Position numbers and translations under genes: made by a program
Notes under the pieces: model-generated
The model's input: only the letters and a program-made list of their open reading frames with translations
The model's database searches: none
Told to the model about the DNA's origin: nothing
Shown: positions 1 through 64,000 of the stretch, one piece after another
Layout: each line of letters starts with the position of its first letter
How positions within the stretch are numbered: the stretch's first letter is position 1
Virus record (IMG/VR): IMGVR_UViG_3300008113_000017
From: an uncultured virus (IMG/VR IMGVR_UViG_3300008113_000017)
Taxonomy: Duplodnaviria > Heunggongvirae > Uroviricota > Caudoviricetes
DNA: 64,000 nt
Direction: 5' to 3' (one strand)

Positions 1-191
1 AGGTCTGCTCCAGAGTAGTCATCTTCTCCATAGCCATCAATGGTGATGGATTTTCCTTCATCGGATACTCTAATTCCAGCGGGGGAACCACATGTTTCGT
101 AGGCTTTTTGAAACGTGTCAAATTTACCCGCACATCCAGTAAGTCCAACCATGAGCAGGGACACACCTGCAATTGCAATTAATTTTTTCAT
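1..191 (-). CDS. Putative lipoprotein (3' end runs off the window)
   Basis: Hand-translated, not in the ORF track: MKKLIAIAGVSLLMVGLTGCAGKFDTF...; basic N-terminus, hydrophobic stretch and LTG|C lipobox; TAAGGA RBS upstream. Confidence 0.7.
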   Translation of the reverse strand, partial: MKKLIAIAGVSLLMVGLTGCAGKFDTFQKAYETCGSPAGIRVSDEGKSITIDGYGEDDYSGAD

Positions 192-198
192 AAGATCC

Positions 199-333
199 TT
201 ATTTCTCTTCAGATTGATTTTTTCTAGCTCGCTTAGCTTGTTCATACAAACGCTTCTTTTGCATTTGTCTGTTGTATCTAATTGTTCTAAGCATTGCTTC
301 GTACTCTTTGTCTTTGTCTTTGTCATTTGTCAT
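199..333 (-). CDS. Small charged hypothetical protein (44 aa)
   Basis: Hand-translated MTNDKDKDKEYEAMLRTIRYNRQMQKKRLYEQAKRARKNQSEEK; TAGGA upstream; fills the gap between co-oriented genes. Confidence 0.55.
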   Translation of the reverse strand: MTNDKDKDKEYEAMLRTIRYNRQMQKKRLYEQAKRARKNQSEEK

Positions 334-343
334 ACGAAATATC

Positions 344-670
344 CTACACATTAATCTTGGGTTCTAGTTTCTTCCATAAAAATGGCTCGTAGTCTTCACC
401 TTTGCTAAATGCGGTTAGAGCTTCTTTATCCGGATGGACACCAATTAAAAGCTCCATCTCACGGTCTGGGTATTCGGATCCCTGAACAGCTCCAAGAATT
501 GCGTGGTAATTGTTATGCAAGTTCATCTTTAAATCATTAAAATTCATCCAAAGCATGAAGGAATATTTCAAAGCTTCCCTCTGAGCATCAACAGATTCTT
601 TGCTAAACTCGGCCTCAAGATCCCCATCTTTAGACACAATTTCCCATACACGGTGTTTTAATTCACTCAT
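344..670 (-). CDS. Hypothetical protein (start revised to MSELKH)
   Basis: ORF track 344..769; the 5' extension overlaps a structured RNA; purine-rich GAAAGAAG precedes the ATG at 670. Confidence 0.6.
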   Translation of the reverse strand: MSELKHRVWEIVSKDGDLEAEFSKESVDAQREALKYSFMLWMNFNDLKMNLHNNYHAILGAVQGSEYPDREMELLIGVHPDKEALTAFSKGEDYEPFLWKKLEPKINV

Positions 671-696
671 TCGTCTTCTTTCATTTAGTTTAATTG

Positions 697-810
697 GAAG
701 ACCTAGTACTGACCTTTCCCAAGTTTGGACCTTGGTTCCGGAGGTTCCCACTCTTTCGAGTCGTCTCAAGCATTTCTGCTCTGCTGGTTGGTCTTGTGGA
801 CTCAGCAGTA
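697..810 (-). ncRNA. Candidate structured RNA (multi-stem junction with pseudoknot), family unassigned
   Basis: TACTG/CAGTA closing stem, AGCA-GAAA-TGCT, ACTC-GAAA-GAGT, ACCT/AGGT enclosing CCAAG/CTTGG, and loop AAGACC complementary to 3' GGTCTT. Confidence 0.55.
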
Positions 811-829
811 AAGAGCCTTTTAGAAGGGG

Positions 830-1486
830 TTAAGACTTCTTATCTTTTTTTCTATCCACAATGTCATAGTTGTAACTATTAGAATCTTCAGATACCCACT
901 TGGAAGCATCTTCAACATCCCACTTGCGAGTATTGACTAGGCGATGGATTAGAAGTCCTTCATCTGCTTTAGTAACCATAGATGGTTCAAAAAGCAAAGA
1001 ACGATTGTTTGGTTGGATAGCAAAGTTACCATCATCTCTAAGAATGACATGTCCACACTTATGTTCTGATGGGGTCTCTGAGTATGCAGTATCTAGAATG
1101 TTTCTCTCAGGGGCATGCCAGTCCAAGGTAAACAAATACTTACCTTCAATTTTTTTCTTATCTCTATCTATGTACTGCATCTTCATATTAATCATATTGT
1201 GGAACTGAGTCACTGCAATGTAGGGACTAAAAGAGTTCCAAAGAACTAGATTATGTAGGTCAACTTCAGGAACACCTGGCTCTATACAGAACGCAGATAT
1301 TGGCATACGCCACCACAACCCACCATCTTCCATAAGGAAGTGGAACAGAGGAGAGCGACCTTGGATACTGGCAACCCCAAAGATGGTTACAGGGAAGTAC
1401 TTGTCATGGGAATCTTCTTGGTCACGAAGATAGTGACCTCTTACATAGGCTTGAATTGGAGGAATGTTTGCATTTAATTCTGGCAT
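830..1486 (-). CDS. Conserved phage hypothetical protein
   Basis: Long ORF; likely start MPELNANIPP, 6 nt after a GTG-TATACT -10 box (leaderless). Confidence 0.7.
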   Translation of the reverse strand: MPELNANIPPIQAYVRGHYLRDQEDSHDKYFPVTIFGVASIQGRSPLFHFLMEDGGLWWRMPISAFCIEPGVPEVDLHNLVLWNSFSPYIAVTQFHNMINMKMQYIDRDKKKIEGKYLFTLDWHAPERNILDTAYSETPSEHKCGHVILRDDGNFAIQPNNRSLLFEPSMVTKADEGLLIHRLVNTRKWDVEDASKWVSEDSNSYNYDIVDRKKDKKS

Positions 1487-1508
1487 ATTTAAAGTATACA
1501 CAATTAAG

Positions 1509-1578
1509 TGGACTGTGTAGATTTGCACTACCGACTACTACTTTTTCGTCGACTTGTAGCCCTTGGCTACGCCAGTCC
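1509..1578 (-). ncRNA. tRNA-like cloverleaf element (non-canonical)
   Basis: GGACTG/CAGTCC-A acceptor-like stem, GTAGCC/GGCTAC arm, CGAC/GTCG arm with 12-nt loop, GTAG-TGCAAAT-CTAC T-like arm; 70 nt. Confidence 0.45.
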
Positions 1579-1636
1579 CTGAAGATTCCGTTACTTAAAA
1601 CGGGCAGACCGCTTTACGCTCCTTTGTCTGCAAGCG

Positions 1637-1975
1637 TGGAGATGCGGGGAATTGAACCCCGGTCCGATCATCGATCGATTGTTCTTCTACAAGCTTAGGC
1701 AATTCTTAGTACGTCGTTCAATGCCAATTGCCAGGCTTTGGTCAACGTTACCACTCTTTAAAGTCTTGTGGGAGAGACTTTGGTTGTTCTATTTATTTAA
1801 AACCTGACTGCCCAGCTAGAACTACTGCTTTGTCAGGGGCAACTAACTACTGTTAAGCAGCTAGAGCGAATGCAGAACGTGATTCAGCATTTATTTTGTT
1901 TGACGGTTTTACGAGACTCCGTCATCTCGGCTTGCTTCACCAACTTCAGAATGACCGTCGAATCCGATCATCCCC
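1637..1975 (-). ncRNA. ssrA: tmRNA; tag AESRSAFALAA* at 1853..1888
   Basis: 5' GGGGATGATCGGATTCGAC; 3' GGGGTTCAATTCCCCGCATCTCCA with G3-U70 Ala wobble; resume codon after ATAAAT; tag ends in FALAA; CCA not encoded. Confidence 0.95.
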
Positions 1976-2009
1976 TTACACTATTGAGTTTTGTATTATC
2001 TATGGTACA

Positions 2010-2492
2010 TCATTTTAGGTAAATTAGTTTACCCGGAAGACCTGAATCCTCTAAAGCTTTAACATTATTGGATCCGTAGGCAACTAAAACACTAGGAGCA
2101 CCAGATGTGTCAGCTTCTACACCGTCTGGAGTATAAAATCTCAGCCTACCTTTAAAAAAGAAAATAGCATCCGCTTGATCCCAAACATATTCAAAAAAGG
2201 CTTTAGTTTCAGTACGAGCAAAGATTAGAACAATACCATTGCCATGAGCCACCATTTTTTCTAAGAATGGATACATAGCTCTTCCGTATGGAGGATTGCA
2301 CCAAATACGTCCAACCCACGGCTGAATTAGTCCGTTATCTTCTTTTGTATAGTGCTTTTTTGCCGTATCCCAAGGCCGATCAATAGACGCACACGGGTCT
2401 AAATCAAACTCACCTAAAGTCTCAAGAATCCAAGGAGGGGTAAGCCACACGTCAGTAGCACCAACCTGGGCCTCTCCGCCTAAAGTAGTCAT
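2010..2492 (-). CDS. Phage DNA N6-adenine methyltransferase (Dam-like)
   Basis: WLTPP, FDLDPCA, WCNPPYG and FFKGRLRF motifs. Confidence 0.9.
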   Translation of the reverse strand: MTTLGGEAQVGATDVWLTPPWILETLGEFDLDPCASIDRPWDTAKKHYTKEDNGLIQPWVGRIWCNPPYGRAMYPFLEKMVAHGNGIVLIFARTETKAFFEYVWDQADAIFFFKGRLRFYTPDGVEADTSGAPSVLVAYGSNNVKALEDSGLPGKLIYLK

Positions 2493-2493
2493 A

Positions 2494-2628
2494 CTACTGC
2501 TTATTTACAAGCTTACGCTTGACTGGGTCAAAAATCTTTGGACGCTTCTTAAAAGCTTTTCCATTGTTACGATCTGCGTTCGAACCTTTTGCCGGCGGCT
2601 TTCCGCCACCACTAGAACCTTTTGCCAT
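2494..2628 (-). CDS. Small basic protein (44 aa)
   Basis: Hand-translated MAKGSSGGGKPPAKGSNADRNNGKAFKKRPKIFDPVKRKLVNKQ; strong TAAGGAG RBS; TGT-TAGTAT promoter at 2652-2660. Confidence 0.7.
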   Translation of the reverse strand: MAKGSSGGGKPPAKGSNADRNNGKAFKKRPKIFDPVKRKLVNKQ

Positions 2629-2673
2629 GATTTCTCCTTATTTATAACAAAATACTAACACACAAATTTCAAC

Positions 2674-2703
2674 TTGCGCTATCTCAAAAAGTATGTTTAT
2701 AAT
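2674..2703 (+). promoter_or_regulatory. Sigma70-type promoter TTGCGC-N18-TATAAT, divergent from the 2652 promoter
   Basis: Perfect -10 box and plausible -35 box upstream of the gene at 2736. Confidence 0.6.
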
Positions 2704-2735
2704 GGCATATCATCGATCTAATAGATAAGGAATAA

Positions 2736-3200
2736 ATGATGAACGAAGAACAGACAAAAGAATATGCAGACAAGTTAGCTGCATTACTACCACTAGCTAG
2801 AACCGCATATGGATCTAGAACTACAAAGTCCCCTCAGCACGACGCGTCTAGAGAGTACACCAGACTGCTAATTGAGTTCTACTCAAAAGGTGGAAGTCTA
2901 CTGACTATGGCCAAACTACTTGGAGTTACCTATGCAGGTCTACGTCGTCGTATTATGACGGACCAGATTACACCGCATTCAAAAGCTCACAGTAAAGCCA
3001 CAGAGCAAGACATCATCGATGCAGTCAACAGGATCAAAGCCGCAAAAGCATCTGAAGGCACAGCTGGGTATCACGAGGCTCTAAGAAAAGAGTTTGAAGA
3101 CAACAAGATCTCTCTTACAAAAATTGCTAAAGTTATGGGACTTAGCTCAGCTAACCCACTTTACTATGCAGTATCTAGAGCAAAACTAAGATCCTTCTAG
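2736..3200 (+). CDS. Putative DNA-binding protein with two HTH-like repeats
   Basis: GSLLTMAKLLGVTYAGLRRRI and ISLTKIAKVMGLSSANPLYYAV. Confidence 0.6.
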   Translation: MMNEEQTKEYADKLAALLPLARTAYGSRTTKSPQHDASREYTRLLIEFYSKGGSLLTMAKLLGVTYAGLRRRIMTDQITPHSKAHSKATEQDIIDAVNRIKAAKASEGTAGYHEALRKEFEDNKISLTKIAKVMGLSSANPLYYAVSRAKLRSF

Positions 3201-3202
3201 TC

Positions 3203-3240
3203 AAAAAAGAAAACCCCCTGATTAACACCAGGGGGTTTTC
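3203..3240 (-). terminator. Intrinsic terminator (possibly bidirectional)
   Basis: GAAAACCCCCTG/CAGGGGGTTTTC hairpin between convergent genes; long U tract on the minus strand. Confidence 0.85.
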
Positions 3241-3287
3241 TCCGACATAGAAAGGAAACAACACTTAACCACTATCAGCAACTAAGT
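3203..3287 (-). ncRNA. Candidate small RNA carrying an anti-Shine-Dalgarno segment
   Basis: TGC-TAGTAT extended -10 at 3294-3302, no ORF, a TTTCCTTTCTATGTCG segment, then the terminator. Confidence 0.4.
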
Positions 3288-3339
3288 AATTTAATACTAG
3301 CAACTTTTAGAGTTTGTACATTTTCAACACGCCAGTAAG

Positions 3340-3609
3340 TTACTCGGCAGTGTTTTTCTTTTTAGTTTCAGCAAGTGCAGCTTCAGCAGAACTAGCAAAT
3401 GCTATATCAATTTCATCTTTGTCAAGTTTTCCATCGATAACATATGCACGACTTAGACTTTCAGCAACTTCCATAATTCCAACAAAAGCTGCAATAGCGG
3501 CAGACTGCCATAGCTGAGCACCGAACACCGAACCAGCGGCTAAAACGGCACTTACTTTCAAGATCACAAGAGCGATAGTTCTCTTTAGGATCGTTACAAC
3601 GAGTTTCAT
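3340..3609 (-). CDS. Small two-TM membrane protein (holin-like)
   Basis: Two hydrophobic helices and a charged C-tail; GGGAG RBS before the ATG at 3609. Confidence 0.55.
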   Translation of the reverse strand: MKLVVTILKRTIALVILKVSAVLAAGSVFGAQLWQSAAIAAFVGIMEVAESLSRAYVIDGKLDKDEIDIAFASSAEAALAETKKKNTAE

Positions 3610-3668
3610 AAGATCTCCCTGGGGACTAGTAGGACTAAATTGCCTCTCTCCCAAGGGCTAATACCAGT

Positions 3669-3986
3669 TTACCGCTTAATGTATAAGTTGATTTGGCTAA
3701 TTTTGTGACCGTTTACTGTCATAGCACGCTTAATTTGCCTGCGCTCACCCTCAGTAGTTCCGCCCCAAATCCCCTGCTCGTTATTAAGTAAAGCATAAGT
3801 AAGACATCTAGTAACATACGGGCATTCTTTGCAAACTAGTTTGGCTCCATGCTCGTTGTAATAAGAAGCACTCTTATTGCCTTCTACTTCCTGGGGAAAG
3901 AATGCTTCCGGATCTGATTCTGCACAAGGGGGAGTTCCGTGCTCAATGTAATTAATCGGGTCAATCAGTTCCTTATCGATGTCCAT
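3669..3986 (-). CDS. whiB: WhiB family Fe-S transcriptional regulator
   Basis: C...DPEAFFP...AKLVCKECPYVTRCLTYAL...GIWGGTTEGERR. Confidence 0.95.
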   Translation of the reverse strand: MDIDKELIDPINYIEHGTPPCAESDPEAFFPQEVEGNKSASYYNEHGAKLVCKECPYVTRCLTYALLNNEQGIWGGTTEGERRQIKRAMTVNGHKISQINLYIKR

Positions 3987-4001
3987 ATTTAGTTCTTTCT
4001 A

Positions 4002-4193
4002 TTATCTCCAGTTGTCTTTGGTACTCCAACCTCCACCTTTGAAATTAATAGGTGGAGCAAGGAATATACGAATCATCTTACCTTCGCAACCGTCAACAGT
4101 GCAAATCAGATCTGGCTCTTCACTGGTTATACTACGGACATCTTCACAAGTATGTTCCGGATTGTTTTCACAGTTGTATTTATAAGTTGGCAT
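4002..4193 (-). CDS. FmdB-family zinc-ribbon protein
   Basis: MPTYKYNC...C-x4-C...M.RIF...INFKGGGW. Confidence 0.85.
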   Translation of the reverse strand: MPTYKYNCENNPEHTCEDVRSITSEEPDLICTVDGCEGKMIRIFLAPPINFKGGGWSTKDNWR

Positions 4194-4701
4194 CAGTATT
4201 CCTTGAGTATATGTAGTGATTTATCAAAGTTCCATCTAGTGTTTCATACACAGCTGGTCCTAATCTATTAAATTGTAGTTTTTCTAAAACTCTAATACTT
4301 GAATTATTAGAGTCTTGTACTGGAGCTAAGTAGCTCTTTATTCCTAAATTAGATGAAGCATAGCTAATTACGTAGTCAAGAGCTTTAGTCATGTAACCTT
4401 TGTTGCAATAATCTTGATCAACCCAATAACTTAGTTTGCAACTATTTTCAAGTTTATCAATGTTCCACAACGTAATTTTTCCAATAGGAACATCGCCCAA
4501 CCATATACCGTATTCAGATACAGAAGTTCCGGATTTAGATCTGTAAGCAATTTCCCAGGGAAATAGATGCTCTTTATTTCTTAATTGAAGATCAGCAAAA
4601 GTGTTGATGTCATACCAAGACATACTTCTAACCTGGAGTTCTCCATTTGTATTGGAGTAAGCTACCGGCTTAGTTTCATCAAAATCTTTAAATCTAGACA
4701 T
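4180..4701 (-). CDS. GNAT acetyltransferase (RimJ/RimL family)
   Basis: LSYWVDQDYCNKGYMTKAL, N..SIRVLEKL.F and RNKEHLFPWE motifs. Confidence 0.85.
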   Translation of the reverse strand: MSRFKDFDETKPVAYSNTNGELQVRSMSWYDINTFADLQLRNKEHLFPWEIAYRSKSGTSVSEYGIWLGDVPIGKITLWNIDKLENSCKLSYWVDQDYCNKGYMTKALDYVISYASSNLGIKSYLAPVQDSNNSSIRVLEKLQFNRLGPAVYETLDGTLINHYIYSRNTDANL

Positions 4702-4717
4702 GTGAATATTCTACAGT

Positions 4718-4746
4718 AAAAGAAAACCCCTCCTATTGGAGGGGCT
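4718..4746 (-). terminator. Intrinsic terminator after nrdJ
   Basis: CCCCTCC-AATA-GGAGGGG followed by TTTTCTTTT on the minus strand. Confidence 0.8.
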
Positions 4747-4758
4747 CTCATTTATTTA

Positions 4759-6792
4759 CTACTTCTGATTTTCTTGGATGAGCTTGATTTCACAGGCGTC
4801 TGTGGTACAGTAATTTTCGCCAATTGCATCAGCAGCCATACCTGCATAGACTCCAGCAAAGTCAATCGGGAAGAGCTTGTTTTTTGCTTCTTCATATTCC
4901 TCCTCAGTAATACGAGTGTAAGGCATTTGAGGATAGACGTGATTTCCACTAGGCAAGAACGATACAGTTTTCAACTGACCATCGTGCATGTGAAGTACAG
5001 TTCCGATCTTGTCTGATTCTGTTTCAGGGTCAAAAGTTACAGTTACAGATACAGAGTTATCCGACCAGTAACGCTGAGCAATTACAGCAAGGTTCATCTT
5101 CTCAAAGATAGAGACATCGCGTTCTGCTCGCATAGCATCAGACTTGATCGGGAAGAATACAACCGAGGTAGTATCGGGGCTTTCAGAAGCTGGTTCTACA
5201 CGATAGTTAGCCATCTTAAACAGAGGCAACATAGGATCGTTATTTCCGAAGCGAATTGCCCGCATAAAGTATTCACCGCCTGGAGTCCAGTGGACGCCCG
5301 GGGATTCTCCAGCAAGAATTGATACGGTGCCCGAAGGCTTAACCGTTGTGGTCTTGATTGACTCACGAATACCTAACCATTCTGAATATGTAGTGTCATA
5401 CTTCTTAACTACGGCATAGCCTTCGTTCATCCAAGTACGAAGCTCTGGAAGACCCTTGCGGTCAGCAAAGTTAGCAATACCAGACATTGAAGTTCCAATA
5501 CGACGGTTTCTCTGCATGATTGCGTTGGTCTCTTCCCAGTGGGTTGGCAGTAGGGTTACAGTCTTAGCGTAAAGATAAGCAAACTTCAAAGTGCGAAGGT
5601 AGTCTTCCTTGCTTTCGTGACGATTGAGGTAAGTCTCAACGAGAGTACACATTTCGTAACTCTCAAGCGACTGCTCTGCACAAGGGTTATAGCCCATAAT
5701 GCGGTGGTCCTTGTTGTTGATTGGGTCAATCAAACGGCCATACTGCTTAGAGATGTCTTCCCAGATAACTCCAGGCTCACCATTACGAACAATGCCATCT
5801 ACAATTCTTGAGAAATCAGTACCGACGTTCACCATAACTGAGTTGTTTGACATCCAACCCCAACCCGGATTTTCTGGGTCATAGGAGTTACGAGCAGGAA
5901 AAGCCTCAGAGTTCTTAAGGTTCAAGAAGTTGTCATCATCAATGCGACCAATCAAAAGCTCAGCCGAGCGACGAACGTTTCCAGATACAACACAGCGACC
6001 AATTAGGTTTCCAATGTCTGCGATATCAACGGTTGTCAGCAGCTGCCCAGCACGACCATCAAACATTTCACGGATCTTGTCGTGAAGAAGAATCAATGGA
6101 TCCGGACCAGAAGCGGTACCACCAAAGGTGGCAATAGGTGCACCGTATGGGCGAATCTCACTGTAGTCAAATACCCAAGTAGGCTGCTCTGGCTTTAGAT
6201 ATGAGTTGATTAGAGCAACAGTGCTTTCCTGCCAACCCTCACGAGTGTCAGGAATCAAATAGTTCTGCTCAGATCCAGGAACATAAATTTCAAAGCCCTT
6301 GTCTGCACCCTTGTCGTCAAAGCCAACACCCACACCTAGCATTGAAGCTTCCATCAAGAAAGCAAACGGCTTGGCTGGATTTTGCTTAGTCATCTCCATA
6401 GTAGATACAAAAGCACAGTTCTGTAGTGCAGCTGAGTTACGTTGAACGTTTACGATCTCAGTACCCATGACCCAAAGACCACGGCCCGGAGGAGACCACT
6501 TCAAACGGAATAGTGAGTCAAAAAACTCTTTAGCAGAAGCGGCTGCCTTAGCATCTGACCATGGCAAGCGGTTCTGTTTTGCGTGGTCTTTTTGAATCGA
6601 GTAGGTTCCGTTTGTGACACGTTCGCAAACCTCTGCCCAAGTTTCCTTGGAGCCGTCTGCCTTTTTGCGTGAGTACGTGCGCAAGAACGTAATTTCGCCT
6701 ACAGAGTTGCCAGCGGCATCTTTGTAACCGAAAGGTGATTCTTTTGACTTGTACTCCGCTACGAATTCTTCATTTAATTTAAACGAAAACAT
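4759..6792 (-). CDS. nrdJ: Class II (adenosylcobalamin-dependent) ribonucleotide reductase
   Basis: RTYSR, PPGRGLW, ALQNCAF, GNVRRSA, NPCAEQ.LESYEMC.LVE and TTVKPSGTVS motifs; C-terminal CTTDAC. Confidence 0.95.
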   Translation of the reverse strand: MFSFKLNEEFVAEYKSKESPFGYKDAAGNSVGEITFLRTYSRKKADGSKETWAEVCERVTNGTYSIQKDHAKQNRLPWSDAKAAASAKEFFDSLFRLKWSPPGRGLWVMGTEIVNVQRNSAALQNCAFVSTMEMTKQNPAKPFAFLMEASMLGVGVGFDDKGADKGFEIYVPGSEQNYLIPDTREGWQESTVALINSYLKPEQPTWVFDYSEIRPYGAPIATFGGTASGPDPLILLHDKIREMFDGRAGQLLTTVDIADIGNLIGRCVVSGNVRRSAELLIGRIDDDNFLNLKNSEAFPARNSYDPENPGWGWMSNNSVMVNVGTDFSRIVDGIVRNGEPGVIWEDISKQYGRLIDPINNKDHRIMGYNPCAEQSLESYEMCTLVETYLNRHESKEDYLRTLKFAYLYAKTVTLLPTHWEETNAIMQRNRRIGTSMSGIANFADRKGLPELRTWMNEGYAVVKKYDTTYSEWLGIRESIKTTTVKPSGTVSILAGESPGVHWTPGGEYFMRAIRFGNNDPMLPLFKMANYRVEPASESPDTTSVVFFPIKSDAMRAERDVSIFEKMNLAVIAQRYWSDNSVSVTVTFDPETESDKIGTVLHMHDGQLKTVSFLPSGNHVYPQMPYTRITEEEYEEAKNKLFPIDFAGVYAGMAADAIGENYCTTDACEIKLIQENQK

Positions 6793-6865
6793 ATTTAGTT
6801 ATACCTTCTTTAATAGGGAGTATTTGTGGTTTTATCAGTATACCCCAGGATTTAACCAGGGAGTA

Positions 6866-7105
6866 TTACTCAGATGGACGAAATAGTGACTCAAGTAGAT
6901 CTTTGCACATAGGACATAACGGATATTTATCCGGATTTCTGAATGGAACAAAGACCTTCCCGCATAAAGCTTCAACTGGAGTACCCATTACATAGCCTTC
7001 AGTGACTTTATCTTTGTGAGCGTAGTGAGTAAAAATTTGATCGCCGTTTTCATCATAGGCAATCACGGTTTCCTCGGCTACGACACTATCAAATATCGAT
7101 GACAT
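6866..7105 (-). CDS. DUF3039 family protein (actinobacterial)
   Basis: HY..KDKV.E..V.GTPV.ALCGKVFVP...P..YP.CP.CK. Confidence 0.85.
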   Translation of the reverse strand: MSSIFDSVVAEETVIAYDENGDQIFTHYAHKDKVTEGYVMGTPVEALCGKVFVPFRNPDKYPLCPMCKDLLESLFRPSE

Positions 7106-8033
7106 GTATTAGGTCCTTAACTTTGTTTAAGCTTATTTTTGCTAGGTATGAGGCCACATCTTTATGACCATAAGACACAATAACATCATTTTCAGAAATT
7201 ACCAAACCAGCAGCAAATTCGATCCTTACGCCAGTAAATTTAAATCTATCAGATAACCCAATTAGTTTCCCCGATCTGTCATATCTAGCAAACCTATGGT
7301 AGTAATGCCTAAATGTTTTTGCTCTATATGCAAAAGACCGAGCTGAATAGACCATTTGCTTAAATGGGTCTACTTCATGAACTATAGCTATATATCCCCA
7401 ATCTCCTAAATCCCATAAACAGCTACCACCACGTATATTGTTTCCAGCCTGAATACTAGGCTCTCTAAGAGATTTTTTACCTAAGTCATTAACATATATA
7501 GAAGTAGCACTATAAACAAAATCAAATAAAGGATTTTTTTCATATGTTGGCATCCAATTCTTTTCTACAGGTTGAAGATCATCGGTGTCATATATATTGA
7601 GTAATTTTGCTTTGACCCCATCTAATCTAAAAGTGCCAAGCCTTGGCACATCATTAGTCAGGTGTGGTTCTTTCATTACAGATAAGATCTCCCAAGCACC
7701 GTCGCGCCAATATAATCGACCATCTTCAGCACCACGCATAAATTTGCCATTTTCAGAAAAATCAAGCTCTCGCATAGTTTCTTCAATAATCTGCCAATTT
7801 TTATCTAAATTAGCCATCCACATTCGGTTAATCACTCTATTTCCAGCAGTGGCCACCGTATCTCCATTTTTAGGATCAAAGAAGTAGTTGCTAGACCTTA
7901 AAAGCACAACGTACCCTTCAGCAGGGGAATACGCAATAGAAGGGTTAAAAGCTGAAAATCTAGTGTCTTTTTCATCAGCAAATCTGCGAATACGCCAAAT
8001 TTCTCCCCCAAGATCTGTAAACAAAGTGCTCAT
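7089..8033 (-). CDS. Glycosidase/phosphorylase-like 5-bladed beta-propeller (GH130-like)
   Basis: AFNPSI, GAEDGRL, EKNWMP, IRGGS and IEFAAGL motifs; likely leaderless start MSTLF. Confidence 0.6.
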   Translation of the reverse strand: MSTLFTDLGGEIWRIRRFADEKDTRFSAFNPSIAYSPAEGYVVLLRSSNYFFDPKNGDTVATAGNRVINRMWMANLDKNWQIIEETMRELDFSENGKFMRGAEDGRLYWRDGAWEILSVMKEPHLTNDVPRLGTFRLDGVKAKLLNIYDTDDLQPVEKNWMPTYEKNPLFDFVYSATSIYVNDLGKKSLREPSIQAGNNIRGGSCLWDLGDWGYIAIVHEVDPFKQMVYSARSFAYRAKTFRHYYHRFARYDRSGKLIGLSDRFKFTGVRIEFAAGLVISENDVIVSYGHKDVASYLAKISLNKVKDLIHVIDI

Positions 8034-8112
8034 ATGTCTATAGTACCAAAGTAGATTTCTCATAACTGGAGTAAAATTGACTAGACATACCCACTAACAC
8101 TAAGGATTCATA

Positions 8113-8475
8113 ATGAGCTGCTGCGGATCTTCTGATGTTTATAACATCACAATTACGCAAGGAGATACCCTTTCTCGAGTATTAACCTGGACTAACAATG
8201 CAAAAGTTCCCCACAATTTGACTGGGTATACAGCAAGAATGCAGGTTAGAGAGACCGTAACATCTCAAGATTTTTTGCTGGAGCTTACAACAGAAAACAG
8301 CAGAATAGCCCTCGGAGGAGCCCTTGGGACAATAACTTTATCTGTAGCTTCAAACATAACTGCTCAATTACTTCCAGGTCAGTACGTTTATGATTTAGAA
8401 CTTGTATCTGGAGGCGGACAAAAAACAACTCTTGTTGGTGGAAACTTTAAAGTAAAGGCTCAGGTAACTAGATAA
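8113..8475 (+). CDS. Virion Ig-like/baseplate-anchor-like protein
   Basis: YNITITQGDT...NLTGYTARMQVR...YVYDLELV...G.F.V..QVT pattern typical of fibre anchor proteins. Confidence 0.65.
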   Translation: MSCCGSSDVYNITITQGDTLSRVLTWTNNAKVPHNLTGYTARMQVRETVTSQDFLLELTTENSRIALGGALGTITLSVASNITAQLLPGQYVYDLELVSGGGQKTTLVGGNFKVKAQVTR

Positions 8476-9128
8476 TGTCCCCAGTATATGAAGATCTGCC
8501 AAATAAAATTTTTATTGACTCTTCAGATGTAAATAAAGTAACGATTGTTTCTGGCGGAGCTCAAGGTGCAACCGGCCCAACCGGGCCAGCTGGCCAAGGT
8601 GTTCCAGTAGGTGGAACTGCTGGACAATATTTAACAAAAATAGATTCAACTAATTACAACACTCAATGGACAAGCACTCCTACAGCTACAAGATGGTCTC
8701 CAACATTTGTAGCAACAGGTTTAACGTTTACTGGATCCGGTTCAACTTACCCAACTTATAATTCTTACTACGTAAAGTTTGGACAACTTGTTTCTTTTTG
8801 GATTCAAATCGATTTTACTACAGTAACCAACTTTGGTACTGGTCAGTTTAAAGTTGACATGCCATTTCCAGCACTAGCAACAGCATCAAATCACTTCTTT
8901 GGTTGGTTGTGGGCTAACCCAGCATTACCACCAGATGACCTAAACGGACATATTCAAATTGCAGCTGACCACATTGCTGGTTCATCAACGCTAGATTTTC
9001 ACTGGCTAATGGCAACAACCTCTAATCCTAAGCCAATTATTGAAACAATTTTGTCTCAGGGTAATCCAACAACACTTACAACTGTTAGTAGACTTTACGT
9101 TAACGGAACATATATTTCAGCAAGCTAA
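8475..9128 (+). CDS. Short tail fibre/spike-like protein with collagen triplets
   Basis: GAQGATGPTGPAGQG, GGTAGQYLTK..STNYNTQW, and a beta-rich C-terminal head domain. Confidence 0.7.
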   Translation: MSPVYEDLPNKIFIDSSDVNKVTIVSGGAQGATGPTGPAGQGVPVGGTAGQYLTKIDSTNYNTQWTSTPTATRWSPTFVATGLTFTGSGSTYPTYNSYYVKFGQLVSFWIQIDFTTVTNFGTGQFKVDMPFPALATASNHFFGWLWANPALPPDDLNGHIQIAADHIAGSSTLDFHWLMATTSNPKPIIETILSQGNPTTLTTVSRLYVNGTYISAS

Positions 9129-9141
9129 GATACAGGTATAG

Positions 9142-9270
9142 ATGTATAAAATAGTGACTATTACAGAAGACGGTGTAGAGATCTACGTCGTAATCAACAA
9201 CATAAACAAAAGAGAAGTTGCTAGATATAATACATATCAAGAAGCAGTTTTGGATGTAACATCCAGATAA
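9142..9270 (+). CDS. Small hypothetical protein (42 aa)
   Basis: Hand-translated MYKIVTITEDGVEIYVVINNINKREVARYNTYQEAVLDVTSR; AGGT RBS. Confidence 0.5.
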   Translation: MYKIVTITEDGVEIYVVINNINKREVARYNTYQEAVLDVTSR

Positions 9271-9345
9271 ACACACTAAAAAGTGTGTACAATAAAGATG
9301 TGTAGAAATACATATCATTTCCAATTACAAAATTAAGGATTACAA

Positions 9346-9546
9346 ATGTCAGAAAATGAAAACCAAATTGAAGTGCTTGGCAGCGTTATCAATATCACCC
9401 GCGATCAGCTAAACAGAGCTATGGCTCTAAACGCAGAACTAGAAGCAATTCTTACAGTAGAACGTAAGCAGAAGCAGGAACTAGAAGCTAAAGTTGCTGA
9501 ACTAGAAGCACAACTATCAGGTAAATCTTCTAAAACAAAAGAGTAG
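9346..9546 (+). CDS. Coiled-coil protein
   Basis: Heptad-rich ORF; TAAGGA RBS; GTG-TACAAT promoter upstream. Confidence 0.7.
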   Translation: MSENENQIEVLGSVINITRDQLNRAMALNAELEAILTVERKQKQELEAKVAELEAQLSGKSSKTKE

Positions 9547-9548
9547 TC

Positions 9549-10025
9549 ATGTTTGAATTTGAAGTTAAAGATGGAGCAAGAACGCTCCAATTTAACGGCA
9601 AGCTACTTGGAGAATCTACATCTTTCAAACGTGGATCTACCAGATGGATTGAATTCAAACTTTACATGACAGAGAGCGGATCTTACGTATTATCTCGTAC
9701 AGGTGTTTCTCTTGTTTACCATGGTGCTGCTTGTCAGCTAGTTAGAAACTATAATCTCCACGAACTTCCGTTTAATAAACTTGTCCCGGGCAGTATTCCC
9801 TGCGATCGGTGCTATCCTACGGAAGAAGCAGATCTAGTTTTTCCTGAAAAACATCGCCACTGGGCACAAGTCAGCGACAACCCGGCTGCTATACTTGAAG
9901 CACTGTATAAGTACGATGATCATGGATCTAAATATTTAACAGGAGTAGCCCAGCGTCTTTTGGAATCAGCTGGAAAGCAAGATTCCGGAATACAATCGGT
10001 ATACAATTACGAGATAATTCCTTAG
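9549..10025 (+). CDS. Hypothetical protein with possible Zn site
   Basis: H-x3-C ... C-x2-C; operonic spacing. Confidence 0.7.
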   Translation: MFEFEVKDGARTLQFNGKLLGESTSFKRGSTRWIEFKLYMTESGSYVLSRTGVSLVYHGAACQLVRNYNLHELPFNKLVPGSIPCDRCYPTEEADLVFPEKHRHWAQVSDNPAAILEALYKYDDHGSKYLTGVAQRLLESAGKQDSGIQSVYNYEIIP

Positions 10026-10027
10026 AT

Positions 10028-10321
10028 ATGGAGGCTGACATGGAAGACCAAAACAACGAAAGTCAGCCGCCCATCTTGTTTGATGAAAGTTCATTACCAA
10101 CTGCTCTAGATGTAGCTGCAATTCAAGTACACGAAATCTATTTAGCATTTCAAAACTCTGGATTTACTAAAAAAGAAGCATTAGAGTTAGTTGGGTTTAT
10201 TGTAGCCGCTTCTGGTATCATGGAACCCACCCAATATGATCCTCTAGATGATCTTGACAAAGAACCAAAATCTAGAGATAATTTTGATGATGACGATGAT
10301 TTTGGAGAGCCCATTTTCTAA
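10028..10321 (+). CDS. Acidic hypothetical protein
   Basis: HEIY.AF..SGFT..EALEL motif; may start at the second Met after GGAGG. Confidence 0.7.
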   Translation: MEADMEDQNNESQPPILFDESSLPTALDVAAIQVHEIYLAFQNSGFTKKEALELVGFIVAASGIMEPTQYDPLDDLDKEPKSRDNFDDDDDFGEPIF

Positions 10322-10354
10322 TCATCTAAAACACACAACGACAAAAGGAATAAT

Positions 10355-12172
10355 TTGAGTTTAGACAACGTAAAGCTGCATCTTGTAAAAGATGTGCAGA
10401 CAGCTCAAGACTTTTTAACCTGGCTTGGTGAACGTCGCCCGTACAACGCTATTGCAATCGATACTGAAACCGGCGAGCTTCCAGGACGTCCACATAAAGA
10501 TGCCTTATCACCTTGGCATGGAAAACTCCGCCTTGTACAAGTTGGAGATGGTGAGCAAGGTTGGTCTATTCCTTGGGATGAATGGTCCGGTGTTTTTTAT
10601 GAAGGCATGGACAGATTCGACGGCCAAATTGTTTGTCACAACGTAGCCTTTGAAGCTAGATGGTTTGAAATTCAATCAAAATGGGGAATCCCATGGCACC
10701 GTACCCACGACACCATGATTATGGCTCAGATTATTGATCCACTAGGATCCGGTGCGCTTAAAAAACTTACACAGCAATATGTAGACAGAAAGGCAGCTGG
10801 CTTACAGGCCCACCTCGATCAGTCTTTAGTTGCAAATGGTTGGACCTGGGGAACCGTACCTACAAACTTTGAACCTTACTGGGCCTATGGTGCTTTAGAT
10901 ACTGTGCTTACCATGCGTTTGTTTGAGCTGTTCTGGGAAAAGTGTGGTCCAGGTGGAATTTACAGCATTCCTTATGAGCTAGAAATGGCTGCTAGAAAAG
11001 TTGTAACCCGTATGGAAATCAATGGCGCACGTGTAGATCTTGACTACTCACAAAAAAAGTTTGATGAACTAAACGAGTATGGCCAGTCTGTAAGAGACTG
11101 GGCTAAAGAAACCTACAACGGTTTGATGATTACAAGCAACATACAGCTAGTTCGTCAGTTTGAGTCAATGGGTTTCGAGATTACCGAAACAACAAATAGC
11201 GGACAAAAATCCGCTTCAAAAGAGCAGCTAATGCTAATTGTTCGTGACGGCGACCCGGGACAGCGTGCTTTGGCGGAAGCTGTATTGCAACAGCGTAAAG
11301 CCGACAAACTAGCTAACACATATTTTAAAAACTTCTTAGAAGGAAATATCAATGGCATCGTGCATCCATCTGTAAAAACTCTTGGAGCTAGAACTGGTCG
11401 TATGTCTATTACAGATCCGGCACTACAAACCCTTCCATCTGGCGATGCAACCGTACGTCGTGCATTTATTCCTAAAGATGAAGATCATGTAATTATTTCT
11501 TCTGACCTCGACCAAGTTGAATTCCGCCTAACTGCAAACTTTAGTGAAGACCAACAACTAATTGATCTTTTCAATGAAGCCGATCGTGTTGGCGGAGACG
11601 TATTTACATCAATCATGCAACAGGTGTACCAGGACAACACTCTACAAAAATCTGATCCAAGACGTAAACTTATTAAGGGTGTAGTCTATGGAAAACTTTA
11701 TGGAGCTGGTGTATCCAAGATGGCACTTACTGCTGGAGTACCAGACCATCAAATGAAAGAAGTAGTCGACGCGTTTGACAGAAGCTACCCTGGAGTAAAA
11801 ATGATGCAGATGCAAATTGAAGACTTAGGTATGCGCAGGCTTAGAGATGAAGGTACAGGTTACGTAAAGACCCGAACCGGGCGCCGCCTACCATGTGACG
11901 ACGAGCGCGTTTACTCACTGACTAACTACTTAATTCAAGCAAGTGCTGCAGAGATCTTTAAGCAAAATCTGGTAAAACTAGATCAAGCAGATTTGACCGA
12001 GTATCTAATTGTTCCAGTACATGACGAAATTGTTTTGCAAGCCCCCCGGTCTGAAGCAACAGAAATTATGGAGACAGTTAGAGAGTGCATGACCACCCGT
12101 GATGGCTGGCAAGTCCCCCTTACAGCTGGAGTAGACGGACCGTTTAATAACTGGGGAGAAAAGTATGAGTAG
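10355..12172 (+). CDS. polA: Family A DNA polymerase with 3'-5' exonuclease
   Basis: AIDTET, HNVAFE, YGALD, RTGRMS, DLDQVEFR, K...YGKLYG, NYLIQ and VHDE motifs. Confidence 0.95.
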   Translation: MSLDNVKLHLVKDVQTAQDFLTWLGERRPYNAIAIDTETGELPGRPHKDALSPWHGKLRLVQVGDGEQGWSIPWDEWSGVFYEGMDRFDGQIVCHNVAFEARWFEIQSKWGIPWHRTHDTMIMAQIIDPLGSGALKKLTQQYVDRKAAGLQAHLDQSLVANGWTWGTVPTNFEPYWAYGALDTVLTMRLFELFWEKCGPGGIYSIPYELEMAARKVVTRMEINGARVDLDYSQKKFDELNEYGQSVRDWAKETYNGLMITSNIQLVRQFESMGFEITETTNSGQKSASKEQLMLIVRDGDPGQRALAEAVLQQRKADKLANTYFKNFLEGNINGIVHPSVKTLGARTGRMSITDPALQTLPSGDATVRRAFIPKDEDHVIISSDLDQVEFRLTANFSEDQQLIDLFNEADRVGGDVFTSIMQQVYQDNTLQKSDPRRKLIKGVVYGKLYGAGVSKMALTAGVPDHQMKEVVDAFDRSYPGVKMMQMQIEDLGMRRLRDEGTGYVKTRTGRRLPCDDERVYSLTNYLIQASAAEIFKQNLVKLDQADLTEYLIVPVHDEIVLQAPRSEATEIMETVRECMTTRDGWQVPLTAGVDGPFNNWGEKYE

Positions 12173-12635
12173 ATTAATTTTGGCAGTAGACCCTGGAAAA
12201 GCCAGTGGAGTTTGTCTTTTTAGCTGGGATGAAGGTGAAGAACCAAAAATGTTGTGGTCTGGAGAATACCAACAGCATGAGTACGCAGATCCAATTCGTA
12301 GAGCTTTTTTGTATGCTAGAGGCACAAACAACAGGCTAGAAGTAGTCTGCGAAAGATTTACAATAAACGCACAGACAGTTAAGAACTCACAGGCTCCGTA
12401 TTCGCTAGAGCAAATCGGAATCTTAAAACAAATAATGATGGACTACGGAAGAGACCCATATGACATATATTTTCAATCGCCAGCCGACGCTAAGGCAATG
12501 TTTACCAATGACAAGATTCGAACACTCGAATACTGGCACCGAGGCGGAGAAGGACACGCCCTTGACGCAATCCGACACGCCCTCCTCAGACTAGTCAAAA
12601 GTGGCTGGAAACCTGTAAAATTGCTGCAAAGTTAA
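12165..12635 (+). CDS. RuvC-like Holliday junction resolvase
   Basis: ILAVDPGKASG, VVCERF and HALDAIRHA motifs. Confidence 0.8.
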   Translation: MSRLILAVDPGKASGVCLFSWDEGEEPKMLWSGEYQQHEYADPIRRAFLYARGTNNRLEVVCERFTINAQTVKNSQAPYSLEQIGILKQIMMDYGRDPYDIYFQSPADAKAMFTNDKIRTLEYWHRGGEGHALDAIRHALLRLVKSGWKPVKLLQS

Positions 12636-12637
12636 AG

Positions 12638-12684
12638 ATACTAGCAAAAAATTTAAAAATAAAACTAAAAATCTGTGCTAGTAT
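12638..12684. promoter_or_regulatory. Inverted pair ATACTAGCA / TGCTAGTAT (back-to-back extended -10 boxes or operator)
   Basis: 9-bp inverted repeat around a 29-bp A-rich spacer upstream of the helicase. Confidence 0.5.
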
Positions 12685-12711
12685 GTATACACAAAGACAA
12701 AAGGAATAAAT

Positions 12712-14520
12712 ATGCCAGTAAATGTTGAGCTGAACGACTCCGGCTCTCATATCGCAATCTATACAGATTGGCGATTCAAAGAACTATGTAAGAGCATTCC
12801 AGGAGCAACCTGGGATCCAAAAGACCAAGTATGGAAATTACCAGTATCCTGGACAGCCTGCTTAGCTCTTAGATCTACATTTAGAGAAGATCTAATCATT
12901 GGCCCACGTCTAACAGAGTGGGCAAACCAAGAACGAGCAAATAGGGTTGACCCGGCAAACGAACTTCGTGATTTAGAATTTTTGCCAGACGGTGAGGGAG
13001 ATGAAGATCTATTCCCACATCAAAGAGCTGGTGTTAAATTTCTGTCCACCGCAAAGCGAGCACTACTTGCAGACGAACCAGGTCTTGGTAAGACGGCTCA
13101 GGCAATTCGCGCTTTAAAAGCATTACAAGATAAAGGTGAAGCAGTATTTCCAGCCCTAATTGTTTGCCCGAATACTCTTAAAAAGAACTGGATGCGTGAG
13201 TTTGCTAAGTGGTGGCCAGGAGTAAATGTGCAAGTTATTTCTGGAACAGCTACACAGCGTCGTAAACAATTTGAAGAGCAAGCAGATGTGTATGTAATTA
13301 ACTGGGAGTCACTTCGTTCTCACTCGCGCTTATCTGGCTACGGATCAATTGCACTAGCTAGATGCAAAGAGTGTGGGGGGCACGATGAAAGAGTCACTGA
13401 AACTAGATGCGAAGTCCACTTGCGTGAACTAAACAATATTGATTTCAAAGCAGTAGTTGCAGATGAGATGCACAGATCAAAAGAACCAAAGTCTAAGCAG
13501 ACTCGTGCACTTTGGGCTGCTACTGGAGATGCAGATATTCGTTTTGCTCTCACCGGAACTCCTATTGCAAATAACGTCATCGATCTGTGGCCAATTCTTC
13601 ACTGGATTTCTCCAGATGAATGGCCAAGTAAGACTCGCTGGATTGACCGAATGGTTAACACAATGATTAATGCTTTTGGTGGAATGATGGTGCTTGGATT
13701 AAAAGCTCATATGGAGCAAGAGTTTCACGCTACTATCAATCCTCGTATGCGTAGAATGCTAAAAGCTAAAGTTTTGCCCTGGCTACCAGAAATGATGTTT
13801 GAACGCCGTGATGTAGAAATGTCTACAAAGCAAAAGAAAGCTTACGAGCAAATGCGTGACAACATGATTGCTGAGCTCGAGTTTGGTGACTCAGTAGTTG
13901 CACCAAGTGTTTTGACTCAGGCAGTTAGATTGCACCAATTTGCCAGCTCTTTTGCTGAATCTAGCGTTGATGAATCTACCGGAGAAACAGTTATTACTTT
14001 GTCAGAGCCATCCTGTAAGGTAGATGCTCTGATGGATGACATTAAAGAAGGTGACTTTGGCGAGGACTCAATTGCAGTATGTGCTGTATCGCGTCAGCTA
14101 ATCGATCTATTAAGTGCAAGATTGACTAAAGAAGGCATTCCACATGGATTAATTACCGGAGCACAAACAGGTGAGCAACGCCAGCAAGCAATTGATGATT
14201 TCCAATCTGGTAAGACTAAATGGATTTTATTTACTGCCCAGGCTGGTGGAGTTGGTGTCACCTTGACAGCTGCAAGAAGACTTGTTATGCTACAAAGACC
14301 GTGGTCTCTTGTGGATCACAAACAAGCTTTGGATCGTATTCACAGAATCGGTTCAGAGATTCACGATTCTGTAATCATCATTGATTACGTAACCGAAGGA
14401 ACTATCGAAGAACGAGTAATTCAAGTTCTAGAGACAAAAGCTGACAACTTTGAGCAAATTGTAAAAGATAAAGATAAGCTTCTACAGTTGCTAAAAGACG
14501 ATAAGAAAGGTATTCTGTAA
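12712..14520 (+). CDS. SNF2-family helicase with HARP-like N-terminus and Zn-binding insert
   Basis: LADEPGLGKT, DEMH, LTGTP, GGVGVTLT and QALDRIHRIG motifs; CKEC..H...CEVH insert. Confidence 0.93.
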   Translation: MPVNVELNDSGSHIAIYTDWRFKELCKSIPGATWDPKDQVWKLPVSWTACLALRSTFREDLIIGPRLTEWANQERANRVDPANELRDLEFLPDGEGDEDLFPHQRAGVKFLSTAKRALLADEPGLGKTAQAIRALKALQDKGEAVFPALIVCPNTLKKNWMREFAKWWPGVNVQVISGTATQRRKQFEEQADVYVINWESLRSHSRLSGYGSIALARCKECGGHDERVTETRCEVHLRELNNIDFKAVVADEMHRSKEPKSKQTRALWAATGDADIRFALTGTPIANNVIDLWPILHWISPDEWPSKTRWIDRMVNTMINAFGGMMVLGLKAHMEQEFHATINPRMRRMLKAKVLPWLPEMMFERRDVEMSTKQKKAYEQMRDNMIAELEFGDSVVAPSVLTQAVRLHQFASSFAESSVDESTGETVITLSEPSCKVDALMDDIKEGDFGEDSIAVCAVSRQLIDLLSARLTKEGIPHGLITGAQTGEQRQQAIDDFQSGKTKWILFTAQAGGVGVTLTAARRLVMLQRPWSLVDHKQALDRIHRIGSEIHDSVIIIDYVTEGTIEERVIQVLETKADNFEQIVKDKDKLLQLLKDDKKGIL

Positions 14521-14522
14521 CC

Positions 14523-15470
14523 ATGACAGAAGACAACACCAACCAACCGTACCGTCTTTCTAATTCAGAAATTCAGGTATTTAAAGATTGCCGACGTAAG
14601 TGGTGGCTAAACTACTATCGCCGTCTACAGCCAAAACTATCTCAATACACCGGAGCACTTGCTCTAGGATCACGTATCCACGAAGCTTTGGATCAGTATT
14701 ATTCACAAAATATTCCGCTACTAGATGCTCACTCTGCACTGGTTAAAAAAGATATGGATGCACTTGTAGCTGAGTTTAGAGACACTTCAGATTTAGAAGC
14801 AGAAGCAGAACTAGGTCGTATCATGCTCGAAGGATACCTAGAATGGGTAGAACTTGAAGGTATCGATGCTGAACTAGAAATGATTTCTACTGAAGAAATT
14901 ATTGAGATGCCAATGTTTGATGGAGAAGTTATTCTTCAAGGAAAACTAGACATGCGTGTAAAGCGTAAGATCGATGGTGTTCGTATGTTCCGTGACTTCA
15001 AGACTGTTGGTGGATCATTTGCTGACTTTGCTAACCAGGCACAAATGAATGAACAGATTCTTACCTACATGCTTTTGGAACACGCCCAGAATAAAGAACC
15101 AGAAGAGCGTGCCGAAGGTGGTATCTTTACTATGCTAAAGAAAGTAAAGCGTACTGCTAATGCAAAACCACCGTTCTATGAGCAGATTGAAGTTCGTCAC
15201 AATGTATTTACCATGCGTTCCTTTTGGCAACGTATTCATGGTACAGTTACAGATCTGATGAACACCAAGAAAGCTTTAGATGCCGGTGCAGATCCTAATT
15301 TTGTCGCTTATCCACGTCCTACCAAGGACTGCAAGTGGAAGTGCCAGTTCTACACTATCTGCCCTATGATTGATGACGGTTCATCAGCTGAAGCAGCTAT
15401 TGCAGATATGTATGAGGTTTCCGACCCATACGGTTATTACAACACACAAGAAAAGAAAGGTAGTGAGTAA
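14523..15470 (+). CDS. PD-(D/E)XK Cas4/RecB-like exonuclease
   Basis: FKDCRRKW, LGSRIHEAL, GKLD, RDFKT and C-x3-C-x5-C motifs. Confidence 0.9.
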   Translation: MTEDNTNQPYRLSNSEIQVFKDCRRKWWLNYYRRLQPKLSQYTGALALGSRIHEALDQYYSQNIPLLDAHSALVKKDMDALVAEFRDTSDLEAEAELGRIMLEGYLEWVELEGIDAELEMISTEEIIEMPMFDGEVILQGKLDMRVKRKIDGVRMFRDFKTVGGSFADFANQAQMNEQILTYMLLEHAQNKEPEERAEGGIFTMLKKVKRTANAKPPFYEQIEVRHNVFTMRSFWQRIHGTVTDLMNTKKALDAGADPNFVAYPRPTKDCKWKCQFYTICPMIDDGSSAEAAIADMYEVSDPYGYYNTQEKKGSE

Positions 15471-15471
15471 A

Positions 15472-16233
15472 TTGTCAGATGTACAACGCTCTCTCACTCT
15501 TATGGTCTATGGCGAGTCTAAGGTTGGTAAATCAACCTTTGCAGTCACAGCACCATATCCTCGTCTAATGCTTGACGTCGAAGGTGGCCACCGCTTCCTC
15601 CCGATTACAGTCAAGTATTGGGATCCAATGCGGGAAGAACCTCCTGTTGCGGACGGAACCTGGGACACTGTCGTAGTGCCAGTACGCGATTACGACGTAG
15701 TTCTAAAAGCTTTCCAGTGGCTACAAGCTGGTAAGCACCAGTTCAAGTCCTTAATCATCGACTCGATTTCTGAGTTGCAGGTTAAGTGCATGGACAACAT
15801 CGCTGGTACAGAGCAGATGAAAATGCAGCAGTGGGGCGAATTGCTTCGCCACATGGGTGCACTACTTCGTGATTTGCGTGACCTAACGATGCACCCTACT
15901 CAGCCTCTCGAGGCCGTAGTTCTAACAGCAATGGCTCGTTCAGATCAGAATGGACACATGAAGCCTTACTTGCAAGGTCAACTTGCAGTCCAGGCTCCAT
16001 ACTTCTATGATGTTCTTGGTGCTATTGCGTTGGAAAGCATTCCTAATCCTGATCCAACTCAGCCTGCATACAAAGCTCGTCGCATGTATGTCGAGCGTAC
16101 TGAAAAGTACGATGCTGGCGAACGCGTTCAGGGTCGTCTTGGCTCAATCGTTGAGCAAGGAGATCTTGGTGTTGAGCGTATGCTTGACATCATCTTTGGC
16201 CCAAAAGCCACAACAAACAAATCAACTAACTAG
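15472..16233 (+). CDS. AAA ATPase (Sak4/AAA_24-like recombination protein)
   Basis: YGESKVGKST, LDVEGG and IIDSISE motifs; TTG start after AAAGG. Confidence 0.85.
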   Translation: MSDVQRSLTLMVYGESKVGKSTFAVTAPYPRLMLDVEGGHRFLPITVKYWDPMREEPPVADGTWDTVVVPVRDYDVVLKAFQWLQAGKHQFKSLIIDSISELQVKCMDNIAGTEQMKMQQWGELLRHMGALLRDLRDLTMHPTQPLEAVVLTAMARSDQNGHMKPYLQGQLAVQAPYFYDVLGAIALESIPNPDPTQPAYKARRMYVERTEKYDAGERVQGRLGSIVEQGDLGVERMLDIIFGPKATTNKSTN

Positions 16234-16252
16234 TTAGAAAGGTATTCCTAAT

Positions 16253-16774
16253 ATGAGTACGACAAACTGGGCTGACATTGTAAAGCTTGCTGGAGAATCA
16301 GCAAGTGGAAACTATGAGCCACTACCAGACGGCGACTACGACCTAAAGGTTGTAGAAGCCACCGCCACTACTGCTTCAACTGGACGTAAGATGTTCAAGA
16401 TTAAGGCAGAAGTTCAAAACGGTGCTTACGCTAAGCGCCTTGTTTGGGACAACCTTGTTGTTGTTCTTGACAACCCTAAGGCTCTTGGAGCTTTCTTTTC
16501 TAAGATGGCTGCTCTAGGTCTGCCACAGACATACTTCACTCCTGATCGCACCGACGCTCAAATTGAAGATGCTCTTCGTGGTGCACACTTCCGCGTAACT
16601 CTTGGAAGAAAGACTTACAACGGAAACGTTAGTAACGAGATCAAGAAGTACCACCGTATCGCTACTGCAAACGTAGACACCGTCTCAACAACTGCCGGTG
16701 CTGCTATTCCACAGGCTGCTCCGGCTCCTGCCCCCGCTCCAGCCCCGGCTCCTGCCCCTGGCGCACCGTTCTAA
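16253..16774 (+). CDS. Single-stranded DNA-binding protein (DUF669-like)
   Basis: YEPLPDGDY.LKV and VWDNLV motifs, (PA)n tail ending in PF; follows the Sak4-like gene. Confidence 0.8.
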   Translation: MSTTNWADIVKLAGESASGNYEPLPDGDYDLKVVEATATTASTGRKMFKIKAEVQNGAYAKRLVWDNLVVVLDNPKALGAFFSKMAALGLPQTYFTPDRTDAQIEDALRGAHFRVTLGRKTYNGNVSNEIKKYHRIATANVDTVSTTAGAAIPQAAPAPAPAPAPAPAPGAPF

Positions 16775-16790
16775 AAACTGATTTACGTTG

Positions 16791-16816
16791 GGGCATCACA
16801 TTAATTTGTGATGCCC
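16791..16816 (+). terminator. Strong hairpin after SSB (terminator or stabiliser)
   Basis: GGGCATCACA-TTAATT-TGTGATGCCC, with no clear U tract. Confidence 0.5.
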
Positions 16817-16838
16817 TACCGTATGTCTTTGGAGATTT

Positions 16839-17867
16839 ATGAGCAAAATTTTATTAACAGGTATGTCTGCTTCACAGGCATCAGAGTCGGCAAATAATAG
16901 ATCTCTTGCATTTGCTGGAGTTCTTAATAAAGTTTTAGTGGAACTTGGACATTCTGTTGATTGGATTGATCCAGACATTAATTTCAGTTTTGAGGAACTA
17001 AACAGCTATGACTCCATATTAGTAGGAATTTCTCCAATAACAAGTCTTGCAGCTAACAGAACATATGGAGCACTCCACATTATTGATTTAATGTGGGACT
17101 CTCCAAAATTAAAGTTTTTTATTGATGCACCACAAGTAAATCAAATTACATTTAGCATCAACTCAATAAAGTCTAATCAAGATTCTTTTACTAAATCATT
17201 TTTCTCTTACAGAAAAGACTATAAAAAAGTAGTATCTGACGAAGATCTAAAACTAAGACTTTTACAGTGCGTAGATAAACTAGCAAACGACACCTGGCCA
17301 TCAGTCATATACCCATCATTACCATGGTCAGATTCTGCAAATATAAAAAAGCTATTACCAATCAACGTATCTAATCTTTTTGCAATCAACCTAGATTCTT
17401 TTCTATTTGAAGAAATTCCATTTAATGACCAGCGTCGAGATAAATGGGTTGTAGATACCTATAAAACAGACTGGGCAAAGTCAACAATTAAGACTTTAGT
17501 ATTTCCAAACTTTTCCATGAAATGGAATAAAGGTGTCACTGATGATCAAGTTTTTGACCAAATCTCTAGATCATCTGGAGTCCTAATTACTCCATATAAA
17601 AAAGATGGCACATGGTGGTCATATAGATATGTTCAAGCCCTAAACGCCCTTACACCTATTGCAACAGAATGGAAAGAGTCTATTAAACTTGGACAAGAGT
17701 GGGCGATTTTGGCGGCTAACATTGAAGATATGTCCCAAGAAACAAGAAAATTACTGGCTATGGCTCAAAAAGATCTATACGTGGGAGCTGTACCGGAAAA
17801 AGAAAGAGCAAAATCAATCCTAGAATCGATGCTAGGACTAGTTAAAACTGAGGAGAATAATGAGTAA
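16839..17867 (+). CDS. Putative GT-B-like glycosyltransferase
   Basis: MSKILLTG start, L.ELGHSVDW, and C-terminal GVLITPY...WWSYRYVQAL...TPI resembling the GT-B donor-binding segment. Confidence 0.45.
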   Translation: MSKILLTGMSASQASESANNRSLAFAGVLNKVLVELGHSVDWIDPDINFSFEELNSYDSILVGISPITSLAANRTYGALHIIDLMWDSPKLKFFIDAPQVNQITFSINSIKSNQDSFTKSFFSYRKDYKKVVSDEDLKLRLLQCVDKLANDTWPSVIYPSLPWSDSANIKKLLPINVSNLFAINLDSFLFEEIPFNDQRRDKWVVDTYKTDWAKSTIKTLVFPNFSMKWNKGVTDDQVFDQISRSSGVLITPYKKDGTWWSYRYVQALNALTPIATEWKESIKLGQEWAILAANIEDMSQETRKLLAMAQKDLYVGAVPEKERAKSILESMLGLVKTEENNE

Positions 17868-18279
17868 AGTAAATATTGACTGGGTAAAAGAACAATTTGT
17901 TGCAGTCAAACTAAAGAAAAAGGTTGGGCTGGCAGTCTTAGATCTGCTAGAAGCATGGGATCCAATTGAAATGCCAGAAGAAGACCTAAAAGAAGTTCTT
18001 AAAGTCTTCTCCAAAGTAGCTTTAGGACATGCTATTGCAGAAACGCCTAAAGAAGAGCTTTGGGTTCAAGCACAGCCAGGACAGCTTGTAGTTGGGGATA
18101 TTGTTAGAGTTCGCCACGATGCGTTTACCGGACCACTTGGTGCTACCCAAAATGGCCGTCCAGGGGTTGTAGCTGCCATTAGATCTGGAGATATTATCTT
18201 CAACTCAACCGATGGGCAAAATCCAATGCTTGATGGGGTGCACTACAGACCTCAGCAGCTAGAAAAAAGGATTAAATAG
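17860..18279 (+). CDS. Hypothetical protein with KOW/SH3-like C-domain
   Basis: L.VGDIVRV...G..GVV..I pattern; GAGGAG RBS. Confidence 0.7.
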   Translation: MSKVNIDWVKEQFVAVKLKKKVGLAVLDLLEAWDPIEMPEEDLKEVLKVFSKVALGHAIAETPKEELWVQAQPGQLVVGDIVRVRHDAFTGPLGATQNGRPGVVAAIRSGDIIFNSTDGQNPMLDGVHYRPQQLEKRIK

Positions 18280-18485
18280 TGTCCCCTTGGAGATCAAAAC
18301 TTAATTTCAAAGTTCACGGAAAAGATCGAGAGGACCTAGAAAGACGCGCCGAGCAGGTAATTTTAGATTACCTAGGTGAGCATAGTTATGAAAACGTTAG
18401 AAATTTAGTTGACGTTGAGATGGAAGTACTAGTAGACTCAGAATCATCTGGGTTTAGTGCTCAGGTATACGTCAAAATTAAATAA
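18279..18485 (+). CDS. Hypothetical protein
   Basis: Translationally coupled ORF with AAGGA RBS. Confidence 0.6.
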   Translation: MSPWRSKLNFKVHGKDREDLERRAEQVILDYLGEHSYENVRNLVDVEMEVLVDSESSGFSAQVYVKIK

Positions 18486-18507
18486 CTACACTACAGAAAG
18501 AACACTA

Positions 18508-19002
18508 ATGCAAACATTTGTACCAATTACTAGCAGCTTTGAAGACATTGCCAAAGTGCTTGACAACAAGCGCCTTAACAAACAAGCCTTAGAAGGCTGG
18601 CAGATTCTTATGAATCTACTCGAGCTTGATCCAGAAGGTAATCATCGCATCTCCAAAGGCTGGTCTAACCACCCAGCTGTGCGCATGTGGCGTGGCCACG
18701 AAATGGCTTTGCACTACTACATTCAGTGTATGGTAGATGAGTGGAAGCGTCGTGGCTACAAGTCAACTATCGGCGACAAAGCTAAAGCAACCGTCTTACG
18801 AGCATTAGAAATTGGGGTAATTGATGAAGCAAACATGTTCAATCCTCAGTGGATGCGCTACCAACCACAATACAAAGAGATCGCAGCTAGCCATCGACTT
18901 GCTTTATTGAGCAAAGATTACGAGTGGTATTCACAGTTTGGTTGGCCAGAAGATCCTGGCTATAGACCAGAAACTTATGAATATATCTGGCCAGTAGCCT
19001 AA
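18508..19002 (+). CDS. Pyrimidine-dimer DNA glycosylase/endonuclease V-like (MSMEG_6728 family)
   Basis: MQTFVP, LDNKRLNKQ.LE..QI, W.NHPAVRMWRGHE, SHR..LL.KD..WY and YIWP motifs. Confidence 0.88.
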   Translation: MQTFVPITSSFEDIAKVLDNKRLNKQALEGWQILMNLLELDPEGNHRISKGWSNHPAVRMWRGHEMALHYYIQCMVDEWKRRGYKSTIGDKAKATVLRALEIGVIDEANMFNPQWMRYQPQYKEIAASHRLALLSKDYEWYSQFGWPEDPGYRPETYEYIWPVA

Positions 19003-19065
19003 ATACAAAAACATCCGTAACTTCTTACAAAGAAAATCTATAATTATTTGTAGGATGGTTACATT

Positions 19066-19401
19066 TTGATTGATAAAAGACCCGGCGAGTCACTTTGGTC
19101 TGAGTGGTTTGGTGAAGGCTACGAAGTTAGTAGACTCAAGCCCCTCATATTTTTTACTGAAGAGCACGTCGATTTATCCCATGACCTAATTAAAAGAGCT
19201 CTTGCATCATCTGTGCAAAGAGACGGATCAGTAGATTCGCTAAGTGAAGCATTTCATTTAGTGGAACGCGGGAAAATCACTCATTTATATGCCGGTGAAA
19301 TTGATGGAGAAGTTTATTTAACAATCTGCGATGAAAACGGAGAAACTGAATACGGAGATACCGTAGATCAGATCATCCCAATTACCATCGTGGAGCTTTA
19401 A
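19066..19401 (+). CDS. Hypothetical protein
   Basis: ORF preceded by a TG-TAGGAT -10 box and coupled to the next gene. Confidence 0.65.
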   Translation: MIDKRPGESLWSEWFGEGYEVSRLKPLIFFTEEHVDLSHDLIKRALASSVQRDGSVDSLSEAFHLVERGKITHLYAGEIDGEVYLTICDENGETEYGDTVDQIIPITIVEL

Positions 19402-19895
19402 TGTCATTAGATAACACAGACGACAGAGACTGGATGAACGAGTCATCTTGCGCTAAACCAGAGTACAGGCAAGAAATAGAAATATTCTTTTCATCAAAAT
19501 ACGAAGACAGACATAAAGCTAAAAACATTTGTTATTCATGTCCTGTAAGAAAAGACTGTCTAAAATGGGGCCTTGAAAATAAACAAATATGGGGTATTTG
19601 GGGCGGCAGAGACGAAGATGAAATGAGAAGAACTTTATCTGTGAACGTCGATGGAGCAGAAGTGCGTCGTAGCAGATTCCCGATCTGCCCATACTGCTCA
19701 GCAAATACAAAATATTTAAAAGCTTCAATTGTTGATAAACCAGGCGGTGGCCGTTGGACAACAATGAGAATAGTAGAGTGCCTTGAGTGTAATTTTAAAT
19801 GGCGTAGTCGTACAAGTGCAAATGCAGTAAACGCATTTCACGCACTAGCTCAAGAAAAAGCTGCTAAAAAGAAAGCTAAAAAGACTAAGGCTTAA
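19401..19895 (+). CDS. whiB: WhiB family protein with C-terminal zinc ribbon
   Basis: W...SSC...FF...AKNICYSCPVRKDCL...WGIWGG, followed by CPYC...CLEC. Confidence 0.9.
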   Translation: MSLDNTDDRDWMNESSCAKPEYRQEIEIFFSSKYEDRHKAKNICYSCPVRKDCLKWGLENKQIWGIWGGRDEDEMRRTLSVNVDGAEVRRSRFPICPYCSANTKYLKASIVDKPGGGRWTTMRIVECLECNFKWRSRTSANAVNAFHALAQEKAAKKKAKKTKA

Positions 19896-21084
19896 CAGCT
19901 AAAACACTAATATGTTCACGTGGTTCATACTCTCCACCCAGAACCATTGTCAGTAGCCCAGGCTTTGATTCAAGACCAGCACGATCTCTAAACCATTCTG
20001 ATCCAGGATCGGTAGTAGGACACTGCACCCAAAGTCTATGACCAACATCCATACACTTAAAGTTGTGGAAGTGTCCAGAGATCCATACATCTGCAAGCCC
20101 TAAAGCAGTTTGTCCAGCAGCTTGCCCAGACAGATACTTCATAACGTCCCTACCAGCTTGGTGGCCGTGAAATAGTCCAAGCATTGTGCCATTAATATCC
20201 ACAGTTAAAGTTTGATGACCAGACGATGGGAATCTAAACTCTACGTGCTGTAGAGCCGGATTCTCTGCACAAGCATCTTGAACTGCTGAGGCAATCTCTA
20301 CGTTCCAGCCGTCTGCCGGATCCGCAGCAACTTGACGAGTTACCTCATCATGGTTTCCATTAATTACTGGAACAATAACGCGTTCTGCTAGAGGAGCCAA
20401 AGTTTTAATTTGAGTCATCAATAAACGACGTGCAACACGCACCTGTTCGGTTAGACCTAGGTCAGATGCTGCTTGACCTTGCAAACGCCCATTCTGACTT
20501 GTTAGACCTTCAACATGGTCTCCAGGAAGTGCAAGAACAACTGTCCCTAGATTGAGACCCATTTTTCTTAAGCTAAGCAGCCTATCAACTGAATACTCAG
20601 TTAGTTGTAAAATTCTATCAATTGACTGCTGAGTCCCTTGCCCATTTGCTTTCTTACCAATCTGCTGATCGCTAGGAGAAACAAGATACGCACCATTTCC
20701 AGTGCCGGCTTTTAGCCCACGCTCTGGACGCCACTTCTTAATTTCATCAATTAATGCTTCAGCATCTAGGTGGTCAGCAACAACAAGACCAGAAGGAACA
20801 ACATTTACTCGAACAGACTCCAACCATTCACCGCTGTAAGTCTGCCATCTAGATCTACGAAGAGATGTGACAGTCCAAGAGTTCGGGTCTAGATCAAATT
20901 CTTTAAGTACATCAGCTGTATCTGGAATCTCTCCAGCCGGACGCGGCTTAGATACAACAAAACCACCTTTAGAATCATCAAGATCTAAACGTGGTCGCCA
21001 ATCTTCTGGTGTGTTCAAAGCTTTTACATCAGATCCTGTTTGACCAGGCTCTGCTAATTTTTTTAAGTTTTCTGAAAGTGCCAT
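19885..21084 (-). CDS. Calcineurin-like metallophosphoesterase
   Basis: SDQQIG, GDHVEG, GNHDE, FHGH and GHFH motifs. Confidence 0.88.
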   Translation of the reverse strand: MALSENLKKLAEPGQTGSDVKALNTPEDWRPRLDLDDSKGGFVVSKPRPAGEIPDTADVLKEFDLDPNSWTVTSLRRSRWQTYSGEWLESVRVNVVPSGLVVADHLDAEALIDEIKKWRPERGLKAGTGNGAYLVSPSDQQIGKKANGQGTQQSIDRILQLTEYSVDRLLSLRKMGLNLGTVVLALPGDHVEGLTSQNGRLQGQAASDLGLTEQVRVARRLLMTQIKTLAPLAERVIVPVINGNHDEVTRQVAADPADGWNVEIASAVQDACAENPALQHVEFRFPSSGHQTLTVDINGTMLGLFHGHQAGRDVMKYLSGQAAGQTALGLADVWISGHFHNFKCMDVGHRLWVQCPTTDPGSEWFRDRAGLESKPGLLTMVLGGEYEPREHISVLAVKP

Positions 21085-21353
21085 TATTCTCCCGATGTTC
21101 GGCTACAACTACATGAATTACGTCGATGTCTATCAACTGCGCTATCTGATAGATCAAAACCTTCTTCTCTCAAAGCATTAGCCAACACAACGTTTGTTAA
21201 ACGGCTTGGGTTGCCTTCAGGAACACTAAGTAAAGATAAGAAAGTTTCTCTGTCTTCTTTAGTTAGAGAGTCGCTATCAAGAATAATCATAAGTTTACAC
21301 TTACGGGATTGAGGGCTATTAGTAGCTGAATTTAGTCGATCTGACAATGACAC
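21084..21353 (-). CDS. Small HTH-like/Zn-binding protein
   Basis: C...LANALREEGFDLSDSAVDRHRRNSCSC. Confidence 0.65.
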   Translation of the reverse strand: MSLSDRLNSATNSPQSRKCKLMIILDSDSLTKEDRETFLSLLSVPEGNPSRLTNVVLANALREEGFDLSDSAVDRHRRNSCSCSRTSGE

Positions 21354-21437
21354 TGGTTAATCCCTTCGATACGTACTTTTGTCATTTTTAATGGTATCAA
21401 ACCTACCCTAAACATTAGGTATAAGGTTACGGATGTA

Positions 21438-21779
21438 TTAAGAAGTAGTTTTTCTTCTTCTTTTAGCTGGTAGCTCTACAACAGGGGATGAACTAGCAGC
21501 ATTGGCCAGGATCAAATTTTTAATGAGCTCTACTTCTGCCGAAGTCTTTACAGCGTGTTTTTCAATTACGTTCACACGATCTGCTAGAGATGTCCCACCA
21601 TTTTCCCAAAGCTGGTGCTCAACTCGCTCCAACCTTTCAGCAAGTGTTCTACCATTACTGTCTAATCCAATTGCCGAGTCTATGCGCTTTGATATTTTGT
21701 ATACAGAAAGAACTCCCCCAAATATTACACCAATTCCGCTAAAAATAGCTGCAACAGTTATAATAAGCTCTTGAGTCAT
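21438..21779 (-). CDS. Single-TM membrane protein
   Basis: N-terminal TM helix, NGGTSLADRV motif and coiled coil. Confidence 0.7.
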   Translation of the reverse strand: MTQELIITVAAIFSGIGVIFGGVLSVYKISKRIDSAIGLDSNGRTLAERLERVEHQLWENGGTSLADRVNVIEKHAVKTSAEVELIKNLILANAASSSPVVELPAKRRRKTTS

Positions 21780-21949
21780 AAATTTTCCTAAATAGAATAA
21801 CGTGGATATTCATCTCGTATAATTGTAGCCTACCCCCACAACCAGTGATTTTAAAGCACTAGTCTCTCTGGCGGAGTGTCGTAATTAGACACAAGTCGGT
21901 TTTGGGTGTATCTTGTATTTTATCGACATAGACATAGATAAGGAAGGTA

Positions 21950-24559
21950 ATGAACGACAGAACTCATTCCGAAAAATTAGCAGCCGGTGCCCAGTGGTAT
22001 TCATCAAACGGCTGGAGACTTTTACCCTGTTACGGTATTAATTCAGGCGGAAGATGTACATGTGGCGGTTCCCACGCCGAGCCAAAAGATGCTGGAAAGC
22101 ATCCAGCCATTGGTGAGTGGAATATTCAAGCATCAACAGATCCAAGAACGATTGAAAAATGGTGGCCTGGTAATTCTGAAAACAACATCGGTGTTTATTG
22201 TCAGGGATCGGGTTTTATCGTTCTAGATATTGATCCCAGATCTGGTGGAGTTGCATCATTTGAGACTTTAGAAGAGCAGTTAGATTATTGCTTACCGCCA
22301 ACCGTTGAAGCTTTTACCGGAGTGTATACATACAACGGCAATACTGCTAGAGGTCGTCATCTTTATTACAAAGTGTCTGAAGGTGAACAGTTCCAAGGAA
22401 ATCTAAAAGCTTTAGAACTTCCAGGAATCGACATCAAGCACAACGGCTACGTAATGGTTGCCCCATCACGCCATGCTTCCGGCGTTGAGTACGAGTGGAA
22501 GCCAGGCCACGCTCCATGGGAAATGGAAATGGCAGAAGCTCCTGAAGAACTTTTACAAGTTATTCGTAAAAAATCACGTCGCGGTGTAAGTTCACACGGT
22601 GCCGGCGACTGGGATTGGATGAATGATCTTGAATACAAAGGCGAACGTGTTGATATTCAAAAGATGCTTGAAAATGGAATTGATGAAGGTTCTCGTGCTG
22701 TAGACATCTATAAATTGACTTGTGCAATTTCAAATAAGTACGGAGTAGATACTCCTGAAAAACGTTTGATGATTGAAACAACGATGATGCGGTTTAATCA
22801 CGAAAAAGTACGTCCACCTCTAGAACTTGAAGGTGCTGGAGGATTGCTTATGCACGTTCGTAGAGCAATGGACTTTGTTGCTGAAAATCCAATTACTGAA
22901 AAAATTTGGCCAGGACTTACTGAGTGGGCAAGTAGACCGGTTGACGGAACTGGATCAGCATCAACAAGCTCCACGCCGAGTTCATCAACTCCACCACAAG
23001 ACCCAAGAATGCAAAGTGGTATTGGTGCTGCTATTTCTGCAGCTGCTCATTCAGGCGTTTCAGTATCTCAAGCATTTAGTGCAAACAACGTCGATGTACC
23101 AAACAACCCTGATGCCTTATCGGAGAACGAGGGTGGAGATCCTGAGCGTAGATCTTTATCTGATATCGGTAACGGACGTCGACTAGTGGATTCTTTTGGT
23201 AACGTAATGCGCTATACCCCTGGTCTTGGATGGTTTATCTGGGATGGCCAGTACTGGAAGCCAGATGCTGAAGATTTGGCAACACAGGAACTTGCAAAAC
23301 ACTTACCTACAATCGTTGCAGCTGAGACCGCTAAATATACAGACGATGATAAAAAGCGTGAAGTAGTCAAGTGGGCATATCAAGCAAGAGCAAACTCTAG
23401 AATGCGTGCAGCAATTGAAAGCGCTAAATCAGACCCTCGTATTGTCAATGAAGTTGAAGAGTGGGATAACCACAATCATCTTTTCGGCGTTCTTAATGGA
23501 GTAATTAATCTAAAAACAGGTGAACTTATTAAAGGACAGCCAGATCTGCATATTACAAAACGAGCACCTGTTGCGTACACTCCTGGAATGCGTAACGTCC
23601 GTTGGGAAGAATTTATTAATCACGCCACGGGTGGAGATAAAGAACTACAAGAGTGGATTCAACGAGCTGTTGGCTATACTCTTACCGGTCTTAGCAACCA
23701 AGATGTTTTATTCCTTGTTTACGGACCATCCGGTTCTGGTAAGAACACGTTTGTTGAAACTATTGTAAGAGCCATGGGCACAGATCAATATGCTGGTACA
23801 TTACCATCAGACCAGCTGGCTATTGGCAATGGTTCTCAGAACAACAGCTCAAACCAATACTATTTAGCCGAACTCCGTGGTAAGAGAATGATCTGGGTAG
23901 ACGAGCTTCCAGAATCAGAACGTCTAAACGAAAACCAGGTAAAGAGCATGACTGGGTCATCTACAATCCAAGGACGTTCTCCTGGTGAAAAGCCATTTAC
24001 ATTCCGTGCCCAAGGTAAGCTGTGGATCACAACTAACCACAGACCTATCATTAACGATGATGCTATGTGGAGACGTCTACGTCCAATTCCATGGGTACAT
24101 AAACCAGAAATGGCAGACCCAGATCTAAAAGCTTATTTAGAAGATCCAGAAGGCGGTCTACCGGCTGTACTTGCTTGGGCAGTCGAAGGAGCAATTAAGT
24201 ATCTTGGTTCAAGTGCTCGTGATCCACTTGGATGGTGTGCTGCAGTATCAGAAGCCGCTGAGATGTATCGTAAGAACGAAGATCGCATTGGCATGTTCTT
24301 AGAAGAAGAGACAGTTGAAGATGCGGACCGTGAAACTCAACTAGCAGGAGTTTATGCAGTCTACAGAATGTGGAGTGAAGAACGCGGAGAACGTCCACTT
24401 AGCAATATTGGATTTACTCGTAAGTTAAACGACCGTGGTCTAGAAATTGTCGGGCAAGGAAAAGCAGCAGTTATTAAGGGTAGGTTTATTCCGCCAAGAG
24501 CTGTTCCAAATACCGACGTCGACTGGGGTAGAGCGACCAGCATTGCAAGGAATTTCTAG
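21950..24559 (+). CDS. Bifunctional primase-polymerase fused to D5-like SF3 helicase
   Basis: CTCG..H...GKHP, VLDIDPR, GRHLYY, YVMVAPS, GPSGSGKNTF and TNHRP...DDAMWRRL motifs. Confidence 0.93.
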   Translation: MNDRTHSEKLAAGAQWYSSNGWRLLPCYGINSGGRCTCGGSHAEPKDAGKHPAIGEWNIQASTDPRTIEKWWPGNSENNIGVYCQGSGFIVLDIDPRSGGVASFETLEEQLDYCLPPTVEAFTGVYTYNGNTARGRHLYYKVSEGEQFQGNLKALELPGIDIKHNGYVMVAPSRHASGVEYEWKPGHAPWEMEMAEAPEELLQVIRKKSRRGVSSHGAGDWDWMNDLEYKGERVDIQKMLENGIDEGSRAVDIYKLTCAISNKYGVDTPEKRLMIETTMMRFNHEKVRPPLELEGAGGLLMHVRRAMDFVAENPITEKIWPGLTEWASRPVDGTGSASTSSTPSSSTPPQDPRMQSGIGAAISAAAHSGVSVSQAFSANNVDVPNNPDALSENEGGDPERRSLSDIGNGRRLVDSFGNVMRYTPGLGWFIWDGQYWKPDAEDLATQELAKHLPTIVAAETAKYTDDDKKREVVKWAYQARANSRMRAAIESAKSDPRIVNEVEEWDNHNHLFGVLNGVINLKTGELIKGQPDLHITKRAPVAYTPGMRNVRWEEFINHATGGDKELQEWIQRAVGYTLTGLSNQDVLFLVYGPSGSGKNTFVETIVRAMGTDQYAGTLPSDQLAIGNGSQNNSSNQYYLAELRGKRMIWVDELPESERLNENQVKSMTGSSTIQGRSPGEKPFTFRAQGKLWITTNHRPIINDDAMWRRLRPIPWVHKPEMADPDLKAYLEDPEGGLPAVLAWAVEGAIKYLGSSARDPLGWCAAVSEAAEMYRKNEDRIGMFLEEETVEDADRETQLAGVYAVYRMWSEERGERPLSNIGFTRKLNDRGLEIVGQGKAAVIKGRFIPPRAVPNTDVDWGRATSIARNF

Positions 24560-24600
24560 TTTAGATACTAGAATAAAAACGTGATCTCGGGGAGAGACAC

Positions 24601-24635
24601 AAAAAGAGCCGGGTCTTTTAGATCCGGCTTCTTTT
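24601..24635. terminator. Bidirectional terminator between primase and resolvase
   Basis: AAAAAG-AGCCGGGTC-TTTTA-GATCCGGCT-TCTTTTT. Confidence 0.75.
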
Positions 24636-25285
24636 TATCTATCCACGATATTTTTGACCGTGGTGGCGTACCACTTCCCACCATTTTGGGTGGGGATATT
24701 GTCCTTATTGAGACCTAAAGCTATCTCCCTGTAAGACTTGCCAAGCTTTCTTTCCGCTTTGATTCGATCTTTAATCTCGTCTGAAGTTTTATTTTTAGGC
24801 CCCATATCGACGCCCCACTTGATTCCACGGGCTCGTCTATCCTTGTGAACGTCCTTTTGACGTTCTGCAATAATTCCACGTTCCATCTCTGCTAGGGCGG
24901 ACATAATTGTGACCACAAACCGGCCTTGATAGCTAGCTGTGTCCAGATTTAGATCTAGCATGACTAGACGCCATTTGTTGGCATTTGCCCTGTCTATAAT
25001 GCTCAAAAAGTCCTTCGTAGAGCGGGCTAAACGGTCGATACGCGTCACAAAAAGGGCTGAAGCATCCCCAGTGTCTAATCGCTTTAAAGCGGCTGTAAGA
25101 GCCGGACGGCCCGTAATTGACTTACCTGAGCGACCCTCTTCTCGAATTAGCTCATAATCAGTAAATCCAGCCACTTCAGCAGCATTTATAAGCTGTCTTT
25201 CCTGGACGTCGAGAGAAACACCGTCATTTACTTGAAGCTGGGTCGATACACGGGCGTATAAAAGAGCTTTACCTGGATCTGTCAA
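24635..25285 (-). CDS. Serine recombinase (resolvase/invertase type)
   Basis: YARVST, GRSGK...RPAL, RIDRLARS and ALAEMER motifs; C-terminal HTH. Confidence 0.95.
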   Translation of the reverse strand: MTDPGKALLYARVSTQLQVNDGVSLDVQERQLINAAEVAGFTDYELIREEGRSGKSITGRPALTAALKRLDTGDASALFVTRIDRLARSTKDFLSIIDRANANKWRLVMLDLNLDTASYQGRFVVTIMSALAEMERGIIAERQKDVHKDRRARGIKWGVDMGPKNKTSDEIKDRIKAERKLGKSYREIALGLNKDNIPTQNGGKWYATTVKNIVDR

Positions 25286-25287
25286 AT

Positions 25288-25632
25288 CTATTCACCAGTC
25301 TCTAAGAGCCATTTTAGAACCGTAGGATTTTCCCTCATGACCATAAGCATTGCATTTTCATAGATTCCTATAAAATGATGCTCCCAGGTCTCATAGTCAT
25401 CAGATTTTTTAGGTCTGGTTGGCCCCTCCAACGACATTCTACAAGCATGGAGGATCTCATGCAGTAAAGTAACCTGTTTTTTGCTTTTAGGAGCATTTTT
25501 ATCAATTACTATAAGATTTTGATTCTCTAAAGTATATCCATAGCTCCCTTCATTCAACATTCCATCTTCTAACGAAGGTTTTTCAACGATCTTGAATATG
25601 TGAAGGCCAACCTTCACTTGCTTTGGCATCAT
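25288..25632 (-). CDS. Small HExxH zincin-like protein
   Basis: TLLHEILHA followed by a downstream E. Confidence 0.75.
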   Translation of the reverse strand: MMPKQVKVGLHIFKIVEKPSLEDGMLNEGSYGYTLENQNLIVIDKNAPKSKKQVTLLHEILHACRMSLEGPTRPKKSDDYETWEHHFIGIYENAMLMVMRENPTVLKWLLETGE

Positions 25633-25701
25633 CTCTATTTAACCTAACCACTTGTATAATAATGTATCAGTTTTGTACACCATTTTTTGCCGATTTCTCC
25701 C

Positions 25702-25727
25702 GTATAAACTTAACTTTAAGTTTATAC
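25702..25727. other. Candidate serine-recombinase crossover/binding site
   Basis: Perfect 12-bp inverted repeat GTATAAACTTAA-CT-TTAAGTTTATAC around a 2-bp core, upstream of the resolvase operon. Confidence 0.6.
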
Positions 25728-25800
25728 AACAACTTTACCACATAGGGAATCTGGCTAAGTGAGATAATTAGATCACAAGATCGACGACCGTAAGGCCAGC

Positions 25801-25959
25801 GTGGAATATAGCAAATACGAAGATCCATACCAATGCAAGGTATGTAAGCAAGTGTTTGTCGTCCGAAAATTAGCCGAGTGTTGTGAACTAAAACACCAAG
25901 GAATAGTGTTTGTGCGGGATCCTAGACAAGAACCACGACCAAAAAAGCCTAAAAATTAA
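25801..25959 (+). CDS. Small zinc-finger protein (52 aa)
   Basis: Hand-translated MEYSKYEDPYQCKVCKQVFVVRKLAECCELKH...; C-x2-C-x12-C-x3-H; TAAGG RBS before GTG. Confidence 0.6.
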   Translation: MEYSKYEDPYQCKVCKQVFVVRKLAECCELKHQGIVFVRDPRQEPRPKKPKN

Positions 25960-26168
25960 CTTTCTAAGCTGTCTAACTCATTTTGAGCAGCTTCAATAGC
26001 AGCTTCAATAACCGTAATTGCTGCGTCAGCTCTAGTCACAGCGTCTTCATCTCCTGAAAGCTCAGCAGTTTTTTTGTTTAATTCATGCTGATAACCTTCT
26101 AGATTTAAAGATTCGATTCTATTAGTTAGTAACTGAATTTTTACGTCATCTGGTACATTAAACGGCAT
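25956..26168 (-). CDS. Small acidic coiled-coil protein (fibre-associated)
   Basis: TAAGGAG RBS before MPFNV; last gene of the tail operon. Confidence 0.65.
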   Translation of the reverse strand: MPFNVPDDVKIQLLTNRIESLNLEGYQHELNKKTAELSGDEDAVTRADAAITVIEAAIEAAQNELDSLES

Positions 26169-26185
26169 AATATTCTCCTTAAGAT

Positions 26186-26428
26186 TTACCATTTGCCTAG
26201 AGGACATTTAGCACCCTCAAGCTTAGTTTTAAATTGCATAAAGCAACCACATTTTTTACATTGATCAGTCAATTGTATCAACTCCGGGCAAGCCTTACAA
26301 ATATCCATTCTCCCCTGGGCATGGCTTTCATCAATCTTACGAGCTTTAGGATTTAAGAGATCTAACGGTGTCACACCATTTTTTTCTTTGTATTGCTCCC
26401 ATCGGGACTTTTTAGGCTCAGTGTTCAC
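26186..26428 (-). CDS. Cys-rich protein (DUF6171-like)
   Basis: R..IC..C...QC..CGCFM..KT.L....CP.GKW. Confidence 0.75.
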   Translation of the reverse strand: MNTEPKKSRWEQYKEKNGVTPLDLLNPKARKIDESHAQGRMDICKACPELIQLTDQCKKCGCFMQFKTKLEGAKCPLGKW

Positions 26429-26816
26429 GGTGAAAAGGCTCCAATTTAGACATGTCGGTATCTATAATTACAAACTCGTTATTAACAAATAAAGCATTTG
26501 GAGACACAACGTATAGTCCATAAGGATATTCTAAAAGATTTAAAACTAGAGGCTCGCTAAGAAGAATACTTCCAAAATACTCTGAAGTTTGAAACTCTTC
26601 TAAAACTTCACCGTCTTTTAAAAATTTAACGGTGATTCCATCATGGCCCGGGTAGTCTTCCGAGATGTCAACTATTTGGTCGTATCCTGTAAAAATAGCA
26701 GCGTGCTCTACGGATAGCGGTAGGTCGTACAAGCATCGAGTATCTATTACCCAAACTAATGGAACGCCTCTAACTCCACCAGCACTTGTAAATTGAATTG
26801 AATCATCTGTAAGCAT
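26418..26816 (-). CDS. Hypothetical protein
   Basis: ORF in tight operon; AGGA RBS. Confidence 0.7.
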   Translation of the reverse strand: MLTDDSIQFTSAGGVRGVPLVWVIDTRCLYDLPLSVEHAAIFTGYDQIVDISEDYPGHDGITVKFLKDGEVLEEFQTSEYFGSILLSEPLVLNLLEYPYGLYVVSPNALFVNNEFVIIDTDMSKLEPFHREH

Positions 26817-26825
26817 ATTTATATC

Positions 26826-27026
26826 CTAGCAGTCGTAAGTCCAAGTAAATGGGCCTTGGGCGTCTACTGGAGAACAAGTTGCTCCCAAACCAAAATCTGC
26901 AGCTGCGCAGATCCCAGTAGAAGTGCAACAAGCAAGAGACACTTGAGCACTTGTACAGTATTTACCGGAAGTCGGGGCACCAGCCGATTTATATGATCCT
27001 ATAAGTCCTTGCACGCAACCAGCCAT
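26826..27026 (-). CDS. Small Cys-rich protein, possible fibre-tip partner
   Basis: TAATG coupling to the fibre stop; MAGCVQGLIGS start; 7 Cys in 66 aa. Confidence 0.6.
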   Translation of the reverse strand: MAGCVQGLIGSYKSAGAPTSGKYCTSAQVSLACCTSTGICAAADFGLGATCSPVDAQGPFTWTYDC

Positions 27027-30000
27027 TATGTTAATCCGTTTCCGCTAATAATCCATGAAGTGGATGTGATCTTTACTGCAGTAGCCATACCAAATGGAGC
27101 AAGAGTACGAGATCCTGTAGTTCCAGTACCTGCTAAATACATGGTATCAGAAGTAATAGCAATAGTCATAGTTGCACCCGAGCCAGCAATAAACGTAAGT
27201 GTTGTGCCGATAGGCAGTGCAAGGTTTGTGTTTGAGTTGATTGTCACTGTGCGAGTAGCAGAAGCGTAAATATGCTTACCTGCATCTGCGGCTACAATAG
27301 TGTAAGAGCCAGTTGTTGTTGAATTTTGTGGAAGACCCATAAAACCTGCACCAGCTGCGGCGGTTGAGGTTGTACCATCTAGTGGGTTTGGGTCTGTTCC
27401 ATCCGCATTTACGATGGTTCGTGCTGAACTAGAAGTTCCACGATATTTTAGAGCACCAGATTCAACAAATAGAACACCGCCACCGCTAGGGTTGGAAGAC
27501 GGAACAGTTCCAGCATTAGCTATACCAATAACACCGGATCCTCCACCGGTTCCTGCAGTTCCAGCAACTCTAAGGTTTCCCATAGTAGTTAGAGTTGAAG
27601 ATGTTAAGAAAGATCCGTCTGCAGTTATATAAGCTCTAACGGTACCATCTGATATTTGCCATTGTTGAATATCGGTAACCTGGCTTGCTGCAGCGCGAAC
27701 AATTAAGCCTACCGTTGCGGCAGATCGAGAAACAGACGAGGCTTGGGCATAAACTCTAACTGTTCCAGCAACAGTTTGAGATCCAGTAGTGGTGTTTGCA
27801 TAAGTAAAGCTTGTAGTTGTTGGGGTAGAAGCAACAGAAAAAGTACCGTTATATCCAGTTGGAGTAATTCCAGCAACTGTTACAATGTCACCAACAGCCA
27901 AGTTGTGGTTGTTTGTGGTAGTTATGGTTGCTGTAGTTCCGTCTCCAGAAGTGGCCGTTGTTGCCCCACCTGTTGATGTAGTCAACGGTGCAATAGATCC
28001 AGTAAAGATTTGTCCTACACCGCTACGTCCACCAACAATAGCGGCAGATCCATCCTGGTAATCAACAAGATTTGCTGTAATAGCTCCAAATCCACGCACC
28101 ATAAAAGGTCTTTGAGCAGAAGAGTAAGCTTGAACAGCAAGATAAGCACCGTTACCAGGCTGCGCTGTGAGATTTCCAAAAAATGCTCCGTTAGGTGCAT
28201 TAAGAACATCAAATGTTCCCTTACCAGTCTGAGATACCGAGGCAACCGTGCTAGGAGCGCTTGTCTGCCACTCTTGGAGATTGACTGTCTGACCGCTTCT
28301 ACCGCGAACAATTATGCCTTGAGAGCCAGTAGCCCTAGTTTGAACGTTTAAAGCCGCGCCATAATCAGCTGCACCATAAACATATGTTTGAGCGGTAGTA
28401 AATAAAGTTGAATTAGTAAATAAAGCTCCCGATGACGCAACAGAAAAAAGTGTTGTGTTACCGCTATTATCTTGTCCAACTAATAAATCAGCTGATTGAC
28501 TAGCTGCCCCACGAATAACAACACCAATACGAGTGGATAATTGACTATAAACGTCCAACTGGGCGATAGGAGCAGTATTTCCAATACCAACCTTAGCTGC
28601 AGCGTCAATGCTAATTGCTTCACCCAGTGCTCCAGTCGGAGCGAGTAAAGTTAGTCTTGGATTACCGCTTCCATCTGATTTTAGATACAGTCCTGACTGC
28701 CATAGATCAGATGTGTTTGATAAGAGTATGCCCCTTGATTGGTTGGCTGCGTTTGCTACTGGTTTTAGTGTTAGTGCGCCTGCGCTTGTAACTAACGCAA
28801 CAGTAGTCGCTGTTGTACCATTCCAAGTTTGCCACTGCTGTAAGTCAGCAGTCTGACCATTAGCACCACGAATAATAGCCCCAACATTTGTTGTAGATGT
28901 GGAATAGACACCTAACTGAACTCCAGAAGCTGAAGAATTAAGACCAATAGTCATATTGCCAGAAGTCAACATGTTGTTGAAGTTTTGGTAGAAACCGTTG
29001 TGAGTAATTGTTCCTGCAAAGAAAGCTCCTCCAGCAGCATCCATAGTTATAACAGCGGAGCCACCAGATCCTTCAATTCTAAGCATGTTAACACCCTGAT
29101 TAACAGCTGCTCGAAGTATGAAAGGAGTGGTAGCAGCCGATCTAGCAACAATAGATGCTTGTGCATCAATTGCAACGGTACCAGCAACAGTTTGAGCACC
29201 AGTAGTTGCGTTGTTATAGGTAAAACTTGTTGTTGTAGGAGTTCCAGTAACAATATATGTTCCGTTATATCCTGTTGGTGTTACACCTGCAACGGTAACC
29301 CTATCACCAGAAGCCAAATTGTGGTTTGATGTAGTTGTAATTGTCGCGACAGAGCCTGTACCAGAGGTTGCAGTAGTTGCACCGCCAGTAGATGTGGTTA
29401 GTGGTTGTGCTGAACCTGAGAATAACTGACCATTAGCGTTTACACCACCTAAAGTAGTTCCGCTAGAGTTCAGTAAAACGCTTAGATGGTTTACCTGCAA
29501 AGCACCGCCACGAACCGCAAGACCCCAAGTATTAGCAGAAGTCTGGACACCAAGGAATGCCAAACCTACAGATATTCCACCAAAGTTTCCAGCAGTTGTA
29601 GAATTAAAACGACCAGAAGAGTCAATGCTTGCTAATGTAGTTGCTGTACTTCCGTTCCATGATTGCCAATCTTGCAAGTTTCCTGTCTGTCCACTAGCAC
29701 CACGAATAGTTACTGGAACCGTAGCATTTGTTGAACCAGTTATTGGCTGGACAAACAATCTATTAGAAGAAAGTTGACTAAAGTTTTCAACAACAAAGTT
29801 AGAAAATGTTGCAGAATCATTTACTGGAACATAGATAGTTCCTGTAGTAGATCCAGCATCCAAACCAAGATAAGTTTTTCCAGAAGGAGTGTAGCTTTCA
29901 GTTGTGTTATTTTGAACAATTTTTCTTACTTTAAATGAAACTACTCTATACACGTCTGGCTGACGTACTTGAATTTCATACAAAGAAGAACTTGTTTTTA

Positions 30001-33000
30001 CAACACGAACGTAGTTTACGCTTGGACCTAAAACAACCGCAGCAAGTACGTCATCTTGAGTACCCATGCTTCTTGTAATTTTTACATAGAATTTAAAAGT
30101 CTGAGGGGTATTTGAACTTCCAGCAATTCCATAATTATCAAAGTTATCTACAACATCAACTTGATAAGATGCGCCTGTGTATAATCCAGTAGGAGCTGTT
30201 ACCTCTATTAGTTTTTTCCAAGCAGTGTCAGTTGCACCTGCGGACTCCACCGCGTAGTCATAAATAGTTGTCCCACCTGGAATATACATTCTTCCAAGGT
30301 AATCAACCTTAGATAAAGTTTCAGGAGTTGCCGCATTGTTTTGCCATCTTTGAAGATCTGCGCTTTGGCTAGTAGCCCCTCGAACAACTAATCCAACTGT
30401 TCCAGAAGCATCCGTATAAACAGATAATGTTCCAAGCTTTGTATTACTTTGGCCAACTACTACAGATCCATCTGCAGCCCACGCGCCTCTAGCATTTCCA
30501 GAACCATCGTATGCCCTAATAAAAGGACCGCCATTCATAAAGAAGTTTATGCCAACTATAGATGAGCTAGAACCTCTAATTTCTACGGTTGGGGTAAATC
30601 CGCCCCAAGCGGTAGGTGTACTAGAAACACCAAAACCGCTTGTCGTAGTACTTGTAATAATTCTTCCAATGGTATTTACACCACCTGCACCAATAAACTG
30701 AGCACCTGCAGTAGAGCCAGTGCTAGACATATTGTCTATAAGACCTTCTTCTACACCAGCTGTTCCAGTTCTAGCAGCTAGTTTCAAAGTTCCAGCAGTT
30801 GTCCCGTCTTCTACGTAGAATCGAGCAAAATCAGCAGCCGGGTTAGTTACTGTGGACGTAGTTTTCTTCATTGCAAGAAGTGCTCCACCAAAAGCTGCTT
30901 CAAATGAGCCAAGAGATCCATTAAGAACCCAGCCAACGCTCCAAGCATAGAAACTGGTGTCTACCCTCACCTGTGGAGACCCACCGCTATTTTGAATTTG
31001 GAATACGTCAACAGTTGGAGTTAGGGGAGCTTTTACAATTAAAGGCGTTTGGCCAGAATTACTGGTTGTGTTAGTTACAGGACCGTAGAAAGAACCACCA
31101 GCTCTAGGCATCATGCTCGTTGACCACATATCAGAATTAAAGTTATATGCCCACAAATGTTGAATTCTAAGTTGAGTGCTATTAGGGCTAGAAATCGTAT
31201 AGCGAATCTGATTTATACCAGTAGCGTTTCCATTTGTTAAACCAGAAACAGCAGCAAATATATCTTCACTTGTATTAGTTGTAGTAGTAAATACAGTTAC
31301 CCAAGAACTACTATCTAAAGAAAAGACTTCAATAGTCACGCTGTTAGCTCTAAAAGTAGAACTACCAAAACTAAGACCCACCCATGTTCCATAGGTTAAA
31401 GTTCTAGGTAGTGGGACAGTAATAACTAGTGGAAATGTAAATCCACTTGTTGGGCTGATGTTAAAGAAACTTGCTGTGCCATCAAACATGGCATCCCAGT
31501 TAGCATTTGAAATACTGTAAGAAACACCATTTTGTGTTGCACTTACAGTTGATCCACGAAGCCTGGCATTAGCCATATCATTTGCCAAATAAGCGTTATA
31601 CATAAATCTACCTTCTGGATTATGTCCAGCAAAGTAGCTGCTACCATACAGGTTTGATGATGTATTTGTTGCTAAATAAAGGTTTGAGTCGCTAGATCCA
31701 TCAGCCTTTAAAAACTGGCTAGACGTTCCACCAGATTTTACAAAAGAAGTTCCGCTAACAACACCGGTGCTGCTAACAAGTCCACGAATGATCGGCTGAC
31801 CAGTGTATGGAATGTACATCTCCGGAACGTATGTGGCAATGACTCCGCTATCAAATGATAGAGTCCCAGTGGGAGCAGTAGTAGTTGAAGCAGGGTTTTT
31901 ATAGATTATCGTGCTGCTATCAATACCGTGGGTTATATTGTAAGAAAATGTAGTGTACTGCCCTGATGAAGCTTGTAAATACACCGACACCGATCCATTA
32001 GTTTCGGTGTAAGTCACAATACGAGCAGACACTCTTACTGTTCCCTCTAAATAGTATCGGTATGTAAAAGCATTTCTATTGCTTAGTAGTACTCTTGCTC
32101 TTGCTTTAGCAACAGAACCCCAGTTATCATCAAGCACAGCGTCAACAATAATGTGATCAAATGTTCCAGCAGTAGATATAGGAAGAGTAGCAATTTTCCA
32201 GTATGTTGTTGAAGCTGGAGCACCAGAAGAAACGCTAAATCCATAAGCTGTTTTTCCTGGATACAAACCACCGGTAGCAGAGACATCTCCAGTAAAGTTT
32301 ATTGTTCCGTCAGCTGAAACTATATTTTGTGCTGATCCTGATGTTCCAAGATATTTTAGAGCACCAGTATCAACATAAAGAATACCTCCACCAGTTGGAA
32401 GAGATGCAGGTACGGTTGTAGCATTAGAAATACCAATTACACCTGATCCACCACCTAAGCTGGCAGATCCACCGCCCAGTTGAATATTTTTTAAGCTAGC
32501 AAGGGTAGCAACGGTTGATCCATCGCTGACAGCAGAAATAGTAGCCCCTTGCAACGTTCCAGTAGCTCTTACTCCCCCCTGAGGAGAGATATTTGCAATA
32601 ACAGTTCCGGAAGCATTTTGCCATTCTTGGAGATTATTTGCCTGAGTTACCGTAGCGGTACCACCAGAAACAAAAGCTCCAGTAGCAGCATTAGTTACTG
32701 TAAATGTTGTTTGTGATGGAACTGTAGCGATCGTAACGGACGTTAGGTTGTATGCTCCCGGGTTTACTCCAGTAATTGTTACAACGTCACCGGCATCCAT
32801 ATAATGAGCCGTAGACGTAGTGTAGGTTACTGTAGTTCCATTTCCAGAAACGTTCGATACAGTTGCAGTTCTAGTTTTTGCTTTTACAATAAGTCTTGTA
32901 TTTGTTCCTCTAGATTCTAATACGGTATTTTTTGCATCAGAGTTGAAGGTTGATAACCCAACTAAGTTAAAAATAACTCTTTCCGGATCACTGTTGAAAG

Positions 33001-36000
33001 AAAAATAACTAGCAGAACCAGCCGGGCCTCCAAGATATAAATTTCTAGTAGTGGAATCAAAGCCAATTCCAGCCCAAGAGTTGTAGTTCCAGTTATTACC
33101 ACTTTCAAATCTAAGTTGATTTAGATTTCTAATATTTATTTCTTTATTGCCTTGATACCCTAAAGTAGTAGTCCCAGGAAGATTTAAATATGGAGTAGAT
33201 CCGCCAGTCGCATTTAGAGTGAGACTTGTGGATATAGTTGGGCTAGTAGCAAGAACAACGTCTCCAGTTCCAGTGTAAGTACTAAAGTCTGTAAGACCAG
33301 CTTCCCAGTTGGCTGCACCGGTTCCTGCGGTTGCAATACAAGTAACCATTGCAGTAGTTCCAGGAATAATTGTAAATACTAAGTTTCCACCAGAAGAGTT
33401 AACTGTTAAGTTAGCAGTGCTGTTGTTAACAATGTGGAATGTCCAACCAAGAGCTAGGGTGCTAGTTACAGGAAGAGTGATCGTTTGAGCAGTACTTCCA
33501 GTGAATTGCTGATAGTAAGTGCTACTGTTTGTTAGAACTACTGGAGTTCCAGATGTGACCGTGGTAGTAAAGCCAGTCAAAGCTGTCAAAGATGCAGAAG
33601 ACGTTGTAGATGTCAGGTTTCCGCTAGCATCTACCTTCACAAATCCGGCAGTACCACCAGATAAAGCTCCAACCTTAGTAAGAGACGAGTTAACTACGCT
33701 AGATCCTAGGGTAGTTGCAGTTAAAACAGAAGTTCCAGCAATGTCGTACGAAGTTCCAGGAGAGACAATGTCTATGTCCTGGTTTGAAGTCCAAGCATCA
33801 GTAGCATTGTACCAATTCCAAGTTTTATCCGGAGCGGTTCCCTTTACAGTAATACCTGCGCCATCGGCCAAAGCATCTGATGGGGATGCTGTACTTGCAA
33901 GTTCAATATTTTTATCATCAACAGTAATGGTTGTGGAATTTACAGTAGTTGTAGTTCCATTAATAATCGTGTTTCCGTTAACAGTCAAAGTTCCAGCAAC
34001 TACAACGCCAGCAGAAGTTACTGTCAATCTATCGGTATTTACGTCTGTATATCCACCACCAGAAACTACAAACTTTTTAGATTTTATTTGAACAACAGAT
34101 TGACTAGAAGACTCGTCCCAGTATCCAGCAATAAGGGCATATTCTTCAGCAAAAACATAATCAGTTAAACCGGAGTGATATTTTTTATTAGCAATTAGCT
34201 CAAAACCAGAATCCCTATCACCAGTAATAGTTTTTAAAGACGATACGAGATCTACATAATCTCCACCATTATTTATGTATCTATATGTACCGCTAGTAAC
34301 TGTCAAGGTTTCATAGTCAGTAGGGAGAACTACCTTTGATGCTAAAGAATCAGATGTAGTTACATTAGGAGAAACAAGCATAGATCTGCTGAAATTAGAC
34401 TGCTTAAATCCAACGTAATTAAAGTAGTCTAAAGATGCAGTTTGAGTGTCAAGGTCTACGTTTATCCACTGTTTGGTGCCTTCAATAGAGGCCTGAGCGG
34501 GGTCGTAACTTGGAACTAGATCGGTTGTAGAGTACCATCTAATATTTGGAAGGCTGCCTCCAAAAAAGCTTTTATTAGTTGTGGATACGTATAAGTTATC
34601 TATTAAATATGAAAAACTAGTAATCTTTGTTGGAGATCCGCTAACATAACCCGCTCCATTGTGGGTATACATCCAACCAGGGATATCTATGTAGATATCT
34701 GCTTTGCTTGCATAGTTAGTGCTGTCAAGAGTCTTATATTTAATTGCAAGTTTATTTGCATCAATAATTATTGAATTAGATTTTTCCATATACGGAATGC
34801 CAATAGCCGCATCATGGTACCCAAGTGAGTAAAGTATAGGGTCAGAAATTAAATATTTACCGGTTCCGGCGTCCCAAAGAGCTTTAGTTTCTACAGATAA
34901 AACATCATAAAGATTTACAGTAGACCCGTTGCCAAAACGTAGTCTAATATCAGAAAGATTAAATGCAGCGTTTGTAACTGTATAAATATAGGCAGACCGA
35001 GTTCCGTAACCATCATCTCCAAGATCCACAGTTGTATTTGGATTACGTATTTCATCGACTGCAACAAGAGTTACATTGTCTTCAAGAGTATCCGTAGTGG
35101 TGTACCCAGAATCTATGTAAAAAGTAGTAGAACTTGGAGCAGGAGAAGACAAGACCGTCTGTGTTCTTGTATAACCACCAGTAACATTTTTTCTAGTTAT
35201 GCGTCCTAAATACTCTCCAAGAAGAGAGTCAAACTGGACACCGTCAAAATCTAAAAGAACGGTGTCTCCACCAGACAACCCGTGGGCACCAGAAGTGTCA
35301 ATTTGCCAATATAAAGCTCCACCAGGGCCGGCGTATCTTGAAACAGACGTAGGGACCGATCTGGTTGATGTGTACCTAGGAAATACTGTAAGACCTAAGT
35401 ATAAAACTCTACCAAAATCATAAAGATTGTACTGATCGCCAACTGTGTAGTCTAATTTTCCAGAAAGATATGTAGATAACGCGCTAGACCAAATAGCCCT
35501 ACCACCGTAGTTGCTATCGTATTGGTATTGAGGACCAACTCCACCATCATTAAATTGCTCAGTAGCAAAAGTTATTCCAGCACCAGCTGTCCAAGAAGAC
35601 GTGCTGGCTATTCTAGATCCTCCGGAGTTTATGTACTCAAAACTTGGATTTTCTAGTAAGTTTACATCTTCAGCTGAAACGTAAGCAACACCAGTATTTG
35701 AGAAGTACCCATAGTCAAATTCAGATTTTGAGTAATCACGCAAATAAAGACCAGCGACATCTTTATTGTAAAAAGTTACATAGCCCTGAGACTCCGAATC
35801 AGCTACATCAGTGCCGGTGTTGCTGTAGCTAATAGTTCTATAATCTACATCAGTTACCTGTACTTTTTCACCGTTTGAGTTAAATGTAGTGTCATCTTCA
35901 AGACCAACAATTATGTAGTCCCCAACAAGAATGTCATGACCTTCAATTGTTAGAGTAGCAACGTTACTTGTACGACTTTTTCTAGTAACGTCGTACGGGT

Positions 36001-36436
36001 CTGGAGAATAAGATTTAAATAGTGCAACATAACTACCTGAAGTAACGTCTTCATCGTTATCACCAAATCCAGAGCTTTCAAGAAATGTTCCAAGAAGCGT
36101 GGTAGATCCGATCACACGAGTAACTGCTGGGCTAGAGATATTCCAATAACCAATTGCACCGGCATAGGCAGTTATATCACCACGAACAACTACGCTTCCA
36201 AACTCAGCATCACCGTTACCACTGATTCTCCAACCAGCTTCTCCAGCAATGTAATTACCACTTTGTATGGCTTTTTGAATAATCTCTAGTTCTTCAGCTA
36301 GAGCAGATTCACTGACGGCATTAGCAGCAATTGAGTTCGAGTACTCGGTTCTGTACTCCGAGTAACGAGATTTTTCATCTAAGTAATTTAGATAAGAACC
36401 AATACTACGATTTCTAGAAAGTCTATTACTACCCAC
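27026..36436 (-). CDS. Giant modular tail fibre/adhesin (3136 aa)
   Basis: GNYIAGEAGWRISGNGDAEF anchor; G/T/S-rich; repeated RG...Q.ADLQ.WQ modules; C-terminal WIISGNGLT. Confidence 0.9.
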   Translation of the reverse strand: MGSNRLSRNRSIGSYLNYLDEKSRYSEYRTEYSNSIAANAVSESALAEELEIIQKAIQSGNYIAGEAGWRISGNGDAEFGSVVVRGDITAYAGAIGYWNISSPAVTRVIGSTTLLGTFLESSGFGDNDEDVTSGSYVALFKSYSPDPYDVTRKSRTSNVATLTIEGHDILVGDYIIVGLEDDTTFNSNGEKVQVTDVDYRTISYSNTGTDVADSESQGYVTFYNKDVAGLYLRDYSKSEFDYGYFSNTGVAYVSAEDVNLLENPSFEYINSGGSRIASTSSWTAGAGITFATEQFNDGGVGPQYQYDSNYGGRAIWSSALSTYLSGKLDYTVGDQYNLYDFGRVLYLGLTVFPRYTSTRSVPTSVSRYAGPGGALYWQIDTSGAHGLSGGDTVLLDFDGVQFDSLLGEYLGRITRKNVTGGYTRTQTVLSSPAPSSTTFYIDSGYTTTDTLEDNVTLVAVDEIRNPNTTVDLGDDGYGTRSAYIYTVTNAAFNLSDIRLRFGNGSTVNLYDVLSVETKALWDAGTGKYLISDPILYSLGYHDAAIGIPYMEKSNSIIIDANKLAIKYKTLDSTNYASKADIYIDIPGWMYTHNGAGYVSGSPTKITSFSYLIDNLYVSTTNKSFFGGSLPNIRWYSTTDLVPSYDPAQASIEGTKQWINVDLDTQTASLDYFNYVGFKQSNFSRSMLVSPNVTTSDSLASKVVLPTDYETLTVTSGTYRYINNGGDYVDLVSSLKTITGDRDSGFELIANKKYHSGLTDYVFAEEYALIAGYWDESSSQSVVQIKSKKFVVSGGGYTDVNTDRLTVTSAGVVVAGTLTVNGNTIINGTTTTVNSTTITVDDKNIELASTASPSDALADGAGITVKGTAPDKTWNWYNATDAWTSNQDIDIVSPGTSYDIAGTSVLTATTLGSSVVNSSLTKVGALSGGTAGFVKVDASGNLTSTTSSASLTALTGFTTTVTSGTPVVLTNSSTYYQQFTGSTAQTITLPVTSTLALGWTFHIVNNSTANLTVNSSGGNLVFTIIPGTTAMVTCIATAGTGAANWEAGLTDFSTYTGTGDVVLATSPTISTSLTLNATGGSTPYLNLPGTTTLGYQGNKEINIRNLNQLRFESGNNWNYNSWAGIGFDSTTRNLYLGGPAGSASYFSFNSDPERVIFNLVGLSTFNSDAKNTVLESRGTNTRLIVKAKTRTATVSNVSGNGTTVTYTTSTAHYMDAGDVVTITGVNPGAYNLTSVTIATVPSQTTFTVTNAATGAFVSGGTATVTQANNLQEWQNASGTVIANISPQGGVRATGTLQGATISAVSDGSTVATLASLKNIQLGGGSASLGGGSGVIGISNATTVPASLPTGGGILYVDTGALKYLGTSGSAQNIVSADGTINFTGDVSATGGLYPGKTAYGFSVSSGAPASTTYWKIATLPISTAGTFDHIIVDAVLDDNWGSVAKARARVLLSNRNAFTYRYYLEGTVRVSARIVTYTETNGSVSVYLQASSGQYTTFSYNITHGIDSSTIIYKNPASTTTAPTGTLSFDSGVIATYVPEMYIPYTGQPIIRGLVSSTGVVSGTSFVKSGGTSSQFLKADGSSDSNLYLATNTSSNLYGSSYFAGHNPEGRFMYNAYLANDMANARLRGSTVSATQNGVSYSISNANWDAMFDGTASFFNISPTSGFTFPLVITVPLPRTLTYGTWVGLSFGSSTFRANSVTIEVFSLDSSSWVTVFTTTTNTSEDIFAAVSGLTNGNATGINQIRYTISSPNSTQLRIQHLWAYNFNSDMWSTSMMPRAGGSFYGPVTNTTSNSGQTPLIVKAPLTPTVDVFQIQNSGGSPQVRVDTSFYAWSVGWVLNGSLGSFEAAFGGALLAMKKTTSTVTNPAADFARFYVEDGTTAGTLKLAARTGTAGVEEGLIDNMSSTGSTAGAQFIGAGGVNTIGRIITSTTTSGFGVSSTPTAWGGFTPTVEIRGSSSSIVGINFFMNGGPFIRAYDGSGNARGAWAADGSVVVGQSNTKLGTLSVYTDASGTVGLVVRGATSQSADLQRWQNNAATPETLSKVDYLGRMYIPGGTTIYDYAVESAGATDTAWKKLIEVTAPTGLYTGASYQVDVVDNFDNYGIAGSSNTPQTFKFYVKITRSMGTQDDVLAAVVLGPSVNYVRVVKTSSSLYEIQVRQPDVYRVVSFKVRKIVQNNTTESYTPSGKTYLGLDAGSTTGTIYVPVNDSATFSNFVVENFSQLSSNRLFVQPITGSTNATVPVTIRGASGQTGNLQDWQSWNGSTATTLASIDSSGRFNSTTAGNFGGISVGLAFLGVQTSANTWGLAVRGGALQVNHLSVLLNSSGTTLGGVNANGQLFSGSAQPLTTSTGGATTATSGTGSVATITTTSNHNLASGDRVTVAGVTPTGYNGTYIVTGTPTTTSFTYNNATTGAQTVAGTVAIDAQASIVARSAATTPFILRAAVNQGVNMLRIEGSGGSAVITMDAAGGAFFAGTITHNGFYQNFNNMLTSGNMTIGLNSSASGVQLGVYSTSTTNVGAIIRGANGQTADLQQWQTWNGTTATTVALVTSAGALTLKPVANAANQSRGILLSNTSDLWQSGLYLKSDGSGNPRLTLLAPTGALGEAISIDAAAKVGIGNTAPIAQLDVYSQLSTRIGVVIRGAASQSADLLVGQDNSGNTTLFSVASSGALFTNSTLFTTAQTYVYGAADYGAALNVQTRATGSQGIIVRGRSGQTVNLQEWQTSAPSTVASVSQTGKGTFDVLNAPNGAFFGNLTAQPGNGAYLAVQAYSSAQRPFMVRGFGAITANLVDYQDGSAAIVGGRSGVGQIFTGSIAPLTTSTGGATTATSGDGTTATITTTNNHNLAVGDIVTVAGITPTGYNGTFSVASTPTTTSFTYANTTTGSQTVAGTVRVYAQASSVSRSAATVGLIVRAAASQVTDIQQWQISDGTVRAYITADGSFLTSSTLTTMGNLRVAGTAGTGGGSGVIGIANAGTVPSSNPSGGGVLFVESGALKYRGTSSSARTIVNADGTDPNPLDGTTSTAAAGAGFMGLPQNSTTTGSYTIVAADAGKHIYASATRTVTINSNTNLALPIGTTLTFIAGSGATMTIAITSDTMYLAGTGTTGSRTLAPFGMATAVKITSTSWIISGNGLT

Positions 36437-39400
36437 GTTTATCGATATCCCATTCTGGCACTAGGTTAAGAGTTACTTTTTCGTTAGATTCAGTTCCTTC
36501 TGTAACTGCAACCTTAATAGATTCTATCTTTCTTAAAATAGTGTTACTTCTAGGCTCTAAGCTACTATTTAAACGTTTTTGAATAAATTCATCGCGAATA
36601 ATAATTTGACACCAATCACCTGGGTTATATGTTCCTACAGCCGGATCAACAGTACCGTTTACTTCAATAGAATATTCTCCCATAGGAGGCCTCGACTCTG
36701 CCAAAAATCTCTCAGCCGATCTCTGCAAATCTCCTTCAACATCAAAATTACCCCAGTTATCAAGATTAATTTGGTTATACCCAACTAAAGGCCAAGTAAC
36801 TTTTTCACTGCTTTCTAATAAAGGCCACCCGTCCGCTAGCAGTTCGTTGGCTGAAGCCGCTGCATATCTAGCTCCAGCGTCTCCACCTCCAGATCCCTTA
36901 CCATCTCCAACTACAAACATACGAGTCACACCATTTTCTGCGTTTTCTTGTAGAGTAACATCGTTGATGTTTCCAGGATATTCAAATACTAGTTTGTCGG
37001 CACCAAAAGCGCTCACAGGAGCGTAAGCTCCAGGAGCCAAAGGGTTAGCCAAAAGATAGGTAGTTAGAGTAGTTGGCGTCCTTGGAATTAAAATAAATTG
37101 ACGTTTAAATACATTTATACCGGCAACATTTTCAACAGAGCAATCAATTCTGTAATCAAAACCATCCACGCTGTTTGAGTACTTTTTTAGAAGATCTCCA
37201 ACATTTGTTAAGGCACTACCAATCAAAGGAGCATTAATAATCTGTTTTTGACTGTAGTTGTTGTTGTTATAAGTTATTCCACCAATACCAGCGTTGTTTG
37301 GGAATTCACCATATGTCCTTGAAAATGCAGTAGGTATTTTAGATACAGATGCAGCTTTAAGAACAGTGCTTCCAGAAGGAGCAGCAGTTTTTCCAACAGT
37401 TATAGATGTAGCACCTGTAAAAGTGTAAGTTATAGTGTCTGCCGTAACTGATGTAATTTGAACAGGAATTCCAGCATTATTGTAGTTAGCTAAACCTTTA
37501 ATGAATACAGTAATAAACTGATTAGCTACAAATCCGTGCTCATCACCATCAAAATATATAGTCCTATTCACACCGGCAGATGAGTAGTGAGTCGGGTATC
37601 TGACAACCCCAAAATTTGTATATACAGCAAAAGCTGTACCAGTAGCTACAGTAAGAGAAGGCACAGCCGTTCCAACACTTGTGTAAGTAAATGTAGTAAT
37701 GCTAGGAACACTTAACACTAATACTGGAGAATCTGAATTATTAAACGATGAATCATCCGAGTTGACAATCACTGTGTCCCCAACCACAAACCCGTGGGCA
37801 GCTGTTGTCCTTATTGTTGCAGTAGACCCAACTCGCTGTTTTCTATCGATAATGTAGGAAGTATTTGCGATCGGGGCCAGCTGAGTTTTAACACGTTTTG
37901 CAGTTCCAGCTGCAGCCTGCTCTTTTACATCTTTAGCACCCGCGCTAGTTGGCTGATATGAAAAAGTAGTAGCATTTGTTACAGTTTTAAGAACCCTAGT
38001 TCCATCATAAAAAGTATCTGCTTTTGCCATATTTAAAACTATGGTGTCACCGACCATAAACCCGTGAGGTGCAGTGGTAATTATTGTAATAAGGTTGCTG
38101 GCTTTATCATATTTTCTAGTTTTTAATTGAGCTATGCTTGACGGCTCTACAGTCATATCAAATTCAGGGTCAAACTGGAACCAGGTTTTAGGAGAGTTTG
38201 GGTCCATAGCAGTTACATATTTGTAACCGTCATACATTGGAGCTCCCCAAGAAGGGTCATCTACACCTTCTACGTAAACATAGTCTTCTTCCAAAAAGTT
38301 TAAGTTGTATCCGTCATAAACACTAATCTCTAAAACTTTTCTAGATACAGAAAACTCAGCATATGAATTTTTTACAGTAACTCCTGATGCACCACCAAGA
38401 GCGGATCCAGTGTTTGAGTAACTAAAAGTCTTATCAGTGGGAACAGCAGTAATAGTGACGGCCGTTCCACCGGCATTAAACTCTTTATATTTATCTTCAA
38501 TTTTCATTAAAACTAAATTACCAACAGAAAACCCGTGTGGATATTTTGTAGTTATTGTTGCAAGATTAGACGCTCTTCTAACTTTAGTTACCGCTCGTTT
38601 GTTAGTTTCCGTAACTCTTCTACTTTTTACAGGATAATAAGTACTTGTTAATGCAGTACTGTTTACAGCTAAAGTACTTATAATTCCAGTCAAATCAAAG
38701 GTAAACGTATTAGAAGATGGTACATCTAATATCTCAAAAGTACCATTTAAGTCAGTAGCAGGAGCACTTAAGTTAACAATCTCTACTCTTTGACCAGCTA
38801 TAAGCCCATGATCATTTAGAGTAGTTATTGTTGCGATCGAGTTTTCAACTTTTCTGTAAGTAATAGTGTTTGCATCTCTAACACCCGGAGCAATTAATTC
38901 ATTTGCAAACTCTGTGTCAATAAAATCTGTAAATAATTCATCAATAATGTCTCTAACATACTGGTACGTATCAACTTTTGCAGTTACTGTAACTTTGGAA
39001 TAAAAACTTCCTGCTCTTGTAGGCAACTTAGGAATTTTTACATAAAAATATGTACTTGTTGGGTCTAAGCCACCGCCAGATAAGACCTCATAAAATCCAC
39101 CGTACTGAGCGTATCCTTGCTCACCAAAACTTATGTAAGCTTTCACTTTTGCACCGCTACCATCCAAAGTAGGCATTGTGTAGGTTCTATTGGTAAAAGT
39201 TATTTTTGTATTTCCACCAGCAACAGTTTTTTCTGCTTTTGCCTCAAGACTGTAATTAAAAGTTTTCCAAATAAGTCTGTGCTCCAAGTAACTTGTTAGT
39301 TCAGAAGCATCAACAGATAACTCTCTTTTAGTAACTTTATAATCTCTTGCCCAGATAAGACCGCCCCAAATACATACGCCATTACGAAGAACGTACAAAG

Positions 39401-39593
39401 CAGTTCTTCCAGGCATGGTTGATTCATACAGATCTAAATTATCTGTTTCTTCTGTAATAGCAATAGTGCCGGAAAATTTACCGGCTCCTTTTAAAGCGCG
39501 CTCAAAGCTAACCCCACTAAAAGGGATTTCAGCTAAAACTTCATTTGAGACTAGGTCTACAGTAAAGTATTTATAACTAGGTGCGTCTACCAT
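36429..39593 (-). CDS. Minor tail/hub protein (siphovirus Gp37-like) with inserted beta-rich repeats
   Basis: LAEIPF..VSF...L.GAG.F.G, LYVLRNGVCIWGG.IW and DGFDYRID motifs; located between Dit and fibre. Confidence 0.8.
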   Translation of the reverse strand: MVDAPSYKYFTVDLVSNEVLAEIPFSGVSFERALKGAGKFSGTIAITEETDNLDLYESTMPGRTALYVLRNGVCIWGGLIWARDYKVTKRELSVDASELTSYLEHRLIWKTFNYSLEAKAEKTVAGGNTKITFTNRTYTMPTLDGSGAKVKAYISFGEQGYAQYGGFYEVLSGGGLDPTSTYFYVKIPKLPTRAGSFYSKVTVTAKVDTYQYVRDIIDELFTDFIDTEFANELIAPGVRDANTITYRKVENSIATITTLNDHGLIAGQRVEIVNLSAPATDLNGTFEILDVPSSNTFTFDLTGIISTLAVNSTALTSTYYPVKSRRVTETNKRAVTKVRRASNLATITTKYPHGFSVGNLVLMKIEDKYKEFNAGGTAVTITAVPTDKTFSYSNTGSALGGASGVTVKNSYAEFSVSRKVLEISVYDGYNLNFLEEDYVYVEGVDDPSWGAPMYDGYKYVTAMDPNSPKTWFQFDPEFDMTVEPSSIAQLKTRKYDKASNLITIITTAPHGFMVGDTIVLNMAKADTFYDGTRVLKTVTNATTFSYQPTSAGAKDVKEQAAAGTAKRVKTQLAPIANTSYIIDRKQRVGSTATIRTTAAHGFVVGDTVIVNSDDSSFNNSDSPVLVLSVPSITTFTYTSVGTAVPSLTVATGTAFAVYTNFGVVRYPTHYSSAGVNRTIYFDGDEHGFVANQFITVFIKGLANYNNAGIPVQITSVTADTITYTFTGATSITVGKTAAPSGSTVLKAASVSKIPTAFSRTYGEFPNNAGIGGITYNNNNYSQKQIINAPLIGSALTNVGDLLKKYSNSVDGFDYRIDCSVENVAGINVFKRQFILIPRTPTTLTTYLLANPLAPGAYAPVSAFGADKLVFEYPGNINDVTLQENAENGVTRMFVVGDGKGSGGGDAGARYAAASANELLADGWPLLESSEKVTWPLVGYNQINLDNWGNFDVEGDLQRSAERFLAESRPPMGEYSIEVNGTVDPAVGTYNPGDWCQIIIRDEFIQKRLNSSLEPRSNTILRKIESIKVAVTEGTESNEKVTLNLVPEWDIDKRG

Positions 39594-39637
39594 TTAATAA
39601 TTTAACCTTGCGTCTGATCGTCACTTATGTATATATT

Positions 39638-41752
39638 CTACCCGATCCAACCAGATCTGTATTTAACAGCAAGAGTTGTGGATCCAGACGTAGGGCTAAA
39701 TTGAACAGTATTGCTTCCCGGTTTTAAATATACCCAGTCTGTTAGGGTATCTATGTAAGAACGAGCAATTGTTGCAGAACCATTAAAAAGAGCAGATTTA
39801 TTGTATGTATCAATTTCTAAAGTGTCTGCACTAGCTAGAGTCACCGTTCCATTAGTTGATGCCGAAGCAAGATCCCCTGTAGTTTTTGCAAAACTTATTG
39901 TCGTATCTGTTACAGCTGTAATAACTGCACCAGTAGTGTTTAATCCAGTTCTACCAGCAGTACTTATGCTAGCAACATTAACTACGTCTCCCACTAAGAA
40001 AGAGTGCACTGTTGCACCAAATCCAAGAGTAACTACGTTAGAAGATACCTGGGAAGTACTAATAGAAACGTTATAACTAGATCCTCTAATATTTTTTGTC
40101 ACGGTTAAAGTTTTTCCAGCCGTTGTGTTTGTTATAGTAATTGGAGCGGTAAGGCCAGCTGATCCACCAGTAAGAGTTAGTACCATAGGAACATCAAAAT
40201 TGCCCTCGTTGCTTATAGAAGTAGATCCAGCTGCAGCAACGGTAGTGCTTTGATAGCCATTGGAATCATTCCAATTCCATTTAAATTTAATCGGATTTGC
40301 AGCTCTAAGTCCAACTGAAAAATCAATTCTTCCTCTGGCATTTACAACTTTTATACTAGGACGCCCACTAAGACGAACATATGCTGCCTTAACAGGATTT
40401 TCATCTACAATCAACCAACCACCAGTAGCAACAAGATTTATTGCAGAAATAAGCCTGTCTCTAGCTGCAGCCGTGTAAGATCTGTCTGGAACAAGAATAG
40501 AACCAGTCAAAGTCATAACTCTAGCTGTATAACGTCCTCTAACGTCATAAGAACCGTCATCGAGGCCACGAGTAAGATCTTGAATTTCCGGGTCTGGCAA
40601 ATCCCACCAACCCTCGATATCGGTACAAACCCATAAAACGTTATTGTTATCAATAGTGTTGAGCAGTAAATTATTGATCATAATATCTGCATTAAGTTCT
40701 ATGCCAGTTAGATGCGGCGCAGGGACTGGTCGAAGAACTGTATTTGTTTTTGTATTCTCTTGTATCTGAGACACTGACTCTACAAACGGACTTGCAAAAG
40801 AATTATTCTCAAACTGTAAAGCATCAAGAAGAAATACTTGTCCGGAGACTGAAGTGGATGTTACAACTACTCTAACTCGTCCGGTGACTGCCGTTGCCGG
40901 AGCCGTCCCTGTTATTGAAACCCTTGTCCAACCACTTGCAACTGTAAGTGCAGATGTAGCAGATGTACTAGTAGATAAAGTTGTTCCACCAGAGTCTCTA
41001 AACCGAATTACTGCTTGAAAGCTTGTGGCTTCTTGGCCGATAGGTATTTTTACGTAGTAAGAAAAAGTGTAGGTAAGACCAGCACCAATAGATATATCTT
41101 TACCAATTTCTATTCCAGAAGTAGAACTTTTAGATACAACACCATAAAAATTTCCATAGTATGATTTTTCTATTTCAGCCAAAGCATTTGTGGTTTCTGT
41201 GGTAGATGCTGGAGAGAAAGAACCAAGACCCGGATTTAATCTAAATCTTGTAGCTGACAAAACAGTTACAATTTTTACTCTTGTATTAAATTGAGAAGTA
41301 GAGAATCCGCTAGTAGATACATATTGACCATTTGTAAGATTATGTGGTGTAGCTGTAATATAATTTACAACTGAAGACGACGCAGGAGTTGCCACTCCGT
41401 TAGCTGGGTATTCAGTCCCAGTAACAGAACCAGCCATAGTAGCTCTAAAAGTGTTTACGTCAATTACAGAGATCGCTGCGGATGTTACGTTAAAGTTTGC
41501 GTATGTAGTGAATCCAGTAATTGTTACAGCGGTTCCGTTTGCAATCCCATGGTTTTGAACAGTGTATACAGCACTAGTAGTTCCAGCAGCAGTCGCGGAC
41601 TCTACCTGAAGACTTATAGTGGCAGAGCTAACTGCAACAGAAGTTATTGTAGAGTTTTTACCCTTAGTATCTAAAGAGCAGTTAGTAGCAGTCCATCCAG
41701 TTTGCGTTGCATTATTAAACGTAGGATCTGGAAATAAGTTAGTTTGTATCAT
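39638..41752 (-). CDS. Distal tail (Dit-like) protein with carbohydrate-binding-like N-domain
   Basis: TNLFPDPTF...YTFSYYVK...WTRVS; DIEGWWD.P...GRYTARVMTLTG; W..LKPGSN. Confidence 0.8.
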   Translation of the reverse strand: MIQTNLFPDPTFNNATQTGWTATNCSLDTKGKNSTITSVAVSSATISLQVESATAAGTTSAVYTVQNHGIANGTAVTITGFTTYANFNVTSAAISVIDVNTFRATMAGSVTGTEYPANGVATPASSSVVNYITATPHNLTNGQYVSTSGFSTSQFNTRVKIVTVLSATRFRLNPGLGSFSPASTTETTNALAEIEKSYYGNFYGVVSKSSTSGIEIGKDISIGAGLTYTFSYYVKIPIGQEATSFQAVIRFRDSGGTTLSTSTSATSALTVASGWTRVSITGTAPATAVTGRVRVVVTSTSVSGQVFLLDALQFENNSFASPFVESVSQIQENTKTNTVLRPVPAPHLTGIELNADIMINNLLLNTIDNNNVLWVCTDIEGWWDLPDPEIQDLTRGLDDGSYDVRGRYTARVMTLTGSILVPDRSYTAAARDRLISAINLVATGGWLIVDENPVKAAYVRLSGRPSIKVVNARGRIDFSVGLRAANPIKFKWNWNDSNGYQSTTVAAAGSTSISNEGNFDVPMVLTLTGGSAGLTAPITITNTTAGKTLTVTKNIRGSSYNVSISTSQVSSNVVTLGFGATVHSFLVGDVVNVASISTAGRTGLNTTGAVITAVTDTTISFAKTTGDLASASTNGTVTLASADTLEIDTYNKSALFNGSATIARSYIDTLTDWVYLKPGSNTVQFSPTSGSTTLAVKYRSGWIG

Positions 41753-41754
41753 TT

Positions 41755-44700
41755 TTAAATAGTACCCTTACGCATAGAGAAAGCAAGCTGACGGGACACT
41801 TCAGCTGCTAGTTCTTTAACACTCATGCCCTCAGAGGCATAAACGTTAATTTCAATAGGAGAAGATTCTGCAGATTTAGACTCTTTAATTGCTGCCAATA
41901 CCGCTTTATCACCAGCAGACAAGCCATTCGAGTCAAGCGGCACAACTCGCTCTGGTTTGCCAGCTTCTGCAATGTTAACAATAGATCCACCGGGGCTAGG
42001 CATAACCGTACCACCTTGAGCAAGCCTTGTTAATTTAACTGGCTTTAGCGGCTCAAGCTTCATGTCTATAGCACCAAATGAAGCAAGTTTAATTCCTTCA
42101 AGAATTATGTTAATTCCATTAAGAAGCAGGTTAATTCCATTAATCATAAAGTTAATTACAGCTTCCACACCGGTAAGCAACAAATTAATTATGCCTTTAA
42201 AAACAATTGATATGCCTTTAAAGATCGCGGCAAAAACAGTACCAATAAGTCTTACGCCTTTAATAATTGCTGTTATTCCAAACATTAGTCCTTCAGCAAA
42301 CCATTTAGCAAGAGTAACTATGACCGCTATCACGCCTTCAATAATTGCAATAAGCGGCGTAAGCAGGCCAGACAAAACTTTAATTGCAGGGCCAAGAACT
42401 GCAAGGAAGACATCAGCAAGTGCAATTACTATGTCAAGAATCGGTTCAATTATGCCCATAAGCAACTCGAGTGCCGGAACCAATAGCGAAGCAGCTGCTT
42501 TTACAATCTCCATCATAGGAGGAAGAAGTTCTTTAAACAGACTACTTATTATAGGTAAAAGCGGCTTAAGAGCATTTAGTAATAATTCAATTACTGGAGA
42601 TAGTGCATCAAAAAGTTTAGTAATTACTGGAACAAGAGCTTCTATTAAGGTGCTAACAAAAGGCATAATTTCTTTTAGAATTTCACCAAATATTGGAGCC
42701 AGATCTTTTATAAGAGTAGCAATTAAAGGAAGAATTGCATCTAAAATATCTTTAATTACAGGAAGAAGCATGTCCATCAACTGATCAATTAAAGGCACCA
42801 GAATTTCTACTAGTTTAACTATAACCGGTACAAGACTTTGTACTAATTGACCAATAAATGGGGCAAGTTCTTTTATAAGATCGGCAACTACTCCAATCAC
42901 CGCATCAAAAGTTTCGAGCAATGCACCGATTATAGGAATAATTACATTTTCAATAATCGGCCCAAGCTGGTTTACAAGAGTTTGAATTAGTGGAGACAGA
43001 GCCTTAATAACGTCAGCAATTACTGGCATTAGGCTAGTAAGAACAGATGAGATAGCTGGCATTAATTCTTCAAATACCGATGCAAAAGAGTCAACTAGTA
43101 GAGTGAGTATTGTCATCAACGGAGGAACTACTGTCCTTACAAGCGTATTAATCGTTGGTATAAGGACGCCTAGCAAAGCATCAATTACAGGCATAATTGA
43201 TTCAAGAAGCGTTACAAATACGCCAACCACTGAAGAAATAATAGTTTTTAGTGGAGGAAGAAGACTCTTTACAAGACTTTCAATAGGATCAAGAAGTTTA
43301 ACAAAAATATCAAATACTGGAAGTAAAGTCTCAACCAAAGTAATAACAATATCAATAACAACTTTTAGAACATCTCCAGCAAGATCCATAAGAAGATCTA
43401 TAACAGACATAATTGGAGGAATAAGTCTTATAAACATATCGGCTAAAGGTTCTATAACGCCAACTACGGCACTAATAATTGGACCTAGCATTCCAAGCAG
43501 AGACATAATACTTGGCATTAACTCATCTATAAATGGCATTATAGATTTAAGTACATCTTGAACTGCAAGGGCAATTGTACTAATTAACGGAGTAATTGCT
43601 GGAATAATTTCTTGTAAAGGATTTAAAACAGCAGTGACAAGAGAATCTACTATAGGCATCACTGTTTCTAGTAATCCAACAACGACAGGAATAATAGCAC
43701 TTATTATTCCAGATAGTGCAGGTATTACAGCATTACCAATTTGAGTAATAACAGTACCAACAGCTTTAAGGATCTCGGCAAGTATTGGCATGAAGTCAGT
43801 TACCATCTGTATAAGCACTGGAGCCAGCTGAGCAACCATGTCATTAAATAGTGGAAAAACGTGCTGAACTAAAGAATCAAATATAGGAACGATTGTGTCT
43901 GCAAGTACTTTTCCTAAAAGTGTAAATATATCTACTAATCCAGAAACAACGCCGTTTAGTCCGCTATCCCTACCAGTAAATGCAGCAATTAATAAAGCAA
44001 AAGAATCGGCTAGTTCCCGCAGTAAGGTTCCAGCCATGTCAGAAAATATTGCAATAAGAGGTCCAACTGCATCAATTATTGCTTTAAATACAGGAGTAAA
44101 ATCTTTTATCAAAACTGCAACAAGATTAATAATCTGAGAAATTACGCTAGCTATAACCGGTATAAAGTCTTTTAAGAATAGATCAACTACAGGTCCTAGT
44201 GATCCGACAAGCATTCCAAATAGTTCCGCTACAAGTTTTATAACTGGGACTAAGGAGTCTAAAAGTTGCGCAGTTAGATCTGCTCCATAACGTATTACCA
44301 ATACTAAGGTGTCAACAAGGAATTCCATTGCAGGAACTATCGCTTCCATGATAGGCGGAATTAATCCCATCAAAGCAGTTGCAAGATTTCCAATAGGGCC
44401 AACAAGTTTATCTACACCAGCAGTAATTTCACTAGATAGTATTTTTGCAAATTGCTGCATTGCTACATTTATTACATCAAGTATTGGCTTAACTGTGTCC
44501 TGGATAGTTTTCCAGGTTGCATCCATAGAGTTTTTAAAGTCTTCGTTAGTGTTGTATAAATATATAAATAAACCAGCAAGCGCAGTCATGAAAGCCAAAA
44601 TTGGGTGCTGAGCAACCTTATTTAAGTTTTCTGTAAGCTTACCCATACCGCCAACAAGTACGTCTAAGCCTTTACCACCATAAATAGCAAGAAGACCAAA

Positions 44701-46464
44701 AGCTAGTGCAAATGCGTGAATCTTTGCAGTTGCTTTAAAGAATGCCTTTACCATAGGTTTTTCCATAAAGTTTGCAAGCATTTTTGCTGCACCATTTAAG
44801 ATCTTAAAGAATTCAACAACAGCACCCGATTGAGCAAAAGCACCCAGGAACCTAAGAATATTTACTACAAGCTCACCAAATACAGGAAGCGCAGATCCAA
44901 CTTCTTCAAACATATCTTTAAGAGCCGGCATGCCTTTTTGTAAAACAGCAAAAAATTCACCAAGATTTGGAGTTTGTAAAGCACCAAATATTGTTCTTAC
45001 CATTGTTCCTATAAGTTGTAGGAATGATTTAGCGTTTTGAGCCCCCATAAATAGGCTCTTACGCATCTTTTCAATACCCTCCGGGCTATTTCTAAGAACT
45101 TTCCATTTGCCAGTTACTTCTTTAAACCAATCAAGAAGCATCTCTCCACCAGAGTTTTTACCTACCGAAGATTTTATGATTCCACTAAAAGCACCAAAAG
45201 AGTTTCCAATAATTGCACCAAGTTTGGCAGTTAAACGTCCGGCTTGTAAGAAAAACTTTCTAAGCTCTCCGGTAGACTCTTTTAGTCTAAGATCGGCTAA
45301 AAATCCTTTAGTTTTTTTGTTTAAGAACTTGGTAAACATGCTCAGCAAAGGCGCGGCTTGCTTGAGCAGTAGAACTAGAATTGCAAATATGTTTCCTAAA
45401 GGCTTGCCCATTTGCTCTATAAAGTGAGCAGACATTTGCATAACAGAGTTGACGGCTTTTAGATTCTGCGCACTTGTAATAATGTGAGCAAAAGATCTTG
45501 CAGCTTTACCCATTGCTATAGCAATAGACGATACACCTTTTTCAAAGACCGGCATACCACGTTTTACTATTAAACCTAAAGCATTTTGTAGAGGTGGGAG
45601 CAATCCCTTAGCAGCAACAAGACGTAGTCTTGTCATGTTTTTAGATAGGCCGGCTAAGAATTTAGCAAAGTTTTTTTGATATATATTCAAGCCAACCATG
45701 GCTTGTTCTATAGGAGTTCTACCAAATCCAGCAGACCCCTTAGCCTGCTGCTCCTGTAAATCTTTATTGCGATCAATTGCTCGACGCATATTAAGATCTG
45801 CTTCAGCATAAGCAAGTTCTGCTTCACGTCTAACTCTAGAGTTAGGCGGCAAATCCTGAACCATTGCAAGACGTTCTCTAGCTTCCTCTAGAGACATACC
45901 AGCACGAAGCTCGCTTAAAGCTGCTTCTTCAGCATCAAATGCTAATTGCTGTAAGTCTTCAGATATCTCTCTGGCAGTTTTACCAAGTCCTTTTTGTTCC
46001 TTGGTTAAAGCAGCAGCAGCTTCGGTTACACCTTTTAGAGCAAATTTACCAACCATGCCACCAAGTTTTAGTGCAACCATAGCCCCACCAAGAGCTATCA
46101 TGGATGGTGCTGCTCCAGCTAATGCACCAGCTAAAGCAAGTATGGCGTTACCTAGAGATCCGATACCACCAATTAAACCGCCAAGTATGGTTCCAAAACC
46201 ATAAAACTTACGTTGTAGAGATGCAAAGGCGTCGTAGGCTTGCTTAGACCCCGGACGTAAAGCTTCTAGTCCTTTAGAAACTCGGCCAAAGAAAGATACT
46301 CCGTCTTGCTTAGCCGCGTTAAACGCTCTAGAAAAAGCACCACTTATCTTTTGACCGGCTTCAGAGCCAAGTCTTTCAGACCCTCTAAATCCATTACGAA
46401 TGTCACCTTTTACACGGTTTGTTATCGCACGGACTATGACGTGAGCTTCACCTACGACTGCCAT
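41755..46464 (-). CDS. Tape measure protein
   Basis: 1569 aa; amphipathic 11-residue P-x-I repeats; LAQGG.V...E.VVPL near the C-end; follows the chaperones. Confidence 0.93.
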   Translation of the reverse strand: MAVVGEAHVIVRAITNRVKGDIRNGFRGSERLGSEAGQKISGAFSRAFNAAKQDGVSFFGRVSKGLEALRPGSKQAYDAFASLQRKFYGFGTILGGLIGGIGSLGNAILALAGALAGAAPSMIALGGAMVALKLGGMVGKFALKGVTEAAAALTKEQKGLGKTAREISEDLQQLAFDAEEAALSELRAGMSLEEARERLAMVQDLPPNSRVRREAELAYAEADLNMRRAIDRNKDLQEQQAKGSAGFGRTPIEQAMVGLNIYQKNFAKFLAGLSKNMTRLRLVAAKGLLPPLQNALGLIVKRGMPVFEKGVSSIAIAMGKAARSFAHIITSAQNLKAVNSVMQMSAHFIEQMGKPLGNIFAILVLLLKQAAPLLSMFTKFLNKKTKGFLADLRLKESTGELRKFFLQAGRLTAKLGAIIGNSFGAFSGIIKSSVGKNSGGEMLLDWFKEVTGKWKVLRNSPEGIEKMRKSLFMGAQNAKSFLQLIGTMVRTIFGALQTPNLGEFFAVLQKGMPALKDMFEEVGSALPVFGELVVNILRFLGAFAQSGAVVEFFKILNGAAKMLANFMEKPMVKAFFKATAKIHAFALAFGLLAIYGGKGLDVLVGGMGKLTENLNKVAQHPILAFMTALAGLFIYLYNTNEDFKNSMDATWKTIQDTVKPILDVINVAMQQFAKILSSEITAGVDKLVGPIGNLATALMGLIPPIMEAIVPAMEFLVDTLVLVIRYGADLTAQLLDSLVPVIKLVAELFGMLVGSLGPVVDLFLKDFIPVIASVISQIINLVAVLIKDFTPVFKAIIDAVGPLIAIFSDMAGTLLRELADSFALLIAAFTGRDSGLNGVVSGLVDIFTLLGKVLADTIVPIFDSLVQHVFPLFNDMVAQLAPVLIQMVTDFMPILAEILKAVGTVITQIGNAVIPALSGIISAIIPVVVGLLETVMPIVDSLVTAVLNPLQEIIPAITPLISTIALAVQDVLKSIMPFIDELMPSIMSLLGMLGPIISAVVGVIEPLADMFIRLIPPIMSVIDLLMDLAGDVLKVVIDIVITLVETLLPVFDIFVKLLDPIESLVKSLLPPLKTIISSVVGVFVTLLESIMPVIDALLGVLIPTINTLVRTVVPPLMTILTLLVDSFASVFEELMPAISSVLTSLMPVIADVIKALSPLIQTLVNQLGPIIENVIIPIIGALLETFDAVIGVVADLIKELAPFIGQLVQSLVPVIVKLVEILVPLIDQLMDMLLPVIKDILDAILPLIATLIKDLAPIFGEILKEIMPFVSTLIEALVPVITKLFDALSPVIELLLNALKPLLPIISSLFKELLPPMMEIVKAAASLLVPALELLMGIIEPILDIVIALADVFLAVLGPAIKVLSGLLTPLIAIIEGVIAVIVTLAKWFAEGLMFGITAIIKGVRLIGTVFAAIFKGISIVFKGIINLLLTGVEAVINFMINGINLLLNGINIILEGIKLASFGAIDMKLEPLKPVKLTRLAQGGTVMPSPGGSIVNIAEAGKPERVVPLDSNGLSAGDKAVLAAIKESKSAESSPIEINVYASEGMSVKELAAEVSRQLAFSMRKGTI

Positions 46465-46474
46465 TTATCATCAC

Positions 46475-46945
46475 CTACCCTATTGGCGCATCTAGTATTC
46501 CGTTAAACGGATCGTCTAAATTCGGGCCTACTTCAGTTGGAGGAGTGTAGGCCTTAACTGGTTCTTTGTATCTAGGGTTAAACGGTTTAATATCAGAATC
46601 ATCATCTTTTGTAGAAAACGATGACTCTTCAGCAAACTGAAGATCATCTACCCCGCTAGCTGTATCAAAGCCAGCATTTTTCTTTTTAGCAGCATATTTA
46701 TAAGATTTATTGTAGAAATCTTTGTAGAGGGTAGTTCTTAGTTGATCTCTTGCCTGAGATTGCTCTGCGGAACTTACATCAAAAGCATCTTCTAGCAGAT
46801 AATGGAGTACGTCTAGCATGTCAGATGCCTCCAAACTTTCTAGTCTAATTCCGTTAAATATGCACTTACCGTTTACATACGGCCATAAGTCGAGCCCCCA
46901 CTCGATTAACCCTATGGCCGCTCTATCGGGCGGTCTGAGTATTCC
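46475..46945 (-). CDS. Tail assembly chaperone, frameshift extension (GT-like)
   Basis: The -1 frame is open from 46945 across the upstream stop (AAIGLIEWGLDLWPYVNGK...MLDVLHY). Confidence 0.7.
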   Translation of the reverse strand, partial: GILRPPDRAAIGLIEWGLDLWPYVNGKCIFNGIRLESLEASDMLDVLHYLLEDAFDVSSAEQSQARDQLRTTLYKDFYNKSYKYAAKKKNAGFDTASGVDDLQFAEESSFSTKDDDSDIKPFNPRYKEPVKAYTPPTEVGPNLDDPFNGILDAPIG

Positions 46946-47238
46946 TCAATCAGCCATGAGACGATCTCGGCTAAAGTCTCCACAGGAACAATTTTTTCCT
47001 TGTCATTTAGAAGTGCATCAAAACGTTCGTAGCTTTCGTCAAGCAGAACGGTCTTGAAGAACTTGGTCATAACTGCTGCAGTTTTTGCTGGATCTTCTGA
47101 TCCTGAATCAGCAACAAGGTCTAACAAAACCTTGCCCTGAAGTTGAGTAACACAAGTGAACTCTTCGTTGAAAAGTTTGAATTTTACTGGTTCAGCATTT
47201 GAATCTACTGATCCACCAAAGTCCTTGAATCTGGCCAT
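46912..47238 (-). CDS. Tail assembly chaperone (G-like)
   Basis: Position before the TMP; F.L..EEF.C...L.EIVSWL.EEYSDRP; TAAGGA RBS. Confidence 0.8.
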   Translation of the reverse strand: MARFKDFGGSVDSNAEPVKFKLFNEEFTCVTQLQGKVLLDLVADSGSEDPAKTAAVMTKFFKTVLLDESYERFDALLNDKEKIVPVETLAEIVSWLIEEYSDRPIERP

Positions 47239-47286
47239 AATTACAGTATCCTTAATTTAGTATTGAATGTGGACATGAAGTTAAAG

Positions 47287-47838
47287 TTATTTAACTCCAT
47301 CTATTAATCTTAGGCTATCTTTCAAATACCTATTTGGCTTAAATCCAGGGTGAACCACACGTTTGCTATAGATAATACGGGCACCCGTCCTGAACCGAAG
47401 GGTTTTAGTTGTACCTTTTGGAGTGATAATCCTAGGTTTCATACCCTCGTGATGGACGTAGGCGTAATTGACTGTTGACCCAATTTTCATTATTTGCCCA
47501 CCAACCATTGGCCTATGGTCTTGAATTCTAATAGACTCTCTAAGCCGACCGGTTCTGACACCCACCTGGGCCTTTGCACCGGCAACAACTTTAGTTCCTT
47601 GTACTGTTAGCCAACGGCCAACAGCACCATTCGGTGCGTGCAAAAATGTTTGAATTACAGGCTCATAAAAAATTACATCTTTAAATGAATATGTAATTCC
47701 GGTCGATACAGATCTAGAACCCCTAGAAACTGGATTGCCGCCAAAACCTTTACCCCTAGCAATAGTTCTTTTAGCAATCCTTTTACTTTGACCCAGGCTG
47801 TACGTAAGCCAGCTGTCAGGTATTATGTAATATGGCAT
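47287..47838 (-). CDS. HK97 gp10-like head-tail/tail completion protein
   Basis: VRTGRLRESI, YAYVHHEG and V.HPG.KPN.YL motifs. Confidence 0.8.
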   Translation of the reverse strand: MPYYIIPDSWLTYSLGQSKRIAKRTIARGKGFGGNPVSRGSRSVSTGITYSFKDVIFYEPVIQTFLHAPNGAVGRWLTVQGTKVVAGAKAQVGVRTGRLRESIRIQDHRPMVGGQIMKIGSTVNYAYVHHEGMKPRIITPKGTTKTLRFRTGARIIYSKRVVHPGFKPNRYLKDSLRLIDGVK

Positions 47839-47839
47839 T

Positions 47840-48346
47840 TTATGGAACCGCCATTGTCACCTGAAGGTTTATTACTTGGTAGCCACCTTCAGCTGACGGA
47901 GCCTCCAATGTAGCAATAACGCCAACACCAAAACCAGTCTCATCCCACTGATCTAATAAATTAATACTTTGCATAAGAACCCACGAATCAACCGCAGAAA
48001 TGTGACCAGACTTCTCGATCTGCTCTGCTGTTGGTGGACGTCCGTTTTGTCCAACAATGGGGACGGCGCGTGCAATCATGATATTCATAACAACAGTCCT
48101 GGTTGTATTACAACGCTGGGGCCTACTTGCTTGATCACCAGGAGGGCCTAAATAAAGTTGTTGCACGGCCACCACCATTTGTTCGCAATCGACAATTGGA
48201 GTACCAAAGGTCCAATAGCGTCTAGCGGGTAGGGGTACGTTATACGACTGGTATATAGTAGCCACTCGTTCAACAACACCATCTAGCATTTCTTTTAACG
48301 CAAGCGCGTCTTCAGAAACGTTTGATATATCTACCGCTAATGCCAT
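47840..48346 (-). CDS. Tail terminator-like protein
   Basis: Position and DCEQ.VV...R..P...GG pattern typical of actinophage neck proteins. Confidence 0.65.
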   Translation of the reverse strand: MALAVDISNVSEDALALKEMLDGVVERVATIYQSYNVPLPARRYWTFGTPIVDCEQMVVAVQQLYLGPPGDQASRPQRCNTTRTVVMNIMIARAVPIVGQNGRPPTAEQIEKSGHISAVDSWVLMQSINLLDQWDETGFGVGVIATLEAPSAEGGYQVINLQVTMAVP

Positions 48347-48349
48347 TTG

Positions 48350-48559
48350 TTACTCTGCTACTTCCTCGTCATCTGCTACGACTACAGCTGGCTCTTCTAC
48401 TACAGGTTCGACTACAACCTCTGGCTCAACTACGGCCACTGGCTCTTCAACCTTTTTAGAAGCTGGCTTTGGAGTTACTTTTTTAGGAGCAACTACAACT
48501 TCTGCAGCCTTCACACCGCCGAGCATGTCGACAGCACGGAAGTTTGTCTGAACTGACAT
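48350..48559 (-). CDS. Small low-complexity protein
   Basis: V/E/P-rich ORF with AGTAGGA RBS. Confidence 0.65.
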   Translation of the reverse strand: MSVQTNFRAVDMLGGVKAAEVVVAPKKVTPKPASKKVEEPVAVVEPEVVVEPVVEEPAVVVADDEEVAE

Positions 48560-48573
48560 ACTGTCCTACTTTC

Positions 48574-49683
48574 TTAGCTATATAACTTGATCTGGAGGTT
48601 TCCAGTCTCAATCTCTGATACGGTTTCTACACCAGCAATGGTTTTAGTAGCGTATAGAGTCCATGTACCCGGGTCTACCATACCTAACGCACCCCATGCG
48701 TTTTTGTATGTGACTGGGAAAGATACGGTTTGCGCACCGTTATTTAGTGTGATGTCAGAAGCAGATATTTCTACAGTTTTAGACCCAGAGTAGCTTCTTA
48801 AAACTACACTTGGTATCCAGTCCGGTTCATCAAAGAACAAGCTTACATCTACGCTTGCTTTTCCAGCAGATGTCCAAGTTGTAGTTGCTTCTCTAATTAC
48901 GTTTATATCTGTGTCTGCATTTGTTGCAAGGACTAGATCTTTTCTGGTATACCTACGACCTCTAGGAACATCAGGGCTAAATACTCTAGCCTTGGCTCTA
49001 GCTTTGTCTGGATTTATAGACTTTAAGAATAGATCTACTACATATAAACCAGTTCTTACATCTTCAATAAAATCTTGGCTGTCGAGCAGTGTATAAGACA
49101 CACCTTGCCGAGAAATAGAAGTAATACGCTGAGGCAGCATGCAGTCGTCATCGCCAGCCCACAGCTTGGCAAGCTCAATAGCCAACGTGCGAGCAGCCAT
49201 TTTTCCAGCAGTAGGAATTGGTGATCCATAAGTGTAAGTAACTTCAACGTTGCAGGGAGTCCAGGGGACTCCAGCTGCAGCTTGAAGTGTCGAGTGATCT
49301 ACCAAATAGTAACTATCCTCACTCAGGATATCTCCAGTTCTAATACGAACTGAGTGCACCTTTGTTACCGGTCTGCCACGTAATTTTATGCGTGACTCGG
49401 GAGAGAGACCATCCGATACCAATTCAGCATATTCTTGAAAATCAGTAATCGGAATATTGTAAACTTCACCAGAAATTAAAGTGGCATAGTAGTTTTTAGA
49501 AGAAGGACCCATACGATACGCACGCTTAGCACAGACGTATCTTTCAGTGACAGTGACTTCGCCAGTATATTTACGGCCTGACATAGTCCACATCAAATAC
49601 GATGCAACTTCGCAGGCTTCCTGAGCAAACTCAGTACTTGCGTAGTAACCTAGATCGGCTGGTTCTACCCATAAAGCTGTCAT
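48574..49683 (-). CDS. Head-to-tail adaptor with C-terminal extra domain
   Basis: A...L...SGR.Y.G, VTYTYG..P, C.LP.R.TS.SRQGVS and TGL..VD.F...NP motifs. Confidence 0.8.
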   Translation of the reverse strand: MTALWVEPADLGYYASTEFAQEACEVASYLMWTMSGRKYTGEVTVTERYVCAKRAYRMGPSSKNYYATLISGEVYNIPITDFQEYAELVSDGLSPESRIKLRGRPVTKVHSVRIRTGDILSEDSYYLVDHSTLQAAAGVPWTPCNVEVTYTYGSPIPTAGKMAARTLAIELAKLWAGDDDCMLPQRITSISRQGVSYTLLDSQDFIEDVRTGLYVVDLFLKSINPDKARAKARVFSPDVPRGRRYTRKDLVLATNADTDINVIREATTTWTSAGKASVDVSLFFDEPDWIPSVVLRSYSGSKTVEISASDITLNNGAQTVSFPVTYKNAWGALGMVDPGTWTLYATKTIAGVETVSEIETGNLQIKLYS

Positions 49684-49702
49684 TGAATATTCTCCTTAGT
49701 GA

Positions 49703-49748
49703 AGCGGGCGACGCGTTTTGTGAATATCACTGTAACGCGCCGCCCGTT
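49703..49748 (-). terminator. GC-rich hairpin after the major tail gene
   Basis: CGGGCG.CGCGTT ... AACGCG.CGCCCG inverted repeat. Confidence 0.55.
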
Positions 49749-49760
49749 CCTAACCGTTTA

Positions 49761-51305
49761 TTAAGAGGTTGGGTCCTCGTTTGACTTGATTACGCGGTCA
49801 AGAGGTAGGTCAGGGTTGTAGTTGACGTTACCTGGGACGTTGAATCCAGTGGTTGATGCAGTACCTGCAGCAGCCGATGACACACTAGCACCAAATAGAG
49901 CACTGAGGGTAGTGATCGCACTTCCACGTGTTACCTGTGCAGTAGCTGCAATTGTTTCAGTAGCAGTAGTGCTCGAAATGGTTGCAGTAAAGGTATTAAC
50001 ACCAGTCACAGTAATGGCTGCAGCAGTTATGTTGAATGCTGCGTTAGTTACGAATCCGGTAACAGTAACAAGTTGACCAGTAACTAGACCATGGGCTGCA
50101 GCGGTGTAGGTAGCTGTAGTACCAGCAGCAGTACATGATGTAATTGCAGCACGACGAGCAACAGCAACGCTAGTTCCAGTTGTACCTGCAAGAGCAGTGA
50201 ATGTACCGTTGAAGATGCTACGAGTAACTACAGCAGACGAGCTGTTAACTGCAACGCTAGTTACAGCAGCAGCATTGGTCTTAGCGTAGGTGATGTCGTT
50301 AGTTGACACTGTAGCTACACCGTAAGTACCATCAAATGCGCTGTCACCAATAGAAACAACAATTTTGTCACCAACTACTACACCGTGGCCAGCTGCAAGA
50401 GTTAGCGTTACGGTAGAAGTGGTAGCAGCTTTATTAGTTACTAGGTAAGTTGCGTCTGCGTTAGCTACCGTTAGGCTGTCACCAACACTGTAAGTGTGGC
50501 TTTCTGTAGTAGCCAAAGTGATCGCACCAGCAGTAGTAATTGCCACAGTCGATAGTTTGTAGTTAATACCATCAAGCGACTCGACAGCACGGTAGTTTGG
50601 AGCACCAAGTTCGGCACCGCCTTCACCAGCGTAGTTCCAAGTGTAGAATCCATTAAGACCTACTGGAGCCCAGGCTGAACGTGCATAAGCGTATGGACGC
50701 TCAGCTGCAGTTGGGAACTCCCAACGGCCGTCAATACCGGATGCAAAAGTAGGGTTTCCTAGACCATAACCTTCAAAGGTGTTGGCTAGTAGACCGTTTT
50801 CAATAACGCGGTCGCCTGACTGACGTAGCTTAACGTATGGGAATACCCAGTAGAAGTAAGGAAGAGTTCCAGACTTCTTACCGTTCTTGATAGCCCATGA
50901 CCAAGCTTCAATGGCAACACCGTTACCTGCTGGGTCATCTCCAACGCCTGGAGCTGCCCAACCGATTGACTGGTTGTTAGCTGATGCAAAGGTTCCTAGG
51001 TTCTTACGAAGTAGTAGACCACCAGATAGCAGAGAGGTTAGCTCTGGGTCTGGCTCACAAATCGCAAGTTCCATAGTGATACGCTTTAGGGTGTCTGGAG
51101 ACTTGTAAGTTACGCAAACAGTACCGTTAGCGGACTTCTCAGTGATCTCGTCACCTTCTTCGTATTCAGGTGTAAATGACAGGCGCATGAAAGCAGACGT
51201 TACGTAGCTGTCACCCGGACCCGTCATCAAGTTGCCAGATGCGTCCAAGCGGGTGACACGGATTGACACACCTTGGATGCTGGCTGCATAATCTTGAGTA
51301 GGCAT
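49761..51305 (-). CDS. Major tail tube protein with C-terminal decoration domains
   Basis: IRVTRLD..G, PEYEEG.EI..K.ANG.VC and Y.YWVFP motifs; three H-x-x-x-x-G-D/Q modules in the C-half. Confidence 0.85.
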   Translation of the reverse strand: MPTQDYAASIQGVSIRVTRLDASGNLMTGPGDSYVTSAFMRLSFTPEYEEGDEITEKSANGTVCVTYKSPDTLKRITMELAICEPDPELTSLLSGGLLLRKNLGTFASANNQSIGWAAPGVGDDPAGNGVAIEAWSWAIKNGKKSGTLPYFYWVFPYVKLRQSGDRVIENGLLANTFEGYGLGNPTFASGIDGRWEFPTAAERPYAYARSAWAPVGLNGFYTWNYAGEGGAELGAPNYRAVESLDGINYKLSTVAITTAGAITLATTESHTYSVGDSLTVANADATYLVTNKAATTSTVTLTLAAGHGVVVGDKIVVSIGDSAFDGTYGVATVSTNDITYAKTNAAAVTSVAVNSSSAVVTRSIFNGTFTALAGTTGTSVAVARRAAITSCTAAGTTATYTAAAHGLVTGQLVTVTGFVTNAAFNITAAAITVTGVNTFTATISSTTATETIAATAQVTRGSAITTLSALFGASVSSAAAGTASTTGFNVPGNVNYNPDLPLDRVIKSNEDPTS

Positions 51306-51344
51306 TGCCTTTTCTCCTTCTTACTTAATTGATTGAGTTGTTGG

Positions 51345-52226
51345 TTATGCTGCGGTCAAGTCGACGCGAACAGCAAGGTGTATCGAGGTTCCAAAGTAAA
51401 CCGCCGCTGGGCGAATTGCTTTTAGCCTCATGTCATTTTGGTTTCCTGCGACATCATAAGCCTGGGCCAAGTTGTCGTTTACAACATCGATCTTGCCCAA
51501 GTAAACTCGAACAGTGCCGGTGGCGTAAATCCATTTGTTTGTGGCTGATGCAGTCTGTGTCCCGTCAGTAACGCTGAGCGGTCCTTGACCTGTGTAACCA
51601 CTTCCAACGATAACTGGAGTACCACCCATGGTTTGTAGGTGGTCCTTATCTTTCTCGTGGAAAAGCATATTTGAGTTGCTCGACAGAAGAGCAACAACGT
51701 CGCGAGTAGCGTGGATAATCCCCTGCTCACCGCCGTGAGAGACAGTAGCAATTGAGTGCTCTAGTAGAGCAAGTGCACGCTTTGGTGAAAGTGCGGCTCC
51801 AGAGTTAAGAACTGTTGCCCCATCAATTAAAGCTTTGTTGTCATGACTTTCACCAATACGGATGTCTCCGTGCCATAACTCTCGCTCTAAAGCTTTCTGC
51901 GTTACGCCCTCTAGCTGACGCTTTAGACGAGCAACACGATCTATTCCTGAAAAACCTAAAGTAGATCTAACTTCTTCTAGCTCAATGAAGAACGGCTTGA
52001 TTTCGTCGTAGTAATTTACAGTCGCGTTGTTTACAAGTGTATAGCTGGTGGTATCTGTATCATCCCAGTTCTTTAGGGTATCTACAGTAGTTTCATACTC
52101 CTGAGAGAATCCACGAATCCAGCGATCCTCATCTGCTGAATTCTCTGGCTTTACTACGGCAAGTAAGCCAAAAGCGGAGGGCACAATTTTTCCTGCCTCT
52201 GCAACGCCATTCTTAGGAAGAGCCAT
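51345..52226 (-). CDS. Second capsid protein (pentamer-type, cluster-B-like)
   Basis: Directly follows the MCP; FGLL, ALERELW.G, G.IH, T.GGTPV..G.GY and WIYATG.V motifs. Confidence 0.7.
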   Translation of the reverse strand: MALPKNGVAEAGKIVPSAFGLLAVVKPENSADEDRWIRGFSQEYETTVDTLKNWDDTDTTSYTLVNNATVNYYDEIKPFFIELEEVRSTLGFSGIDRVARLKRQLEGVTQKALERELWHGDIRIGESHDNKALIDGATVLNSGAALSPKRALALLEHSIATVSHGGEQGIIHATRDVVALLSSNSNMLFHEKDKDHLQTMGGTPVIVGSGYTGQGPLSVTDGTQTASATNKWIYATGTVRVYLGKIDVVNDNLAQAYDVAGNQNDMRLKAIRPAAVYFGTSIHLAVRVDLTAA

Positions 52227-52262
52227 TCTTAATCCTTAATTTAAAGTCTGTAGTCCAGTTAC

Positions 52263-52289
52263 TGGGGCGGCCTTTTGACGGGCCACCCC
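52263..52289 (-). terminator. Hairpin after the major capsid gene
   Basis: GGGGCGGCC/GGCCACCCC inverted repeat. Confidence 0.5.
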
Positions 52290-52309
52290 AACAACTAGGG
52301 GTTTATCGA

Positions 52310-54106
52310 TTAAAGCTCGATAGTAGCTGCGGCAGTGCTGCCAGTGGTGTCGCGCAGAGCTGCGGCTACACCGTTGATGCTGATGGTTGAGGTGATCTTG
52401 AGAGACTCAATACCAACCTTTGCAACAGCCTCGAATGTTTCAATGAACATCTTGTAGTCGTTTGTGCCAACAAGAGTGCTGTCACGAATGATTCCAAGGT
52501 CCAAAGTTCCACCGTCAAGGAACAAGAATGTACCCTCGGCGAATAGGTACCAGTCAAACTCGTCTGGGAACTCAAGAAGTGCGGCAGCACTCTGTGAACC
52601 GAAGACGGTCATGTCTGGAGATGATACTAGAGTTACGTTGCTGTGCGATAGGTAACCATCAATTTCTGACTTAGAAACTGATAGAGTGCCATCACCTGGC
52701 ATTGCCAAGGTTAGGTCAGCTGCCATTGCATCGTATACCCACTCAGGAATGAAAGCCTGAAGCTGGGTGTTTGGGTCGATGCGGTGACGGTTACGGTAAG
52801 CAACAGCTGCACGACGGATCTGTACTAGGAAGTCACGACCAAAACCAATTAGGTTAGTGGTAGTAACAGCAGTAGAACCGTTGGTTAGCTGGCTGAGTAG
52901 GTTCTGCTCAGCTTCACGAGCGTGCTGTACTAGAGCCAACTCGTTGTGACGAGCGATCAACTCTGGGTAAGCACGAGTCATCAAGTTACCGAACTGTAGC
53001 TGTAGGGTTACAGCGTCAGTTGACTTGGTGTTTTCAGCAGCAGCTGAAACAGTCAAGCTGGTCTTGGTGGCTGGGCTTGGAGTAGTAGCTGAGTCGTTTG
53101 TTGCAGTCCATACACCAACAGCGTTAGCATAAGTGCCAGCTGCGAATGAAGGTGGAGTAACGAAACGGATACCACCACGGTCAGCCTGGAAGCGAGGCAG
53201 AGCATCGCGTAGAGGACGAACGTTGGTTGAACCGATCGAGTAGATGTCATACTTAACCTCGAACGGAGCTGCGTGACCACCAGAAGCAACAAGTGCCTCA
53301 GGTCCTGCAACTGCAGCGATCTTCAAAGCGTTAGCTTCTGCATCGGTAGTTAGAGTACGAGCCTCTGGGTATTCGGTTGTTACGGATGCAACGATGTGCT
53401 GCTCTCCGTCTCCACCGTTGACACGACGTAGAGAATGAATTCTCTTCTCCATAGCTACTGCTACTTCGCTCATGTCAGCAATGGTTGATCCTGCGCTGTA
53501 ACCAGGAATGTCAGCACCAGCAGTAATAGTTACTGGAGCTTCCTTAACTTCGATTACAGGCTGGCGATCAGCTGGGGCCTCGAAAGGCTGTTCTGCTGCT
53601 GCGGTCACTGGGGCCTGCTCTTCCTGCTGAACTTCGTCAGCGGTAGTGGTTGTTTGGGGTTCTTCGGTTGATAGTTCAGATCCTTCAACCTGAGTCATTG
53701 ATGCGTCCGAGGTTTCGGCTGAGTAAGCCTTCTTCTTTTCCTCGTCCTCTTGAGCTGGAGTCTCTACGACTTCCTCCACTGGAGCTTCCTCCATTGGGGT
53801 TTCTTCAGCTGGAGCTTCTTCAACTGGCATATCGCCAACTGGAGCCTCCCCGTCCTCGCCAGTAACACGCATAGTCGCTTCGGCAGCACGAGCAGCAAGC
53901 TCTTCTTTAGCGGCCTCGCGACGACTGGTTTCACCGCGTACGGTGTCCAACATGTCGGCAAGTGACGTCATAGCGTCAACAACCTCAGGAGTAGTTTCTT
54001 TACCTTCGACCAATTCGAATTCACGGACGATTGATTCCTGTAGAGCGGCAACTTGCTCGTCGCTTAGCTCTGCCAGTCCATCGACCTGAGATTTAATGTG
54101 GTCCAC
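52310..54106 (-). CDS. Major capsid protein with N-terminal scaffold (hexamer-type)
   Basis: Acidic helical N-third; ALVASGG..AP....YD, RP.RDALP.F.A.RGGIRF and GT...LDGGTLDLGI.RDS.L...ND motifs; AGGAGG RBS. Confidence 0.9.
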   Translation of the reverse strand: MDHIKSQVDGLAELSDEQVAALQESIVREFELVEGKETTPEVVDAMTSLADMLDTVRGETSRREAAKEELAARAAEATMRVTGEDGEAPVGDMPVEEAPAEETPMEEAPVEEVVETPAQEDEEKKKAYSAETSDASMTQVEGSELSTEEPQTTTTADEVQQEEQAPVTAAAEQPFEAPADRQPVIEVKEAPVTITAGADIPGYSAGSTIADMSEVAVAMEKRIHSLRRVNGGDGEQHIVASVTTEYPEARTLTTDAEANALKIAAVAGPEALVASGGHAAPFEVKYDIYSIGSTNVRPLRDALPRFQADRGGIRFVTPPSFAAGTYANAVGVWTATNDSATTPSPATKTSLTVSAAAENTKSTDAVTLQLQFGNLMTRAYPELIARHNELALVQHAREAEQNLLSQLTNGSTAVTTTNLIGFGRDFLVQIRRAAVAYRNRHRIDPNTQLQAFIPEWVYDAMAADLTLAMPGDGTLSVSKSEIDGYLSHSNVTLVSSPDMTVFGSQSAAALLEFPDEFDWYLFAEGTFLFLDGGTLDLGIIRDSTLVGTNDYKMFIETFEAVAKVGIESLKITSTISINGVAAALRDTTGSTAAATIEL

Positions 54107-54223
54107 GTATCCTCCTAGGATAGTTGTTTAGATGTGTGTATTTCACACATCTTGCTGTTCGGTCCAAAGCAAAGGGACTTACCGCACCATGCGGCAGGCA
54201 CTCTACCCAGACTTATTTTACCC
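54107..54223 (-). promoter_or_regulatory. MCP promoter (GGG-TAAAAT) and structured 5' leader
   Basis: -10 box at 54215-54220; hairpins at 54181-54195, 54162-54178 and 54131-54151; SD-occluding hairpin at 54108-54122. Confidence 0.55.
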
Positions 54224-54244
54224 TGTTTTTTAGTTGTTTATTAT

Positions 54245-57200
54245 TTAGGTCAGAAGCCTTAGAAGCTTGTTGAACTCTCTGGATATATCAGATTGTCCAA
54301 ATAGCTTAGATCCTGACTTAAAGGAGCGAATTTCTTGGGTAGCGATATCCGCGTCCTTTGAACCAATCTTTTGCTCAACCCTGCTTGTCATATCATCAAG
54401 TAGATCTTTCAGAACAGGGGGGAGGTCACTATATCTAAGTTTCGCGTTTGGATCCTTAAATGGTAGTGGCAGGTTGGCAATTGTTTTACCTAGTTCTTGC
54501 GTAGTTAAACGTATGTTTTCTAGAGATTTAGCATTTAAGGCTCCAGTGTCAAGACGATCAACAGTTCCAATGAGATCTGACGCGGCTTTAGCAGCCGTAC
54601 CATAGTCACCAATTTCTGTATAACCTTCTGCCTGAGCCACTTTTCTAGCTACACTCTCTAGACCAGCAACACCTAGGTTAAGTTTTAGTCTGGCTAGTAC
54701 CTTACGGAACTTTCCATACTCGTCTCGCGGTTGGTTCTTACCAGGGACGTACTTATCTCCATCTTGAGCATAAGGGCTTATGTCGGAGTCTTTTTTAACT
54801 TCTTCAATAACCTTCTGCTCAATTTCTTCTTGAGTAAGACGCTCATCCACTGGTTGCTTCTCCATTACTGGCTTGTCTTTAGGCTGAACCCCGAGAGGTT
54901 TATCTGCCTTAACAGGAACAGTAGGGAGAGGATTTACAGGACCAACCGCATCAGTTTTTCCCAGGGCCTCCACAGCCGCTGCAACACGAGCACGAAGTTC
55001 ATTCGGCTGGGTTGAAGCTGTGATTGACTCTGAAGTAGAAGCAACGTGTTGCTTGTGCCACTTCTCTGGGATTAGATCTGTTTTGCCAAGAGCCTTAGCA
55101 CGACGCATAATGTGGCGACGAACCTTGTTTCTTTCAGATTCTTTTGCACGGCCGAATGCTTGAATAGCATTCTTCAGATCCTCTTCATTACGAATAGGAT
55201 ATGCTCCGTCTGGAAGAGCCTGACGCTTCTTTACGGCTGCATCGCGCTCTGCCTTGGTAATAGCAAAGTTGTCAACGTAACCATAAACCTTGTTTGACAA
55301 TTCAGCACTCCTGGCGGAAAGAACAGCTGCTCTTTCGCTACGGAATGCGTCAAACCTAGCTTTAGCTGCGGCAACCTGAGCATCTGGACCATAAAGTTCA
55401 GAAGCTTTTAGTTCAGCTAGAGGGCGAGCACCAGCTGCAACAAGGGCCATTACAGCACCTGATGCGACACGGGCACGGGCGATTGGGAAGCCAGGAACAT
55501 TAACCTGGCAGACAGCTACAAGCTCAAGTGAGCCACGGATTGGACGCCAGTCACCTGAAGGAGCAGATGCACGAAGTGCACGTACTTGCTCAGGGGTTGC
55601 GGATGGGCGAAGTCCACCGGCGACCCAGATACCATGTGCATCTTCTCCGGCATGTACGTCAGCAATTGCTGATGCAGTGTCGTCGTAGTGCTTAACGGCG
55701 TCTAGTGCGCTAGCTTCTAGTGGGGCATGGCCTCCCGCAAGCGTGAGTTGACCTACTGGTACATCCTTACCATTGGCAGTGCGAACAACGCCAGTGTGGA
55801 AGTAAGAGTAGTTACTCTTGCTACGGGGAGGTTTGGTGCCGGCTACCAAACCGATATGATCAACGTTCCAAGCTGCAATGTGACCAAAGACTCTACCATC
55901 GTCAGTAACGGTGATAGGGGTAGGTTTACTTAGCTTAGGATTGTTAAACCATTCAGCAGGTGGCACAACCGGGATAGCTCCAGCAACTACAGCGCATGCA
56001 ACAAGCGATGCTGATTCTGGAGAATCCAGGTCTTCGGCATAAATTCCATCTTTTGGAATCATACTTTCCTCCTGGGGGTTTGCTTCCTCTAATAGGAAGA
56101 TCTTGCATTCTTGGAACGCGGGCTTTGGCACCATAGTGATTGCCATTACCCGAGCTTTGTTGATAGTGAGTTTGTCTCCACCAACTTTTTTGTCGTCATC
56201 GATATCGATGTCGTTCTCAGTCTTAGCTTTAGAGTCCGATTTCTTTTTCTCTTCTTCAGCTTCAAACTGATCCATATCGGCTGATACGCCACGGATAAAT
56301 CCGTTGCGAACCAGACGTTCGGCTTCACGCCCGTACTCGCCGGTATCAAATACGCCAAACGCGTTTCCAATACCTTCTTCTGTACGCTCCATTCGGTCAA
56401 TACGACCGACTACGACGGACCCATTGTGTCCATCTGAAGTTCTAACTTGCCACAGCAAAGGAAGTGGCAGCTCACGCATAGTTATAGAACCTTTACGGAA
56501 AGTACGCCCGTCTCCAGTCTCTTTTCCTTCAGGAATAACTAGCGGAATTCTAAATGATGACCCACTTCCGCCCGCTACTAAAGGAGCAGCCGCAAGAAGT
56601 CCAAGTCTTTGTTTAGCGTTGTTTGATCGGGCTAAAAGTTCTAACGAGTTTATAACCATCTCGCTTGATTTAATGACATCGCTACTAAACATAGCTTTGT
56701 TACCGCCACGGCCTTTTCTACCATACATCTCTCTATGACGCTTGTCTCCGGTCCACATGCCAGTCATTTCTTTGTGGCGTAGAGCACAGTAACCTTTAGC
56801 ACGTGGGCCTAGGTATTTTTCAAGTTGTCTTACGCAACGAGTCCAGTCACCCTTGGTGTTCCATCTAATCTTTAGACCACCCTTACCAACAGTCCAGTAG
56901 CGGCGTAATTCTTCTGCGTTACCACGGTTGCGATCTAAGCCACCGGCTGCAACAAGAATTTCTTCTCTAGGACCCCAAAGAACCATCATCTCGTATTGAA
57001 GATACGCTGCAGAGGCAGTGATTCCATCTACTTGCTTTAGAACATCATTTAAAGTTGCGGAATCAAGTGGGACTACAGGTGGTGGAGTTGCTGACTTAAG
57101 ATCAGAAAGAGTTTTTTCGTCACGAACCCACTTCTTATCTAAACGACGGTAAATCATAGGAGCCGTAGACGTTGAGCTAGCTGGCACCATACTTACAAGA

Positions 57201-58999
57201 TCTAGCACAGCCTGAGGGTCGTCCGGAGCAACAATAGCAAAATATAGAGGCTGAACGTCAGAAGTTTCAGGAGTTAGCTGGACTGGCTTTCCTGGATCTT
57301 TTGGGGTTGGACTACTTTTAGGTGCGCCTTCTGGCTTAGCCTCGTCTTTTTGAGTTTCTGTTACCGCATCAGTTGCAGGCTTTTGAGCTTCAGCTATTTC
57401 AGCTGGAGTATTAGGTGCTGCAACCATTGCAGAAGCAACAACAGGAGATGCCCAGTTATTGTCAGTCTCTGGTTGCATCTCATCGCGTTGTTTTGAAGCA
57501 CGCCACTTTTTTAGAAGCGGGTGATCATAAGATTCTATTCGCTCTTCTTTTTCATCTCCAGCACTTGTCATAGGAGTTTTGTAGTCTCCTGGAGAATAAG
57601 AAGCACGTTGGCTTTGTACCCAAGCCGGGAAGTCATAAAGAACTTGGTGTAGATCTTCCTTAGTCATTGCAGGAAGTGTGCCAGAAATTCTAGCGTTTGG
57701 TCTATCTATTGGAGTACGAGGTTCACCAAGAATTCCAGAAGTATCTAGGGGACCTTCAAGTATTTCTTGTGGAGGTAGCCCAGATTCGGCTCTCTTTCTT
57801 TGCTCTTCTAGACTAATTCCCCCAGGCTTACCTTTGGAAGCTTCAGCACCCTGAGGTGTTGCACCTTGCTGTCCTGGTGCAACACTTTGCTTTCCAGCAG
57901 TAGTTTTTCCAGTATTGCCTTTGCTACCAAATCTTCCACCAGCAGCCCTAGGTTGTTTTGCAACATTTGCCGAACGTTCTTTTGAAGTATAGCCAGGCGT
58001 ACCCATACCGCCTTCTCCAGCAGCAACCATACCAAGATCAATCATCTCCCAGTCTTCTTCTGGAATTGATCGGGCAGCTAGCATAGCTTCGTCTTTATCT
58101 AGGTCAAAAACAGAAACTTTTCCATAAGGACTACTTGCAAGTCTTGCTGCCATCAGTACAGCAGACGAAGGATCTATTAATATATGACTTTTTTCTATGC
58201 CGTCATCTTCAAAGTCAAGCTGCTCGTCATAGTCCCAAACATCGTGGTCAACATTACCCATGTCATCCCAGCAGTCGTTATCCCAAACGTAGACTTGCCC
58301 ATCAATGTCAACTTTGTATAGACGATCTAATCCAGACCCATCCAAACAAACTCTAGCCATAAATTCTGGGCCATAATTTTCTTCCAAGTCAAAAGCATTT
58401 TTAAATGGATCAACTGGATTTTGAGACATTAAGTATCCATCAGCTTTCATAGCTTTAGGATCTGCGTGCTCTACAATGTCAGCGGCCCAACGCCAAGCGG
58501 AATCCCCGCCCCACAGCGCCCACGCTATTCGTCCGTTAGAAGGGAAGTTGTCTTGGCCAGGCTTCCAACCCTTACCCTTTTTGTCAACTTCGTGACGCGG
58601 GAAATATTTTGCTATATGGCGGACTTTTTGTAGACCTATCTGTCCGCCGCGAGCCAAGATACGAGCAGTGTTAAGGCCAACAGGAGTGCCGCCACGCTTG
58701 TGCTCTTTACGCCACTCAAGTGCTTTTTTAGCTTCAGCCTGAGCAGCTTTAGGAATTGTATACATACGTCCAGCAGCAGCTGTTATAGATTTTGCATCTA
58801 AAGTTTGGAGTGCTATATTAGCAAGAGATGCTTCATTTGAGTAAAGATTCCGATCGGCTTTTTCCCATTTTCTAGAAGAAAATAACTCCTCGGGAACACC
58901 TGACTCAACAACCATGTTGAAGTCAGTATCGACAACTACACCATGATGGTCGCTCGTAAATAGGAGCTGAGACCCAGATTGGCCGATTAATGTGATCAT
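54245..58999 (-). CDS. Multidomain capsid maturation protease
   Basis: PEG.ETGDGR.F...LPLPL.WQ...GH..SVVVGRI...GVSAD...T.V..PAF protease core at ~56100-56550, plus several accessory domains; directly upstream of the MCP. Confidence 0.85.
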   Translation of the reverse strand: MITLIGQSGSQLLFTSDHHGVVVDTDFNMVVESGVPEELFSSRKWEKADRNLYSNEASLANIALQTLDAKSITAAAGRMYTIPKAAQAEAKKALEWRKEHKRGGTPVGLNTARILARGGQIGLQKVRHIAKYFPRHEVDKKGKGWKPGQDNFPSNGRIAWALWGGDSAWRWAADIVEHADPKAMKADGYLMSQNPVDPFKNAFDLEENYGPEFMARVCLDGSGLDRLYKVDIDGQVYVWDNDCWDDMGNVDHDVWDYDEQLDFEDDGIEKSHILIDPSSAVLMAARLASSPYGKVSVFDLDKDEAMLAARSIPEEDWEMIDLGMVAAGEGGMGTPGYTSKERSANVAKQPRAAGGRFGSKGNTGKTTAGKQSVAPGQQGATPQGAEASKGKPGGISLEEQRKRAESGLPPQEILEGPLDTSGILGEPRTPIDRPNARISGTLPAMTKEDLHQVLYDFPAWVQSQRASYSPGDYKTPMTSAGDEKEERIESYDHPLLKKWRASKQRDEMQPETDNNWASPVVASAMVAAPNTPAEIAEAQKPATDAVTETQKDEAKPEGAPKSSPTPKDPGKPVQLTPETSDVQPLYFAIVAPDDPQAVLDLVSMVPASSTSTAPMIYRRLDKKWVRDEKTLSDLKSATPPPVVPLDSATLNDVLKQVDGITASAAYLQYEMMVLWGPREEILVAAGGLDRNRGNAEELRRYWTVGKGGLKIRWNTKGDWTRCVRQLEKYLGPRAKGYCALRHKEMTGMWTGDKRHREMYGRKGRGGNKAMFSSDVIKSSEMVINSLELLARSNNAKQRLGLLAAAPLVAGGSGSSFRIPLVIPEGKETGDGRTFRKGSITMRELPLPLLWQVRTSDGHNGSVVVGRIDRMERTEEGIGNAFGVFDTGEYGREAERLVRNGFIRGVSADMDQFEAEEEKKKSDSKAKTENDIDIDDDKKVGGDKLTINKARVMAITMVPKPAFQECKIFLLEEANPQEESMIPKDGIYAEDLDSPESASLVACAVVAGAIPVVPPAEWFNNPKLSKPTPITVTDDGRVFGHIAAWNVDHIGLVAGTKPPRSKSNYSYFHTGVVRTANGKDVPVGQLTLAGGHAPLEASALDAVKHYDDTASAIADVHAGEDAHGIWVAGGLRPSATPEQVRALRASAPSGDWRPIRGSLELVAVCQVNVPGFPIARARVASGAVMALVAAGARPLAELKASELYGPDAQVAAAKARFDAFRSERAAVLSARSAELSNKVYGYVDNFAITKAERDAAVKKRQALPDGAYPIRNEEDLKNAIQAFGRAKESERNKVRRHIMRRAKALGKTDLIPEKWHKQHVASTSESITASTQPNELRARVAAAVEALGKTDAVGPVNPLPTVPVKADKPLGVQPKDKPVMEKQPVDERLTQEEIEQKVIEEVKKDSDISPYAQDGDKYVPGKNQPRDEYGKFRKVLARLKLNLGVAGLESVARKVAQAEGYTEIGDYGTAAKAASDLIGTVDRLDTGALNAKSLENIRLTTQELGKTIANLPLPFKDPNAKLRYSDLPPVLKDLLDDMTSRVEQKIGSKDADIATQEIRSFKSGSKLFGQSDISREFNKLLRLLT

Positions 59000-59058
59000 C
59001 TAAAAGTCCTGCTGTTGATAGTATTTATATTTATTGTACACTTCTATTGTAAAAGTGA

Positions 59059-59229
59059 CTATTCTGGTTTACCACGGTAGACGCCGTTTTCATCAACTTC
59101 ATCGGAGTCGTCTTCATAATCCGGAACCGGATTTCCAATGATTCTAGCCATAAGAGCCCAGTATTCTGGGTCATCTTCTGTGTATTGCTTAGGCATATCT
59201 GGGTCTTCTGGCATTTCTTTTTCAGCCAT
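59059..59229 (-). CDS. Small acidic protein (56 aa)
   Basis: Hand-translated MAEKEMPEDPDMPKQYTEDDPEYWALMARIIGNPVPDYEDDSDEVDENGVYRGKPE; GAGGAG RBS; starts 2 nt after the upstream stop. Confidence 0.7.
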   Translation of the reverse strand: MAEKEMPEDPDMPKQYTEDDPEYWALMARIIGNPVPDYEDDSDEVDENGVYRGKPE

Positions 59230-59231
59230 TT

Positions 59232-62200
59232 TTACTCCTCATCTTTGGATTCATCAGTAGATTTTTGAACAGCGTTTCCAATACTATATCCGTCCAGAGG
59301 GCTCCAGTCTCCGAGCTCTGTCCCAAGAATATAGTCTACAGCTTTTTGAGCCTGGCTAGTTGCGCTAATGATCTCATCTGGGTTAGATTTTAGGTGCTTT
59401 AGCCAACTTTGAACGTAAGCTGCACTATTATCAAATACTGCATCAACGCCAAACATATTACCTAGAAGAGCGGCTCCAATTTCAGCAATAAGTTCTTCTC
59501 TAGCTCTGGACTCTAGATCTGTTTCATAGTCTTTAGTTAGATCTGATCTATCTAAGCGATTTGGATGACCAGTGCTGTGTACCAGCTCATGGGCAATGGT
59601 ATCAAACAGATCTTCAGGAGATTCAAACTGCTCTAGATTAGGAAGGGTCACTTGGTCAGAGATAGTTCCCCAGCTTGGTGCTTGGTGAGCACCGCCAACT
59701 CCAACGTACTTGTGAGTGACGTTAGGTGCTTTTCCAGTTCTAGCGGCCATAGCTTTCTTGTATCTTTCAACAATAAACTCTTGTGCATCCAGTGGAGTCA
59801 TCTTAGGAAGAGATTCTGTAGAAAGATCAGGCAAGTTTAGACCATCAATCTGTTCAGCATTGAATACTGCCATAGCTTTGAACATGGTGAATGATCTAGT
59901 CTTATTTGGGTCTTTCTCATCCTTTTGGACTATACGCATAGGAACAAGAATGAATGTACCCTTCTCACCCTTACGGACTTGACCACCCATCTGCTCTGCC
60001 TGCTTATAGGTCATCCATCTAGGATCGCTGTACCCGTTTTCTTCTTGAGCAAATCTAAGTGCCATTGCGTTAACACCAGAGTAGATATGCTTAGAAGATG
60101 GGTTTCTAGGCAGACCCATACCAGCGTACTTTTCGCCTTCTTTATAAGGTTTACGCCAAGGAGTCTCGCCCTGCTTAATCTTTTCAAACAGGCCGGCCAT
60201 AACTTTTTCTGTGGCAGTTTTGCTGTCAGAAACGACTTTCTTACCAGTACGACTCTTACCACCAGGCTTTTGAGCAAAGCCAGTTATTTCTGGGTTTTCA
60301 TCAGATCCCGGGGTTCCAGGCGGATAAGCAGAAGGAGCATCCTCTGGTCTTAAGTTCGTGTCAGGGTTCCAGCTACGTGGGCCAGGATATCCTGGAACAC
60401 CAGCCTGCTCCATCATGTCAACAGAGCTGTTAATCCATGGAGGAAGAACATCATTACCTAGTACAAAATCTACAGCTATCTCTGCTTCGGCCATAGCTTT
60501 AGTTATTTCAGCGTCACTTAAGCGGTGAGATTTTAGGTACTCAGCTGTTCTATTTGGATCATGGTTAATTCCTAGACGCTGTAGTAACAGCTGTGATGCA
60601 ATTTCAGCCACAGCTTCTTCCCTAGCTCTTTGCGGATCGGTAACACCTCTTCCAGCAAGATGGCCTTCTCTTCCAAGTCTACGTCTAGTTCCGCTAGCAT
60701 GGGCAAGTTCGTGGAATAGACTGTATAGATAATCCTCCGGACTATCGTACTTACTTCTATCCGGAAGCCTAATTGATTCAACACCTTCACTTACAGACCA
60801 GAATGGAGTTATAGGTTTTCCTTTATTAGGTCCTTCTTTTGTCTCAATACCAATCAGATCTTCGTAGACCTTTAGTCTTCCAGATCCACCACGCTTCTTT
60901 TCAGCTTCAGCAAATCTACCAAGAACGAATTCCAAAGCCTGAGAAGCTGTCATTTTTTGCTGCTGCTTAGGGTTGTATGGCTCTAATCCATCCATCTGAG
61001 CTGCGTTAAACACAGTCACAGGAGTCTGAACAAGTACACGTTCTCCGGTATCCTCGTTTTCAATAGTGCGGAATGTCATAATCCGAACACCCTGCTCACC
61101 ATCACGTATCTTTGCGCCCATTTTTTTAGCCTGAGCTACAGACATCCATCTTGGATCTGTATATCCTCTCTCGGCTGCAGCTGCGGCAAGTGCGTGGTGG
61201 TTTATACCACTGTATTGGTGCTCTGAAGATGGGTTGAATGGCATGTTGCTAGGATTAACCGGAGCAGACATTGGGTCTTCAGCAGGATACTCAGAGTATG
61301 GTTTGTCGTAATCACCTGTACGATATGGCCTAGGGTTTTTAATACGCTCACGGAAAATGTCAAGCATCTTGGCTGCAGCTGATTTATTATCAGCTACGGC
61401 TTTAGCTTTCTTTTCTTCAAAAGTTTTAGCTGGAACGGTTTCAGATGGAAGCGTTTGAGCAAAGCCATCTACATCTTCACCGCCCCTAATTTTGTCATCT
61501 TTTAGTGCAGCGTCTGCAGCATCTAAATTATCAGTAAAGTCTTTAGCAACCTTATCAACGGTAGGAGCTTCAATAGCTTTTGGAGTAGCTGGTTTCTTTG
61601 GCTTTAGATCTTCTGGGTGATTTTTCTTCCAACGATCTTTAGCAATTCTTGCAGCAAGTTTTGCTTTCTTAATTGCAGCAGATAGCTCAGAGATAGCAGC
61701 CATCTTCTCTTCAACGCCCTTAGACTTCTTCAAGTTGTCGATAGCTTTTTGTAGATCGGCTTTGACGTAACGCATGTTGTTTACGAATTCGCCGACGTTG
61801 TTTACATCTTCACGAACCTTGGAGGTCTTACCCTTCCATTCGTCAAATAGACCTAGGGCGTTGCTTAGCGAAGCTATAGCCTCTAAAATACGGTGAGGAC
61901 GCTTAGGTTGTTTTCCACCAAGCTGAGCAAATCCAGCTTCATCTACTCCAGCAGGAAGTATTTGAGTGTTTTTACCTGGAGTTTGTGCAAAACCTACGTT
62001 ATCTGACTTAGTGTTGTCAGGGGTCTCTACTAGGTCGAGCTCTACAGTTAAGTTTCCATTTGAATCTTCTTTAACTGAAGTAACCTTAAATTTTGAATTT
62101 CTTGGTAATATAACTTCATCTTCAGCGTATCTAGATAATGCAGACCCCATAGAATATCCGGTTAATTTAGATCCTTTAGGCGAAAGTGCATATGTTATTG

Positions 62201-64000
62201 ATTTGCCAGTAAGTCGATTTCCGGTGAGTGCCTGTACAGGATTTACAAATAAATCAATCGAGTTTAAATCTGTAGAAGTTGACATAAAGCCAGGGTCAAT
62301 AAATTCAGCTCCAGGGACTAAAGCCTTTTTAGCTTTTTCAAAGTCATCTAGTCCCCTACGAGATTCACCAAGTGTAACTACTTTTCCATCACTAAAAAAC
62401 TCTCCTCTAAACAATCTAGAAGCTATTAGGGGATTTTTTGAAGTTAAAGAGTCTAGCCCACGGACTACAGATTCTTGATCTTTAGGAACAGGTGTACCAG
62501 TCCTTAATGCTTTATTTATAGGTATATAAGCTGCACGAGTGCTATATTTTCTAGCAGCACTTGACTCATCTTTTGTAATAACATCTTTTGAAGATAAGCC
62601 TTTAGACAGATCTGCTGGTGGAGTAAATGTAGATTTTCTAGCTTTAAGTTGTCGCCAATCAAAATCTCCGGACTTCATTTTAAAGAAATCGTTGTCAGAT
62701 AGGAAATAGTATCCAGCCTGAATTACGTCAAACGTATCTGCATTTTCTTCATCTTCTTCATCAGCATCTTCATCAAAAATAGATTCGTTTAGACTAATAC
62801 GATACAGTCCAGTGTTAGAGTCGGATGGATTTCCGGTTACTTGATCAAGAGTAATTCCTGTAAACTCTGCTTCATCACTTCCAAGAACTTCTTTACCGGG
62901 TTCTGCATACCTGCTAGTTACTGATCTATTCAAATCCTGAAATCCTAGGGGAAGAGTGTCACTGTCAATAGACACATTAAACTTAGTCTTGTCCCCACGT
63001 TTTAAAGTTTTATTTTCCAGTGTTACTGTTCTGCTACCGTCTGAAGACTCTACAGACTTTCTAGAAGACTCTAATTTTTTATCTTCTTCGGCAGCTTGCT
63101 CACGTAGTTTTTGTCGTAAATCCTCTCTAGCTGCTTGTAATTTTAAAAATTTTGAACTATTTGTATATTCTCTAGTGTCTTCATAAGACACGTAATCATC
63201 AATTTCAGCACCTTCAAAAGGTTTTTTTGGATCAGCATTAAGCCTTTTTTCTAAAGATTCTTTAGTTACAATTGCATATTCCGGAGCTATTCGCTCTGCT
63301 TCAACAGCTTCCCACCCAATATCATCTCCCTCTTGCATCTCGTATTCTTCTTTAGACAATCCATTTTCATCTAATTCAACAGGGTAGTCGTTATCTTTAA
63401 ATTCTTCGGTTCTAAAAATAAATTTATCTTTGTCTTCTTCTTTACCAGTGATGTCAAATAAAGTTACTCCAGTGTACCTAGATGGAAATCTTTCTAGCCT
63501 AGGTTCTTCACCAAAACCAATATCGTCACCGAGATAGTCTGTGAATCCAGTGACTCCCTCAAAATGTTTTTCATAATCATCTAGCCCGGTGCCCGACTCA
63601 TAAGATCTGTCAAGTGGATACCAATCTCCTGGATTAATTTTGTTTCCGGAAGATAGAGTTATAGGAGTGTCTCCAAATACATCTCCCTGTACCTTGTTAA
63701 ATCCAGGTTTTCTAGGTTTAGAAAATTTTCCTTCTTTTTGAGCAAAGCCGTCGTAATCAACGGTGTCGAACTCAGCGGTTCTAAGCATGATTTGACGTTC
63801 AGCTTCTTTAAAAGCTTCACTTGCGTCAATTCCAAGATCTACTTTTTCTTTAGGCTTGTCGCTAAAAGTAGCGGTAAATCTGCCACCCTTTTCCAAAATG
63901 TCGGTGACTAGACCGTTTTCCTCACGAGTCCAACGACTAATGTCTTTTTTAGCGTCTTTCTCTGTAGTAGCATCTACAAACTTACGTTCCGCCGCTGTTT
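59232..64000 (-). CDS. Giant polyvalent protein (5'-truncated): VIP2/Alt-like ADP-ribosyltransferase plus two ArdC-N/zincin (MPTase) modules
   Basis: Frame is open to the window edge; ART motifs Y..IN..LR, LFRG, GFMSTS, EDEVILPR; two copies of P.NP.S.H.YSG.N...L...YxDPRW...QA...G...R.GE.G with HELAH/HELVH...RAREE..AE. Confidence 0.9.
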   Translation of the reverse strand, partial: TAAERKFVDATTEKDAKKDISRWTREENGLVTDILEKGGRFTATFSDKPKEKVDLGIDASEAFKEAERQIMLRTAEFDTVDYDGFAQKEGKFSKPRKPGFNKVQGDVFGDTPITLSSGNKINPGDWYPLDRSYESGTGLDDYEKHFEGVTGFTDYLGDDIGFGEEPRLERFPSRYTGVTLFDITGKEEDKDKFIFRTEEFKDNDYPVELDENGLSKEEYEMQEGDDIGWEAVEAERIAPEYAIVTKESLEKRLNADPKKPFEGAEIDDYVSYEDTREYTNSSKFLKLQAAREDLRQKLREQAAEEDKKLESSRKSVESSDGSRTVTLENKTLKRGDKTKFNVSIDSDTLPLGFQDLNRSVTSRYAEPGKEVLGSDEAEFTGITLDQVTGNPSDSNTGLYRISLNESIFDEDADEEDEENADTFDVIQAGYYFLSDNDFFKMKSGDFDWRQLKARKSTFTPPADLSKGLSSKDVITKDESSAARKYSTRAAYIPINKALRTGTPVPKDQESVVRGLDSLTSKNPLIASRLFRGEFFSDGKVVTLGESRRGLDDFEKAKKALVPGAEFIDPGFMSTSTDLNSIDLFVNPVQALTGNRLTGKSITYALSPKGSKLTGYSMGSALSRYAEDEVILPRNSKFKVTSVKEDSNGNLTVELDLVETPDNTKSDNVGFAQTPGKNTQILPAGVDEAGFAQLGGKQPKRPHRILEAIASLSNALGLFDEWKGKTSKVREDVNNVGEFVNNMRYVKADLQKAIDNLKKSKGVEEKMAAISELSAAIKKAKLAARIAKDRWKKNHPEDLKPKKPATPKAIEAPTVDKVAKDFTDNLDAADAALKDDKIRGGEDVDGFAQTLPSETVPAKTFEEKKAKAVADNKSAAAKMLDIFRERIKNPRPYRTGDYDKPYSEYPAEDPMSAPVNPSNMPFNPSSEHQYSGINHHALAAAAAERGYTDPRWMSVAQAKKMGAKIRDGEQGVRIMTFRTIENEDTGERVLVQTPVTVFNAAQMDGLEPYNPKQQQKMTASQALEFVLGRFAEAEKKRGGSGRLKVYEDLIGIETKEGPNKGKPITPFWSVSEGVESIRLPDRSKYDSPEDYLYSLFHELAHASGTRRRLGREGHLAGRGVTDPQRAREEAVAEIASQLLLQRLGINHDPNRTAEYLKSHRLSDAEITKAMAEAEIAVDFVLGNDVLPPWINSSVDMMEQAGVPGYPGPRSWNPDTNLRPEDAPSAYPPGTPGSDENPEITGFAQKPGGKSRTGKKVVSDSKTATEKVMAGLFEKIKQGETPWRKPYKEGEKYAGMGLPRNPSSKHIYSGVNAMALRFAQEENGYSDPRWMTYKQAEQMGGQVRKGEKGTFILVPMRIVQKDEKDPNKTRSFTMFKAMAVFNAEQIDGLNLPDLSTESLPKMTPLDAQEFIVERYKKAMAARTGKAPNVTHKYVGVGGAHQAPSWGTISDQVTLPNLEQFESPEDLFDTIAHELVHSTGHPNRLDRSDLTKDYETDLESRAREELIAEIGAALLGNMFGVDAVFDNSAAYVQSWLKHLKSNPDEIISATSQAQKAVDYILGTELGDWSPLDGYSIGNAVQKSTDESKDEE

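Follow-up and report, generated by a model that had tools for sequence, protein, structure and literature searches.

The part of Iyer et al. (2017; PMC5512222) consulted here describes polyvalent proteins as carrying 2 to 15 domains in one chain, names ArdC-N, MPTase, ART and ParB-like domains as network hubs, and predicts that domains are released by embedded MPTase peptidases, by analogy with the polyproteins of RNA viruses. That part of the article gives no cleavage motif ('linker', 0 matches) and does not use the term 'frameshift' (0 matches), and it presents the MPTase-bearing proteins N4 vRNAP, ArdC and TraC1 as transferred uncut. The protein analyzed here ends in the window (the whole stretch of 64,000 nucleotides under analysis), which comes from an uncultured lake phage whose host was probably an actinobacterium. 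It resembles the described polyvalent proteins in joining unrelated effector domains (ArdC-N, MPTase, ART, ParB-like) in a single chain and in having its gene among the late and head genes; having at least two unrelated effector-type domains and a virion gene context, it belongs to the polyvalent type. Unlike the described members, it comprises approximately 25 modules separated by a defined 7-mer, and its enzyme-rich tail appears to be added by -1 frameshifting.

Each of these distinctive traits has a counterpart in other systems. T4 gp21 cuts the IP proteins and phiKZ gp175 cuts the inner-body proteins, a cargo that is injected with the DNA, and cleavage follows L/I-x-E in T4 and S/A/G-x-E in phiKZ, the T4 type being hydrophobic-x-acid. 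The motif found here would likewise have a hydrophobic or small P3, any P2 and a fixed P1, but the fixed residue would be Q instead of E, and the T4 and phiKZ rules recur in capsid and scaffold proteins whereas the present motif is in no other head protein. In retroviruses (Gag-Pol) and nidoviruses (ORF1a/1ab), a -1 frameshift adds an enzyme part that includes the protease, followed by site-specific cleavage. The giant gene also has an X_XXY_YYZ heptamer and a downstream structure that would extend a cargo polyprotein with a protease-containing part; it differs in belonging to a dsDNA tailed phage, in carrying a zincin and not an aspartic or 3C-like protease, in that its cleavage is putative, and in that a relative, P0007, encodes the fusion without frameshifting. 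Short peptides at the border of exchanged cassettes are known from polymorphic toxins, as the pre-toxin motifs VENN (CdiA) and PxxxxDPxGL (Rhs). The conserved peptide described below marks cassette-exchange borders in the same manner, yet in the toxins there is one junction before a single C-terminal toxin, whereas here approximately 25 lie between heterologous modules.

Domain architecture and genomic setting of the giant protein

An N-terminal anchor domain of approximately 400 aa is common to every giant protein encoded at this place in the genome. Here it is followed by approximately 18 small, acidic, unassigned modules and then by the part that the frameshift would add, consisting, in order, of a ParB-like domain, an ART cassette, a helical unit and two ArdC units. 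Most modules measure 95-330 aa, and the 3,341 aa of the first frame together with the translated part of the second contain no cysteine, against 0.99% elsewhere. The domains that the initial annotation had assigned to the ORF in the window were all recovered by Pfam (ADPrib_exo_Tox, two ArdcN and two MPTase-PolyVal), and the ART motifs occur in the appropriate order, with LFRG, STS and EDE being presumably the catalytic R-S-E motifs of a C3/VIP2-like ADP-ribosyltransferase. The two terminal units are of the ArdC type, an ArdC-N domain followed by an HExxH zincin. Module 2 was matched by Pfam with E 2e-49 and 8e-45 and by PHROG 7245 (anti-restriction protein) with E 1e-111, the ArdC Pfam scores of 167 and 152 bits exceeded the cut-offs (22.6 and 27.5), and H-E-x-x-H-x-x-G-H was invariant in 15/15 aligned sequences. 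These units share sequence, fold (Foldseek E 4.6e-15 to 6i89/6sna) and an intact HExxH with R388 ArdC, and differ from it in standing in tandem at the C-terminus of a giant head-module protein, with a delimiter ahead of each unit. To our knowledge, no substrate is known for the ArdC peptidase. The helical unit found no family match in Pfam and domain searches; Pfam returned nothing significant for the anchor domain, for the upstream ORF (ORF1, see below) or for the corresponding giants of the phages DSL-LC01 and Cece, and the Protein Atlas search gave no usable match to the anchor domain.

The giant gene follows, in this order, those for terminase, portal and a ferritin-like protein, and precedes those for the protease protein, the capsid and the tail (table 1). 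The gene at 54245..58999, taken for a protease gene at the outset, does contain a head-maturation protease domain by PHROG match, at about residues 1008-1202 (window positions of about 55394-55978); its product has no Pfam match and no delimiter-like site.

Table 1. Features of the giant gene and of neighboring head genes, in window positions
Feature	Position	Strand	Remarks
C-terminal 1,588 codons of the giant gene's second frame	59232..64000	-	stop 59232-59234; runs off the window at 64000
Delimiter GFAQ(KEG)	63738..63749	-	upstream border of the ART cassette and left border of the 605-aa strain indel
ART-containing unit, 585 aa from its delimiter	61995..63737	-	absent from P0007 and P0009
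ADPrib_exo_Tox domain	62034-62585	-	Pfam E 7.7e-12, 45.4 bits vs cut-off 23.4; PHROG 3895
ART motifs	R in LFRG 62403-62414; STS 62274-62282; ExE (EDE) 62115-62123	-	in order
Delimiter GFAQ(TPG)	61983..61994	-	motif search
Delimiter GFAQ(LGG)	61923..61934	-	20 aa past the previous copy; downstream border of the ART cassette indel
Helical unit, ~155 aa	61467..61922	-	82% conserved in P0007
Delimiter GFAQ(TLP)	61455..61466	-	in pLDDT<50 coil of the model
ArdC module 1: ArdC-N/Tc-38-like ssDNA-binding domain and zincin	60282..61454	-	Pfam; HELAH 60699-60713
Delimiter GFAQ(KPG)	60270..60281	-	in pLDDT<50 coil (model residues 412-418)
ArdC module 2	59235..60269	-	ArdcN 59862-60215; MPTase-PolyVal 59352-59669; HELVH 59577-59591
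1,584-aa head protein with head-maturation protease domain	54245..58999	-	next gene downstream; PHROGs 18402, 859, 21470
Major head protein	52310..54106	-	PHROG 777, E 1.9e-81; places the giant gene in the head module

The ORF at 59232..64000 exists as first listed, but it runs off the window, and the true extent of the gene is about three times larger. Neither the two thirds lying upstream nor the -1 frameshift joining the window's part to them had entered the original polyprotein reading. The continuation was read from record G001, which is identical over 59232-64000. There, the frame runs through the ParB-like domain (residues 41-128 of the open frame) without a start codon, the earliest possible start being residue 90, and meets the 3,341-aa ORF1. 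The full protein would thus comprise approximately 5,100 residues of the head module and approximately 560 kDa, against 370 kDa for the ORF1 product. A slip site, C_CCA_AAA, lies in the zero frame and ends two codons ahead of the ORF1 TAA, and just seven in-frame heptamers of slip type occur in the 3,342 codons of ORF1. The heptamer is followed by a 6-nt spacer and a 5-bp all-GC hairpin (CCCCC/GGGGG); the 106-nt junction region as a whole folded no better than shuffles (z -0.91). Records from four further metagenomes (L006, L012, L015) have an identical junction, and the distant L018 keeps the heptamer, the spacer length and the hairpin while the flanking protein differs. An alternative genetic code or a sequencing error was discarded, given the identity of the junction in five metagenomes and the preservation of the signal in L018. 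Judged by its heptamer, structure, conservation and start-less -1 frame, the frame break is predicted to be a programmed -1 frameshift. The metagenome scan for the slip site matched the same phage only and yielded no DNA of the P0006 lineage, whose split gene form is deduced from its protein, with an identical C-terminus (...GANSPKA). In P0007, both frames are fused in one ORF, so a Gag-Pol-like dosage is not essential.

A seven-residue delimiter at module borders

The five GFAQ copies reported initially are all present on the minus strand, against 0.0126 expected from the composition of the ORF, and GFAQ is the sole 4-mer to reach five copies in this ORF. Their spacings of 585, 20, 156 and 395 aa and the 349-aa tail agree with the unit sizes first proposed, and a six-frame scan of the 64-kb window detected no GFAQ outside the ORF. 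The codons vary between copies as had been noted (GGC/GGT/GGA, GCT/GCA, CAA/CAG), because of which the delimiter is not a DNA-level repeat. Two points had to be revised. The tetrapeptide is real, but conservation covers a 7-mer, G-F-x-Q-x-[PA]-G, in which the third position (A) is variable; and five is the number in the window's part of the gene, whereas the whole two-frame gene carries approximately 25 delimiters of the form G-[FY]-x-Q-x-[PA]-G, some of them in tandem at 6-22 aa. The G at +6 is kept in 61/65 GFxQ copies from four proteins. GFxQ occurs 23 times in both frames combined (0.5 expected) and three times in the other 132 ORFs (29,063 aa; 2.5 expected), with the PG tail in 0/3. No GFxQxPG is present in any other ORF of the phage, those for capsid, portal and protease included, and their best score with a delimiter PSSM was 9.9, compared with a median of 26.6 for the true copies. 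The relatives P0006 and P0007 have 18 and 25 G[FY]xQ copies, respectively.

Searched against 1.84 billion representatives, the motif profile retrieved this clade only, apart from the unrelated tandem-repeat proteins P0129 and P0130. Among the 120 homologs listed, 113 were unflagged and real delimiters occurred only in the five closest (P0008-P0012), which shows that ArdC/MPTase proteins do not share the delimiter in general. The observed and expected counts rule out chance or low complexity as its origin, and an origin in tandem repeats was dismissed, the modules being mostly unrelated to each other. As the motif ends in PG, 2A-like ribosome skipping was also considered; 2A needs a given residue after PG, and the residue following the delimiter is variable, with P never required, which rules it out. 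Supplementary files aside, the literature searches found no paper pairing 'GFAQ' with 'phage' and no account of such delimiters in the polyvalent proteins of phages.

Recovery of the full gene and its homologs bore out the claim that the motif sits at module boundaries, as the delimiters border heterologous, exchangeable modules. The best alignment began at residue 1 in both segments for 17 of the 22 inter-delimiter segments with a BLAST match, and among relatives the modules are gained, lost or duplicated as entire cassettes. In the near-isogenic P0009 (flank identities of 98% and 94.5%), the 605 aa that are missing are precisely those from one GFAQ copy to another, and a natural deletion in L015 begins inside a delimiter and ends inside a module, out of frame. 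All seven modelled copies were placed in coil of pLDDT<50 between folded units, in models that are themselves weak (mean pLDDT 60.7 and 46.0). The objection that the motif might be buried in folds fails because the copies lie in predicted flexible linkers.

Other lineages have codes of their own. GLDQxA[KPS] occurs in 10 copies in L018 and is present in P0013-P0015, DLxQ occurs in seven copies in P0131, and P0025, P0026, P0058, L013 and L014 each carry 9-11 LSSG/FSSG tetramers, forming a code (L/F)SSG(K/R). P0025, P0026 and P0058 are polyvalent proteins unrelated to the present one, and this second code suggests that the principle is general. DSL-LC01 and Microbacterium phage Cece have giants with this anchor domain (35-39% identity, with only approximately 105 residues aligned in Cece) and the same downstream protease gene, whose product is 51% and 42% identical, respectively; these giants lack both MPTase and any delimiter, and no over-represented motif was found in them at the same genomic place. 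Phages that encode this protease protein therefore do not carry the delimiter as a rule. Within the phage collection searched, no cultured phage had this arrangement, and the ArdC matches were all in unrelated phages.

Candidate readers of the delimiter

We infer that the giant protein would be a packaged, probably injected virion cargo polyprotein, in which the 7-mer ahead of each module would act as a protease recognition code in a flexible linker. Cleavage at the delimiters, following either assembly or injection, would release individual effectors for anti-defence and takeover. The likeliest reader would be an ArdC-type MPTase zincin, one of the pair embedded in the chain; frameshifting would supply these zincins sub-stoichiometrically, as in Gag-Pol. 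Indirect support for the cargo character comes from the position of the gene, with the portal gene on one side and the genes for protease and capsid on the other, from the absence of cysteine and from the shared anchor domain. The 7-mer looks like a 'cut here' code (Gly-Phe-x-Gln-x-Pro-Gly), and we consider it moderately probable that some protease cuts the delimiters. That this protease is an embedded MPTase is possible, at somewhat less than an even chance. The complete scheme, a Gag-Pol-like phage system in which a frameshift-dosed ArdC-type zincin would cut a hydrophobic-x-Q code to give approximately 25 injected effectors, is put forward tentatively and is rather doubtful.

Between the protein's own HExxH domains and the prohead protease, we lean toward the former on correlative grounds, because the other head proteins lack such sites and the delimiter-less relatives with the same protease lack the MPTase. 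An ArdC/MPTase tail is present or probably present in each of the delimiter lineages examined, a co-occurrence biased by the ArdC query, through which most delimiter proteins were found, and by the kinship between lineages. Codes that vary from lineage to lineage around a constant core would be the pattern expected from co-evolving protease/site pairs. Counting against cutting by the embedded MPTase, a weak monomer model placed neither delimiter in the HExxH cleft; and because ArdC units are widely stand-alone anti-restriction proteins, the peptidase may simply belong to ArdC function. Cleavage after F-x-Q inside the prohead by the head-maturation protease of 54245..58999 is unlikely in our estimate, even though its domain is encoded in the adjacent gene, the giant gene lies in the head module, and hydrophobic-x-Q is invariant across lineages with the same spacing as in the T4 and phiKZ rules. 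Proteins of the (L/F)SSG(K/R) family also open with such a protease domain (Peptidase_S78 in P0025; L013), a second large ORF of the same phage carries that code as well, and assemblin-like peptidases are expected to process polyvalent proteins in the consulted part of Iyer et al. (PMC5512222). Set against this, DSL-LC01 and Cece keep the protease protein while their giants have no over-represented motif, and the same rule was absent from capsid, scaffold and protease proteins, as delimiter-like sites were from the portal and every other ORF, so that the prohead protease would need a separate rule for its usual substrates.

We likewise give little credence to an uncut 7-mer, either a repeated docking, packaging or ejection tag for one partner (scaffold, inner capsid surface, portal or chaperone) or part of a beads-on-a-string layout for tail passage. 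A conserved linear motif in flexible linkers, a cysteine-free, acidic protein typical of translocated proteins, and modules mostly of 95-330 aa would suit it, and the MPTase proteins covered in the consulted part of PMC5512222 travel uncut. Other giants that share the anchor and the head genes have no tag, however, tandem delimiters 6-22 aa apart are ill-suited to bead spacing, and sister lineages vary the flanks while keeping hydrophobic-x-Q, as enzyme subsites would. We also know of no precedent for approximately 25 identical docking tags on one chain. It is less probable still that the delimiter is mainly an evolutionary joint for cassette swapping by recombination, with no biochemical reader. 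The ART cassette indel between near-identical strains, ending in two GFAQ, the traffic of whole cassettes and the L015 deletion starting within a delimiter point in that direction; but varying codons leave only approximately 8-12 nt of identity at the joints, the L015 deletion ends mid-module and out of frame, and purifying selection on seven residues across proteins 57-70% identical implies a reader at the protein level. Such a joint is, moreover, compatible with cleavage and not an alternative to it. Reading by a host protease after injection would agree with the confinement of the motif to the injected-cargo candidate, and we regard it as very improbable, the codes differing among closely related phages in a way that fits a phage-encoded reader better.

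Implications for polyvalent proteins

Polyvalent proteins are thought to be a main route by which phages and plasmids deliver many counter-defence activities together. The release of their domains has so far been a prediction, which a defined delimiter makes directly testable, with the delimiter as a candidate substrate for an ArdC-type metallopeptidase. If cleavage by this peptidase is true, the delimiter would be the first defined substrate for the peptidase domain of ArdC/MPTase proteins and would give that so far unexplained domain a role, and other polyvalent proteins would carry cutting codes of their own, such as (L/F)SSG(K/R). The delimiters also outline approximately 20 small modules as discrete units and thereby as candidate anti-defence proteins, a list that stems from phages of abundant, uncultured freshwater actinobacteria.

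Delimiters and the modules between them

In the ORF listing, the minus-strand frame is open from 59232 up to the end of the window at 64000, and its translation contains five copies of GFAQ, exactly where the initial annotation had placed them, against 0.0126 copies expected from the composition of the ORF. GFAQ is the sole tetrapeptide reaching five copies there, and a six-frame scan of the whole 64-kb window found none outside this ORF. As had also been described, the copies are encoded by differing codons and are spaced by 585, 20, 156, and 395 aa, followed by a 349-aa tail. Pfam profiles detected ADPrib_exo_Tox, two ArdcN, and two MPTase-PolyVal domains, every one above its curated cut-off. 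Since coordinates, count against expectation, codon variation, and domains agree, the observation is confirmed.

The virus record G001 (92.7 kb; 100% identity to the window across 59232-64000) reveals the upstream part of the gene, in which the window's frame (hereafter the second frame) stays open for 190 further codons behind an ORF of 3,341 aa (P0005, the first frame). Each frame was analyzed separately throughout. The delimiter occurs in 18 further copies in the upstream ORF and in 7 in the second frame. The alignment of 65 GFxQ copies from four proteins revealed the true unit to be G-F-x-Q-x-[PA]-G, with Pro or Ala at +5 in 56 copies and Gly at +6 in 61; G, F, and Q were preset by the search pattern, and the +6 Gly lay outside it. 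Position 3 is Ala in only 38 of the 65. The two frames together hold 23 GFxQ (0.5 expected), whereas the remaining 132 ORFs of the window and G001 (29,063 aa) hold three (2.5 expected), none with the PG tail. When scored with a position-specific profile made from 70 copies, true copies had a median of 26.6, and all other ORFs reached at most 9.9.

When proteins were split at their delimiters and every piece was compared with every other, the best alignment started from residue 1 of both pieces for 17 of the 22 pieces of the phage's giant protein with a match; the five exceptions were paralogous domains within larger pieces, or a relative lacking the delimiter at that place. Between relatives, modules are gained or missing as entire cassettes, and duplication also occurs, as in the three DUF2188-like modules. 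The clearest border case falls within the interval of the initial annotation. It is seen in P0009, which is the second-frame protein of a nearly identical strain (flanking identities 98% and 94.5%): precisely 605 residues are missing from it, from the GFAQ at window position 63738 to that at 61923, and these correspond to the ADP-ribosyltransferase (ART) unit plus the 20-aa spacer. The relative P0007 (4,795 aa) likewise lacks this stretch. The anticipated recurrence of the delimiter at the borders of variable modules in homologs is borne out by these comparisons.

Two AlphaFold models, of second-frame residues 1020-1779 and first-frame residues 1940-2560, cover seven delimiters. All seven are predicted in coil with pLDDT <50, between units with secondary structure, and the burial of GFAQ in folded domains, which had been named as counterevidence, is not seen in the models. 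The second-frame model is of moderate quality (mean pLDDT 60.7), its folded parts matching R388 ArdC (6i89, 6sna); the first-frame model is poor (mean pLDDT 46.0) and carries little weight. The motif is real and delimits exchangeable modules.

A variant of the phage, L015, has an out-of-frame deletion starting within the delimiter after the ART unit (L015:8360-8380), so that its protein ends in GFAP, and the helical unit and both ArdC units (ArdcN plus MPTase-PolyVal) lie in another frame; either natural mutation or misassembly could account for it.

A predicted -1 frameshift between the two frames

In G001, the earliest ATG, GTG, or TTG of the second frame is a GTG at residue 90, inside a ParB-like domain at residues 41-128 (PHROGs), and the frame therefore lacks a start of its own. 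The 3,341-aa ORF, directly upstream and in the +1 register relative to the second frame, ends in ...tcC CCA AAA gcg taa, which in the zero frame contains C_CCA_AAA, a canonical heptamer of the X_XXY_YYZ type, followed after a 6-nt spacer by a CCCCC-GAAAA-GGGGG hairpin. The whole upstream ORF, 3,342 codons long, has only seven in-frame heptamers of this type, and a -1 slip at C_CCA_AAA leads directly into the window's frame. The junction is letter-identical in three loci from other metagenomes (L006, L012, L015). The distant relative L018 retains the heptamer, the 6-nt spacer, and a 5-bp all-GC hairpin despite differing flanks (protein ending ...TSTPNPKA vs. ...RRGANSPKA in the phage studied), and P0007 has both parts fused in one continuous ORF. 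From the lack of an own start, the slip signal at the ORF end, its conservation, and the P0007 fusion, we conclude that the window's ORF would be translated solely through a -1 frameshift that extends the upstream ORF, with a predicted product of ~5,100 residues.

Distribution, variant codes, and genomic context

A profile of 43 delimiter windows, compared with 1.84 billion representative proteins at E up to 0.001, matched seven proteins, five of them from this clade (P0005, P0006, P0008, P0009, P0128); the other two were unrelated tandem-repeat proteins. The ArdC-region search yielded at least 120 large ArdC/MPTase proteins, and among the 120 listed the motif occurs only in the five closest (P0008-P0012); of the rest, 113 have fewer than two GFxQ, and two have a pair that lacks the tail. 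Sister lineages retain the core with the remainder altered: GLDQxA[KPS] occurs ten times in L018 and is also carried by P0013-P0015, and DLxQ occurs seven times in P0131, whose anchor domain is 31% identical to that of the phage studied. The cross-lineage invariant is a hydrophobic residue, any residue, and Gln. A different code, (L/F)SSG(K/R), is found in the otherwise unrelated polyvalent proteins P0025, P0026, and P0058 and in the viral loci L013 and L014, with 9 to 11 copies per protein or locus (counted as LSSG or FSSG tetramers) at domain-scale spacing (100-400 aa) and on both sides of the ArdC unit. The portal gene of L013 is followed by the gene for this protein, whose first domain is a prohead protease; L014 has two further copies of the code in the next large ORF.

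Two side observations concern the sister lineages. The P0131 protein ends in ...FSKKA and may terminate at a slip site of the same type. In L018, a single in-frame TGA (L018:10665-10667) breaks the first part of the giant gene, and GLDQAAKSVSDRDR just ahead of it recurs 158 residues earlier; the TGA could reflect readthrough, a duplication scar, or a nonsense mutation.

On the minus strand, the gene order is large terminase, portal, ferritin-like protein, giant gene, a 1,584-aa protein carrying a head-maturation protease domain, major head protein, major tail protein, adaptor, tape measure, and minor tail proteins. The ferritin-like gene, whose product has an N-terminal Dps-type domain (Pfam E 7.5e-17), is unusual in a head module. 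The 3,136-aa ORF, with no PHROG match, presumably codes for a giant tail fibre or a protein that recognizes the host. The WhiB gene together with the closest cultured relatives, namely Actinomycetia phage DSL-LC01 from lake water and Microbacterium, Arthrobacter, and Gordonia phages, suggests an actinobacterial host; passages of PMC6802176 report ART genes in freshwater actinophages. The counterpart of the 1,584-aa protein in DSL-LC01 is annotated as three consecutive 'capsid maturation protease' CDS (L010:20001-24920), perhaps reflecting a split or a frameshift of the gene in this record.

Coordinates of context genes and of loci with the (L/F)SSG(K/R) code
Feature	Location	Strand	Remark
Ferritin-like protein, 372 aa	L002:11382-12500	-	outside window, between portal and giant gene
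WhiB-like regulator	window 19401-19895	+	
Ribonucleotide reductase	window 4759-6792	-	
Ferredoxin-family protein	window 830-1528	-	
Serine recombinase/invertase	window 24635-25285	-	
3,136-aa ORF	window 27026-36436	-	downstream of minor tail genes
(L/F)SSG(K/R) locus	L013:4191-13388		
(L/F)SSG(K/R) locus	L014:505-7491 and 9061-15489		

Candidate readers of the delimiter and character of the giant protein

Cleavage at the delimiters, by whichever enzyme, is predicted as the probable outcome. The prohead protease is encoded by the gene adjoining the giant gene, known prohead protease rules have a spacing that hydrophobic-x-Q fits, and the first domain of the (L/F)SSG(K/R) family is itself a prohead protease; nevertheless, the delimiter is found in none of the other head proteins, and we consider this enzyme an unlikely reader. 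DSL-LC01 and Microbacterium phage Cece encode giants that share the anchor, likewise with the protease gene downstream; these giants have neither MPTase nor delimiter (nor any other over-represented motif), which also argues against the prohead protease and favors the embedded MPTase zincins, to which we tentatively assign the cleavage as a serious possibility. The code is restricted to the chain bearing these zincins, HExxH is intact in both ArdC units (for unit 2 invariant in 15 of 15 aligned sequences), and an ArdC tail accompanies all delimiter lineages seen, either within the frame or downstream of the slip signal described above, that of P0131 being suggested only by its C-terminal ...KKA. 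However, the association of delimiter and ArdC is small, phylogenetically dependent, and partly a product of ArdC-based searching; in the model of second-frame residues 1020-1779, no delimiter appears docked in the cleft; and MPTase proteins studied so far are transferred uncut, according to the passages on them in PMC5512222. That the delimiter stays uncut and acts as a docking or ejection tag seems rather doubtful, that it is a purely evolutionary joint improbable, and that a host enzyme cuts there most improbable of all.

The giant protein is a member of the polyvalent proteins (Iyer et al. 2017, PMC5512222), for which processing by peptidases was predicted there, together with an analogy to polyproteins. 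A term search of the text found no mention of a site motif or a frameshift, and the embedded delimiter and the frameshift are to that extent features distinguishing the giant from the proteins described there. A literature search confined to article texts found no description of such delimiters.

The N-terminal ~400 residues are the most conserved part of the giant and are common to those of DSL-LC01 (35% identity, 346 aa), L018, and Cece (~105 residues). Cys is absent from the 3,341 aa of P0005 and from P0006, P0007, and P0012, against 0.99% in other ORFs; the single Cys of the second frame sits ahead of the slip site and would stay untranslated, and the DSL-LC01 and Cece giants are Cys-poor as well (2 and 0). 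These features would fit a head-anchored protein that travels unfolded or through the tail.
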